Source: Bacteroidota bacterium (GTDB lineage: Bacteria > Bacteroidota > Ignavibacteria > UBA10030). Taken from it: a stretch of DNA of 48,336 nucleotides. Every line of letters begins with the position of its first letter. The first letter of the stretch is position 1. A program made the position numbers and the translations under genes. The DNA is taken from positions 1-48,336 of the forward strand of contig JADGQA010000002.1 in assembly GCA_017882185.1 (NCBI GenBank), given 5' to 3'. Below the pieces are notes generated by a model. It did not search any database, had not been told where the DNA came from, and worked only from the letters and a program-made list of their open reading frames with translations. Below, one piece after another: positions 1-48,336 of the stretch.

Positions 1-276
1 AAGGATTGATGCGGCGGGAATAACGATAATCAGAAAAAGGGCTCTGTGCGCCGCCGCATCTGTCCCAGTTGAACTAAGCCGCACGCCCGAAGCCACGACC
101 AGCTGGGCATTTGGGAATTAAAGCTCATTGACCCTTGTTAGATCATCTTGTTAAATCACACATCCACCAACCACAGGATAATTGTACATCGAAAAGACAT
201 TTTTTAGCCTCTACGCTGGGCGCAGAATCAGCGGAAAAAGGTTGAATTGGTAGTTGCAGGCCACCTTAGAAAAATC

Positions 277-3165
277 TTAACGTCGTATCTGTTCGGAAAT
301 CCAGGCGAGGTACAATTCGAGCTTCGCGAGAAAGTTAAGGTAGGCAGTTGACCATTCTGTCGGATTCGAGGGTTGTGTTTTGCCAAGAAGTTCCTGGAAA
401 AGTTTTGAGACTTCCACGGCAATTTTCTGTTTTCCTTGCTCAATGGCGGCTTCAACGTCGGACGAATAGAAAACCCGCAAATTCCTGATATCGTGACGCA
501 CCCGGGCTTCCGGAGACTTCTTCGAAAGGTACGACAGGTCCGTTTTGTTTCCGCCGGATGTTTCATAGATGATCAAATTCCAGCGTTCCATGATTTCTCG
601 AAATTCACGTTCACTCTGACAAAAATCCTGGGGTAATCGGCCTGATGCCTGCATTGTCGTCAACGAAGCACGGAAGAGAAGATCACCACCGATGTATTGG
701 GAAAGAAGGCTCAGGTCCTTTCGAACACCCAGGATCCGGACAACTGCATCGTGCGTTTCACGCTCAATATTGCGACTACCGAGAGCAGGCTTGGACCCTT
801 GTTGTTGTGTGAGCATTTTCATTTTGAATGCGAGTTCTGCGTCTTCCTTTTTCTCGCCAGGCTTCGATTGGACACCAACACTCATTGCCGCTTGAGTTCC
901 TTTTGAGGATTCCGAAAGCAATCCATCAAGCTGATCCCATTCGAGACTGTCAAATTTCTTCACCGCCGCTGCAAACGATGAACGTTGTTCGGCTTCCGCC
1001 TGCAACAGCATAAGGAGGCGTGTGAACAAGCGATCTTTATACAATGCGCGGAAATGATTCATATCTGCTATGACATAAAGGTCTTCTCCCACACTTGAAA
1101 AGATCGTGTTGAACAGCCGGGCAATCTTGTGTTCGCCAATTTTCTTGTCATCGATCTGCTTCATCGTGTAGTCGACACCGGCCATCGTGGTGTCAAAAAT
1201 AATGGCTCGTTTTCGCATGCCCCGGAAGCTCTGAGGAGTTCCCACCTCGATATTGTCCATCCCCAGCATCCGGAGCTGGAGTTTGGTGTAGAGCGTCGGA
1301 CCGGAGAATGGAAGGATGACTCCGATATCATTCGCTTTGCATTGCGATTCAAGGAGGGCATGTTTCACACATTCGATGACCTTTCTTGTGTGGAGCTCAT
1401 TGTACGGAAGAATCTTCTTTCGCCCAACGTATTGTCTGCATGCCGATTTCAACTCACTTGTATCGAGAAAATAGATTGCACCTTTTGCGTTGGGCGGTAC
1501 AAAGACGTTTATTTTGTCATCGAACAGAACCGAAGCTGTAAAGAGCGATAGTTTCTGAGTCGTGGCGAAGTGGGACCCCAATACCATTGCCCACCGGGAA
1601 TTCTGTTCTGTCCAGTCGAACAATTTGTTGAGTTGTTCCGTTTTCGCGACGTGAAGAAAAATGTCTTTATGAAGCCAAGTTTCCGCGAGCGCATTCTTGG
1701 TGAATGATTCCGGTTCCAGCTGAAATGGGTCTCCGGCGATCAGGAATTTTTCCTTTGCGAGCGTCGCGAGTACAGCAAGGGCAGGGAGATAGACTGTTTC
1801 AGCATCATCCACGAGAACGAGATCAAACTGCAATCCTCTCATCCGTGAATCGACGAGAGCCGTCCACACGCTTGTGCAGACAAACTGCTTCCATTTCAAT
1901 TGCGCAGCCTCGTCAACCGTTATGAATTCATTGACAGCCTGTGTGACTCGATCTAGCCCCCCTAGTTCCTCTATGCGGCTCATGGCGAGACGGTATTCCT
2001 TCATTTCGTCAGCCGCGATTGGAGCATTTGATTCGACAAGGGTTATTTCATTACCAAGGGATTGTTGCAGTGTGAGAAGTCGTTTGTGTGCCTGCTGCTT
2101 TTCGGCGTAGTGTTTTTGGGCAAGAGTCAATTCTTCCTTGGAAAACCCCTTTTTCATTTTCTCGAGAACCGATTCCGACTGATGCTTTTGAATGGTTTCC
2201 CGGATACTTTCCGATTCCTTGCCCGTCTGATCACTTTGCCTTCTGAGATCATTCAACCGCTCGCGCATCCCCTGGACCTTCGCGTAGAAGTCTTCGTTCA
2301 GACTCTGTTTAACTTTAACTGACCAGTATTTCTGCAACAGCTGAACGCGTTCGTGAAAAATCTTTCTTTTGTCATTTCTGAGCGACGCGATTTGCTGCTC
2401 GAACGAATATTGGCTAATCTGCGCTGCATACGATGGTGAAGGGAATCCAACGCGGGCAGCAGACTTTGACAGGTCTACGCCAAGCTTTTGGCCTATCTCG
2501 ACCGTCTTGAGGAGTGTCGCATCAACGTGATCATTCGCATTTGCCACAAACAGTACTCGTTTTCCGGCTTTGATATAGTTTGCCGCAAGAAGAGCCAGGA
2601 CGTGAGTTTTGCCTGTGAGAATTGGGCCCCATAGTACAGAGACCCTGTTTTGAAGAATTTTTGTCACTACCTCTGATTGGTTTTGGGGAGTCTGTGGAAT
2701 AAATTGGGGTTCAAATGAGGCGACGTTTCTGTTCGATTCATCCGCGGGATTGAAGAGAAGCGATGCCATGAATGATGCGCTCGCGTCAGATGGAACCGTC
2801 TCCAACATCGGCTGAATATGTTCCTCGTAACTCCAAGTGCATTTTGATTCAGGCAGAAAGGGTCCAAAGTCTGTTGGGAGAGCCACCGTCATGAACTGAT
2901 TTTCAACGGTAATAATTCTACCTTTGACAACTACCGGTTGCGACTGGCCGATGGAGAACGTTGCCAGTTCGATCGTTTGCAAGAATAGATCTTCAGGAAT
3001 CTCAAAACGGTAATAGAAATGGTCTGCAAAAGAACCAACGGAGACTCCATCGGACAGCATTATCTCCCGCCGCATTGTTTTGAGCTGATCAAGCTCGTAT
3101 TGCAGTGCCTTTCGTAACGCAGAGAATACCGACTCGGATTGTATTTCTTCCGTTTGTTCAGCCAT
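277..3165 (-). CDS. Superfamily-1 helicase (Upf1/DNA2-like, AAA_11/AAA_12 type), 962 aa, with a long coiled-coil insertion and a ~270-aa C-terminal extension
   Basis: Walker A is GPILTGKTH. Motif II is LVLVDDAE, followed by GDPFQLEP. A late core motif TPQSFRGMRKRAIIFD resembles TVDxFQGxExDvII. A K/E/Q-rich, heptad-like segment of ~150 aa lies between motifs I and II. ATG start at 3165. Confidence 0.75.
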   Translation of the reverse strand: MAEQTEEIQSESVFSALRKALQYELDQLKTMRREIMLSDGVSVGSFADHFYYRFEIPEDLFLQTIELATFSIGQSQPVVVKGRIITVENQFMTVALPTDFGPFLPESKCTWSYEEHIQPMLETVPSDASASFMASLLFNPADESNRNVASFEPQFIPQTPQNQSEVVTKILQNRVSVLWGPILTGKTHVLALLAANYIKAGKRVLFVANANDHVDATLLKTVEIGQKLGVDLSKSAARVGFPSPSYAAQISQYSFEQQIASLRNDKRKIFHERVQLLQKYWSVKVKQSLNEDFYAKVQGMRERLNDLRRQSDQTGKESESIRETIQKHQSESVLEKMKKGFSKEELTLAQKHYAEKQQAHKRLLTLQQSLGNEITLVESNAPIAADEMKEYRLAMSRIEELGGLDRVTQAVNEFITVDEAAQLKWKQFVCTSVWTALVDSRMRGLQFDLVLVDDAETVYLPALAVLATLAKEKFLIAGDPFQLEPESFTKNALAETWLHKDIFLHVAKTEQLNKLFDWTEQNSRWAMVLGSHFATTQKLSLFTASVLFDDKINVFVPPNAKGAIYFLDTSELKSACRQYVGRKKILPYNELHTRKVIECVKHALLESQCKANDIGVILPFSGPTLYTKLQLRMLGMDNIEVGTPQSFRGMRKRAIIFDTTMAGVDYTMKQIDDKKIGEHKIARLFNTIFSSVGEDLYVIADMNHFRALYKDRLFTRLLMLLQAEAEQRSSFAAAVKKFDSLEWDQLDGLLSESSKGTQAAMSVGVQSKPGEKKEDAELAFKMKMLTQQQGSKPALGSRNIERETHDAVVRILGVRKDLSLLSQYIGGDLLFRASLTTMQASGRLPQDFCQSEREFREIMERWNLIIYETSGGNKTDLSYLSKKSPEARVRHDIRNLRVFYSSDVEAAIEQGKQKIAVEVSKLFQELLGKTQPSNPTEWSTAYLNFLAKLELYLAWISEQIRR

Positions 3166-3388
3166 GCTTCAAGGGGATTGGAGGTGGTCGGTGGAAGACC
3201 GTGTTCATTTCGGAAAACAGGAGCACAGTTGCAGTGTACAAGGTTCCACTAAAGTAGGAGAAATATCAACAAAGTCAAGAATTGTGGAATTATGGGGAAG
3301 GGGTGGAGAAAACAAAAATCCCCATCTCTCAGAACGCCTATTGACGTCGAGATTTACAGGGGTTCGAATAGTCGATGATCAAATCAAT

Positions 3389-3562
3389 CTACGGCTTGTC
3401 CGGTAACTCAACAAATGCATCGCCGAACAGGTCATCAGCCACTGTCGATGAGTCAAAGAATTCGCGGAATTCTGTCCCTTCGAGTTTCTTCTTTCTCAAG
3501 TAGATGAGTAATGCCGAGATCGAAACACCCGCAAGCAAACCAAGTACAATGTATTTTTTCAT
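3389..3562 (-). CDS. Possible small single-pass membrane protein (57 aa; below the ORF-track cutoff)
   Basis: My own translation is MKKYIVLGLLAGVSISALLIYLRKKKLEGTEFREFFDSSTVADDLFGDAFVELPDKP. It has a hydrophobic N-terminal helix followed by a basic patch. A GGGGAAG Shine-Dalgarno-like sequence lies just upstream of the ATG. Confidence 0.3.
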   Translation of the reverse strand: MKKYIVLGLLAGVSISALLIYLRKKKLEGTEFREFFDSSTVADDLFGDAFVELPDKP

Positions 3563-3852
3563 ACTTCCCCTGAATCAAAAAAATCCGCATTGCGAAATAA
3601 ACAGATCATGCTCGCCTTCAATATAGCAATTACAGAGGATACTTTGGTAAAGAGTTGCATTAAAAAACTTCAATCTATGCGATACGGAGAGTAGTACCGA
3701 CCTGCAAATGCTATCTCTGAAATTCTCCTTCTCATTTTTAACGATCAACGAATCATGCACAGTTGTCGACTGCTGCCTTTCGACACTCTCTCAGCAATTC
3801 TCATCCTTGAATTGCAGCTGAAGCAGTCTCGTGCCGACCTGTCACGATCTGG

Positions 3853-4062
3853 TCAGGCTGCGGGAGTCTTCGGTTCACCCTCTTCAGTCATCTTTGCTTT
3901 GATTTCCTGAACCTCATTCCGAATCTCCTGCGCTTTCCTTTTCAAGTCTGCCATATGTTTGCGAAGACGAACGCCGGCAGATTTGTTCTTCTTCTGATAA
4001 AACTTGTCAAAATCGACTTTATAAGTCTGGATCAAATCAACAAGCTCCTGAAACCTGTCCAT
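3853..4062 (-). CDS. Histone H1-like nucleoid protein (Hc1 family)
   Basis: The 69-aa basic protein contains KFYQKKNKSAGVRLRKHMADLKRKAQEIRNE, matching the FY-x-KGN-x-AG-x-RLRK pattern of bacterial Hc1/histone H1-like proteins. An AAGGA RBS lies upstream. Confidence 0.8.
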   Translation of the reverse strand: MDRFQELVDLIQTYKVDFDKFYQKKNKSAGVRLRKHMADLKRKAQEIRNEVQEIKAKMTEEGEPKTPAA

Positions 4063-4431
4063 AACTATCCTTTCTCGTTGTTGTGTGAAGAATGATGTCG
4101 ATCCGCCTCGCGGTTGAACTCGACCATCGTCTCAGCAAGGATCCAAGATCTCCTAGCAATGAACTTTGAACCGCCCAGCCAAATTATTGAGCGGCCCTAG
4201 ATACTCTGTTGTTGGGTTCTCGAATGCCGCAATTCTCACAAACATACAAATGTCAGTGGGCTATACCAACGGCGTTAATGTTTTTCTTTATCGGTTTTGG
4301 CTCAATTCGTTTGGCAGTAAGATCACTTAATGCGAAAACCCTAAAATGCCAGAAAAACGATAAGTGACCAGTCGATGGCTATTTCTTACAAAAATATAAG
4401 TATTTCAGGAACAAAAGAAAAGCGAAATCAT

Positions 4432-5187
4432 TCAAAAAAGGACACTTCCTCCATTCACCGCAATTGTCGCCCCTATGATGTGCTTTGAAAGATCTGAAGC
4501 AAGAAAGAGAACAGAACCGACGATATCAGCGGGGGTGCCCACTTTTCCACGTGGAATTGCTTTGTCGATTTCAGGTCGAATTGATGGATCCTTCAATACC
4601 TTTTCTGTCATTTCCGTCTCAACCCAGCCTGGCGATACTGTGTTGACATTTATGTTGAATGGCGCAAGCTCCACAGCGATTGATTTTGTAAAGGCGATCA
4701 CTCCACCTTTCGACGCGGCGTAGTGTGAATGGAATGGCTCTCCTCTCTGGCCTGCAGTGCTTGAAATATTGATAATTTTGCCGCTTTTCTGCTTCTTCAT
4801 CAATGAGGCAACTCCATTGCAAAAGAAGAATGTCCCCTTCAGGTTAATATCGATGGTTTCGTCCCATTGGCGCTCAGTCATGCTTCCAATTTCACCAGAT
4901 TTCCAGATTCCCGCATTGTTGACGAGAACATCAATTTTATTGTACACTCCAATCACTTTCATTATGGCCTTCTTAACGTCTCGATGTCTTTCCACTCTTG
5001 CCTTCACAACGAGACATTCTCCATTCCTATGAGTGATTTCGTTCGCGCAGTCTTTTGCTGATTGTCTGTCAGATCTATAAGTGATGGCGACTCTTGCTCC
5101 AGCTTCAGCAAATCCTTTTGCCACAGCGGCGCCGATTCCCTTGGATCCCCCTGTCACGAGCACAACTTTGCCCTTCAAGTGTTCCAT
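4432..5187 (-). CDS. Short-chain dehydrogenase/reductase (FabG-like 3-oxoacyl-ACP reductase family)
   Basis: TGGSKGIGAA is the Rossmann motif. NNAG is present. The catalytic triad context is S...YAASKGG. Length is 251 aa. Confidence 0.85.
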   Translation of the reverse strand: MEHLKGKVVLVTGGSKGIGAAVAKGFAEAGARVAITYRSDRQSAKDCANEITHRNGECLVVKARVERHRDVKKAIMKVIGVYNKIDVLVNNAGIWKSGEIGSMTERQWDETIDINLKGTFFFCNGVASLMKKQKSGKIINISSTAGQRGEPFHSHYAASKGGVIAFTKSIAVELAPFNINVNTVSPGWVETEMTEKVLKDPSIRPEIDKAIPRGKVGTPADIVGSVLFLASDLSKHIIGATIAVNGGSVLF

Positions 5188-5255
5188 AATAGTATCATCC
5201 TTTCGACTTTGATACGCGCAATTTGCTTCTTTTTCCTAGAATTTCAACTTTCTTC

Positions 5256-5284
5256 TTGACTATATATGTTAATAGGACTAAATT
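5256..5284 (+). promoter_or_regulatory. Candidate sigma70-type promoter (TTGACT-17nt-TAAATT) facing feoAB
   Basis: The hexamers and 17-nt spacing were read directly from the sequence. The site lies ~320 nt upstream of feoA, so the assignment to feoAB is uncertain. Confidence 0.3.
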
Positions 5285-5604
5285 GGTCTTATATCAATTC
5301 AGAGTTTGTTATCTTAAAACAGATTATGACTCATCTCCCGGTTAATCGTAACGTACTGTCGTTGTCCAATGATGCATTTGATATCCAAGACACCCGCAGG
5401 TTTTCAGATCTGTGAAAGAACCAGAATTCATGAACAGACCTCTTCTGCCAGAACCAGCTCTATTCAATGCACGATTGGATCTGCTGGTCAATTCCTGTTC
5501 TCACCTCTTCAGGTAAGCACTCCTCAGATTGTTCGCAGATCGCCCCGTAAACAGTTGTTGCGGAATTGGGGAACTATGAAGAGTCCATTTCTTGGACTTT
5601 TCCG

Positions 5605-5847
5605 ATGAATGAAGTAGGGCTGAACACACTCATCCCGGGTGAACGTGGGATTGTGGGGAAACTCGCGACTCCTTCATTCGAGGTTCGACAAAGACTTCTG
5701 GAAATGGGGTTGACGAAGGGAATTACTATCAAGGTTATACGGGTGGCTCCCCTTGGAGATCCGATCGAAATTGAGTTGAGAGGCTATCGTCTTTCGCTTC
5801 GTAGGAAGGAAGCGGAAGCTGTGATGATCCAAACGTCAAAATCCTAA
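5605..5847 (+). CDS. feoA: Ferrous iron transport protein A (FeoA)
   Basis: The FeoA/SH3-like pattern is LIPGERGIVGKL...RLLEMGLTKGITIKVIRVAPLGDPIEIELRGYRLSLRRKEAEAVMI. I prefer the ATG at 5605 over the TTG at 5566 used by the ORF track. The stop overlaps the feoB start (TAATG). Confidence 0.85.
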   Translation: MNEVGLNTLIPGERGIVGKLATPSFEVRQRLLEMGLTKGITIKVIRVAPLGDPIEIELRGYRLSLRRKEAEAVMIQTSKS

Positions 5848-7955
5848 TGTTTCGAGATACCGTCGATATAAAAGTCAATCGTATAGCCATCATCGGCAAT
5901 CCCAATTCGGGCAAGACGGCACTATTCAATGCGCTCACGGGAATGCGCCAGAAGGTCGCAAACTATCCCGGCGTAACGGTGGAAAAAAAAGAAGGGAAAG
6001 TAGTCCTGGATGACGGAAAGGATATTGTTTTGCTCGACCTTCCCGGAGCATACAGTCTCACTCCCCACTCGCCCGATGAAAAAATTGCTACTGATGTTCT
6101 CCTCGGTCGGCTTGACCATACCCCACCGCCTGATATGGTGATTTGTGTTGTCGATGCAAGCAATCTCGAACGCAATTTATATTTGATCAGCCAAATTATC
6201 GACTGCGGAATACCCATCGTCGTTGCGTTGAATATGGTCGATGTTGCTGAACAAGACGGTATTTTAGTTGACCCTGAAAAACTTGCGTCCCTGCTTGGGG
6301 TCAAAGTCATTCCAACGGTTGCCACAAAGGGAAAAGGAATCCGCGAACTGAAGCAGGCAATCGCAGAAAGAGTCATGCCATCGTTGAAATCACAGCAATG
6401 GGCACTGGCCGAGCCGATGCAATCCGAGCTTAACGAGCTCAAGGGTCTGTTATTGAACCGTCAGAAGCTGTCGGAATCGGAGGCATTTCACGAATCTATC
6501 CAACTCCTTTCGTCACCCAACGTGTTGGAGGAACACCGGGGAAGGTTTGACCCTGAGATTTTGGCCCACGTCCAGCAAGATCACCGACGGTTGGACGCGA
6601 TTGGCATCGATCGCCTTTCATCAATCGTGGAAGCCCGTTATGATTGGATTCAACGTGTGTGCGAGATTGCTGTAGAGAAATCGCCGCGGATGGTTGTTAG
6701 CGTAACCGACAAGATCGACAAAATTCTGACGCACAAGATCTGGGGGTTTGTCATTTTCCTCTCTTTGATGACCCTAATGTTCCAGGCAATCTTCACGTGG
6801 GCAACTGCACCGATGGACTTGATCAGCCAAGGGTTCAACGCTTTAGGAAACATGGTTGCATCCATCATGCCGCCCGGCGACCTTCGGGACCTCATCATTA
6901 ACGGTGCTCTCGCAGGTGTCGGAGCGGTTGTCACGTTTCTTCCCCAAATTATCTTTCTGTTTCTGTACATAGGAATATTGGAGGACACCGGATACATGGC
7001 AAGAGCAGCATTTATCATGGATCGCGTAATGAGCAAGGTCGGTCTCCACGGAAAATCATTCATTCCGATGTTGAGTTCCTTCGCGTGCGCAATTCCCGGT
7101 ATTATGGCTACTCGTACCATCGAGAGCAAGAAAGATCGGCTCGTGACGATTCTCGTCGCTCCCTTGGTGAGCTGCAGTGCCCGTCTGCCAATTTATGTCC
7201 TCATGATCGGCGCATTCATTCCGTCAAAGACTGTCTTGGGAATTCTCAATCTGGCGGGGCTGACCCTTGTGTCTATGTATCTTCTCGGCTTGATTGCCGC
7301 CCTTGGGAGTGCCTGGTTATTCAAAAAGACGCTACTCAAGAGTGAGACACCGACGTTTATCATGGAGCTTCCACCGTACAAAATGCCTTCGATGAGATCC
7401 GTGATTCTCCAGATGTGGAATCGATCAATGCAGTTTCTCAAGCGTGCCGGGACGATTATTCTCGGCGTTTCGATCATTCTCTGGTTCCTGGCAACCTACC
7501 CAAAGCTTGGACACGGCACCCCATCCGATCAGCTCAAACACAGCTTCGCAGGCCAAGCCGGTCGCCTCATGGAACCGCTCATCAAGCCGCTTGGTTTTGA
7601 CTGGAAAATTGGTCTGGGCCTTGTCGGATCATTGCTGCAGCGAGAAGTATTTGTAAGCACCATGGGGACAATTTACGGTATCAAAGATGCCAACGGGTCA
7701 CCTGGTAATGCTACGCTCCGCGAACGATTGCAGCAGGACGTCGATCCGGTCACCGGTCGTCACACGTTTACTACGTTGACAGCTATTTGCCTTATGATTT
7801 ACTATGTGCTGGCCATGCAGTGTATGTCGACCGTAGCCATCGTCAGAAGAGAAACAAACGGATGGAAATGGCCCGCGTTTCAATTTGCATATATGACCGG
7901 TCTCGCGTATGCCGTGACATTCGTCGTTTATCACGTGGGTCAATTGATTAGTTAG
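5847..7955 (+). CDS. feoB: Ferrous iron transporter FeoB (N-terminal GTPase plus membrane permease)
   Basis: The G1 motif is GNPNSGKT and G3 is DLPG. The G4-like motif is NMVD. A long polytopic membrane domain follows. Length is 702 aa, immediately downstream of feoA. Confidence 0.95.
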   Translation: MFRDTVDIKVNRIAIIGNPNSGKTALFNALTGMRQKVANYPGVTVEKKEGKVVLDDGKDIVLLDLPGAYSLTPHSPDEKIATDVLLGRLDHTPPPDMVICVVDASNLERNLYLISQIIDCGIPIVVALNMVDVAEQDGILVDPEKLASLLGVKVIPTVATKGKGIRELKQAIAERVMPSLKSQQWALAEPMQSELNELKGLLLNRQKLSESEAFHESIQLLSSPNVLEEHRGRFDPEILAHVQQDHRRLDAIGIDRLSSIVEARYDWIQRVCEIAVEKSPRMVVSVTDKIDKILTHKIWGFVIFLSLMTLMFQAIFTWATAPMDLISQGFNALGNMVASIMPPGDLRDLIINGALAGVGAVVTFLPQIIFLFLYIGILEDTGYMARAAFIMDRVMSKVGLHGKSFIPMLSSFACAIPGIMATRTIESKKDRLVTILVAPLVSCSARLPIYVLMIGAFIPSKTVLGILNLAGLTLVSMYLLGLIAALGSAWLFKKTLLKSETPTFIMELPPYKMPSMRSVILQMWNRSMQFLKRAGTIILGVSIILWFLATYPKLGHGTPSDQLKHSFAGQAGRLMEPLIKPLGFDWKIGLGLVGSLLQREVFVSTMGTIYGIKDANGSPGNATLRERLQQDVDPVTGRHTFTTLTAICLMIYYVLAMQCMSTVAIVRRETNGWKWPAFQFAYMTGLAYAVTFVVYHVGQLIS

Positions 7956-7965
7956 CGGGTCTCGG

Positions 7966-8187
7966 ATGAACTGGCAACAAATCTTATCTCTCGGTATCGT
8001 GGCAATCACTGCTATTCTGCTCGTGCGATCATATGTCAGAAAAAAAAATCGCTCAGCCTTTGGCTTTTGCGAGGACGAATGTGGGTGTTCCACGTCCGAC
8101 CTAGTGAAGAAAATTCCTACGGATCGGCTCAGAAAGCTTAAGAAACAACAGAGACATCGTGCATCGATGAACGAAAACCGGTCGTAA
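7966..8187 (+). CDS. FeoB-associated Cys-rich small membrane protein with a basic C-terminal tail
   Basis: An N-terminal TM helix (ILSLGIVAITAILLV) is followed by CEDECGC. The gene starts 10 nt after the feoB stop. The family assignment is from memory of the FeoB-associated Cys-rich peptide pattern. Confidence 0.55.
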   Translation: MNWQQILSLGIVAITAILLVRSYVRKKNRSAFGFCEDECGCSTSDLVKKIPTDRLRKLKKQQRHRASMNENRS

Positions 8188-8255
8188 GAATCTATCGCGC
8201 AACGCGACCAATCGCTGGCCAATCCCATCGCATTATTTTCTCATTCCAACATTCC

Positions 8256-8284
8256 TTGACAATTCCTGCATTCAGCACTATCTT
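8256..8284 (+). promoter_or_regulatory. Candidate sigma70-type promoter for lon (TTGACA-17nt-TATCTT)
   Basis: The hexamers and spacing were read directly. The site lies ~67 nt upstream of the lon ATG. Confidence 0.4.
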
Positions 8285-8350
8285 TAGAAGAATGAGATGG
8301 GTGCCACTCTTCGGGAGTAGCTCCCACTTTTTGTCTTAGAGACCATCCGA

Positions 8351-10798
8351 ATGAAAGAACTAAAGAAGACAATGACTGAAAGTGGTGTCAAAGCAAGTGA
8401 ATCCATCATTGAAACCATCGACAATATCCCGACAACGCTCCCAGTGCTGCCGCTGAGAGATGTTGTCGTATTTCCATACATGATTTTTCCCGTGCTCGTC
8501 GGAAGAGAGTCTTCACTCCGGGCTGCCACCGAAGCACTTGAACGAAGCAAGAACATTTTTCTTGTTGCCCAGAAGAATTCGAACACCGACGAACCCACGG
8601 CTGACGATGTCTATCAACACGGTACGGTGGCCAAGATCATTCAAATGCTGAAACTGCCAAATGGTCTTATGCGAATTCTTGTCGACGGCGTCGTGCAGGC
8701 AAGCGCGCAAAAATTCATTCCCAATCCTCTGTACCTTGAAGCAGAAATCGTCATAAACAGAACAGAAATCCCAACGGGACACGAAATTGATGCCCTCATC
8801 CGTCATGCATCATCCCTGTTTGCTGAGTACGTCAGGCTCAATCGAAATATCCCTCCTGAAATTCTTATGTCGTTCGAGGGAATCAAAGAGCCCCAGCGGA
8901 GACTATTCTACATCGCATCAAACCTCATTCAGTCTGTCGAGGTAAAGCAGACTATCCTGGCCGTCCCCAACTTGCGTGAACAGCTGTACGAGCTTTCGAA
9001 GATCCTTACCAAGGAAGTCGATATCCTCAAGATTGAACGGGAGATCGACGGCAAGGTTCAGGATAACATCCAGAAATCTCAGCGGAAGTTTTTTATCCAG
9101 GAACAGATACGCATTTTGCAGGATGAGCTCGGCGAGGACGAGGCTTCGCCCGAATTGATCAAACTGAAGGATCAGATCCTCAAAGCAAAAATGCCCAAGG
9201 ATGTCGAAGAAAAGGCGCTCGAAGAATTCAACAAGCTTAAGAAGACTCCGTCGATGTCTCCGGAATTTACGGTGACTCGGAATTTCCTTGACTGGCTTCT
9301 TGTCGTTCCATGGTTCAAGAAAACAAAGGACAATCTCGATGTCGAACATGTCCGGGAAATTCTCGACACAGACCATTATGGTTTGGAAAAACCAAAGGAG
9401 CGCATTCTCGAACATATTGCAGTTCTCAACCTCGTCAAAGAAATGAGGGGACAGATTCTGTGTTTTGTTGGACCACCAGGAGTAGGGAAAACTTCGCTTG
9501 CAAAATCCATTGCACGAGCACTCGGCCGAAAGCTCGTTCGAATATCGCTGGGAGGTATCCGGGATGAGGCAGAAATCAGAGGACATCGCCGTACATACAT
9601 AGGTTCGATGCCTGGAAAAATCATACAATCCATGAAACGGGCCGGCGTTGTGAACCCCGTTATTCTCATGGACGAAGTCGATAAGATGAGCATGGACTTC
9701 CGGGGCGATCCCTCCGCCGCGTTGTTGGAAGTACTCGATCCGGAGCAGAACGTTGCGTTCAACGACCATTACCTTGAAGTTGACTATGACCTTTCAAAGG
9801 TCATGTTCATTACAACCGCAAACGTGCGATATCAAATACCATTGCCGCTTCAGGATCGGATGGAAATCATTGAGCTTCCCGGATACCTCGAACATGAGAA
9901 GCGCGAAATTGCCAGCCGACATATCATATTGAAACAAATCGAAGAGCACGGGTTGAGTAAGAAGAATGTTCTTATCGAAGACTCTGCGATCACCAAGATC
10001 ATACAGGAATATACGCGAGAAGCTGGAGTTCGAAATCTGGAACGCGAGATTGCATCAGTCTGCAGGAAAGTGGCAAAAGAGCTGGTGCTTGCGATGCGTA
10101 AAAACGGGCACCACAAAATTACAGGAAAGAGTAGAAAGCAGAACATGCTGCATCATCGAATTGTCGTGACACCGGACAAGGTCGAGACTTATCTTGGTGT
10201 CCCAAAATTCAGAAAGAAAGAAGCTGAACGTGAACCGCGGGTAGGTTCCGTGACGGGCCTTGCCTGGACGAGTGTTGGAGGAGATATTCTGAACGTCGAT
10301 GTGACCATTATGCGCGGAGTCGAACGGCTCACGCTTACTGGTCAATTGGGCGAAGTAATGAAGGAATCAGCCCAGGCCGCGTTGAGTTATATTCGCTCCA
10401 ATCCGAAAACATTCGGTATTAACCCGGATTTTTACAGGAACAGAGAAATCCACATCCACTTGCCAGAGGGGTCGATCCCAAAAGATGGTCCTTCTGCCGG
10501 AATCACGATGGCTGTTGCGATTATTTCCGCGGCTAGTAACCGGGCTGCGCGCAATGATATAGCGATGACGGGCGAGATCACTCTGCGGGGTAATGTGTTG
10601 CCGATCGGTGGCCTGAATGAAAAACTTCTCGCCGCCCAGCGTAGTGGTATCAAGATGGTTCTTATTCCGAAAGACAATGTCAAGGACCTTGCAGAAATTC
10701 CGCAAAGGGTCAAGGAAGGTCTCACCATCATTCCGGTCGAAAAGATCGAGGAAGCGATCAAGTACGTTTTCAAACCGTCCAAGAAGAAGCGCGCCTGA
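8351..10798 (+). CDS. lon: ATP-dependent Lon protease (endopeptidase La)
   Basis: The Lon N-domain pattern LPVLPLRDVVVFPYM is present. Walker A is GPPGVGKTS. The protease active-site context is KDGPSAGITMA. Length is 815 aa. Confidence 0.95.
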   Translation: MKELKKTMTESGVKASESIIETIDNIPTTLPVLPLRDVVVFPYMIFPVLVGRESSLRAATEALERSKNIFLVAQKNSNTDEPTADDVYQHGTVAKIIQMLKLPNGLMRILVDGVVQASAQKFIPNPLYLEAEIVINRTEIPTGHEIDALIRHASSLFAEYVRLNRNIPPEILMSFEGIKEPQRRLFYIASNLIQSVEVKQTILAVPNLREQLYELSKILTKEVDILKIEREIDGKVQDNIQKSQRKFFIQEQIRILQDELGEDEASPELIKLKDQILKAKMPKDVEEKALEEFNKLKKTPSMSPEFTVTRNFLDWLLVVPWFKKTKDNLDVEHVREILDTDHYGLEKPKERILEHIAVLNLVKEMRGQILCFVGPPGVGKTSLAKSIARALGRKLVRISLGGIRDEAEIRGHRRTYIGSMPGKIIQSMKRAGVVNPVILMDEVDKMSMDFRGDPSAALLEVLDPEQNVAFNDHYLEVDYDLSKVMFITTANVRYQIPLPLQDRMEIIELPGYLEHEKREIASRHIILKQIEEHGLSKKNVLIEDSAITKIIQEYTREAGVRNLEREIASVCRKVAKELVLAMRKNGHHKITGKSRKQNMLHHRIVVTPDKVETYLGVPKFRKKEAEREPRVGSVTGLAWTSVGGDILNVDVTIMRGVERLTLTGQLGEVMKESAQAALSYIRSNPKTFGINPDFYRNREIHIHLPEGSIPKDGPSAGITMAVAIISAASNRAARNDIAMTGEITLRGNVLPIGGLNEKLLAAQRSGIKMVLIPKDNVKDLAEIPQRVKEGLTIIPVEKIEEAIKYVFKPSKKKRA

Positions 10799-10849
10799 TG
10801 TGACAATTGCAATTCACTATTTGACTTTTTCTTCTTACATTCCAGTTGT

Positions 10850-12667
10850 ATGAGTTACCAGGTTACCGCCCGCAAGTGGCGACCGATGGTTTTCGAAGAC
10901 GTCATCGGTCAATCCCACGTCACCAACACTCTTCGCAATGCAATCGCGACCAATCGCGTCGCGCACGCATATATTTTCAGCGGCACCCGGGGTTGTGGCA
11001 AGACAACCACTGCCCGTATCCTGGCGAAGGCGCTCAACTGTATTTCACCGGTGAACAATAATCCAGACAACACGTGCGAACACTGTCAAGAAATTACGTC
11101 CGGAAGAAGCCTTGATGTCATTGAAATCGATGGCGCGTCCAACAGAGGCGTAGAGGAAATTCGCAATCTTCGCGAATCTGTCCGGTATACTCCAACGCAC
11201 GGGAAATACAAAATCTACATCATTGACGAAGTGCATATGCTCACCAAAGAGGCCTTCAATGCACTTTTGAAGACCCTTGAGGAACCCCCCTCCCACGTTA
11301 TATTTATTTTCGCGACGACAGAAGTTCACAAAGTGCCGATGACGATTCTTTCCCGATGCCAGAGATTCGATTTCCGCCGAATTTCAATCGACGAGATCAT
11401 TGCGCGCCTTCGTTTCATAGCAAATGAAGAACAGGTTACCATCGACGACGAAGCACTCACCGTGATTGCAAAAAAGGGTGACGGGTCCATGCGGGATGGA
11501 CAGAGCATCTTTGATCAGGTCCGATCCTATTGCGGCAACGCGATCAAGATGACAGATGTCCTTTCGGTACTGAATGCGGTAGATCAGGACCAGTTTTTCA
11601 AAGTTTCCACATTGATCAAAGAGAAGAATGTTCGAGGTGGCATCGAGATAGTTGATGAGTTAATGCAAAGTGGGCACGATTTGCGTGAGTTCGTCGGCGG
11701 CTTGGCCGAACATTTCCGCAACGTCCTTGTCGCAAAAACCACCGGGTCTACGCATCTTATTGAAACATCGGAAGTCTACAAGAAACGGTACGAAGCCCTT
11801 GCACAGGAATGCAGCGAACAAGACCTCTTACGACTCATCAAGATTACACAAGATCTTGAACAATCCATTCGATGGGTATCCCAACCCCGATACAAACTGG
11901 AGCTCGCTTTGCTCCAGATGATAAAGATGGAAAACTCCGTTCGCATCGAAGAGCTCCTGGGCCAGATCAATGAGCTAAAAAAAAAGCTTAACGGAAATTC
12001 GGCAGCGCTTCTTCCTTCTCCTGCCACGCAGGATTCGCATCCAGCAAGAAGTATTCCTCTTTCTCCCCGCCCAACTTCTGAAATGAGGGTTGTGGGAACT
12101 GTTAGCGCCGGAACATTGCGCAGCGCATCATACGTTAGTCCCTCGAGGAAGTATCAACCTCTCGATTTGGCACGTGCGGCATCATCGCCCTCCACGTACG
12201 CAGTACGGGATTCCGGTTTTGAAAAAGCTTCGCTTCGGGCAATCGAGCCTACTCCCGCGCCTGTTGTCTCGATCTCGACGCAGGAGCTGGAAGCGCGATG
12301 GCAGGAATTTGTCGACGGTGTCACAAAGGCAAAGATTGCCATCGGGACGGTTCTCACAGAGAGCCATTTCGTTGGCTGCGTACAGGGTTCTATGCGGATT
12401 GGATGTCCGGACGAATACCATCTTTCCATGCTAAAACGCAATAAGGAATTTCTTTCCGAGACACTCAATAGTGTGTTGGGAATAAGGATGAGTGTTGAGC
12501 CGGTTCTTAACACGCTTGCACCTGGAGCGCCCCAACAAATTCAGCCGATTCCCCCCAACGGTTCAAAACCAACCAACGGTAATGGCAAACAGGATAATGG
12601 CTCATCCGAAGACCACCCCGTATTAGCCCTTCTGCGCAAGGAGCTTGGCGCCGAACTTGTCCAATGA
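10850..12667 (+). CDS. dnaX: DNA polymerase III subunit gamma/tau
   Basis: The N-terminus is YQVTARKWRP. Walker A is GTRGCGKTT. A Zn-module-like CxxC is present (CEHCQEI). The DEVH box and the SRCQRF sensor motif are present. Length is 605 aa. Confidence 0.95.
   Translation: MSYQVTARKWRPMVFEDVIGQSHVTNTLRNAIATNRVAHAYIFSGTRGCGKTTTARILAKALNCISPVNNNPDNTCEHCQEITSGRSLDVIEIDGASNRGVEEIRNLRESVRYTPTHGKYKIYIIDEVHMLTKEAFNALLKTLEEPPSHVIFIFATTEVHKVPMTILSRCQRFDFRRISIDEIIARLRFIANEEQVTIDDEALTVIAKKGDGSMRDGQSIFDQVRSYCGNAIKMTDVLSVLNAVDQDQFFKVSTLIKEKNVRGGIEIVDELMQSGHDLREFVGGLAEHFRNVLVAKTTGSTHLIETSEVYKKRYEALAQECSEQDLLRLIKITQDLEQSIRWVSQPRYKLELALLQMIKMENSVRIEELLGQINELKKKLNGNSAALLPSPATQDSHPARSIPLSPRPTSEMRVVGTVSAGTLRSASYVSPSRKYQPLDLARAASSPSTYAVRDSGFEKASLRAIEPTPAPVVSISTQELEARWQEFVDGVTKAKIAIGTVLTESHFVGCVQGSMRIGCPDEYHLSMLKRNKEFLSETLNSVLGIRMSVEPVLNTLAPGAPQQIQPIPPNGSKPTNGNGKQDNGSSEDHPVLALLRKELGAELVQ
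11977..11991 (+). promoter_or_regulatory. Putative dnaX recoding site: A9-G slippery run followed by GCT TAA in the -1 frame
   Basis: The zero-frame codons are CTA AAA AAA AAG CTT and contain the A AAA AAG heptamer. A -1 slip, or insertion of one A into the mRNA, reads GCT TAA, which is one Ala and then a stop. The site is at codons 377-379 of 605. Confidence 0.45.
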
Positions 12668-12805
12668 AACAGCACTTGAATTTGCGGCCAAGGAATCGTA
12701 TTATTTGAGAGACGACAAAAGGAGCTATCGACCGCCGAACCTTGTGAGAGTTTGATGTTTTTATGCAACAGCAGTACTCTGATCAAGTGTGAACGGCGAC
12801 GGTAA

Positions 12806-13885
12806 ATGAAGCGATGTTGTACATGCCAGCCGAATTCATACTTGAATGAATTCGGTTTTTCATTTTACAGAGGTCTCTTGAGAGTATTCCTTCTTTTCAT
12901 AGTGGTTCTCATAGCAGCTCAGACTGCGAGTTCGCAATCAATTGCCAAGTATGCGGGAGAATTTATGGCAATTGGCGTCGGCGGAAGGGCACTGGGACTT
13001 GGAAGTTCCCAGGTTGCGCTGGCAAGCGACGCATCAGCGGGTTACTGGAATCCTGCTGGCTTGGCGCGTATTGAGTACCCGGAAGTGATGTTGATGCACG
13101 ACGAACGATTTGCCAGTTTGATCAACTACGATTATGCTTCCGTTGCCATCCCTTATGGAAAGGACGAAAGCTTTGGGGTAAGCATCATGCGATTGGGTGT
13201 TGATGGAATACCGGACACGCGCAATGCGTTAATCGATTACAGTGGAAGCGGAATTCTGGATGGCATCAACAGGCTTGATTATGACAAGATCACAAATTTT
13301 AACTCGGCGGACTGGGCATTTTATCTTTCGTATGCATCCCGGTACTCACCAGATCTCTTCTATGGAGTTAACGTTAAATTGATCCGACGAACGCTTGCCG
13401 AGTTTTCGGCTACCGGTATAGGATTCGATGTCGGTCTTCTTTACTCACCATTGACGGATCTTTCCATTGGCGTAAATGCACAGGATATTACAACGACGTT
13501 TCTCGCGTGGAGCACGGGGACTGACGAACTCGTCTCGCCTACAGTGAAAATAGGTGCTGCGTACTTTATTGATCTGTTGGGTGGGAGACTTGCTCCAACG
13601 TGCGATGTCGATGTCCGATTTGAAAACAGACAGTTTGCCTCGATTGCCCACGTCGGACCAATAAGCCTGGACCCACACGAAGGCCTCGAGTTTGACTATC
13701 ACAAACTAGTCGCATTGCGAGTTGGTTACAGCGATGTGAAGCAACTTACACTCGGCGCCGGACTGCATTTCCGCAAACTGGACATTGATTATTCTTTCGC
13801 CCGTTTTGGTCAGGAAAACGACCTGGGCGACACGCACAGAATTTCCCTCCGATTCATGCTCCAAGAGGAGAAGTTGGCAAGGTAA
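12806..13885 (+). CDS. Outer-membrane beta-barrel protein, PorV/PorQ-like (type IX secretion-associated family)
   Basis: A signal-like hydrophobic segment is followed by GEFMAIGVGGRALGLGSSQVALASDASAGYWNPAGLA. This matches the N-terminal signature I recall for PorV/PorQ-family proteins. Alternating beta-strand patterns run to the C-terminus. Confidence 0.5.
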   Translation: MKRCCTCQPNSYLNEFGFSFYRGLLRVFLLFIVVLIAAQTASSQSIAKYAGEFMAIGVGGRALGLGSSQVALASDASAGYWNPAGLARIEYPEVMLMHDERFASLINYDYASVAIPYGKDESFGVSIMRLGVDGIPDTRNALIDYSGSGILDGINRLDYDKITNFNSADWAFYLSYASRYSPDLFYGVNVKLIRRTLAEFSATGIGFDVGLLYSPLTDLSIGVNAQDITTTFLAWSTGTDELVSPTVKIGAAYFIDLLGGRLAPTCDVDVRFENRQFASIAHVGPISLDPHEGLEFDYHKLVALRVGYSDVKQLTLGAGLHFRKLDIDYSFARFGQENDLGDTHRISLRFMLQEEKLAR

Positions 13886-13925
13886 TCAAGAGAGACTACA
13901 ACGATTTGGTTCTTATCGTTTTGTC

Positions 13926-13961
13926 AAAAAAAATCCCGTGAGTGATCACGGGATTTTTTTT
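13926..13961. terminator. Bidirectional rho-independent terminator between convergent genes
   Basis: The sequence is A8-TCCCGTGA-GTGA-TCACGGGA-T8, a perfect stem flanked by an A-run and a T-run. Confidence 0.8.
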
Positions 13962-14011
13962 CAGAGAGTGCTAACGATGATCCACCCGAGCAAGCGATGG
14001 ATAGATCTTTC

Positions 14012-16222
14012 CTACTTCGTCGTCATGATGAACACGCCATTCCAATCATCAGGCGGTGGATTGATCTGGTACAGACTGGCACGTTGCGTATAGATTTGTG
14101 CAACATAGCAAGTTTCGTCCAGGGAGAAAGTCTGTTGAAAGTACGCAATTGCCTCTTCCCACTTCCGTTCCTGATACAATTTCAGCCCTTCATGATACAA
14201 TTCGATTGACTGTTTTTGGTTTTCGGTCATCTGCATTCCTGTCTTACCCAACAATTCGTACACCTTCACCGGTTCGGTCTTTCCCTTGACCTGAATCAGG
14301 TCCAGTTCGCGGGTTACCACTTTCCCCTTTACGTGATTAAACGTAAAATCGCTGATCATAATCTGGGATTGGTACTGCTTGTTCGCTCCTTCCAGACGTG
14401 ATGCAAGGTTTACGCTGTCACCAATAACGGTGTAGTCGAACCGATCCTTACCTCCCATATTACCCACGATCACGATGCCCGTGTTGACTCCACAGCGGGC
14501 AGCGAGCTCCGGTTTTCCTTCTTTCTTCCACTTTGGCCGTAATTCTGCAAGTCGTTTTTGCATATCAAGCGCGGCATAGCACGTGCGCAGTGCATGATCT
14601 TTCTGCGGAAGCGGAGCGCCCCAAAAAGCCATGAGTGCATCGCCCTCGTATTTGTCGAGTGTCCCATCGTACTTTAAGACGATTGAGGTCATCTCGTCCA
14701 GGTATTCATTCAGAAGCTCGACAAGGCCTTCAGGGTTTTTATGATAGTGTTCCGAGATAGTCGTAAAACTCGCAATATCAGAGAAGAAGATGGTGAGTTC
14801 GCGGCGGTCGCCTCCAAGTTTGGCTTTCTCTGGTTCGTTGACCAGAATATTCACCACTGCCGGGTTCAGGTAATGACCGAACACCCCCTTGATCATTGCC
14901 TTCTGCTCCCGCTCGGCAAGATACTGGTAAACCGCCGTTCCAAAGTAAGCAAGGACGACAGCAAGGCTGGGATTCACAATATTCATCAGAACGCTCGAAC
15001 TGGCAAAAAGCACGATAGCAAGTTCGAAGATGCCGAAGACAAGAAGGAGGACGATAATGAAGGAGACGATTTCCAAAATCCAGACGTGGCGCAGCTTGAT
15101 TTGTCTGAACCTCCAGAGTCCGAAGAATGTTACAAGCGAAAGTGAGAGGATCAGCACCATTTCCAGGCTAGGTTCGAGGATAGTGATAAAATTTCCATCG
15201 AGGACATTCTGGATTGCCGTGGCATGGATCTCCACACCATTCATGGTGTAGTTTTTCTTGCCCCCCTCGATAGTCGGAATCGGCACATTATGATAATCCC
15301 GTTCTTCCGGCATGATCGAACCGACAAGGACGATTTTGTTCTTTATCAGACTTTTCGTCCCTTCATCAAACGCATTGATGTCGGTCTCATAGTCGAGTTC
15401 GTCTTTGGTTTTGAACGTTGAGTCGTCGATAACCTGCGCGAAGGGAATATATCGAAAGCCGTTTTCGTACTTGGAAGGACCATAATAATTAAGCATGAAA
15501 CTCGTGGCGTCGTACTTTGGAATAACGCGATTCGCCAGAACAAAGTTCTGCTCGGTATCTTTCACACGAGTGAGCGGCGGAAATTTGAGATACCGGTCGA
15601 GGCTGGCAAATGCCAGCGTCGGAATAAGATTGTCACCGGCTGTCATCATCGGCATGTATCTCCTGACAACCTGATCCCGATCCCAAATCACGTTCGTGAG
15701 TCCGATCTGTCTCCTGTTGGTCTCAAAAAAGACATTCCCGTAGTTTTCTTTCAGGGAGCGAACATCGACATACTCATTCGATCCGCCGGTCTGTACCGTT
15801 GTCGCAAGTACAACATTGTTGTATTTCTGGAGCACTTCCGCTAACACGGTGTCCCCTTCGCGTGGACTGTCGAACGTGATGTCGAGTCCGATTACCGCGG
15901 CGCCCGCCGAATTGAGGTTTTCGATGAGATGTGCATAATAGCTTCGCGGAAATGGAAATGCCCTCGGCATTGCCTTCAGATCGTCGTCAGAAATACTCAC
16001 GATCACAACATTGCCATTGTCCTTCAAAGCGCGCGGCTGCGACTGCTGATATCGGTTCTGATAGCGCAGGTCAACGGTGAGCTGATCAATGCTCTGAAGA
16101 ATTCCGATCTTGTCGAAGAAAATCCCCTGTGTGAGAACGATGACGATTGCACCGATTCCCAATCCGATTGCAATCCGAATCAGGGTCGGTAATGTTTTTT
16201 TCTTGAAGTCGTATGAGGCCAT
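14012..16222 (-). CDS. CHASE2-domain class III adenylate cyclase with a C-terminal TPR-like tail
   Basis: After an N-terminal TM, the CHASE2 pattern VVIVSISDDDLKAMPRAFPFPRSYYAHLIENL...GLDITFD is present. Three TM helices follow. The cyclase core has FFSDIASFT, KYEGDALMAFWGAP and DYTVIGDSVNLASRLE. The K/T substrate pair suggests ATP specificity. Confidence 0.9.
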   Translation of the reverse strand: MASYDFKKKTLPTLIRIAIGLGIGAIVIVLTQGIFFDKIGILQSIDQLTVDLRYQNRYQQSQPRALKDNGNVVIVSISDDDLKAMPRAFPFPRSYYAHLIENLNSAGAAVIGLDITFDSPREGDTVLAEVLQKYNNVVLATTVQTGGSNEYVDVRSLKENYGNVFFETNRRQIGLTNVIWDRDQVVRRYMPMMTAGDNLIPTLAFASLDRYLKFPPLTRVKDTEQNFVLANRVIPKYDATSFMLNYYGPSKYENGFRYIPFAQVIDDSTFKTKDELDYETDINAFDEGTKSLIKNKIVLVGSIMPEERDYHNVPIPTIEGGKKNYTMNGVEIHATAIQNVLDGNFITILEPSLEMVLILSLSLVTFFGLWRFRQIKLRHVWILEIVSFIIVLLLVFGIFELAIVLFASSSVLMNIVNPSLAVVLAYFGTAVYQYLAEREQKAMIKGVFGHYLNPAVVNILVNEPEKAKLGGDRRELTIFFSDIASFTTISEHYHKNPEGLVELLNEYLDEMTSIVLKYDGTLDKYEGDALMAFWGAPLPQKDHALRTCYAALDMQKRLAELRPKWKKEGKPELAARCGVNTGIVIVGNMGGKDRFDYTVIGDSVNLASRLEGANKQYQSQIMISDFTFNHVKGKVVTRELDLIQVKGKTEPVKVYELLGKTGMQMTENQKQSIELYHEGLKLYQERKWEEAIAYFQQTFSLDETCYVAQIYTQRASLYQINPPPDDWNGVFIMTTK

Positions 16223-16234
16223 GCGAGTTCCGAG

Positions 16235-18715
16235 TTAGAACAAGAACCGGTATATCAGACTGAAGATTTTGTCGTCGGCGGCTCCGCTGTTCTGATAGTA
16301 GTTCAATTGAAGGGCAAAATTATGCCTGTCCACGGTGTAGTCTGCGGAAGCTGTATAGGTCACCCTGTTGAATACTCCAAATTGCGGGCTAACGGATGCC
16401 GCGAGCCGCAAATTATCTCCCAACATGTTATACCTGGCACCAACCGTAACCACTGTGTAGTTGAACTTGGTTGTTGTGAGGGTGCTGTCTGGCCCCAGCC
16501 TTCCCGAGAGTGTGGTATCTGGCTTGAAGAGTTGCTGATCGCTGCTGTTCCCGCTGTAAAGCACGCTAAGAGTTGTTTGAAGCGGGATTTTGAATTGACT
16601 ATTCCAAGCCATTTGCAGAAAGCTATTCGATTGGTTTCGCCTGTAGATTGTGTTGTCCTTCTTGTCTGCTATGCTGATGCTTGCAGTCAAGGTATGCCGG
16701 ATTCCAGCGGTGAAATCATAATTGACGCCAAAATACAAGCGGTTCGTTGCTTCATCTGCAACTTTTGAGGCCGAATCCGACGTCGAAACGTTCTGAAAGA
16801 TTAGTTGATCATTGTTTCTCCCGTATACACCATAGCCAATCTGGAACGTGGGGACATTGGCGGCAAGATTCATCGTAAGCGAGCTATTGAGGTTTGAGTA
16901 ACTTGTCGTCCCAGCTTTTGTAAACGCCGTATTGTCGCTCTTGCCTTCGTACGAAAGGCTCAGGAATACTCTGTTGCTGAACAAGCGAAGGTAATCAGAT
17001 ACTTGAAATCCTTGAATATCGGTTTGCAGGAATGGATTCCCGAAGGACTGGTACGCCGCCCCTCTCCGGAAGAACTGAGTACGCAAGAAATTACTGAAAT
17101 AGTTCAACGAAAGAGTGGCTTCCGTCGAAACTCCAGGGAGTGTTGTCAGTCTGCTGTTCTGATCATAAATCGGATTGGTTGGAAAAATACTCTGATTGAC
17201 TGTAATAAACTTTTCCACGGTGCCAATTGCAACAGGGAGGTCTTTTCTCAGATTGATTCCTCCGTTTATTGTCAGCGAATCGAGCTGCGCGTCGGTGAAA
17301 TTGCCCCCGGAAATATTGGTATTGGACAGAGAAACGGAAGTCTGTGATTCCAATTTGATCCGTTGATCGTCGAATGCCAGCGTCAGGTCCGTGCCCATGA
17401 CGACGTTTTCTTGCGGTTGTATGGCATATCGCACGGAATTCGTGTCATCAATAGCGTGCATGTATGTGAAGCCAAGTTGAAAATTTTCTCCGCTTCCAAA
17501 ACTCGGTCTTATAGCAAGAATTTTTCGTGTGAAGGTTCCAGGCGAGTAGAAGTTGTAGTAAAGGCTGTCTGTGCGAGTACGGACCGAGCTAAGAGGTCTT
17601 GCGGTTACCGATGAAGAATCCAAAAGTGTATCCCGGGGCGCAAGGATTCCCTCAATTCTTCTCACAGTCTGTCCATACGTCACATCGAGATTGAAATACC
17701 CAAGAGCAAGGTTGCCGGTAATTCCGCGGACGCGCGTTCCACTGACAATAAGGCTGGGATAACTTGGAAATGCGTCTCCGTACTGGAGTCGAAGAAAATC
17801 TGTCTGGCCGTAAAGAAGATACCTGTTCTGAGGTTGAAGAGTACTCTTTTCCTGGTTGTCCAGGTGCAGGCTTCCGCCAAACCCGATGGACCTGTACGTA
17901 TTGTCGATTCTGGCATCTCCGCGAAGATACGTTGTTGCACCTGAACTCAACGCTTCGTTGCGATATTCCACGCTTGCATTGCCCGCCGATTGCAGGCGCG
18001 CCTTCACCTCAGCAAGTGCGGCAGCACTGGAGAGGTTGAAGCTTTCTTCGATAGCGTGATACGGTTTGCCCGTTGTATCTCTCAATTCGATACGGATGAA
18101 ATGAGAACCGAGATTGAGGGGCATCCCAAAATTCTGCGGTGAGAAAATCAAGACATCGTCAGACCAGACTGCCTGCGATGTTACGTTCACACCATCCATG
18201 ATCAGCGTCGTTGCTTTCCGGTCGATTGCATCGGAAGCATAAAACAGTGAGACGGCGATGACAAGATCTTCCGCCGCCACTGTTTCTCCGGGCTCTGGAG
18301 AAAGGAATCGTACTTCGGCATCCTTTGGGTTGGCGGGCTTCACGGTGAACTGAAGCGGATTTGCATCAGGATTTGCGACCGGATAAGTCTCAGGTCCACT
18401 CTCGAGTTCGAGTTCAAAGTAATATTCGACATATGGGGGCAGAATTGCATCGGCCGGAATTGTCACTGTCGCAGTGTTGCCCGAGAGCAACATTTCCGTA
18501 CCTTTGAAGGAAGTCTCACCGAACGAACGATACCGCAATGTTACTTTTCGCACTTGTGCATTTTGCTGCAATTCCACGCTAATCGGTTGAGACTTGCCTG
18601 CGACAGCGCTCGGGGCGTTCACCCTCAGGACTTTCGGAGCACTTTGCTGTGCCGCAAGAAACGGACTGCTCACAAGTATCAATAAAAGAACACTCGAGAT
18701 GCGGGTGCATTTCAT
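16235..18715 (-). CDS. Large outer-membrane protein: signal peptide, Ig-like N-terminal region and a predicted beta-barrel
   Basis: The signal peptide is MKCTRISSVLLLILVSSPFLAAQQ. Long Y/G/S/T/N-rich alternating stretches follow. The C-terminus ends in YRFLF, an aromatic terminal residue typical of OMPs. I recognised no family. Confidence 0.6.
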   Translation of the reverse strand: MKCTRISSVLLLILVSSPFLAAQQSAPKVLRVNAPSAVAGKSQPISVELQQNAQVRKVTLRYRSFGETSFKGTEMLLSGNTATVTIPADAILPPYVEYYFELELESGPETYPVANPDANPLQFTVKPANPKDAEVRFLSPEPGETVAAEDLVIAVSLFYASDAIDRKATTLIMDGVNVTSQAVWSDDVLIFSPQNFGMPLNLGSHFIRIELRDTTGKPYHAIEESFNLSSAAALAEVKARLQSAGNASVEYRNEALSSGATTYLRGDARIDNTYRSIGFGGSLHLDNQEKSTLQPQNRYLLYGQTDFLRLQYGDAFPSYPSLIVSGTRVRGITGNLALGYFNLDVTYGQTVRRIEGILAPRDTLLDSSSVTARPLSSVRTRTDSLYYNFYSPGTFTRKILAIRPSFGSGENFQLGFTYMHAIDDTNSVRYAIQPQENVVMGTDLTLAFDDQRIKLESQTSVSLSNTNISGGNFTDAQLDSLTINGGINLRKDLPVAIGTVEKFITVNQSIFPTNPIYDQNSRLTTLPGVSTEATLSLNYFSNFLRTQFFRRGAAYQSFGNPFLQTDIQGFQVSDYLRLFSNRVFLSLSYEGKSDNTAFTKAGTTSYSNLNSSLTMNLAANVPTFQIGYGVYGRNNDQLIFQNVSTSDSASKVADEATNRLYFGVNYDFTAGIRHTLTASISIADKKDNTIYRRNQSNSFLQMAWNSQFKIPLQTTLSVLYSGNSSDQQLFKPDTTLSGRLGPDSTLTTTKFNYTVVTVGARYNMLGDNLRLAASVSPQFGVFNRVTYTASADYTVDRHNFALQLNYYQNSGAADDKIFSLIYRFLF

Positions 18716-18768
18716 AGCATTACCTGTTTAATAGACTAGTATTGCGTGGATTTAGAATTGAAAGAAAA

Positions 18769-18799
18769 CGGCGGCAAGAATTGGTTTTTCTTGCCGCCG
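18769..18799 (-). terminator. Intrinsic terminator between the FecR-like gene and the large OMP gene
   Basis: A 12-bp perfect stem, CGGCGGCAAGAA / TTCTTGCCGCCG, has a 7-nt loop. On the minus strand it is followed by TTTTCTTT. Confidence 0.7.
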
Positions 18800-18856
18800 C
18801 AATGTAGGAAAAGTACAAAAGGGAATCAAGGATCAGTCCCGGCAACGATTGCCGGA

Positions 18857-19597
18857 CTATTCTTCCCACTCAAAGATGATTGTTTTCTTGTGGCCGTCTC
18901 TATCTTCACCCGGGATTCGGATCTGTTTCTTGTGGGTGCCGCCTTGTCCCTGGTTTCCACCCTGACTGCCTAGACCCGTGTTTCCAATGTTTCCTTGCTG
19001 CTGTTCGTCATGGGTAGAATTATGAACATTGACTTGTCCATTACCATAAGTAATTCCAATCTGTCCGGTCCCGACATCCTGGGAAAGATGCGAGAGGAGA
19101 TTTGTGAGTGTGGCCAAGCCTTCGTTGATGATCAATTGATCAACACTGTCTGCACCGCAAGAATATCCGCCCTGCGTCCCGCGGATCGACGCAACTGAGA
19201 TTGGCGACGAAAACCGGAATTGTTCTGTTGCTTGTTTCTTCACGTCGAATGCAACATTTCCTTTCGCCATATAAATACTTCGATCAAGGACTTGCCTTCC
19301 CTGAACCTGAGCCTTGACCTGCACAATGGAATTTTGTCTCACGATGATTTTTGTCTCATCAGGGAATTTAATCATCGCAAAAGAACCCTGTTCTGTTCTC
19401 AACTCATACCCTGAGTGAAGTTGATCGGCAAGTAATGCTTTCTGCCAACCCGTTGTCGGTCCCTTCTTGTCTACACTCTTGACGACCTTGATGACCGTAG
19501 CCGGAAAATCTCCCTTGTCCTGAGGGATTCTCCATGCTGGACTGAGCATAAGAACGCTCGCCACAATAAGAATTAAGAATACACTTTTGCGTTTCAT
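18857..19597 (-). CDS. FecR-domain secreted/periplasmic protein
   Basis: A signal peptide is present. The FecR-like pattern is LHSGYELRTEQGSFAMIKFPDETKIIVRQNSIVQV. The C-terminal tail is G/Q-rich. A TAGGAGA RBS lies upstream. Confidence 0.65.
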   Translation of the reverse strand: MKRKSVFLILIVASVLMLSPAWRIPQDKGDFPATVIKVVKSVDKKGPTTGWQKALLADQLHSGYELRTEQGSFAMIKFPDETKIIVRQNSIVQVKAQVQGRQVLDRSIYMAKGNVAFDVKKQATEQFRFSSPISVASIRGTQGGYSCGADSVDQLIINEGLATLTNLLSHLSQDVGTGQIGITYGNGQVNVHNSTHDEQQQGNIGNTGLGSQGGNQGQGGTHKKQIRIPGEDRDGHKKTIIFEWEE

Positions 19598-19633
19598 TCC
19601 AAAGTCTCCTAAGTAATTTCGATCGTCGTGATG

Positions 19634-20740
19634 TTATTCTACGCGAACGGTGACTTGAATATTTTGGGCCATGAGCTTGGCGACCAATGCTTTCAAATCA
19701 TCCAGAGTCACCGGCTTTCCATCAAGAGTAATCGTGCCCGTCAGGGTCCATCCAATACTCTGGAGAGTAGAAAATGTGCCCGCAGCCGAGCTTCCGAAGC
19801 TGCCCATCATGTCTGAAACATCTTGACCTGCGCGATTATCGAGTCGAATTCGGAAAAGTCGGATTTCGCTACGTCGCTGTATGGTTTGCCGATTCGTTGT
19901 TACGGAGGCTTCCACAAACCACACATAGGACTTGTTCTGTTCCAAACGACGTGACGCGTTTGCAGGATAGGTAAACGATTGTGGCCCATTAACTTCCTGC
20001 TTCAGGAACGGAATACCGTTGACTGCTTCTTCAAGGCTTTGGTAGATAGGCAGCTTCTCATAGACATACAGAGTCACAACAGGATTGGGAGATGTCCAGT
20101 TGAATGTCGGTAAGGTGGTTGAAACAACGGCTCCAGCTTGCGGGTCGATTAGGTTGACCTGAACTTCATCCGGCGAGGCATTGCGGACAGTAACGACTTT
20201 CTGAATCCTTCCGAGAATCGTACCTTTCCCTCCCGTTGGTGTAACGGAGTATGCCTCCAACTGGAGTATGTACTGTCCCACGGGGGCTGTTGGAAACTGC
20301 TTTGCATAGTCTTTGATCCGGTCGCGCAGACCTTGGTTTTCCCTGTAGGGGTCACCTTTGATTTTGATGTCGGAAACACTTCCAGCTGCGAGGTCCGACG
20401 CCGTGATCGTTCGAACCGCGCCAATATTGAACGGCTCGGTCTCTGCGAATACCAATTCCTCGGGGCTTGAATGCCCTTTGAGCTGCACCAATGCTGTTAC
20501 GTCCAGCATGATCTGTCCAGGCACATCCGGGCGGATGGTACCACTGAAGTTCGGAATGTTCTTGGCAAGCTTGTTGGATGTTACATCGATGAAATCCGCA
20601 AGATAGATGACATCGTATTCCAACGACGGAAGATCGAAATCGACGTGGGTGATCGTCTGTGCTTGTGATGTTGATAATCCAATCGTCACGATTGCTGTAA
20701 GGAGCCACACGAACTTGTTTATCGCGATGTTCCGTTTCAT
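19634..20740 (-). CDS. Secreted hypothetical protein (368 aa from the preferred start)
   Basis: An ATG at 20740 is preceded by GGGAGGATTAAG, a strong SD. The signal peptide is MKRNIAINKFVWLLTAIVTIGLSTSQAQ. I recognised no family. The ORF-track start at 20818 is rejected. Confidence 0.7.
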   Translation of the reverse strand: MKRNIAINKFVWLLTAIVTIGLSTSQAQTITHVDFDLPSLEYDVIYLADFIDVTSNKLAKNIPNFSGTIRPDVPGQIMLDVTALVQLKGHSSPEELVFAETEPFNIGAVRTITASDLAAGSVSDIKIKGDPYRENQGLRDRIKDYAKQFPTAPVGQYILQLEAYSVTPTGGKGTILGRIQKVVTVRNASPDEVQVNLIDPQAGAVVSTTLPTFNWTSPNPVVTLYVYEKLPIYQSLEEAVNGIPFLKQEVNGPQSFTYPANASRRLEQNKSYVWFVEASVTTNRQTIQRRSEIRLFRIRLDNRAGQDVSDMMGSFGSSAAGTFSTLQSIGWTLTGTITLDGKPVTLDDLKALVAKLMAQNIQVTVRVE

Positions 20741-20831
20741 CTTAATCCTCCCTGGTGATAATTTGTTCTTTGCTTCAAAGTACAATTGGCGGGCGACCCG
20801 ATTCGTGACCACTCTCACAAGTCGTTATTTT

Positions 20832-22190
20832 TCAAAGATTTGAGATGTCATTATAGAGAACCACTGCCATAAAAGCAAGCAACAAGAAGAACCCTGTCTG
20901 CTGAAGGGCAATTTTTACCTTTGCCGGTATTTCTTTCCTGAAAATACCTTCATAGGAAACAAAAAGCAGGTGCCCCCCATCAAGAGCTGGAAAGGGAAGG
21001 ATATTGATGAAGGCCAGGCTGAGACTCAGAAGCGATATAAAGGTCAAAAAACTCGTTCCCCCCTCCTCGGCGGCCTGATTTGCCATCTGTGCGATTTTGA
21101 CTGGGCCTCCGACTGACTTTGAAAAAGAGACCTTTCCCACAGCCACTTGCCATAGACTACTAACGAGAAACGCACTTGTTTTCGCGACATCCTTGATGCT
21201 CGCGGGAAACGCTTCCAGCAGTGTGTACCGCATGTGATCTACAGGACCCCGATAAGCCGGAAAGAGAGTTATGCCAATTTTTCCTTCTGCGGTCGGTACT
21301 ACTTTTGCTTCTAGAAACTTATCCCCGCGTTTCCACTGCAGAACGATTTGTTTCGACGCATTCTGCTGCACCATGATCGGAAGTGAGGCAAACGTGACCT
21401 TCACGCCGTTGACACTGAGAATCGTATCACGGGGTATCAGTCCGATACCCTCTGCGGGCTTCCCTTTTTCAACATTACCAACCACAGGAACAGCGCCGGC
21501 AGGGAGAAGGCCAAAACTATCCGGATTCTCGGGAATGGAAGAAGCTTTGATTGGAACAGGTTGGATTCCGCCATCGCGCAGGATACTAATGACGATATTC
21601 TCTCCAAAGTTTTCGGCATAGATTAAGTTGTCAATGTCCTCCCAATACGTTACAGAAGTGCCGTTCACCGCCAGGATTTTGTCTCCTTGCTGCAATCCTG
21701 CACGTTGGGCGGGACTGTTTACCGAGACATATCCAATTTCCGTCACGGGGTGTACAATTTTTCCGTTGTGATAGATCAATCCCCAGAAAACTGCGATTGC
21801 CAACACCACATTCATCACTACGCCCGCCGAAAGGACAATCATTCTCTGCCAGATGGGCTTCGACCGAAATTCCCAGGGCTGTGGCTCCTTGCTGAGGAAT
21901 TCTGTATCCAGACTTTCGTCGATCATGCCTGCAATTTTCACATAACCGCCGATCGGAAATGCAGAGACTCGATAGTCTGTGTGTCCGTTGAGCTCAACAT
22001 CCGGCGCAAGTTTGCCGAGTGAAAAACCATTCACTCTGTTGTAGCCAAAGAGCCTGTACCCCATACCAAGTGCGAAAACATCTGCTCTGATGCCGAACAA
22101 CCGGGCTGCCGCGAAATGGCCAAATTCGTGTATGAATACCAATACGCCAATCGTGATGACGAAATAGAAGACCGAAGAAAGAAATTCCAT
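20832..22190 (-). CDS. rseP: RIP metalloprotease RseP (site-2 protease, M50) with PDZ domains
   Basis: HEFGHFAAA is the HExxH motif within the first TM. PDZ-like segments are present. The C-terminal motif is NILPFPALDGGH. The start is set at the ATG at 22190 (MEFLSSVFYF) so that the gene does not overlap dxr. Confidence 0.9.
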   Translation of the reverse strand: MEFLSSVFYFVITIGVLVFIHEFGHFAAARLFGIRADVFALGMGYRLFGYNRVNGFSLGKLAPDVELNGHTDYRVSAFPIGGYVKIAGMIDESLDTEFLSKEPQPWEFRSKPIWQRMIVLSAGVVMNVVLAIAVFWGLIYHNGKIVHPVTEIGYVSVNSPAQRAGLQQGDKILAVNGTSVTYWEDIDNLIYAENFGENIVISILRDGGIQPVPIKASSIPENPDSFGLLPAGAVPVVGNVEKGKPAEGIGLIPRDTILSVNGVKVTFASLPIMVQQNASKQIVLQWKRGDKFLEAKVVPTAEGKIGITLFPAYRGPVDHMRYTLLEAFPASIKDVAKTSAFLVSSLWQVAVGKVSFSKSVGGPVKIAQMANQAAEEGGTSFLTFISLLSLSLAFINILPFPALDGGHLLFVSYEGIFRKEIPAKVKIALQQTGFFLLLAFMAVVLYNDISNL

Positions 22191-22218
22191 TAAATATGCT
22201 CTCGAGTATGAACGAATG

Positions 22219-23361
22219 CTACAGTAGTGAATGAACGTATTTCCGTGTTGACGCGTCGGCTTCGACAATGTCACCCAATTCCGGCAACACAACTCTCTTA
22301 TGCGATGCAACAGCCTTGTCTATCAGTTCAGGGATTCTCTTGAATGAAATTTTTCGGCCGAGGAAGGCTTCGACCGCGACTTCATTGGCGGCATTCATGG
22401 CAGCTGGGGTTGTGCCACCAAGAGAAAGTGCATCGAACGCAATTTGCAGGCATCGGAATTTTTTGCGATCCGGCTCGATGAATGTCAGTGAACTCAGTTT
22501 CGGAAAATCAACCCTTTTGCCGTTCATGGGCAACCGCGCCGGATAAGTTAATGCATACTGGATAGGTATTTTCATATCCGGCAGGCCCATCTGTGCTTTC
22601 AAAGAACCATCGATGAATTCCACCATCGAGTGAATAATGGATTGAGGGTGAATGACAACCTCGATCCGGTCAGGAGGCAGGTCAAACAACCAATGAGCTT
22701 CAATGACTTCCAGCCCTTTGTTCATCAACGTCGCAGAATCTATCGTGATCTTTTTCCCCATGCTCCAGTTGGGGTGGTTCAGGGCCTCTTCCACAGTGAT
22801 CGTATCGAAGTCTCTGAGCGGTCTGTTCAGGAAAGGCCCCCCTGATGCTGTCAGGATCAATTTCGAAATGTGGGAGGATTCTTCGCCGACGAGGCACTGC
22901 AAAATGGCACTGTGTTCGCTGTCAATGGGTATAAGTCGAACGCCATACTCCTTGACAAGCGACGTTATGAGCTGCCCCGCAACGACGAGTGTCTCCTTGT
23001 TCGCGAGGGCGACGGTCTTTTTGTGCTTGACGGCCTCGATCGTTGGGTTCAAACCTGCAAAACCAACGAGCGAGCTAATGACAATATCGACGTCCGCACG
23101 TCCAACGATCTCCGATAGACCTTCTTCTCCCGAGAGAACCTCTGTCCCACGGTCAAGAACTTTTCTTAAGACAGACGCGTTGCAGCTATCAAGGACAACC
23201 ACACCCCGGGGATGAAATTGCGCGATCTGCTCCTGGAGAAGATCAATATTTTTATTCGCCGTCAGATATGTAACGCAAAACTGATCAGGAAGGTTCTTAA
23301 TGACTTCCAGGCTGCTACGACCAATCGACCCCGTCGAACCTAAAATTGCAATGTTCTTCAT
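22219..23361 (-). CDS. dxr: 1-deoxy-D-xylulose-5-phosphate reductoisomerase
   Basis: The N-terminus is ILGSTGSIGRSSLEV. The motifs NKETLV, DSEHSA and NAANEVAV are present. The conserved dxr-rseP gene order is seen. Confidence 0.95.
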   Translation of the reverse strand: MKNIAILGSTGSIGRSSLEVIKNLPDQFCVTYLTANKNIDLLQEQIAQFHPRGVVVLDSCNASVLRKVLDRGTEVLSGEEGLSEIVGRADVDIVISSLVGFAGLNPTIEAVKHKKTVALANKETLVVAGQLITSLVKEYGVRLIPIDSEHSAILQCLVGEESSHISKLILTASGGPFLNRPLRDFDTITVEEALNHPNWSMGKKITIDSATLMNKGLEVIEAHWLFDLPPDRIEVVIHPQSIIHSMVEFIDGSLKAQMGLPDMKIPIQYALTYPARLPMNGKRVDFPKLSSLTFIEPDRKKFRCLQIAFDALSLGGTTPAAMNAANEVAVEAFLGRKISFKRIPELIDKAVASHKRVVLPELGDIVEADASTRKYVHSLL

Positions 23362-23509
23362 TCTCAGATTTCTTTATGAAATCAAGTTAAGTAAATTCGC
23401 TAGGCATGTCAAGAAACTGTGAGGTACGGATCGTTCCTCGTTATTTTGAGCATACATTGGACAGGCTTCGTTATTTTGGTATATTTCGACTGTCGTTTGT
23501 TGACCCTTG

Positions 23510-25390
23510 ATGTGTAATCCTCTGAAATACGTTGTTGTTCCTCTTGCTGTCATGTGTTTGCTTTCTCCGCTCCAGGCGCAGGATGCAGATGCCGAGTTCC
23601 AACTTAGACTTGCTCAATCATTCGAGCAGACAGGAGATTGGGAACGCGCAGCCGCACTCTACGAAAAACTGTACGGCGCACAGCCCGATAATGAACTCTA
23701 CTTTGAGGGACTTCGACGTGCAAACCTGCAACTTCGTGCGTACGAAAAGGTTGTCAATCTAGTCGAGCTTCGATTGAAAGCGCAGCCAGGGAACATGGCT
23801 CTCCTCGCATCCCTTGGAAGCATTTACTATGAATCCGGCTCTGAACAGAAAGCGGATTCGATATGGAACCGATTGATAGAAATCGATCCGAAGAACATCG
23901 GATTATACCGTGTTGTCGCTTCTCAAATGATGGAACACCGTCTTTTCGAGCAAGCAGTAAATACGTACCGCGCCGGCCGGACTGCAAGCGGGAGTGAGAA
24001 TGCCTTCACGGATGAACTTGCAGGCCTGTACACGGTTCTTCAACAGTATACCGCTGCTTCAATCGAATTCATCAGGCTGCTCAAAGCATACCCTCAACAG
24101 CTTCCGTTCATCGAAAACAGAATAGCGTCGTTCACGATCCGCGACGCCGGACTTCGTGCCGCAATTGAGGTGACGCGCGATGAAGTGCGACGTGGACCCG
24201 AAAACATCGTGTTGCGGAAACTCGATGCCTGGCTTTCGATGGAGGGAAAAGACTACCAGACGGCGCTCGAGGAATACCGGGTCATTGACCGATTGAGTAA
24301 CTCGAACGGTGCGGAGCTTTTGGATTTCGCCCGGCGCGCATCGCTGGAAGGAAGTTATTTCATAGCATCCCAGGCATTCCACGATATCATTGATCGCTCC
24401 CGTAATCTCGCTATCGTCTCGCAAGCACGCTTCGGATACGCGCGTTCAATGGAGGATTTGAGCAGCGAAGCCGATTCTTCCGAAGTTCCGCCAGCCACGC
24501 ACGCATCGTTGCATTACGATCCCTCCCCGACGCGAATCTCCGAAACCAAGAAAAGTTTTCAGAATGTCGTCCAGTTGTACGAAGCCGTAATCAGTGATTA
24601 TCCCAATTCCGACCTTGCCGCTCAATCGTTCTATCGCATTGGGATTATCCATATGGAGCGATTCTTCGACTTGAATGATGCGCTTGAATCCTTCGGGAAA
24701 GCGAAATCCGCAACTCGAACAGCGGAGCTCACTGCCGATGCATCGATGAAAACAGCCGAAGTGTACGTTCTGCAGAACGACTTAACGTCCGCTCGGAATG
24801 AATACCAAAGTCTTCTGCGAATACCCTATCCGACATATCAGCAATCGGCCCAATTTAGAATTGCTGAGTTGGACTATTTCGGAGGTAAGTTCGATTCGAC
24901 TCTCATAGACCTCAAACCGCTCACCGCAAATCTCGGTTCTGATCTTTCGAACGATGCTCTTCTTCTCCAGTATTTTGTGATGGAAAATAAGGAAAGCAAA
25001 CCCGCTGCATTGGGAGAGTATGCAAAAGCCGATCTCTTGATGAGACAACAAAAATACGCTGAATCTCTTGCTCGATTCACAGATATCGTGAAAACCTATC
25101 CGACGACACTTCTCGTTGATGATGCAACCCTAAGAATTGCAGAACTGCATCTGTTGTTGAATCAATTAAATGAGGCGCTCGCCACGTTTCAACACATCGT
25201 GAACGATATGCCTGAAAGTATTCTGAGAGACCGCGCACAAATGAGAATTGCCGAGACCTTTCAACGCATTCTTAAAGACAAAGACAAGGCAATTGCGGCT
25301 TATGAGCAAATTCTCTCCAAATTCCCGAATTCCCTGTACCTGGAACAGGCTCGTAAGCGCATTCGTCAATTGAGGGGCGACGCAAGTTGA
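23510..25390 (+). CDS. Secreted tetratricopeptide-repeat protein (YbgF/BamD-like repeats)
   Basis: A signal peptide is followed by multiple TPR-like units, including the recurring YPNSDLAAQSFYRIG and FPNSLYLEQARKRI motifs. I prefer the ATG at 23510 over the TTG at 23507. Confidence 0.75.
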   Translation: MCNPLKYVVVPLAVMCLLSPLQAQDADAEFQLRLAQSFEQTGDWERAAALYEKLYGAQPDNELYFEGLRRANLQLRAYEKVVNLVELRLKAQPGNMALLASLGSIYYESGSEQKADSIWNRLIEIDPKNIGLYRVVASQMMEHRLFEQAVNTYRAGRTASGSENAFTDELAGLYTVLQQYTAASIEFIRLLKAYPQQLPFIENRIASFTIRDAGLRAAIEVTRDEVRRGPENIVLRKLDAWLSMEGKDYQTALEEYRVIDRLSNSNGAELLDFARRASLEGSYFIASQAFHDIIDRSRNLAIVSQARFGYARSMEDLSSEADSSEVPPATHASLHYDPSPTRISETKKSFQNVVQLYEAVISDYPNSDLAAQSFYRIGIIHMERFFDLNDALESFGKAKSATRTAELTADASMKTAEVYVLQNDLTSARNEYQSLLRIPYPTYQQSAQFRIAELDYFGGKFDSTLIDLKPLTANLGSDLSNDALLLQYFVMENKESKPAALGEYAKADLLMRQQKYAESLARFTDIVKTYPTTLLVDDATLRIAELHLLLNQLNEALATFQHIVNDMPESILRDRAQMRIAETFQRILKDKDKAIAAYEQILSKFPNSLYLEQARKRIRQLRGDAS

Positions 25391-25496
25391 AGATTCAACA
25401 ATCATTTAGTCGCAGATGTTGTGAGCGACAGATTGTCAACAAGTCAGTTTTCGAATTACGGAAATCTGCGCGATCGCAAGAAATCTTTCAGGGACC

Positions 25497-26468
25497 ATGA
25501 AATCCATATTCAATAATCGAACAAAGTCCGAAACAAGTCCGGACGAATTCCGGGATCTTGGCCTCGGCACAAAAGTCTCAAACCAGGCACAACGAATGAT
25601 CAATCGGGATGGATCATTCAATGTTGAACGTCAGGGGCTTCCCTTCTTCCAGTCGCTCAGCGTCTTTCACACCCTCATCAGGACGACCTGGTTTAAGTTC
25701 AACCTACTGCTTGTTGCTTCGTTTCTTGTGGTCAATGGTTTTTTCGCCATTCTCTACCTGGCAATTGGTTTTCAACATCTCGTGGGGGCTACAGGGGACG
25801 GTCTGTTTCACCGGTTCACAGAAGCATTCTTCTTCAGCACGCAAACGTTTACCACCGTTGGCTATGGGAGGATCAGCCCTGAAGGATTCCTTGCCAATAC
25901 AGTCGCAACGTTCGAATCCATGGCCGGATGGCTCTATTTTGCGATGGCCGCCGGACTCTTCTACGGAAGGTTTTCACGACCACACGCGAGGATCATCTTC
26001 AGTAAGAATGCAATTATTGCACCCTATCGTGGCGGTACGGCATTCGAATTCAGAATTGCGAATGAACGAAGCAACCAACTTATCGAGGTGGAGGCGCAGG
26101 TTCTTCTGGCGAGGCGGGAATACCAAAATGGGCAGATGAAACGACGCTTCTATCCGTTGACGCTTGAACGCACGCAGGTGACATTTTTCCCGTTGACTTG
26201 GACGGTTGTTCATCCTATCGATGAATCGAGCCCGTTGTTCGGTGTGACGAAGGAAAGTCTTACTGATACCGACGTCGAATTCCTGATCTTGCTCAAGGCG
26301 TTCGATGACACGTTTTCCCAAACCGTCCATGCTCGCTCTTCCTACAAACACGATGAAGTCGTCGTTGGCGCGAAGTTCGACACCATTTATGGAATGGACG
26401 AAAGTGGTAGAACAACTATCGAACTGCACAAAATTCACGATATCGAACACGCCGAGTTACAACGATGA
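25497..26468 (+). CDS. Inward-rectifier-type potassium channel (KirBac-like)
   Basis: The N-terminal RMINRDGSFNVERQG pattern is present. There are two TM helices. The pore helix and selectivity filter read TQTFTTVGYG. A beta-rich cytoplasmic C-terminal domain follows. Confidence 0.85.
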   Translation: MKSIFNNRTKSETSPDEFRDLGLGTKVSNQAQRMINRDGSFNVERQGLPFFQSLSVFHTLIRTTWFKFNLLLVASFLVVNGFFAILYLAIGFQHLVGATGDGLFHRFTEAFFFSTQTFTTVGYGRISPEGFLANTVATFESMAGWLYFAMAAGLFYGRFSRPHARIIFSKNAIIAPYRGGTAFEFRIANERSNQLIEVEAQVLLARREYQNGQMKRRFYPLTLERTQVTFFPLTWTVVHPIDESSPLFGVTKESLTDTDVEFLILLKAFDDTFSQTVHARSSYKHDEVVVGAKFDTIYGMDESGRTTIELHKIHDIEHAELQR

Positions 26469-27754
26469 GCAATTCTGTGAGGTTACTAAGATCATTCTGT
26501 TTGCGTCTGGCCCTTCTTCTGGTTCCATGTCTCCTTTTCGCTCAGGCGAAGCTGCTTATTCCTATGGATCTGAAACAAAGTGATCACCTGAAATCATACG
26601 GCATCGCATTTTGGATTCTTCAACATCACGGTGAAGTAGATTGGATGTTGAACTATCGAGGCGGTTCGTTCATGTGTGATTATAGTGACCTTCTTGCCAG
26701 TGAATGTAGGATCCGGGGAGTCTTGTTCGAACCAGTGTCCGCATCCCAAGCGACATCGATGTACGCCGAGGTGCAGAGGCCGGACAACAATGAAGATGTC
26801 GTTCGCCTGGAAAAGGTGCCAAGAATTGCCGTTTATGTTCCGCCGAATTTTAAACCGTGGGATGATGCTGTTACTCTCGCCCTGGAATACGCGGAAATTC
26901 CCTACACAAAAATCTGGGACGATGAAGTTTTGAGTGGAAAACTGTCAGAATTCGATTGGCTCCATCTCCACCACGAAGATTTCACAGGGCAGTATGGGAA
27001 ATTCTACGCCAACTATCGGAATGCACAATGGTACAACGAACAGCAGTTGTTGTATGAGCAGGAGGCGCACAAGCTGGGGTACAAGAAAGTCTCAGACGAA
27101 AAGAAAGCCGTGGCCCGAGCGATCAAGGACTACATCGGCAACGGAGGTTTCATGTTTGCTATGTGCTCTGCAACCGATTCCTATGACATTGCGCTCTCGG
27201 CAGAAAACGTCGACATCTGCGATGTGATGTATGACGGCGATCCACCGGATTCCCACGCTCAAGAAAAACTCGATTTCTCAAAAACCCTGGCATTCTGGAA
27301 TTTCAAGCTTGAAAGGAATTCGCTTCGGTACGAGTACTCCGACATTGATATTCCGCCAAGTGATCCGCCCCCCATTCGGGACCCCAGCACCGACTATTTT
27401 ACACTATTCCAATTTTCTGCGAAGTATGACCCTGTGCCGACCATGCTCACGCAAGATCATGTCTCCATTGTAAAGGGATTTATGGGACAGACAACTGCGT
27501 TCAAGAAGAGTCTGATCAAGCCGACTGTGACCATTCTTGCCGAGCGTGAGGGAACAGAAGAGATAAAATACATTCACGGCAACTTTGGACGGGGGACATT
27601 CACATTTTACGGCGGTCACGACCCGGAAGACTACCAGCACAACGTCGGCGATCCCCCCACGGATCTCGCACTTCACAAGAATTCGCCCGGTTACCGACTC
27701 ATTCTCAATAACGTTCTATTTCCAGCTGCCAAGAAGAAACAACAGAAGACCTGA
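26465..27754 (+). CDS. Secreted conserved protein of unknown function (possible class-I glutamine-amidotransferase-like fold)
   Basis: A signal peptide is present. The N-terminal DHLKSYGIAFWIL...VDWMLNYRGGSF resembles a family common in FCB genomes that I recall often being labelled asparagine synthetase B. GGFMFAMCSATDS looks like a nucleophile elbow. The start overlaps the Kir stop (ATGA). Confidence 0.6.
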   Translation: MSNSVRLLRSFCLRLALLLVPCLLFAQAKLLIPMDLKQSDHLKSYGIAFWILQHHGEVDWMLNYRGGSFMCDYSDLLASECRIRGVLFEPVSASQATSMYAEVQRPDNNEDVVRLEKVPRIAVYVPPNFKPWDDAVTLALEYAEIPYTKIWDDEVLSGKLSEFDWLHLHHEDFTGQYGKFYANYRNAQWYNEQQLLYEQEAHKLGYKKVSDEKKAVARAIKDYIGNGGFMFAMCSATDSYDIALSAENVDICDVMYDGDPPDSHAQEKLDFSKTLAFWNFKLERNSLRYEYSDIDIPPSDPPPIRDPSTDYFTLFQFSAKYDPVPTMLTQDHVSIVKGFMGQTTAFKKSLIKPTVTILAEREGTEEIKYIHGNFGRGTFTFYGGHDPEDYQHNVGDPPTDLALHKNSPGYRLILNNVLFPAAKKKQQKT

Positions 27755-27793
27755 CGATTGATCGTTGGAGTACTTGCAGGATGCATAGAATGG

Positions 27794-29236
27794 TTATTCC
27801 GGCTCTGCGTGAATTGTAATACGGCGTACTTGCTTGAATTGTCGATACAACTCGGTTTCCAATTCAGAAATGATTTGATGCACTTCTTCCAGAGTTCTCA
27901 TTTTCTCCATCCTGCACGTTAACGTAACGTTGTATTTAAGTCCCTCCTGTAACAACACACAGTCGATCAATCTGAGTACGCGACTGTCCTTCCCGACAAG
28001 TTTTTGGATCTGACTCCTCAGTCTATGCTCTGAGGCTGTCACATCGCTCAGTTCGCGCTCACTCGGCAGGTACTCCTCCATATGGATAGTGACCTTGCCG
28101 ACTGTACGGATCTCGCGTTGAATTTGTCCTTCGATTTCGGAAGCCATATCGTGGGCATCCTGAAATGTCTTGCCTTTCTGGTATTCCACATCAAAATCGA
28201 TGAAGTATTTCTCGTCAATCAGATGGACTTCAAGATTGTGCGGTGTACGAAGGCCAAGGTTTTGAACGATCATTCGTATTTTGTCGATAATTGATTCATC
28301 GGGACTTTCTACTGGCTCGGCATGAACAACGACGTCAATATTGGAATGGGCAGAAAGGACTGCCTTCTCGATGTTGTCCATAATGCGATGTGCTCGTTCA
28401 AAGGGAAGCGTCCTTCGGATCGCCACGGTTGCATCGACAAAGACCTTGGCTCCCGAGGTTCGCAACCGGACGCTTCGCACTTCCTCAACTCCCTCTACAT
28501 CTTTGATGGCCGTCGCGACTGTCTCTTTGAGTCCAGTGGGAACACGATCCATCAGCGCATCAATGGTGCGACGGCCAAGCCGATAACTGACAAAGAGAAC
28601 CAGAAGCGCCACAACAATTGCCCCAAGTGCGTCCGCGAGCGGGTATCCCATTGCGACGAACACTAAACCTATAATGACTGTCAAGGACGACCAGATATCC
28701 GACGAAAAATGAAGAGCGTCTGCTTCTAAGGCCTGGCTATGATGTTTCTTCGCAACCCTGCTGAGCGCGCGCGAGCGGCTCAGGTCAATGATGATGGAGA
28801 CTCCCATGACCAAAAAACTCCAAATCGTTGCTTCCACGTGCGATGTGTGGGTCACCAAACGCTTGATTGCCTCGACGATAATCCATCCACATGTAATCAC
28901 CAAGAGAATGGTTTCAACGAATGCAGATATATTTTCCACCTTGCCGTGGCCGTACTGGTGGTCCTGGTCCGCCGGTCGGTCGGCAATCACGACAGCAATG
29001 AGCGTGATGATGGCGGCGAGGAGATCCAGACCGGAATGTGCCGCTTCCGAAAGTATTCCCAGGCTGTTCGTCTTGATTCCTACAGCGAGCTTGAACCCAG
29101 TCAAAAAGACTGCGGCCGCGACGGAGCTGAGAGCAATGTATATTTTCTCGTTGGTCTTCACACTAATGCAATGCGGGCTTTCCTGTCCACAATATACGTA
29201 CGGTTCTTCTCCCCTACAATCGGAGGAGTCAAACAT
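27794..29236 (-). CDS. Cation diffusion facilitator (CDF) transporter with three tandem cytoplasmic CTD-like repeats
   Basis: TM2 has HSGLD and TM5 has HFSSD, the site-A ligands. Three repeats follow, each ending in an H-A/M-E motif: VVVHAEP, VTIHMEE and ITIHAEPE. Confidence 0.9.
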   Translation of the reverse strand: MFDSSDCRGEEPYVYCGQESPHCISVKTNEKIYIALSSVAAAVFLTGFKLAVGIKTNSLGILSEAAHSGLDLLAAIITLIAVVIADRPADQDHQYGHGKVENISAFVETILLVITCGWIIVEAIKRLVTHTSHVEATIWSFLVMGVSIIIDLSRSRALSRVAKKHHSQALEADALHFSSDIWSSLTVIIGLVFVAMGYPLADALGAIVVALLVLFVSYRLGRRTIDALMDRVPTGLKETVATAIKDVEGVEEVRSVRLRTSGAKVFVDATVAIRRTLPFERAHRIMDNIEKAVLSAHSNIDVVVHAEPVESPDESIIDKIRMIVQNLGLRTPHNLEVHLIDEKYFIDFDVEYQKGKTFQDAHDMASEIEGQIQREIRTVGKVTIHMEEYLPSERELSDVTASEHRLRSQIQKLVGKDSRVLRLIDCVLLQEGLKYNVTLTCRMEKMRTLEEVHQIISELETELYRQFKQVRRITIHAEPE

Positions 29237-29341
29237 TCCTCAAAATACCTCCGTGCCCGGTTGAATTGCCATTGGAGATTATCTATATTGACCGCAGGGT
29301 TCACGAACGCTGCATTTGAAATCAACAATTCGACTCAGCCT

Positions 29342-30043
29342 ATGCGCTTTGCCATCATTTCAGATATTCATTCCAACCTAGAGGCACTTACAAAGGCATT
29401 TGAATTGATCGACCAAGAATCCGTTCACGAGATTGTCTGCCTTGGTGATGTCGTTGGATATGGGGCGAATCCAAATGAGTGTGTCAACCTTATACGTAGT
29501 CGCTGTCGGATTGTGTTACGCGGCAATCACGATGCCGCAGCTGTGAATCCCCTCAATGCGGATTCGTTTACGAAGAATGCGAGGATTGCCGCCGACTGGA
29601 CGCGTCAGCAGTTGTCAGCTGAAAGCAAACAATTCCTTGAGGGTTTGCCATATACGTTCAGCCGCGACGGGATTCTCTTCGTTCATTCCTCACCATACCA
29701 GCCCGAATCATGGTACTATGTTCTATCCGAGGAAGACCTTGAGGTAGCATTTCAGAATTTCTCAGAACAGATTTGCTTCATCGGACATTCACACTTCCCC
29801 GGCATCTTTTCGGAAGACGGACCGGCGAAAGCTGTCAACCGCGGATCGAGGTTTCTTGTGAACGTGGGCAGCATAGGACAACCACGGGATGGGAATTCGA
29901 AGCTCAGCTTTGGAATATTCGATACGGAGAACTGGAACTACAGGAATATCCGGAGTGAGTATCCTCTACAGATTGCTGCAGAAAAGATACTGCGCGCGGG
30001 ACTTCCCAGGGCTCTTTCCGATCGACTTGCACTGGGAATGTAG
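29342..30043 (+). CDS. Metallophosphoesterase (calcineurin-like; YfcE/PrpE-type)
   Basis: The motifs are MRFAIISDIHSN, CLGDVVGYG, GNHD and a later GHSH. The in-frame upstream part of the 434-aa ORF is antisense to the CDF gene and is rejected. Confidence 0.85.
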   Translation: MRFAIISDIHSNLEALTKAFELIDQESVHEIVCLGDVVGYGANPNECVNLIRSRCRIVLRGNHDAAAVNPLNADSFTKNARIAADWTRQQLSAESKQFLEGLPYTFSRDGILFVHSSPYQPESWYYVLSEEDLEVAFQNFSEQICFIGHSHFPGIFSEDGPAKAVNRGSRFLVNVGSIGQPRDGNSKLSFGIFDTENWNYRNIRSEYPLQIAAEKILRAGLPRALSDRLALGM

Positions 30044-30059
30044 AAATTTCTGGTGAGGG

Positions 30060-30884
30060 CTAATTGCGATTGAGCACCGCGAGCATCTCGTCCTTTTTCA
30101 TCGAAGAGACTGCTGCGCAAAGTGTTTGATCCGCTATCCAGAGAACCACGTTACAGTTCGGGTGGTGCGGGTCGGTATACCAGCCGGTTTTCTCCAGCGC
30201 GACTCTCGCAGCGGGTGGAATGATGAGTGTTGACCCGTCAAAAACGTTTGTCTTTCTCACCTGGTATACGTACATAACATCGTCACTCATAGTGTAGACA
30301 ATCTGTGCCAGCTTGATGCCGTTGAACTCGGAGGCAAGCGCCCCATACGATCTGCAGCAATCCATCGGTTGCACGATGGCGAAATTCATACCGCTCTGAT
30401 CCAAGTATTGATGAATATCTTCTGCCTTGTTGGCCACTATCGTTGGCTTTAGTTCGCCGTTCTGGAATCTGGCAAAATTCCGAAGCGACTGAAAAATCAC
30501 GTCGTTTGAGGCTGTGTGAACATCGCTTTCTTCAACAGCAGTTGGTGAATTGAAGAACACCAACGCAACGACGATTGCAACCGAAGCCGCAAGAGCCGGT
30601 AGCAGTCGGTCCATTGTCAATATGTCCTGAATCCAATCGAAGAGCGACGATACTGATTGCGAAGACTTGTTGAGTGCTGAGACAATGGTGTGAACAATTT
30701 CGGGGGGGGTGCCTACATGAGAGCAGCGGCTTTTCACGACCGCTTTGGTGATCATTTCGAGCTCATATGATTTTCGACAGCCCCGACACCTTCCCAAGTG
30801 TTCGAGGAGACTGTTGCGAGTGCTCAACGGAACCGATCCGTCAATCGCTTCGCCAAAAAGATCGTTTGCCTCGGTGCATTTCAT
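30060..30884 (-). CDS. Anti-sigma factor (zf-HC2 type) with one TM and an extracytoplasmic domain
   Basis: The N-terminal H-x3-C-x2-C motif is LEHLGRCRGCRKSY. The single TM is LLPALAASVAIVVALVFF. The gene lies directly downstream of an ECF sigma gene. Confidence 0.7.
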   Translation of the reverse strand: MKCTEANDLFGEAIDGSVPLSTRNSLLEHLGRCRGCRKSYELEMITKAVVKSRCSHVGTPPEIVHTIVSALNKSSQSVSSLFDWIQDILTMDRLLPALAASVAIVVALVFFNSPTAVEESDVHTASNDVIFQSLRNFARFQNGELKPTIVANKAEDIHQYLDQSGMNFAIVQPMDCCRSYGALASEFNGIKLAQIVYTMSDDVMYVYQVRKTNVFDGSTLIIPPAARVALEKTGWYTDPHHPNCNVVLWIADQTLCAAVSSMKKDEMLAVLNRN

Positions 30885-30937
30885 TCAATCACCTCGTCGC
30901 GACGATATCCCATTCCCTGCATTTTCACACTCCCTCT

Positions 30938-31561
30938 CTAATCGCTGGCAATCAACCCTTGTTTCTTTGCGTATTCAAACAGTTTAGCTTGAAGCAATTT
31001 TCTTCCTCTATGGAGTCGCGACCGCACGGTTCCGATCGGGCATTCCAGAAATTCTGCGATTTCCTCATACGTGAGTCCTTCAATGTCGCAGAGTATTACA
31101 ACAGTCCGGAATTCCTCCGGCAGACTTTGCAGTGCAGCTGTGACTTCATCGCCAAGTAGTCCACCAAAGAATTTTTCCTGCAAATCGTTTGTATCGGTGG
31201 ATGAACTTCGAATAGAGTCATAGAAGTTTTCGACGTCATCATAATCAACCTTGCTTGGCTCTCTTGTTTCCTTCCGGTACCGATTGATGTACGAGTTCTT
31301 CATGATCCGGAAGAGCCACGCACGAATGTTGGTACCCTTTTCGTACTTGTTCCAGAAGCGATACGCTTTCAGATAAGTTTCCTGAAGCAAATCGCGCGCG
31401 TCGTCTACATTTCCGGTCGTGCGGAGGGCGAAATTGTACAACAGATCCATATGAGGAAGGGCCTCAGCCTCAAACTCTTTGTGCCGCTCCCGCGTCGAAC
31501 CTGAAATAACAGATGGAGGAACTCTGGTCATGGTCACCCTACTTTGGTTCCCATCAAACAA
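30938..31561 (-). CDS. ECF-family RNA polymerase sigma-70 factor
   Basis: Region 2 is LLQETYLKAYRFW. Region 4 is EFRTVVILCDIEGLTYEEIAEFLECPIGTVRSRLHRGR. The ORF-track start at 31561 is a TTG; the ATG at 31531 (MTRVPPS) is an equally plausible start. Confidence 0.9.
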   Translation of the reverse strand: MFDGNQSRVTMTRVPPSVISGSTRERHKEFEAEALPHMDLLYNFALRTTGNVDDARDLLQETYLKAYRFWNKYEKGTNIRAWLFRIMKNSYINRYRKETREPSKVDYDDVENFYDSIRSSSTDTNDLQEKFFGGLLGDEVTAALQSLPEEFRTVVILCDIEGLTYEEIAEFLECPIGTVRSRLHRGRKLLQAKLFEYAKKQGLIASD

Positions 31562-31593
31562 CGAGCTGAGAACCTCTCAGGCAACCCATATTC

Positions 31594-31621
31594 GTAACAC
31601 GAGCAGTCTGAGACAAGTTCC
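31594..31621 (-). promoter_or_regulatory. Candidate ECF-type autoregulated promoter (GGAACTT ... CGTGTT)
   Basis: The minus strand reads GGAACTT-13nt-CGTGTTA, starting about 30 nt upstream of the sigma-factor start. It resembles the GGAAC-N16-CGT class of ECF promoters. Confidence 0.3.
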
Positions 31622-31745
31622 GCTCGGTCAGAATTGGGGCGTTGTTGAATGGGACACACGCTTTTCAAGATAGCTTTTCTGAATTCAACGTACAAAAATT
31701 AGGCAATGATTACAATCCAACTTGCGATTCCCGACCGAATCAATC

Positions 31746-32933
31746 CTATTTCAACAAAAGTCGCAGATCATTCCAGGGAACCTGCTTGTCCAACTGGATA
31801 TCTGACAAGTCAAGTGAGATTCCCTTCCCTTCGCGTTCTTCGAACGCACCGTAAGGACTCAGATCTCCAATATCAACCACCTTTGCCATTAGACGTTTTC
31901 TATCGGGTTCTTGATTCATTTCCTCGATGTTAATGGCTACGTCGACACGGACTGCCGGAATTCCAGCGGCTCCTTTGAATTCGACACCGCGCACAATGAT
32001 ATCGTAGAGATTCTTCGAATTGAATGGAAGTGATTCATAGTCTTCGGTCTTCTTTGTCTCGTACTCTCTCGTTGCAATTGAATGGAGAACCGTCAACAGC
32101 CCGATGACATTGAGTTTGCGAATGTACATTTTGTCACGATCATTCGGCCAGCCGCCGGATTCAACAAGAACTGTGCTTGTTCCCCACATTTGCACACTGT
32201 CACCAAAGGCCCTACGATCGAATGTGTCGTCATATTTTGCGACATGACCGGGCACAATTTGATTCAAAGCCCCGGCGAGGACCGCTGCGACTTTCTTCGC
32301 CTTCAGCCGCACTTCATTGTCTGTACGCAAAGGATCCATTGCCGGAGCCAGAAGTGCAATTGCCGCCACTTCCTTCGTTGAACCAACTGTCAGGCGCGGC
32401 TCTTGATCATGAAGGTTGAAGCCAAATTGAGGTCGGTACTTATGCTGGACGGCCTTCAGGATTTGCGCTTCAGGTGTTCGTAACGTTGAGGCGTCTCGGT
32501 TCATATCGACAAGTTGCGCGGTCCGACGCATGAATCGTTCGGCCCCGTCAGGATTAAGCATGGGGAGCATCAGCAACGAAAGACTGGCCTGTATGGTTTT
32601 GGTGACCACATGTTCCTTGTGCAGTGCGAAGAAATTGAGTATATCGAGCAGTGCCATGGTGGCGGTGGGCTCATCACCGTGCATTTGGGACCAGAGAAGC
32701 ACACTCGTCGGGCCTTCGCCACACGTGTAGAGAGAAATGGTCCGCCCTTCCGCAGATCGGCCAAGATCGGTAGCCCGGACGATGTTCGATCTTATCATGG
32801 GCTCCAACCATCGGAGCATCTCCGATTGGGTGAAGCGGCGGGATGTGATTTCCGAACGCCTGTACTTCTCGTAAGAGTCCAGGAGATCCTGTACGAGTTT
32901 CGATCGTGACAAACTTGATTGGTCTTTGTCCAT
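31746..32933 (-). CDS. M14-family zinc carboxypeptidase-like protein
   Basis: HGDE in WSQMHGDEPTAT is the HxxE zinc motif. A second His lies in the context FNLHDQEP. Length is 395 aa. Confidence 0.75.
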   Translation of the reverse strand: MDKDQSSLSRSKLVQDLLDSYEKYRRSEITSRRFTQSEMLRWLEPMIRSNIVRATDLGRSAEGRTISLYTCGEGPTSVLLWSQMHGDEPTATMALLDILNFFALHKEHVVTKTIQASLSLLMLPMLNPDGAERFMRRTAQLVDMNRDASTLRTPEAQILKAVQHKYRPQFGFNLHDQEPRLTVGSTKEVAAIALLAPAMDPLRTDNEVRLKAKKVAAVLAGALNQIVPGHVAKYDDTFDRRAFGDSVQMWGTSTVLVESGGWPNDRDKMYIRKLNVIGLLTVLHSIATREYETKKTEDYESLPFNSKNLYDIIVRGVEFKGAAGIPAVRVDVAINIEEMNQEPDRKRLMAKVVDIGDLSPYGAFEEREGKGISLDLSDIQLDKQVPWNDLRLLLK

Positions 32934-33632
32934 AAAGGATTTTTAGAGATGAAATCCTTCTTCCCTGAGGCAACTGTAAAGGAGAAAAATTCAATTTTTA
33001 GAAAATGGTGGAACAAGATACCAATATCTTGCGAGGATTTCACCTGATTTGATTGATTGCGACGACAAGTCTTGTCGATCTCATCCCATGCATGGTGACT
33101 AATTATTCATAGACACAAAAAGTAATACCGTTCGAAGGCAACAAGCGAATTGCTTGTGGATCGAGCGTATCGACCCCCAGTCGTTGGATTTGTACAACAG
33201 CTTTGTCGCTGAAATCGAGGTACGGTCGGTTTCTTGTTTGCATCCTGTCACCTCATCATTCAGTTTCGGGTGCACCGCCGCGCCATACGCGAGCAATGCC
33301 AGATAGGGATTTCACCCGAGGTTTGATGGAGAGCTTCTCCGTTGATGGTCCGATTGTCGGAATTTGATTACAGGCCAAAGAAATTTCTTTTGATGGTTAA
33401 CAGGTTAATCGAAAAACTCTGAAAGGAATAGGATCTGGTCGCGGCATTCAGATATGCTGTCGCATAGAATGACCGGTTTTCCGAACAAGAATAGTCTGAA
33501 TTCGATAGCGACGTGTGATTCTCGTCAGCGCTTGGAGATTATGAGTTATTACCTGCAAAGGGACGTTAGTTTTTTGGGAGACCAGAGCCTTTTCTACTGG
33601 AGCACACAAGAAAGGCCGACGGGAGCACGATG

Positions 33633-33661
33633 TTGACATTCATACGGTCATTCGATATATT
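33633..33661 (+). promoter_or_regulatory. Strong sigma70-type promoter for the BMC shell operon (TTGACA-17nt-TATATT)
   Basis: The -35 hexamer is consensus and the -10 is near-consensus, with optimal spacing, ~70 nt upstream of the first BMC-H ATG. The predicted leader contains a small hairpin, GCCCGT-actac-ACGGGC. Confidence 0.5.
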
Positions 33662-33730
33662 AACGGCAGCCTGCCCGTACTACACGGGCGAGAAAGTGCC
33701 TCTTCTCAACATTTCCAAAGGAGAATCTCA

Positions 33731-34027
33731 ATGTCTGATATTTCGCTGGACGCACTTGGCATGGTCGAAACGAAAGGACTCGTCGGCTCCATCGAAGCCG
33801 CTGATGCAATGGTCAAGGCGGCCAAAGTCACGCTCATCGGCAAGGAACAGATCGGCGGTGGTTATGTGACGGTCATGGTCCGCGGAGATGTTGGAGCCGT
33901 GAAGGCTGCAACAGATGCCGGAGCAGCCGCAGCTCAGCGCGTCGGCGAGTTGGTTTCCGTGCACGTTATTCCGCGTCCTCACAGCGATGTGGAGATGATT
34001 CTTCCCAAACGTCCTGCACAAAAGTAA
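33731..34027 (+). CDS. Bacterial microcompartment shell protein, BMC-H (PduA/EutM/CcmK-like hexamer)
   Basis: The canonical BMC domain reads [79 protein letters not shown]. An AAGGAG RBS lies upstream. Confidence 0.95.
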
Positions 34028-34039
34028 AGGATCCATACC

Positions 34040-34074
34040 AAGACCTGATCGGAATAAAAATCCGACCAGGTCTT
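34040..34074 (+). terminator. Intercistronic hairpin / partial terminator between the two BMC-H genes
   Basis: The stem is AAGACCTG-A-TCGG [aataaaaat] CCGA-C-CAGGTCTT, 12 bp with one mismatch. It is followed by the T/C-rich TCCGTCTTC. Confidence 0.45.
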
Positions 34075-34090
34075 TCCGTCTTCATTGCCT

Positions 34091-34633
34091 ATGATTGATT
34101 ACGCCCTTGGCCTGATCGAAACTAGAGGACTCGTTGCTGCTATCGAAGCTGCCGATGCAATGGTGAAGACTGCCAACGTCGTACTCGTGGGAAAGGAAGT
34201 GACGAACCCGGCACTGATTACCATCAAAGTTGTGGGAGATACAGCAGCAGTTCGCTCAGCGGTCGAAGCCGGTGCTGCCGCCGCCCAACGGGTAGGTGAA
34301 CTTGTCTCCAAGCACGTGATCCCACGGCCAGCCGAAGGAATGGAAGAATTGCTGTTTACCAAAGGTTCCCGGACGCAACCCGACGTAGAAGACGAATTGC
34401 ATGAGGGAAGGGTTGATGAAGAGGAGGAGCCAACGCCAGAAGTTCCCTATTCCATGCCGGATGGTTTGACAGAAGAACAGAAGGAATACTTCACATCCCT
34501 TGAAGCGATGACAGTTCATGAATTGCGGCGACATGCGCGTAGTATTGAGGGATTGAAGATTTTTGGACGCGAGATTTCACGGGCCAACAAAGCCCAATTG
34601 CTTGAGGAATTGATGAAGGTTAAAGGAAGCTGA
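34091..34633 (+). CDS. BMC-H shell protein paralog with divergent pore loop and ~90-aa C-terminal extension (acidic linker plus Rho-N/HeH-like helix pair)
   Basis: The BMC domain reads [46 protein letters not shown]...VIPRPAEG. It is followed by DVEDELHEGRVDEEEEPTPE and then LEAMTVHELRRHARSIEGLKIFGREISRANKAQLLEELMKV. I prefer the ATG at 34091 over the TTG at 34085. Confidence 0.9.
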   Translation: MIDYALGLIETRGLVAAIEAADAMVKTANVVLVGKEVTNPALITIKVVGDTAAVRSAVEAGAAAAQRVGELVSKHVIPRPAEGMEELLFTKGSRTQPDVEDELHEGRVDEEEEPTPEVPYSMPDGLTEEQKEYFTSLEAMTVHELRRHARSIEGLKIFGREISRANKAQLLEELMKVKGS

Positions 34634-34656
34634 ACACTGCCCAGGAATGTACACGG

Positions 34657-34692
34657 AAAAACCCCGAGGTCTATTTCGACCCCGGGGTTTTT
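34657..34692. terminator. Rho-independent terminator shared by the BMC operon and the convergent Omp85-like gene
   Basis: The sequence is AAAAACCCCG-A-GGTC [tatttc] GACC-C-CGGGGTTTTT. The stem is GC-rich and is flanked by an A5 run and a T5 run. Confidence 0.75.
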
Positions 34693-34711
34693 CATTTCTC
34701 TCCCATTCCGA

Positions 34712-36406
34712 TCAAAATGGACGATTGAATCTCAGCACAAACCTGGCTGGGGCCTTCACATCTGTCCTCCATGCAATCCCAATTCTGAAGGATCCGCTTC
34801 GGTTGCTGAATCCCACTCCAATATCGTTTTTGAACTCACCCCATGTTATTTTCTCAAACCCTTCCGTCGGTCTTGCATCCTGCGCAACTGTTCTCACCAA
34901 ACCTGCATCGCTAAAGAACAGAAAGTTGACATGACGGAACAACCAACTGGGCCAGAAATCCAAATCATCCAGAGTACTCCCATTCATGATATATTCCGCG
35001 TTGAACAGAATCAATCTGTTGCCGGACTCAGTCTTAAACGGGAAGCCATTGAGCGTCCCAAGTCCGCCAAGGTCATACGCCTTCTGGATCGGTAATATTC
35101 CGTCGGATGTTCCTGCACGCAAACGGAAGTTTAGATTGTCGTACGATGAAATCGGCTGGAAACGTCGTATGTCAAAAATATACTGATCGAAGTCAAAATC
35201 ACTCCCAAGGGATCTCGGTCCATATTCAAACGCTCCAAAGATACTCCAGCCTTCGGGACCACGGGCAGACTTGCTTTCCGTACTGATACCGGCAGATGTA
35301 AGTATGGTTCGCATTTTCCCTTCGTTAATCTTTGGATTCGGACGGAACAACTTATCGCCGCCGAACAAAGCCCATTCTGTATTATTCCCGATCGATGCAT
35401 ATTCGTCCGCGAGATAGGAAGCCTTCAGTTCGGTTTTGAGATAATCATTCTGCGAATAATAGGCAATGTGCGTCGAATAGCCATTGCGCTCGAAATAATC
35501 ACGAAAATCTTCGTGAATCAAGAGTGCGGCAGCAGTGTTCTCGTGCACGCCAATGAGCCATTGATCCTTGGAATCCGTCAGACTATATCCCTCTGCACCG
35601 ATTTCAAACAACTCATTGCCATCGATGATACCCAGCGGGAATTGTCTTGCGATGCCGAGATTTCCGCGCCAGGTGTGCGAACGGATACCCCAACCGATCG
35701 AGCCATAGGAATTGAACTCCCTTCGTCCATCCCAGTTATATTTTTTCTCCGTCCCAAGGCCAAGGAATAATCCTTCAACCCTGTTGTACCGGAAAATGAA
35801 ATTGTCCAAATTTGCATTTTCCCCTATCCAGGACGCACTGAACGAGTTCCCCGGGTGTGAGAATCGATGTCGCTCTTCTCTATAGCCGACCGTTTGGGAG
35901 CTGGTTTTGTCGGTGTAACCATCGATGATTCCCCCGTTTTCTTTCACAATGGTACCGTTGATTACGCGTGCGTTCCCGGTAATTCTTCCTCCATCCTTTA
36001 CATAGAGTGACCCCCCAACAACCAGGACATCTCCATCGATCTTTCCGTATACCGTGAGGTCTCCCCCTTTGACCACCACATTAGAATTGATCGTGGAGTT
36101 CTCTTTCACGGTGAAGTCGCCTTCGTATGTCTCTGTCCTGTGATCGTTCTCCAGATCAAGATCGACATCATGCTTCTTCGACCTGCCCGGAAGTGTATCC
36201 GGGTCGAATGGATCGGACTCATAGTCTCGGGAGAATTCTCCTGTAATCTCGGAAACAAACCGTTCAATCTTTTTTCCAATGCGGTCACCAACGTCGTCAT
36301 TGTGTTCGTCATCCCTTGATCTGTTAGTGTCAGACTGGGCGCTTGACACTTGCAGAGCTAGAAATGTCATTGTAAGTACCGCACAAAAGCTTCTTGTCAT
36401 TTTCAT
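34712..36406 (-). CDS. Omp85-family (Bac_surface_Ag-type) outer-membrane barrel fused to an N-terminal bactofilin-like beta-helix segment
   Basis: The signal peptide is MKMTRSFCAVLTMTFLALQVSSAQS, with an AGGTGA RBS upstream. The repeat segment is VVVKGGDLTVYGKIDGDVLVVGGSLYVKDGGRITGNARVINGTIV. The barrel motif is YDLGGLGTLNGFPF...LFNAEY. The C-terminus is FVLRFNRPF. Confidence 0.6.
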   Translation of the reverse strand: MKMTRSFCAVLTMTFLALQVSSAQSDTNRSRDDEHNDDVGDRIGKKIERFVSEITGEFSRDYESDPFDPDTLPGRSKKHDVDLDLENDHRTETYEGDFTVKENSTINSNVVVKGGDLTVYGKIDGDVLVVGGSLYVKDGGRITGNARVINGTIVKENGGIIDGYTDKTSSQTVGYREERHRFSHPGNSFSASWIGENANLDNFIFRYNRVEGLFLGLGTEKKYNWDGRREFNSYGSIGWGIRSHTWRGNLGIARQFPLGIIDGNELFEIGAEGYSLTDSKDQWLIGVHENTAAALLIHEDFRDYFERNGYSTHIAYYSQNDYLKTELKASYLADEYASIGNNTEWALFGGDKLFRPNPKINEGKMRTILTSAGISTESKSARGPEGWSIFGAFEYGPRSLGSDFDFDQYIFDIRRFQPISSYDNLNFRLRAGTSDGILPIQKAYDLGGLGTLNGFPFKTESGNRLILFNAEYIMNGSTLDDLDFWPSWLFRHVNFLFFSDAGLVRTVAQDARPTEGFEKITWGEFKNDIGVGFSNRSGSFRIGIAWRTDVKAPARFVLRFNRPF

Positions 36407-36607
36407 AAAGTCACCTACTAGTCTGTTGATGTGTTCCAACAGACGTTACGATTCCGTTTTGTAAAAGTTGCAAAGATTTCCAATCCAAAGAACAGTTCTC
36501 AGGTGACTAAAAAAGCATACAATCATGCGACTTCACAATCAAATGAGAAAAGTGTTATATTTGAGCAGCAGAAACAAGATTCTGTTCATCTTGAAGCCGG
36601 GACACGC

Positions 36608-37333
36608 ATGCAACTCGCCATAAATATAGATCACATCGCCACCATCCGCAACGCCCGCGGAGGAATAGAGCCGAATCCAGTCGAAGCTGCCCATATCTGT
36701 GAACACGCCGGTGCGGTTGGCATCGTTTGTCATTTGCGGGAAGATCGAAGGCACATTCGCGACAACGATGTCCGACAGCTGCGAAAGACCATCACAACCA
36801 AGCTCGACCTGGAGATGGCGACAACGGATGAAATCATAGGCATTGCGCTCGACGTGATTCCGGACCTCGTAACACTAGTACCGGAAAAGCGACAAGAATT
36901 GACAACAGAAGGAGGTCTCGATGTTGTTTCACAGAAGAAGAGACTGGCAGACGTGATCAAGTCTTTCCACAACAAAAAGATCGCTGTAAGCTTGTTTGTT
37001 GACCCGGTGCAGTCACAAATTGAGACTTCGAAGGAGATCGGGGCTGATATGGTTGAGCTCCACACTGGTGAGTACGCGAATGCCAGGTCAGATCGTGAGG
37101 TAAAGGATCAACTTGGCAGGATCCAGAGCATGGCGACACTTGGAAGATCGCTCGGTCTCACTGTAAACGGCGGACACGGGTTGGATTACAGAAACGTTTC
37201 ACCGATTGCTGCCATCAAAGAAATTCACGAAGTCAGCATCGGCCACGCTGTGATTATACGCGCTCTCTTCGTCGGATTAGAAAATGCGGTTCAAGAGATG
37301 CTGAAGTTGGTAGTGTCTGGAAGAAGTATCTAA
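36608..37333 (+). CDS. pdxJ: Pyridoxine 5'-phosphate synthase
   Basis: The N-terminus is LAINIDHIATIRNARGG. The motifs HLREDRRHI and EIHTGxYA-like (ELHTGEYA) are present. The start is set at the ATG at 36608; the longer ORF-track start overlaps the divergent gene region. Confidence 0.95.
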   Translation: MQLAINIDHIATIRNARGGIEPNPVEAAHICEHAGAVGIVCHLREDRRHIRDNDVRQLRKTITTKLDLEMATTDEIIGIALDVIPDLVTLVPEKRQELTTEGGLDVVSQKKRLADVIKSFHNKKIAVSLFVDPVQSQIETSKEIGADMVELHTGEYANARSDREVKDQLGRIQSMATLGRSLGLTVNGGHGLDYRNVSPIAAIKEIHEVSIGHAVIIRALFVGLENAVQEMLKLVVSGRSI

Positions 37334-37399
37334 GACTGCACGCCCAATGTTATTCCGACCAATTCCACGGGAAACGACTCACCGACAGACTTTGAAGGT

Positions 37400-38401
37400 C
37401 TAACCTCCCTTCAATGCTTTGTCAAGAACCCTCTGATTAGACAGTCCCACCTCACCCGGAATCTGCGGTCTCGTGTTCTTGAGTATACAGGATGAGAAGT
37501 GATTGATTTCTTCTACATACAGGTTGGGAACCTCGATCATTTCGGCACGGCTCTCTCCTCCTGATCCTTCCCTTCCCCCGGTTACATTCAATGGAATTGT
37601 TCTGTCTCCCAGGGTAAAATCAGTGGCAGAGATAACACCTTCTGTTCCGATGACCTCGATCGTCGACCGCCTGATGGGAGCCGCAAACGAACAATAAATT
37701 GAGGCAAGAATTCCCTTCGGGAATCGCAGCAACACGCCAGCGCTCAATTCGGTTCGTGTCTTTGTGGGCTTCGGCTCAAGTCGACTTACAACGGATATCA
37801 CTTCAGCATCGAGAACAAACTTTAGTGTATCAAGACAATGAACGCCGATATCGAAGAGCGGACCACCTCCAGCGATTCGCGAATCCTGCAGCCAACCTCT
37901 ATGGCTTGTTCGTCCATCATAAACAAATTCTGTTTTTACAAATGTCACCGATCCTATGGAACCCGACCGAATAATTTCTTTGATGCGCAGAGCCAAGTTA
38001 GAAAAGCGGATCATGTGGCCGACCATCAACTTCACTCTATTCCTCCTGCATGCGTCGACCATTTTCTTCGCCTCGGCAACATTGAGAGCCATCGGCTTTT
38101 CCACCAGAACGTGCTTCCTTGCTTTGGCCGCGGCAACAGTCTCAGAACAGTGTTGTGAGTTCGCTGAGACGATAAAGACAGCATCGACGTCCTTGTGCTG
38201 AACGAGCTCTTCGACCGAGTCAAACGCGAGCGGAATATTATGCTCGTCCGCTTTTTGTTTCGCGGCAGAGAGTGAACGCTTTTGAATGGCAACCAGCTGC
38301 GAGTTTGCGCACGCTCGTATTGCAGGTGCTATCGCCCGCTCGGCGAAGCTCCCGAAGCCAATGATTCCGTACCGAACCTTCTTTCCAGCTTCCTGAACCA
38401 T
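37400..38401 (-). CDS. Gfo/Idh/MocA-family NAD(P)-dependent oxidoreductase
   Basis: The Rossmann N-terminus is VRYGIIGFGSFAERA. The EKP motif appears in VLVEKPMAL. The start is set at the ATG at 38401 (MVQEAGKK). Confidence 0.8.
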   Translation of the reverse strand: MVQEAGKKVRYGIIGFGSFAERAIAPAIRACANSQLVAIQKRSLSAAKQKADEHNIPLAFDSVEELVQHKDVDAVFIVSANSQHCSETVAAAKARKHVLVEKPMALNVAEAKKMVDACRRNRVKLMVGHMIRFSNLALRIKEIIRSGSIGSVTFVKTEFVYDGRTSHRGWLQDSRIAGGGPLFDIGVHCLDTLKFVLDAEVISVVSRLEPKPTKTRTELSAGVLLRFPKGILASIYCSFAAPIRRSTIEVIGTEGVISATDFTLGDRTIPLNVTGGREGSGGESRAEMIEVPNLYVEEINHFSSCILKNTRPQIPGEVGLSNQRVLDKALKGG

Positions 38402-38550
38402 GATGAGGAAGAACATACTTAAGTTTAAGCTTTTAGGCAACTTCCGATTGATTGAATTCCTTCTCCATTTTGTCTATTTTCTTGCTGGATAGCAGTCTGG
38501 TATTTCGTCAACTCTGAGAACAAGGTCAATATTAATCATCCGTCACAATC

Positions 38551-39762
38551 ATGAAAAAGACTCAGCTTTCACTCTCCACCAGGGCAATTCATGGCGACAA
38601 GCTGTATGCCTACAAAGGTCCCGTATCACTTCCGATTTATCAAACCACCAACTACCGGTTTGACACATCTGAGGATGCTGTTCGTTACGCAAAAGGCGAC
38701 CCGTCCGTCTATGTGTACACCCGGTACCACAATCCAACCGTACACGATGTTGAGACAAAACTTGCCCTGATGGAAGGAGCGGAATCAGCGGCCTTGTTTT
38801 CCTCCGGCATGGCGGCGATCACCACGGGCATTCTCGCAATTACCAAATCCGGCGACGAAATCATAAGCACTCCTGCCCTTTATGGGGGAACCTACCGCTT
38901 CTTTCGGGATGAACTACCCAAGCAAAACATCAAGGTGCATTTCCTTGATCCGGAAAATCTCTCCAAAATTTCAAACGTTGCCACGCCGAAGACAACATTA
39001 GTATACTTTGAAACCCCTACCAATCCAACACTTGCCCTTGTCGATATCGCAGAGATTGTTCGCCAGACACGTGTTGCCGAGAAGAGAATCGGAAAAAAGA
39101 TCACGGTGATGATTGATAATACATTCGCGTCCATACTCAATCAGGATCCCTTCTCATACGGCGTCGACGTCGTCACGGAAAGCGCCACAAAGTACATTGG
39201 GGGACATAGCGATGTGATGGCTGGTGTCGTGCTCGGCAAATCAGAATATCTTACGAAAGTAAGGGGCCTTGCGAAACATTATGGCGGATGCGCCGATCCG
39301 TTCGCAGCGTATCTGTTGTTCAGAAGTCTGAAGACATTCGAGCTTCGCGTGGAACGACAGAACAAGAACGCATGTATTCTGGCGAAGGCTCTTGAAAAAA
39401 ACAAGAACGTGAATCGCGTTCTCTATCCCGGGCTTCCCTCCCATCCGCAGCACAAATTGGCAAAAAAGCAGATGGCCGGATTTGGCGGGATGGTAACGAT
39501 CGAAGTGAAGCCCTCCAAGAAGATTGCACCGGTCGAGGCGGCAGCGAAGGTGTGTGACAACCTCAAGATCGCGGTCAATGCAATGTCGCTCGGGGGGGTC
39601 GAGACACTCGTCAGTATTCCGGTTTACTCCTCACACGTCTTCATGACCGACGATGAATTGAAACGTCACGGCGTAACTTCCGGCATGATACGAATCTCCG
39701 TTGGCGTGGAGGGTATTGAGGATATTATTTCGGACTTTGAGCAGGCACTCGCGATGATTTAG
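38551..39762 (+). CDS. Cys/Met-metabolism PLP-dependent enzyme (cystathionine gamma-synthase/beta-lyase/methionine gamma-lyase family)
   Basis: The family pattern is STRAIHGD...PIYQTTNY...YTRYHNPT. The PLP-lysine context is SATKYIGGHSDVMAG. Length is 403 aa. Confidence 0.9.
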   Translation: MKKTQLSLSTRAIHGDKLYAYKGPVSLPIYQTTNYRFDTSEDAVRYAKGDPSVYVYTRYHNPTVHDVETKLALMEGAESAALFSSGMAAITTGILAITKSGDEIISTPALYGGTYRFFRDELPKQNIKVHFLDPENLSKISNVATPKTTLVYFETPTNPTLALVDIAEIVRQTRVAEKRIGKKITVMIDNTFASILNQDPFSYGVDVVTESATKYIGGHSDVMAGVVLGKSEYLTKVRGLAKHYGGCADPFAAYLLFRSLKTFELRVERQNKNACILAKALEKNKNVNRVLYPGLPSHPQHKLAKKQMAGFGGMVTIEVKPSKKIAPVEAAAKVCDNLKIAVNAMSLGGVETLVSIPVYSSHVFMTDDELKRHGVTSGMIRISVGVEGIEDIISDFEQALAMI

Positions 39763-39792
39763 CCGAGTGAGCCTTCCGAAGACTCAACTCGG
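39763..39792. terminator. Hairpin between convergent genes (possible terminator; no U-tract)
   Basis: CCGAGT-GAG-C-CTT [ccg] AAG-A-CTC-A-ACTCGG gives ~12 bp with a mismatch and a bulge. No T-run follows on either strand. Confidence 0.3.
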
Positions 39793-39814
39793 TCTCATCG
39801 ATCCTACCGAGGGA

Positions 39815-40216
39815 TCATCGGAGCAGTTCCTTCAGAATTGCCAGAAGGTGATCGACATGCCTATCAACTTCCGCTGCCACATCTGCTGGCAATTCTCCAA
39901 ATCGTTTCAAACCCTTCGATTTGCTGTCTCTCAACACTGCCCAGAGGTGGACAATCCTCGACCTCACGATTTGGATCTCCGAAAAAACGTTTGGTTCAAG
40001 TTCGAGGTGGCGGAACATCTCATCGTTGGATATGCGTAGTCTTGCTACAGTCTCGAGTATTCTCTTCCTGGCATCATTATCGAAGCTATCGGTCACACGC
40101 CGGCTTGATTTTACCTGATCCTTTTTCATTAACACTTTTTCGATGTCATCCAGAGAATCTTCAACAATTCTGGCGGTAACGGAGAGACTTCGGCGATGGC
40201 TGGAAGGAAAATGCAT
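39815..40216 (-). CDS. Hypothetical protein, predicted all-helical (133 aa)
   Basis: The ORF has an ATG start and a plausible size and composition. I recognised no family. It contains RSRIVHLW, an Rx4H-like motif; see the rejected items. Confidence 0.5.
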   Translation of the reverse strand: MHFPSSHRRSLSVTARIVEDSLDDIEKVLMKKDQVKSSRRVTDSFDNDARKRILETVARLRISNDEMFRHLELEPNVFSEIQIVRSRIVHLWAVLRDSKSKGLKRFGELPADVAAEVDRHVDHLLAILKELLR

Positions 40217-40350
40217 AGGACGTTAGGCGAACTCGATAGTGTCGGTTGATTGCTGACGCAGCGCAATGTACTGATCGATCATTCGGCTTTCAATCATTGG
40301 AGGGTTTAGCATGGTTGCTCCACGAAATTTTTCTTCGTTAATTGGGCCAC

Positions 40351-40920
40351 ATGATTTCGCTCCGGGAACATCTCCTCGCCTTTTTTAAGACATTCCATCG
40401 ACTCGAGCTGACAGATTCTGAGCTCACCCGCGCAGCAGTGCTTGTGCCTATCTTCGAAAAAGATCGCGAGCCGCACTTTCTCCTTACGAAACGCACCGAG
40501 GATGTCGAACATCATAAGGGACAGATTTCCTTCCCCGGCGGTACGGTAGACAGCGGCGACCGGAATATTATCGCCACAGCGCTCCGGGAAACGGAAGAAG
40601 AAATCGGCCTTGCTTCAGATCGTATTGAAATTGTCGGCGTGTTCAATGACATAACGATTCCAACGGGTTTCGTCGTCACGCCGGTCGTGGGATACCTCCC
40701 ATCCCTCCCCACGTTGAAACTCAGCAGGAACGAAGTGGAATCTGTCATTGAGGTGCCATTCTCTTTCTTTCAAGAGCCGAGGAATAAAAGGATTGTCAAC
40801 ATGGTACGCGCGGGCAAACCCCGAGACGTGTATTTCTTTCGCTTCGAAGAATTTGAGATTTGGGGTGCTACTGCTTTCATCATCGATTCATTTCTCAAAG
40901 AACTGCCTGCCCCTTCGTAG
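40351..40920 (+). CDS. NUDIX hydrolase, CoA pyrophosphatase-type
   Basis: LLTKRTEDVEHHKGQISFPGG is the CoA-pyrophosphatase LLTxR...GxxxFPGG signature. It is followed by the Nudix box ALRETEEEIGL. I prefer the ATG at 40351 over the TTG at 40342. Confidence 0.8.
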   Translation: MISLREHLLAFFKTFHRLELTDSELTRAAVLVPIFEKDREPHFLLTKRTEDVEHHKGQISFPGGTVDSGDRNIIATALRETEEEIGLASDRIEIVGVFNDITIPTGFVVTPVVGYLPSLPTLKLSRNEVESVIEVPFSFFQEPRNKRIVNMVRAGKPRDVYFFRFEEFEIWGATAFIIDSFLKELPAPS

Positions 40921-41104
40921 GCAGTCTCTACTTTGACCTCACAGGTGTTGTTTCAAAGCACGTACGCTTCATCCTGGAACTGGTACTATTTCGCAGACGA
41001 TAATATAAGCCTTTCAACAAGAGAATTGCTTTGAGTTTTAGGCCATTCTTTGCTATCTTGATGCATTCGAGTTTGAGATTTTTGAGAAAACAAAGGAGAT
41101 GTGA

Positions 41105-41377
41105 ATGCCACGCCATAAATCAGCTGTCAAGCGCGCTCGTCAGAATATCCGCAGAGCCATCAGGAACAAGGCCGCGCTTACGAGGATGAAGAGCCTCATC
41201 AGGAAAGTACGGACTTCCAAAACGAAGGACGACGCTACGAAAGTGTTGCGGACGACGGTGAAGTATCTGGATGAGATTGCCTCCAAAGGTGTCATCCACA
41301 AGAACAAAGCTTCAAATCAGAAATCAAGGTTGACGAAGCTTGTCAATGCGATAAAGGTGGAGGAGAAAGCGAAGTAG
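41105..41377 (+). CDS. rpsT: 30S ribosomal protein S20
   Basis: The N-terminus is MPRHKSAVKRARQNIRR. KGVIHKNKASNQKSRL is present. An AAGGAG RBS lies upstream. Length is 90 aa. Confidence 0.95.
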   Translation: MPRHKSAVKRARQNIRRAIRNKAALTRMKSLIRKVRTSKTKDDATKVLRTTVKYLDEIASKGVIHKNKASNQKSRLTKLVNAIKVEEKAK

Positions 41378-41408
41378 GAATTCCCGGCATCTGAAATTCG
41401 TTAACGTC

Positions 41409-41441
41409 AAACCCCATTCCTCATTATCGGAATGGGGTTTT
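41409..41441. terminator. Rho-independent terminator after rpsT (also downstream of the convergent gene)
   Basis: The stem is AAACCCCATTCC [tcattatc] GGAATGGGGTTT, a 12-bp perfect stem. TTTTCC follows on the plus strand. Confidence 0.75.
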
Positions 41442-41477
41442 CCATTTATCAGAGAATGTGGCTTGGGGAATCGTCGG

Positions 41478-42527
41478 TCAACGAAACCAGTCGAATGGAT
41501 TCCAGCGGTCCTCGGTATCTCTTTTCCATTCGCGGTACTTTTCACGAGTGATCAGCCCAATGGGCCCGTCATAAATTCCGCCGTGCATATACACATCGTT
41601 CACTCTCACAGCAAGAATATTGTCGCGTCCGGGCACCAGGAGATTTGATGGAATCAGATACGCACGTAGCTGAGCATACTCATTCCCCCTATCGTCAGGA
41701 TCCCAGTTTTTTCGCATACGGCCCGTCCGTCCAATGAGCTGACCGTTCAAGTACGTTTCATCAAAATCATCGATCTTGCCAAGCAGCAGAATGAGTCTTT
41801 CTCCGGCAAGGTTCTCCGGGATCTTGAACTTCATTCTGTACCATCCGAATCCGTCATAATTCCTATATCCTTGTGTTTCCCAGTAAGCCGGGACGATAAC
41901 ATTGCTCCACGCGCCATCATGTGTTTCGGCATCCTTCCACGATTCATTGTCCCCTGTCGTAAACTTCCACGTTCCGGCAAGATCGTAGTCTGGTTTAAGA
42001 TAGTCCCTCGGCTCGAAGAGACCAACACTTCCGTGAGTGATGCCCCCTGCTAATCGCTGATCGTAAACACGGACCGCTATCACATTGTCGCCAATGTAAT
42101 TGAGATATTGATGTGGTACACAATATGGTCGAGTGGCATTATACCCTGTAATGAAATTGGGAGGAAATTGTCCCTCAAATCCCACCATATGGCCATTCAC
42201 ATACACATCGCTTACATCATCCACATAACCGATCTGGAGGTAAATCACCGCATTCTTCAGTTCTTTATCGACAGTAAAATGCTTGCGGTACCAGGCATAA
42301 CCGTCGTATCCGGGATATCCGTCATCCTCCCAAGGGCTTGGCACTCTGATTTTATCCCATTTGGAATCCTCGAATTTTGGATCCGCCCACTTCATGTCAT
42401 CACCCAATTCAATCTTCCATTCGCCCCGGAGGTTGAGAAGGGTCCTCAATCCCTGCGCACGGATGTTGCTCGTGAGGGGAAGCAAGACCAATACGAGAAT
42501 GAGTTTAGCTACTTGTGTTCGCGGCAT
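41478..42527 (-). CDS. Secreted protein made of two tandem galactose-binding-like (GH2 N-terminal sugar-binding type) domains with no catalytic domain
   Basis: A signal peptide is present. The first repeat signature is GEWKIELGDD..W.DPKFEDSKWDKIRVPSPWEDDGYPGYDGYAWYRKHF. The second is GTWKFTTGDN..WKDAETHDGAWSNVIVPAYWETQGYRNYDGFGWYRMKF. Confidence 0.7.
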   Translation of the reverse strand: MPRTQVAKLILVLVLLPLTSNIRAQGLRTLLNLRGEWKIELGDDMKWADPKFEDSKWDKIRVPSPWEDDGYPGYDGYAWYRKHFTVDKELKNAVIYLQIGYVDDVSDVYVNGHMVGFEGQFPPNFITGYNATRPYCVPHQYLNYIGDNVIAVRVYDQRLAGGITHGSVGLFEPRDYLKPDYDLAGTWKFTTGDNESWKDAETHDGAWSNVIVPAYWETQGYRNYDGFGWYRMKFKIPENLAGERLILLLGKIDDFDETYLNGQLIGRTGRMRKNWDPDDRGNEYAQLRAYLIPSNLLVPGRDNILAVRVNDVYMHGGIYDGPIGLITREKYREWKRDTEDRWNPFDWFR

Positions 42528-42619
42528 GGCGTCGGCTTTCTCTGTTGAATGTACTAGCTAAATAGTTGATTTGGTGTTTCCCGTTTGTCATTGTTTGTAA
42601 AAAACTGTCACGCTACCGC

Positions 42620-43075
42620 CTACTTGATGTTCTGACCAAGAAGTGTTTTTTGTACCTGTGACGCAATGTCAGAAAAGAATAGATCGCTATTAGTGGCTTC
42701 TGTGTTCAGCGATTTCACAAATGACGCCGGACTTTCAAACACAATATTCGCCAGGTAGGCTTTATATCGAATCACGGGTGTCCTGCCCGTCTCCGCGAGG
42801 TTGATCAACGTGGCCTCGATTTTCTTCAGGTCCAGCTGGGGCAAGTCAATCCTCAAAAAGGTCAGATGAGCGATCACCGATTCTACAACGCCATCGTTGG
42901 CCGAATTCAGCGCCATCGCATAATTCTTGATGGCTTTCTGGGTGTATTCTTCCGCGTACGACCACACTGCAGCAGAATGCGGGGGATCGTGCTGCATTCC
43001 CCGTCGACTGCTTTGTGCGAGCACCGGAATCGACACAAGGAAAAGGCTTGCTGCTAACACCTTGTATGCTTTCAT
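42620..43075 (-). CDS. Secreted hypothetical protein (151 aa)
   Basis: An ATG at 43075 is preceded by GGAGG 5 nt upstream. The signal peptide is MKAYKVLAASLFLVSIPVLAQS. The remainder looks helical. No family recognised. Confidence 0.6.
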   Translation of the reverse strand: MKAYKVLAASLFLVSIPVLAQSSRRGMQHDPPHSAAVWSYAEEYTQKAIKNYAMALNSANDGVVESVIAHLTFLRIDLPQLDLKKIEATLINLAETGRTPVIRYKAYLANIVFESPASFVKSLNTEATNSDLFFSDIASQVQKTLLGQNIK

Positions 43076-43241
43076 GGCAACCTCCAAATGATTGTTCTTC
43101 GGAACGGTGAGTTTGACTACACACCAAGGTACGGCAACGACGTTTTAAAGATGTCGAGGTCGCGTCAACAATTGTAAGAAAATGTCACGGCGAAGCAGGG
43201 AGGCATCCGAGAAATACTGAGGGAATTCTTTCAGCGTGGAA

Positions 43242-43925
43242 TCAAACGAGAAGCTTGTATCCCAACCCGTGAATGGTAATAATGTGTTTCGGTTTGCTGG
43301 GATCGTCCTCAATCTTTTGACGCAATTTCAGTATGAAGTTGTCGATCGTTCGTGTGCTGAGGCTCTCGTCATACCCCCAGACATTTGTCAGGAGTTGATC
43401 GCGACTTACCGATTGGTTACGATGTTGCCAGAGGAATTTCAGCAATTCGAATTCTTTTGGGGTCATCGGCAGATTCGCACCGGCCCGGCTGGCAGTATAT
43501 GCTTTGAAATCTATCTCTACCGATCCAATTGTCAGTTTTTCAGCCGGTCCCGCTGACGAACCTTCGGTTCGCCGTAGAACTGCTTTTGTTCGCGCGAGAA
43601 GCTCCCGCAAGCCAAACGGTTTTGTGATGTAGTCATCCGCGCCGAGCTCAAGGCCGAGCACTTTATCGATTTCCTCCCCCTTCGCAGTAAGAAAAATGAC
43701 CGGAGTCGAAACACCCTTTTCCCGGGCTTTCCTGCAAACATCGAAGCCGGACATCAGGGGTAACATGACATCGAGCAGAACGAGGGAGTACGAATTGTCC
43801 AGGAGCTTTTGAAGTCCCATTTTGCCATCGCCGGCAATGTCAAGTTCATATCCCTCAAGCTCGAGATTGTCTTTGACGACCTGCTGCATTTTTGGTTCGT
43901 CTTCCACGAGAAGTATTTTTGTCAT
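43242..43925 (-). CDS. OmpR-family response regulator (receiver plus winged-helix)
   Basis: The N-terminus is KILLVEDE. The phospho-acceptor context is LVLLDVMLP. The C-terminal trans_reg_C pattern is LTPKEFELLKFL...TIHGLGYKL. Confidence 0.95.
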   Translation of the reverse strand: MTKILLVEDEPKMQQVVKDNLELEGYELDIAGDGKMGLQKLLDNSYSLVLLDVMLPLMSGFDVCRKAREKGVSTPVIFLTAKGEEIDKVLGLELGADDYITKPFGLRELLARTKAVLRRTEGSSAGPAEKLTIGSVEIDFKAYTASRAGANLPMTPKEFELLKFLWQHRNQSVSRDQLLTNVWGYDESLSTRTIDNFILKLRQKIEDDPSKPKHIITIHGLGYKLLV

Positions 43926-43940
43926 GATGGTTCCTGAAGT

Positions 43941-45545
43941 TCAGGTCTGTTCATTGGAATGAATCGGAAACGACAGGCGAAATGTGCTTCCTTTTCCCAT
44001 TTCGCTACGCAATGTGACTGTTCCTTTATGAGCGTCCAAGATATGCTTGACAAGCGTGAGGCCAAGCCCGGTTCCCTTCGTTTCTTGCACCAGCCCGCTC
44101 GAAACACGATAGAACTTCTCAAATATTCTCTTCTGTTGCAGGGGGTCAATGCCGATCCCGCGATCTTCAACATCCACGTAGACAGTTGTTCGCTCGCGTC
44201 CAGTACTGATATTGAGGTGTTTTTTCTGGTGACTGTATTTTATCGAATTGTCGATGACGTTCAAAAGCGCTTCAGCGATGGCCCCTCCATCCGCATCAAC
44301 CATGGGCAGCCGACCATCGATCCTCGTGGAAACTGTAAAACCTTCGTTCTCGAGATGGGTGCTGTAGTTTTTCAAAACGTCGCGGACGATTGTGTTCAGG
44401 TCGGCCGGTTCAAAATGGTATTCCTTTTTCCCGGCTTCCATCCTGGAAAAATTCAGAATGTTGTTGATGAGCCGAGTCAGCCGCTCGGTTTCCTGTACAA
44501 TCGTGTCGTAGTATTCCTGCTTCTTTGCTTCCGACCGCACCCGTTTCAATTGGAGAGTCTCACCGAACATCCGGATAAGCGCCAGTGGCGTTTTGATTTC
44601 GTGCGAGACATTCGAAACAAAATCAGACTTTAGTTGTGCAAGTTCCATCTCGTGCCGTACGGTCCTGTAGACCACCCATACGCCCGCAATAAGTACCACA
44701 TTGAGCAATCCGATCAGCACTAGATTGCGATAGAAACGAGCCCGAACAACTTCGTCGATTGTCTGCCCCCGGAGTCGAATACCGATCGTATAATCGGGAA
44801 ACAACCACAGATCTTTTGTCTGGCGGGCATCTCCTTGCGACATCTCTCCGGTAGCATACACAATTTGTGCTGAGTTCTTGCGGTTTACCGAAAGGAGGAA
44901 ATTGTCGCCGGCCGCTTCGTCCATTTTTCGTCCAAGAACATCCCGGATAAACCCTTCAGCGTCAATCACCATACCGACAACTTGGTGCGTTCCGTTTCTT
45001 CTGACAGAGACAAAGACAAGCGCCAGCGACGTTTCGCCAGCCTTATCCTTTATGAATATTGGATCAATCTTCCTGTATCCAGACGCCTGAAGTCTGAACA
45101 ATCGTTCGACTGCGTCGGCCTGTCGTCTGAGCGTAGCGGCGATCTCATTGGTAGTGAATTGCGCTCTAGGATTGATCCGGATGCCGGGATAAAATACTTC
45201 TATGTCGGTACCAGAACGGTCGGTGAGGAAGAGACAACGAATGCCCGCATTTTCATCAAGAAATCGAACAAAGAGAGAAGAAAGAGCTTTCTGTGATGTT
45301 GTGTGACTTACAAGGTCATCATTGATCGAATTCGTCCAGCTGTTTGCGATGTCCCAAGCATATTGATTGAGTGAAAACAGGACGACATCCAGTTGTTGGC
45401 GATAGATGTCTCCGATCAAGGCTTCGCTTCTCGTGAGCGTCGTGAACTCATATATCGAATAGAACATCGCGGGCAGGATGACGAGCAAAACGAGTACGGA
45501 GGCCAGTTTCCCTTTTGCTCCTATTGTTCCGATCTTCTCAAGCAT
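43941..45545 (-). CDS. Sensor histidine kinase with two TMs and a ~240-aa extracytoplasmic sensor domain
   Basis: The H-box is FVSNVSHEIKTPL. The N-box is NVIDNSIKYS. G1 is DRGIGI and G2 is GTGLGL. It sits immediately upstream of the response regulator. Confidence 0.9.
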   Translation of the reverse strand: MLEKIGTIGAKGKLASVLVLLVILPAMFYSIYEFTTLTRSEALIGDIYRQQLDVVLFSLNQYAWDIANSWTNSINDDLVSHTTSQKALSSLFVRFLDENAGIRCLFLTDRSGTDIEVFYPGIRINPRAQFTTNEIAATLRRQADAVERLFRLQASGYRKIDPIFIKDKAGETSLALVFVSVRRNGTHQVVGMVIDAEGFIRDVLGRKMDEAAGDNFLLSVNRKNSAQIVYATGEMSQGDARQTKDLWLFPDYTIGIRLRGQTIDEVVRARFYRNLVLIGLLNVVLIAGVWVVYRTVRHEMELAQLKSDFVSNVSHEIKTPLALIRMFGETLQLKRVRSEAKKQEYYDTIVQETERLTRLINNILNFSRMEAGKKEYHFEPADLNTIVRDVLKNYSTHLENEGFTVSTRIDGRLPMVDADGGAIAEALLNVIDNSIKYSHQKKHLNISTGRERTTVYVDVEDRGIGIDPLQQKRIFEKFYRVSSGLVQETKGTGLGLTLVKHILDAHKGTVTLRSEMGKGSTFRLSFPIHSNEQT

Positions 45546-45842
45546 AGAAAATCATTATTAGTCTTGAATAAAAGTTAGGCATTAGGGTTTCTAAGAGCAA
45601 GCGTACGAAATTGACCGTCAATCTATACGATTCCCAAAACTTGGAACAGGAAAAAGTCCGACGTCTCGACGGCGGTTCGATTCATCCGATGCTTGATTTC
45701 AGCGAAGCCGACCTTTGTTTACCCATCAAGAAGCCTGATAAATCACCAGGCATCGAACTCGCTGTGATCGAATTCGTTCGACGATTGAATCTCGACTTCT
45801 CATGTCTTACTTTGATTCTGAACCTTCGAAAGGAGCCCCTCT

Positions 45843-46409
45843 ATGATTCTCTTCTATGTTCTGCTCGCCGCTGCCATGGTGCTTCTTCTGTGGATCGTTG
45901 TCAAGTACAACGGTCTCATTATGCTTCGCAACCAGGCACTGAATGGTTGGAAGCAGATCGACGTCCAGCTGAAGCGAAGGCACGATCTGATTCCGAACCT
46001 CGTCCAGACCGTCAAAGGTCAAATGGAATTTGAGCAGGATACTCTCCAAAAAGTTATCCAGGCTCGCAACGCTGCTATCTCGGCGAAAGGCATTGCGGAC
46101 TCTGCGGTGAAGGAAGATATGTTGTCGGGAGCGTTGAATAAACTGTTCGCACTCGTCGAGAACTATCCGACGTTGAGGTCGAACGAAAACGTAAAACAAC
46201 TCCAGGAAGAACTGACAAGCACGGAGAACAAAATTTCATTTGCTCGTCAATTCTACAACGACATTGCCACCAAGTTCAATATTGCCCAGCAGGTTTTTCC
46301 GGCCAACATTATTGCGGCAATGTTCAATTTCAAAACATCGGAATTGTTCGAGATCAAGGTAGATGCGGAACGAGAAGTTCCGAATGTCGATTTGTCCCTG
46401 AAGAAGTGA
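45843..46409 (+). CDS. lemA: LemA-family membrane protein
   Basis: An N-terminal TM is followed by the typical YNGLIMLRNQALNGWKQIDVQLKRRHDLIPNLV and ARQFYNDIATKFN. An AAAGGAG RBS lies upstream. Confidence 0.9.
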   Translation: MILFYVLLAAAMVLLLWIVVKYNGLIMLRNQALNGWKQIDVQLKRRHDLIPNLVQTVKGQMEFEQDTLQKVIQARNAAISAKGIADSAVKEDMLSGALNKLFALVENYPTLRSNENVKQLQEELTSTENKISFARQFYNDIATKFNIAQQVFPANIIAAMFNFKTSELFEIKVDAEREVPNVDLSLKK

Positions 46410-46567
46410 CGTTTTCTTTCATTCTGATCCCGACAGAGTCGGGAGAAGAATCTGAATGGAAGTGATGCCTCGTACATTACCGCAGATGGCAGAGAGTATC
46501 GCGGTAGATCAGATTCTTCTGTCGTAGTGCCTTCGGCACAACTCTCTCAGGATGACGGGACCCTACA
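46410..46567 (+). other. Highly structured intergenic region (nested inverted repeats) between the LemA and M48 protease genes
   Basis: Hairpin TCCCGAC-aga-GTCGGGA lies at 46428..46444. A 12-bp perfect long-range pair joins AGAAGAATCTGA (46444..46455) to TCAGATTCTTCT (46509..46520). That pair encloses TACCGC/GCGGTA (46478..46483 and 46501..46506). Hairpin GTGCC-ttc-GGCAC lies at 46527..46539. Confidence 0.45.
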
Positions 46568-47554
46568 ATGGACAAGACCCGCAATATCTACGAACAGCAG
46601 GAACACAACAAGCGAACAACGTTTGCTGTGATGATTATTTTTGTCGTCTTCTTGGGACTCATCGGAGTTGGCTTCGATGCATTCTATCTCGGCACGATTA
46701 GCGAAGATGCGTTCCTGCCAATTGGGACTGTCATAGCGCTTGGCCTCGGGTCGCTTTCAGCGGCGTGGAGTCTTCAGAGCGGCGCAAAAGCGGTGCTGAC
46801 GTCAACGAATGCTGTACCCGCCGACCCGAACAATCCATCCCACAAGCAGCTTCTGAATGTTATTGATGAGATGAGCATTGCCTCGGGTTTGCCCAGACCC
46901 CAGGTTTACATCGTGCCTGACCCTGACCCCAATGCGTTTGCGACAGGCAAAGATCCTCAGAACAGCTCCATTGCCGTTACACAAGGACTTCTCGACTCTC
47001 TCAACAGAGAAGAATTGCAGGGTGTTGTTGCGCACGAGATGAGTCACATACGCAATTACGACATACGATTGATGACGGTGATTGCCGCGATGATGGGAGC
47101 AATATTGTTGCTTTCCGACTGGGCGCGAAGAGGCTTGTTTTGGGGAGGTGGCTCAAGAAGGAAGAGCAGGTCGAGCGAAGGGAGTTCCGCTGGACCGATT
47201 GCGCTGATATTGTTGGTGCTGTGGATCATCGGTGTCATTCTCGCGCCGTTGATTGGTCAATTGATGGCGATGGCGGTATCGCGCAAGCGAGAATACCTGG
47301 CAGATGCATCCGGTGCAGAACTAACGCGGAATCCAATGGGACTCGTTCACGCACTCACGAAACTTGAAAGCGCATCCGCGCCGACTGCATCGATCAAGCG
47401 AGGCGCCGCTCATTTGTGCATCGTTGATCCACTTGGAAGAAAGATGAACGCAAAAGAAGGGTTTGCTGCGGAGTTGTTCGGGACCCACCCTCCCATGAAG
47501 AACCGCATTATCGCTCTTGAAGCAATGGCGTACCAGATGAAACCGTCACTGTAG
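46568..47554 (+). CDS. M48-family zinc metalloprotease (HtpX-like)
   Basis: HEMSHIRNYD is the HExxH motif. There are two N-terminal and two central TM segments. The downstream third-ligand glutamate context is REYLADASGAELT. Confidence 0.9.
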   Translation: MDKTRNIYEQQEHNKRTTFAVMIIFVVFLGLIGVGFDAFYLGTISEDAFLPIGTVIALGLGSLSAAWSLQSGAKAVLTSTNAVPADPNNPSHKQLLNVIDEMSIASGLPRPQVYIVPDPDPNAFATGKDPQNSSIAVTQGLLDSLNREELQGVVAHEMSHIRNYDIRLMTVIAAMMGAILLLSDWARRGLFWGGGSRRKSRSSEGSSAGPIALILLVLWIIGVILAPLIGQLMAMAVSRKREYLADASGAELTRNPMGLVHALTKLESASAPTASIKRGAAHLCIVDPLGRKMNAKEGFAAELFGTHPPMKNRIIALEAMAYQMKPSL

Positions 47555-47879
47555 CTTCCCTACGATGACTCATCGCAATAATGTCTGCCCCCTATCTAAG
47601 AGCAGAGAACCTAGATCGTATTTCGCTCTGACCTAAACATTGCAGGATCAATTCCACGCTTGGTCTCGACCATCAAGACTGCATATACAACGATTGTTCC
47701 CACCATCATACCGAACCCTCGAAGAAAAAATGAAAAAGAATCTGATTGGCATTCCGTTTCGAAACGTGATTGTCAGTGTATTGGATTCGGAGGCATACCC
47801 TGAAATGGAGCAGACTGCGCGCGACACCCATGTGCTGCCTTACCGATCGAAATAGAATAATCCGAGTAAGGAGGCAACA

Positions 47880-48336
47880 ATGGAACGAAGAGATTATCTA
47901 AAACAGATATTGCAGTACGGCGGTTGTGTGGGCGGACTTGCGTTCTTGAATCCTTCCAACGAAGACGCCCTCTTCCAGACATTGGATGATGATTGTAAGG
48001 CCATCAAGAATGAAAAGGAATTCATCCAGAACTGGTTGAAAGATTTGATTACCACCATCGACAAAGAATTGGATGATGAAACGAAACAAAAGCTCACGGC
48101 AGGATGTGGAAGGGGCTGTTTCAATCGCTTCAAGTTCAAGCAGGATATCGCTGTGAAAGGGAAAGGGAACTTGGACAAGTTAATCGAGGCCTATAAACAA
48201 GACTTTGAGATCTGGAAACAAAACAACAGGGTTCACATCCGTTACGGCGAGGTGTCCAAGGGGTGCTGTTGTCCCGCCGCAAGGTACCGACCAGCAAAAC
48301 CGAACGATCTACATTGCGAATGCACGCACAACACAC
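47880..48336 (+). CDS. Partial CDS (runs off the window): Tat-signal-like, cysteine-rich protein
   Basis: This ORF is not in the ORF track because it has no stop within the window. TAAGGAGG lies 7 nt upstream of the ATG. The N-terminus MERRDYLKQILQYGG resembles the twin-arginine RRxFLK motif. The Cys motifs are GCGRGC, KGCCCP and HCECT. Confidence 0.6.
   Translation, partial: MERRDYLKQILQYGGCVGGLAFLNPSNEDALFQTLDDDCKAIKNEKEFIQNWLKDLITTIDKELDDETKQKLTAGCGRGCFNRFKFKQDIAVKGKGNLDKLIEAYKQDFEIWKQNNRVHIRYGEVSKGCCCPAARYRPAKPNDLHCECTHNT

Follow-up and report, generated by a model that had tools for sequence, protein, structure and literature searches.

A probable FRAG1-type pair of BMC-H genes with a strictly conserved promoter and a Rho_N/SAP-like C-terminal domain in an Ignavibacteriaceae bacterium

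Organization of the locus

Two neighboring genes for bacterial microcompartment (BMC) shell hexamers lie on the plus strand of a contig assigned to a Bacteroidota bacterium (GCA_017882185.1, JADGQA010000002.1, forward strand). Our analysis of this genome was confined to a stretch of 48,336 nt of that contig (G+C 48.5%), hereafter the window. Gene 1 (33731-34027) encodes 98 aa and gene 2 (34091-34633) encodes 180 aa. Each carries a single BMC domain that matches the full length of the Pfam model PF00936 (gene 1, E 1.3e-29, 102.4 bits; gene 2, E 9.1e-27, 93.3 bits; gathering cut-off 24.5), and the profile built from gene 2 homologs matches dozens of solved BMC-H structures. The original prediction, made from the letters of the DNA alone, that two BMC-H genes lie here is thus confirmed. 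The BMC domains of the two proteins are 62% identical to each other. The closest species representative, CAZOIM010000005.1, belongs to an uncultured Ignavibacteriaceae bacterium.

Apart from this pair, the window appears devoid of microcompartment genes. A Pfam scan of all window ORFs of at least 120 aa gave no match to PF03319 (the BMC-P pentamer), BMC-T, aldehyde dehydrogenase, PduL, glycyl-radical enzyme, RuBisCO or carbonic anhydrase. A separate search for BMC-P among six-frame, stop-to-stop ORFs of at least 40 aa across the whole window was also empty, the best profile match having an E-value of 0.47, and a control search of the same ORFs with PduA recovered exactly gene 1 and gene 2. Among the BMC-P seed sequences, those of Haliangium ochraceum (HO) BMC-P, CcmL and EutN were compared with PDB entries and were exact. 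The absence of a pentamer, a BMC-T and the listed cargo enzymes from these 48 kb, as originally predicted, therefore stands.

Around the pair, the window encodes proteins of housekeeping or regulatory function. Pfam identifies among the window ORFs a helicase-like ATPase, an SDR, FeoB, Lon, DnaX, a CHASE2 cyclase, RseP and Dxr; a TPR protein, a K+ channel, a CDF transporter, a metallophosphoesterase, an ECF sigma factor with its anti-sigma factor and an M14 peptidase; and PdxJ, a GFO oxidoreductase, a Cys/Met PLP enzyme, a NUDIX protein, a two-component system, LemA and an M48 peptidase. No Rfam riboswitch or other RNA family and no tRNA was found anywhere in the window.

Promoter, upstream region and terminator

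The two-gene operon is preceded on the plus strand by a sigma-70-type promoter, TTGACA-N17-TATATT (33633-33661), that matches the consensus at 11 of 12 positions. Shuffles of the promoter region give 1.9 +/- 1.2 such sites, so that a single site taken alone is not above chance. What distinguishes this promoter is its conservation: the pattern TTGAC[AT]-N17-TATATT occurs 46-118 nt ahead of the gene 1 start in all 76 unique orthologous upstream regions of the fetched loci, even as the surrounding sequence and its G+C vary widely. Within 1.3 Mb of related loci, 84 of the 89 occurrences of the pattern precede this same gene. The promoter, which had been proposed from the sequence of the window alone, is therefore well supported by its orthologs.

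Just 5' of the -35 element are two direct copies of GGAGCA (33599-33604 and 33622-33627, plus strand), which we regard as a probable regulator-binding motif. This motif or its complement TGCTCC is found in 61 of the 76 unique orthologous promoter regions, with favored positions at -11 from the -35 element (15 sequences) or within the spacer (18 sequences). A wider, dispersed regulon was sought in metagenome contigs with the combined signature GGAGCA-N5-TTGACA-N17-TATATT: no further members emerged and none of the 117 matches lay ahead of a BMC-P gene. About 20 of these matches were the pair's own promoter, and one recurrent match was the ybaB-recR promoter.

The DNA upstream of gene 1 had been described as ORF-poor over about 700 nt, and indeed a stretch of 797 nt (32934-33730) holds short ORFs only. 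In the next species the proximal ~110-130 nt of this spacer are conserved and the remainder mostly is not, the exception being a 68-nt patch (32990-33056) beside the M14 gene start, which also matches the related locus L017. At the other end of the operon, an intrinsic terminator (34656-34693) acts, by prediction, on both strands: an A-run and a T-run flank the stem of a hairpin that folds with -27.5 kcal/mol on the plus strand (z -3.9) and -35 kcal/mol on the minus strand (z -4.6). This strong terminator is common to the pair and a convergent gene for an outer-membrane protein (34712-36439, minus strand), as predicted.

Predicted expression asymmetry between the two genes

The original prediction assigned AAGGAG ribosome-binding sites to both genes. 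This holds for gene 1, where an AAGGAG Shine-Dalgarno site can be read at 33718-33723 (plus strand), and fails for gene 2, which has no ribosome-binding site in the window. The same difference runs through the family: a Shine-Dalgarno core precedes gene 1 in all 66 of its unique upstream regions and gene 2 in 5 of 64. In addition, folding predicts an intercistronic stem-loop on the plus strand (34040-34074) in the 63-nt spacer between the genes; the 71-nt stretch around it (34025-34095) folds with -21.2 kcal/mol (z -3.9). Of 57 unique spacers in relatives, 46 also contain a hairpin (median z -3.5), unrelated in sequence, and a T-rich tail accompanies 11 of these hairpins. The stem-loop is probably an attenuator or a 3' stabilizer of the gene 1 transcript. 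Taken together, a Shine-Dalgarno site on gene 1, its absence from gene 2 and the hairpin in the spacer suggest that the gene 1 product is made in excess over that of gene 2, an output that would be expected of a major and a minor facet protein, respectively.

The two hexamer proteins

Gene 1 (33731-34027, plus strand) is, by its sequence, a canonical and almost invariant BMC-H hexamer protein, with a GGG pore loop, a K-A-A-K edge motif and a PRPH motif. It is 75% identical to PduA and 74% identical to the Haliangium BMC-H. Among 80 species, gene 1 retains 87-100% identity, compared with 44-90% for gene 2 and 50-76% for the adjoining M14 peptidase.

For gene 2, homologs open with MIDYALG, and for this reason we take the ATG at 34091 as its start. 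Its BMC-H domain (aa 1-88, 34091-34354, plus strand) is 52% identical to the BMC domain of EutK. The pore loop, V-T-N-P-A, is unusual (T-[DN]-P-A in most relatives) and is unlike both the G-S-G of PduA and the G-G-G of gene 1. The residues that join hexamer to hexamer at their edges (K26, N29, R79 and the PRPH region in PduA) are, to judge from alignment, present in both proteins: gene 1 has K29 and K32, as in the HO BMC-H, and the R of PRPH, and gene 2 retains K26, N29 and R79, of which K26 and R79 are invariant in 25 homologs.

The isolation of the pair among housekeeping genes could be taken to mean that it is a relic, now decaying and functionless, of a BMC locus that has been lost. We consider this extremely improbable, because gene 1 is nearly unchanged over the 80 species, both reading frames are intact everywhere in relatives, and the promoter, the Shine-Dalgarno site and the C-terminal domain of gene 2 are all conserved. 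The genes are clearly functional.

The linker and C-terminal domain of gene 2

Beyond its BMC domain, gene 2 continues into an acidic linker (aa 89-126, 34355-34468, plus strand) that is mostly disordered and varies in length and composition among relatives. In an AlphaFold2 (AF2) model of the full-length protein, the BMC domain is predicted with confidence and the C-terminal domain is helical. Confidence is low from aa 71 to 120 (mean pLDDT 41-50 per 10-residue block, with two segments below 50), a stretch that takes in the last part of the BMC domain and the greater part of the linker. The net charge of the linker is -9 in the window and -5 to -14 in relatives, and in one relative (L085) the linker is Pro/Ala-rich instead of acidic.

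The C-terminal helical domain (aa 127-180 and the stop codon, 34469-34633, plus strand) is modeled by AF2 on its own as four helices with a pLDDT of 91.3. Rho_N (PF07498) is the sole Pfam family to match. Of 23 tails, 20 reach E <= 0.1 (best 3.3e-5), none of them attaining the gathering score; the tail of gene 2 in the window has 16 bits, where 24.9 are required. By structure, the top Foldseek matches by TM-score and rmsd are SAP-domain proteins, namely 3'hExo (4l8r_B, TM 0.62, 2.0 A over 52 columns) and DEK (TM 0.53), neither of them significant (E > 4). A sequence search of the PDB with the tail gave no match. The tail is thus probably a Rho_N/SAP-like helical module, one whose Pfam match lies below the gathering score and whose Foldseek matches have E > 4. 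Homology to the tail of EutK was rejected, given an hhalign probability of 0.8% and the absence of PDB 3I71 from the Foldseek matches.

The tail follows the consensus MTVHELR..AR..EGL.IYGREISRANK..LIEEL, and the last ~42 residues of gene 2 carry a net charge of +2 to +8. In an exhaustive HMMER search of 1.84 billion representatives, it was found in 503 clusters at 50% identity (E <= 1e-3). Among the best 150 of these clusters the tail is C-terminal in nearly all, and 100 of the 150 have an N-terminal BMC domain; the matches lacking a BMC domain are mostly fragment-like. This distribution indicates that the tail is a recurrent appendage of BMC-H proteins without a Pfam family of its own.

Distribution and neighborhood in relatives

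Full-length homologs of gene 2 number more than 120, with identities of 62-93%, and those named to a taxon are MAGs of Bacteroidota or Ignavibacteriales. In a scan of one genome per species, the tail alone was found in at least 239 species genomes, the best 80 of which are all MAGs labeled Ignavibacteria or other taxa of the Bacteroidota/Chlorobi group. The pair is present in all 80 of the species loci that we fetched. The gene order is BMC-H followed by tail-bearing BMC-H across the loci collected (L001-L096), with a single ORF only where a contig ends, and no other BMC-H and no BMC-P gene was found within 10 kb of the pair in these loci. Likewise, there are no recognizable BMC enzymes near the pair in the window or in the neighborhoods of relatives.

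Other linkages are less general. The block of metallophosphoesterase, anti-sigma factor, ECF sigma factor and M14 peptidase upstream of the pair is restricted to one clade (~30 of 60 loci). We considered the M14, ECF sigma and anti-sigma genes as components of the system and take them as synteny, since their linkage is limited to that clade. On the downstream side, 53 of 80 species loci have pdxJ no more than 6 kb away; of the 80, about 56 reach at least 3.5 kb in that direction. PdxJ was considered as cargo and rejected: its apparent N-terminal extension is not conserved, the PdxJ proteins of relatives being 238-242 aa long, which leaves no indication of an encapsulation peptide on PdxJ.

One could imagine a more elaborate role for these associations, in which the tail is an undescribed, BMC-specific HeH/SAP-like domain, shared by hundreds of BMC-H lineages, that tethers a steadily expressed compartment, or a hexamer lattice, to the nucleoid, and in which the linkage to pdxJ hints at the chemistry inside, the handling of an unstable amino-ketone intermediate in vitamin B6 synthesis. 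We regard this combined scenario as unlikely.

Probable assignment to FRAG1 and the question of the pentamers

The catalogue of BMC loci by Sutter et al. 2021 (Nat Commun 12:3809, PMC8217296) defines "fragmented" types, in which shell genes are spread over up to six places in the genome. Many of these types are without identifiable enzymes, and none has a match to an encapsulation peptide (PMC8217296). FRAG1, with 57 loci, is a shell-protein-only type found mostly in Ignavibacteria (PMC8217296). Of its two hexamers, one is a standard BMC-H and the other has an ordered domain within a long C-terminal extension, which the catalogue calls "analogous to EutK"; its pentamers are a BMC-P triplet (green, grey and orange clades) encoded elsewhere; a PduS/PduT pair is optional; and no enzyme-bearing main locus is known (PMC8217296).

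Judged from this published description, the pair matches the FRAG1 type, and nothing contradicts its membership. It combines a standard BMC-H with a BMC-H whose tail holds an ordered domain, and it forms a shell-only locus without nearby BMC enzymes in Ignavibacteria or related phyla. The pair also shows two features of a satellite locus as defined by Axen et al. 2014 (PMC4207490): its shell genes are contiguous, and just one of the families PF00936 and PF03319, the former, is represented. The original prediction had presented the locus as an unusual stand-alone operon. That claim is weakened because the arrangement was catalogued in 2021. Among the later papers searched, none mentions FRAG1.

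Neither the pentamer triplet nor the PduS/PduT pair was found within the 48-kb window, and no BMC-P was found on the contigs carrying the pair, as searched in the window and within 10 kb in L001-L096. A search for BMC-P of Ignavibacteria with a seven-sequence BMC-P profile returned only cyanobacterial CcmL among the matches listed, and a search with the HO BMC-P alone returned only Myxococcota-type sequences among the matches listed. The MAG RIFCSPLOWO2_12_FULL_56_21 (Ignavibacteria bacterium) carries a syntenic orthologous pair, our locus L049, and appears in the BMC-P tree of the catalogue with a FRAG1 satellite pentamer, A0A1G0SGI4, which falls in the same subclade, "viridian3", as the HO main-locus pentamers. 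(In the catalogue, the 229-aa FRAG1 BMC-H of clade "teal2c" is a long-branch oddity that is uninformative on gene 2, and "HO" stands for Haliangium ochraceum, not for a hexamer-only type (PMC8217296).) The match to FRAG1, together with the pentamer listed for this MAG, makes pentamer genes likely elsewhere in the genome of the window too, whereas a canonical main locus bearing a signature enzyme is not expected.

These data bear on the two explanations that the original prediction had left side by side, a satellite of a main locus and a hexamer-only assembly. In the latter, the two proteins would form sheets, tubes or a nucleoid-associated lattice, a scaffold without pentamers or enclosed cargo. 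The lack of BMC-P within 10 kb of the pair, the lack of known cargo or encapsulation peptides in FRAG loci (PMC8217296), a near-consensus promoter whose strict conservation is compatible with steady high expression, and the resemblance of the tail to nucleic-acid-binding HeH/SAP modules all fit such a scaffold. However, a BMC-P triplet is reported in FRAG1 genomes (PMC8217296), a MAG with the orthologous pair is listed with a FRAG1 pentamer, and both proteins keep the edge residues with which facets are tiled. We therefore give the hexamer-only assembly a small chance.

Much the same holds for the idea that the pair is an ordinary satellite, supplying extra hexamers for an enzyme-bearing main locus elsewhere, for instance of the MIC4 type as in Melioribacter roseus. 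Some Ignavibacteria do have MIC4 main loci (aldehyde dehydrogenase, phosphotransacylase and aldolase), the genome of Melioribacter roseus spreads seven BMC-P genes over five loci (PMC4207490), and the window covers only ~48 kb of the genome. Yet the catalogue holds 15 MIC4 loci against 239 species genomes with the tail and places this BMC-H pair in FRAG1, not in MIC4; moreover, the pair has a private, strictly conserved promoter, whose pattern is nearly confined to it in 1.3 Mb of related DNA. An ordinary satellite is thus improbable. What remains of the earlier choice is a position near the satellite reading, as a FRAG1 locus with its pentamers at other loci, without the enzyme-bearing main locus that a satellite would imply.

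A model for assembly and positioning

We conclude that the locus is probably the BMC-H pair of a FRAG1-type microcompartment of an Ignavibacteriaceae bacterium, one that would be assembled and tethered as follows. We hypothesize that gene 1 supplies the bulk hexamer of the facets and that gene 2, made in smaller amounts, is a minor facet component. Both would co-assemble with the BMC-P triplet from other loci to give closed shells.

In solved shells, such as the Haliangium shell structure, the C-termini of BMC-H proteins are on the concave face, which faces the cytosol. Given this orientation, the tails of gene 2 should lie on the shell exterior, and each gene 2 hexamer would present six of them to the cytosol on flexible linkers. 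For EutK, loss of the protein leaves Eut compartments stuck at the cell poles, and nucleotide binding by its tail has been proposed (PMC12487888). By analogy to EutK, with its charged tail and positioning phenotype, we favor positioning or tethering as the role of the gene 2 tail: the tails may hold the organelle in place, most probably by way of nucleic acid or the nucleoid. Nucleic-acid binding, the outward orientation of the tail and the stoichiometry of gene 1 to gene 2 are the parts of this model that we infer.

Significance

Microcompartments of the FRAG types are widespread in uncultured phyla without an assigned enzyme, encapsulation peptide or function. The arrangement described here is of an already catalogued kind, and the locus adds no new kind. 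What is new on the FRAG1 hexamer pair is a strictly conserved promoter with a candidate regulator motif, an apparent built-in expression asymmetry (Shine-Dalgarno counts and spacer hairpin), and the definition of the C-terminal domain as Rho_N/SAP-like, which suggests how the organelle is positioned. Cultured Ignavibacteria and systems for shell expression in E. coli would allow the promoter, the asymmetry and the tail domain to be tested.

Comparison with known systems

The pair resembles catalogued FRAG1 loci in its Ignavibacteria host, its shell-only content, its lack of nearby enzymes and its combination of a tailed with a standard BMC-H. It departs from the wording of the catalogue in one respect: its tail is Rho_N/SAP-like and is not related to the tail of EutK.

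EutK itself shares with gene 2 the succession of a BMC-H domain, a linker and a small, positively charged helical C-terminal domain, and the pore loops of the two are similar in having D/N-P (L-D-P-G in EutK, V-T-N-P-A in gene 2). However, the tails are not homologous (hhalign 0.8%), and EutK is encoded in a 17-gene enzyme operon whereas gene 2 belongs to a two-gene operon for shell proteins only.

The HO model shell has a BMC-H that is 74% identical to gene 1, with the same GGG pore and the same K-A-A-K edge motif. Its main-locus BMC-P falls in the "viridian3" subclade with FRAG1 pentamers, and its shell genes, too, are partly dispersed. Unlike the pair, HO has an aldehyde dehydrogenase and BMC-T proteins in its main locus, and its single BMC-H bears no tail.

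Finally, the cyanobacterial CcmK3/CcmK4 satellites parallel the pair as two adjacent BMC-H paralogs that lie apart from other shell genes and have their own regulation. The two differ in that CcmK3 and CcmK4 have no C-terminal HeH domain and serve the carboxysome, which has a defined main locus and cargo.

Gene neighborhood of the BMC-H pair

A recurrent neighbor of the BMC-H pair is pdxJ (36608-37333, plus strand in the window), which lies within 6 kb downstream of the pair in 53 of 80 species loci, about 56 of which extend at least 3.5 kb in that direction. This linkage, assessed in the window and in loci L019-L095 of relatives carrying the orthologous pair, is common to two clades whose upstream neighbors differ. 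The gene between the pair and pdxJ is not constant, being an opposite-strand outer-membrane protein, a same-strand gene of ~300 aa, or absent altogether. No conserved extension of PdxJ was found across the window and the same loci.

An M14 carboxypeptidase-like protein, in which no signal peptide is evident, is encoded upstream of the pair on the minus strand (30060-32933) together with an ECF sigma factor and a zf-HC2 anti-sigma factor; the M14 gene is divergent from the pair. This block is kept beside the pair in only one clade, approximately 30 of 60 loci.

Elsewhere in the window, a mechanically called 434-aa ORF (28739-30043, plus strand) overlaps a CDF transporter gene (27794-29236, minus strand). 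Its counterpart in relatives is called as a 233-aa metallophosphoesterase, and the true start is therefore probably near 29340. In a minus-strand cluster (14012-19597), an 826-aa ORF accompanies genes for a CHASE2-domain adenylate/guanylate cyclase and a FecR-domain protein; neither this ORF nor the adjoining 394-aa ORF (19634-20818) has a Pfam match. A 69-aa lysine-rich ORF (3853-4062, minus strand), by appearance a histone H1/Hc1-like nucleoid protein, sits in an otherwise gene-poor stretch of 1.2 kb.

Candidate regulatory features of the pair and the gene 2 pore

Two copies of GGAGCA (33599-33604 and 33622-33627) lie a short way upstream of the pair promoter. The motif or its complement, TGCTCC, occurs at preferred positions beside or within 61 of 76 unique orthologous promoters (L001-L096) and is not enriched in the rest of the window, and we propose it as a candidate regulator site. 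The spacer between genes 1 and 2 contains a hairpin (34040-34074); hairpins of different sequence occupy the same place in 46 of 57 spacers of relatives, and a Shine-Dalgarno site is almost never present at gene 2. Taken together, these features suggest that low gene 2 expression is enforced.

The gene 2 pore loop reads V-T-N-P-A (34199-34213, aa 37-41), and in most relatives T-[DN]-P-A. The loop resembles L-D-P-G of EutK, a BMC-H protein of the ethanolamine-utilisation microcompartment, and is unlike the G-S-G or G-G-G loops found in major hexamers. The gene 2 protein may have an altered or occluded pore.
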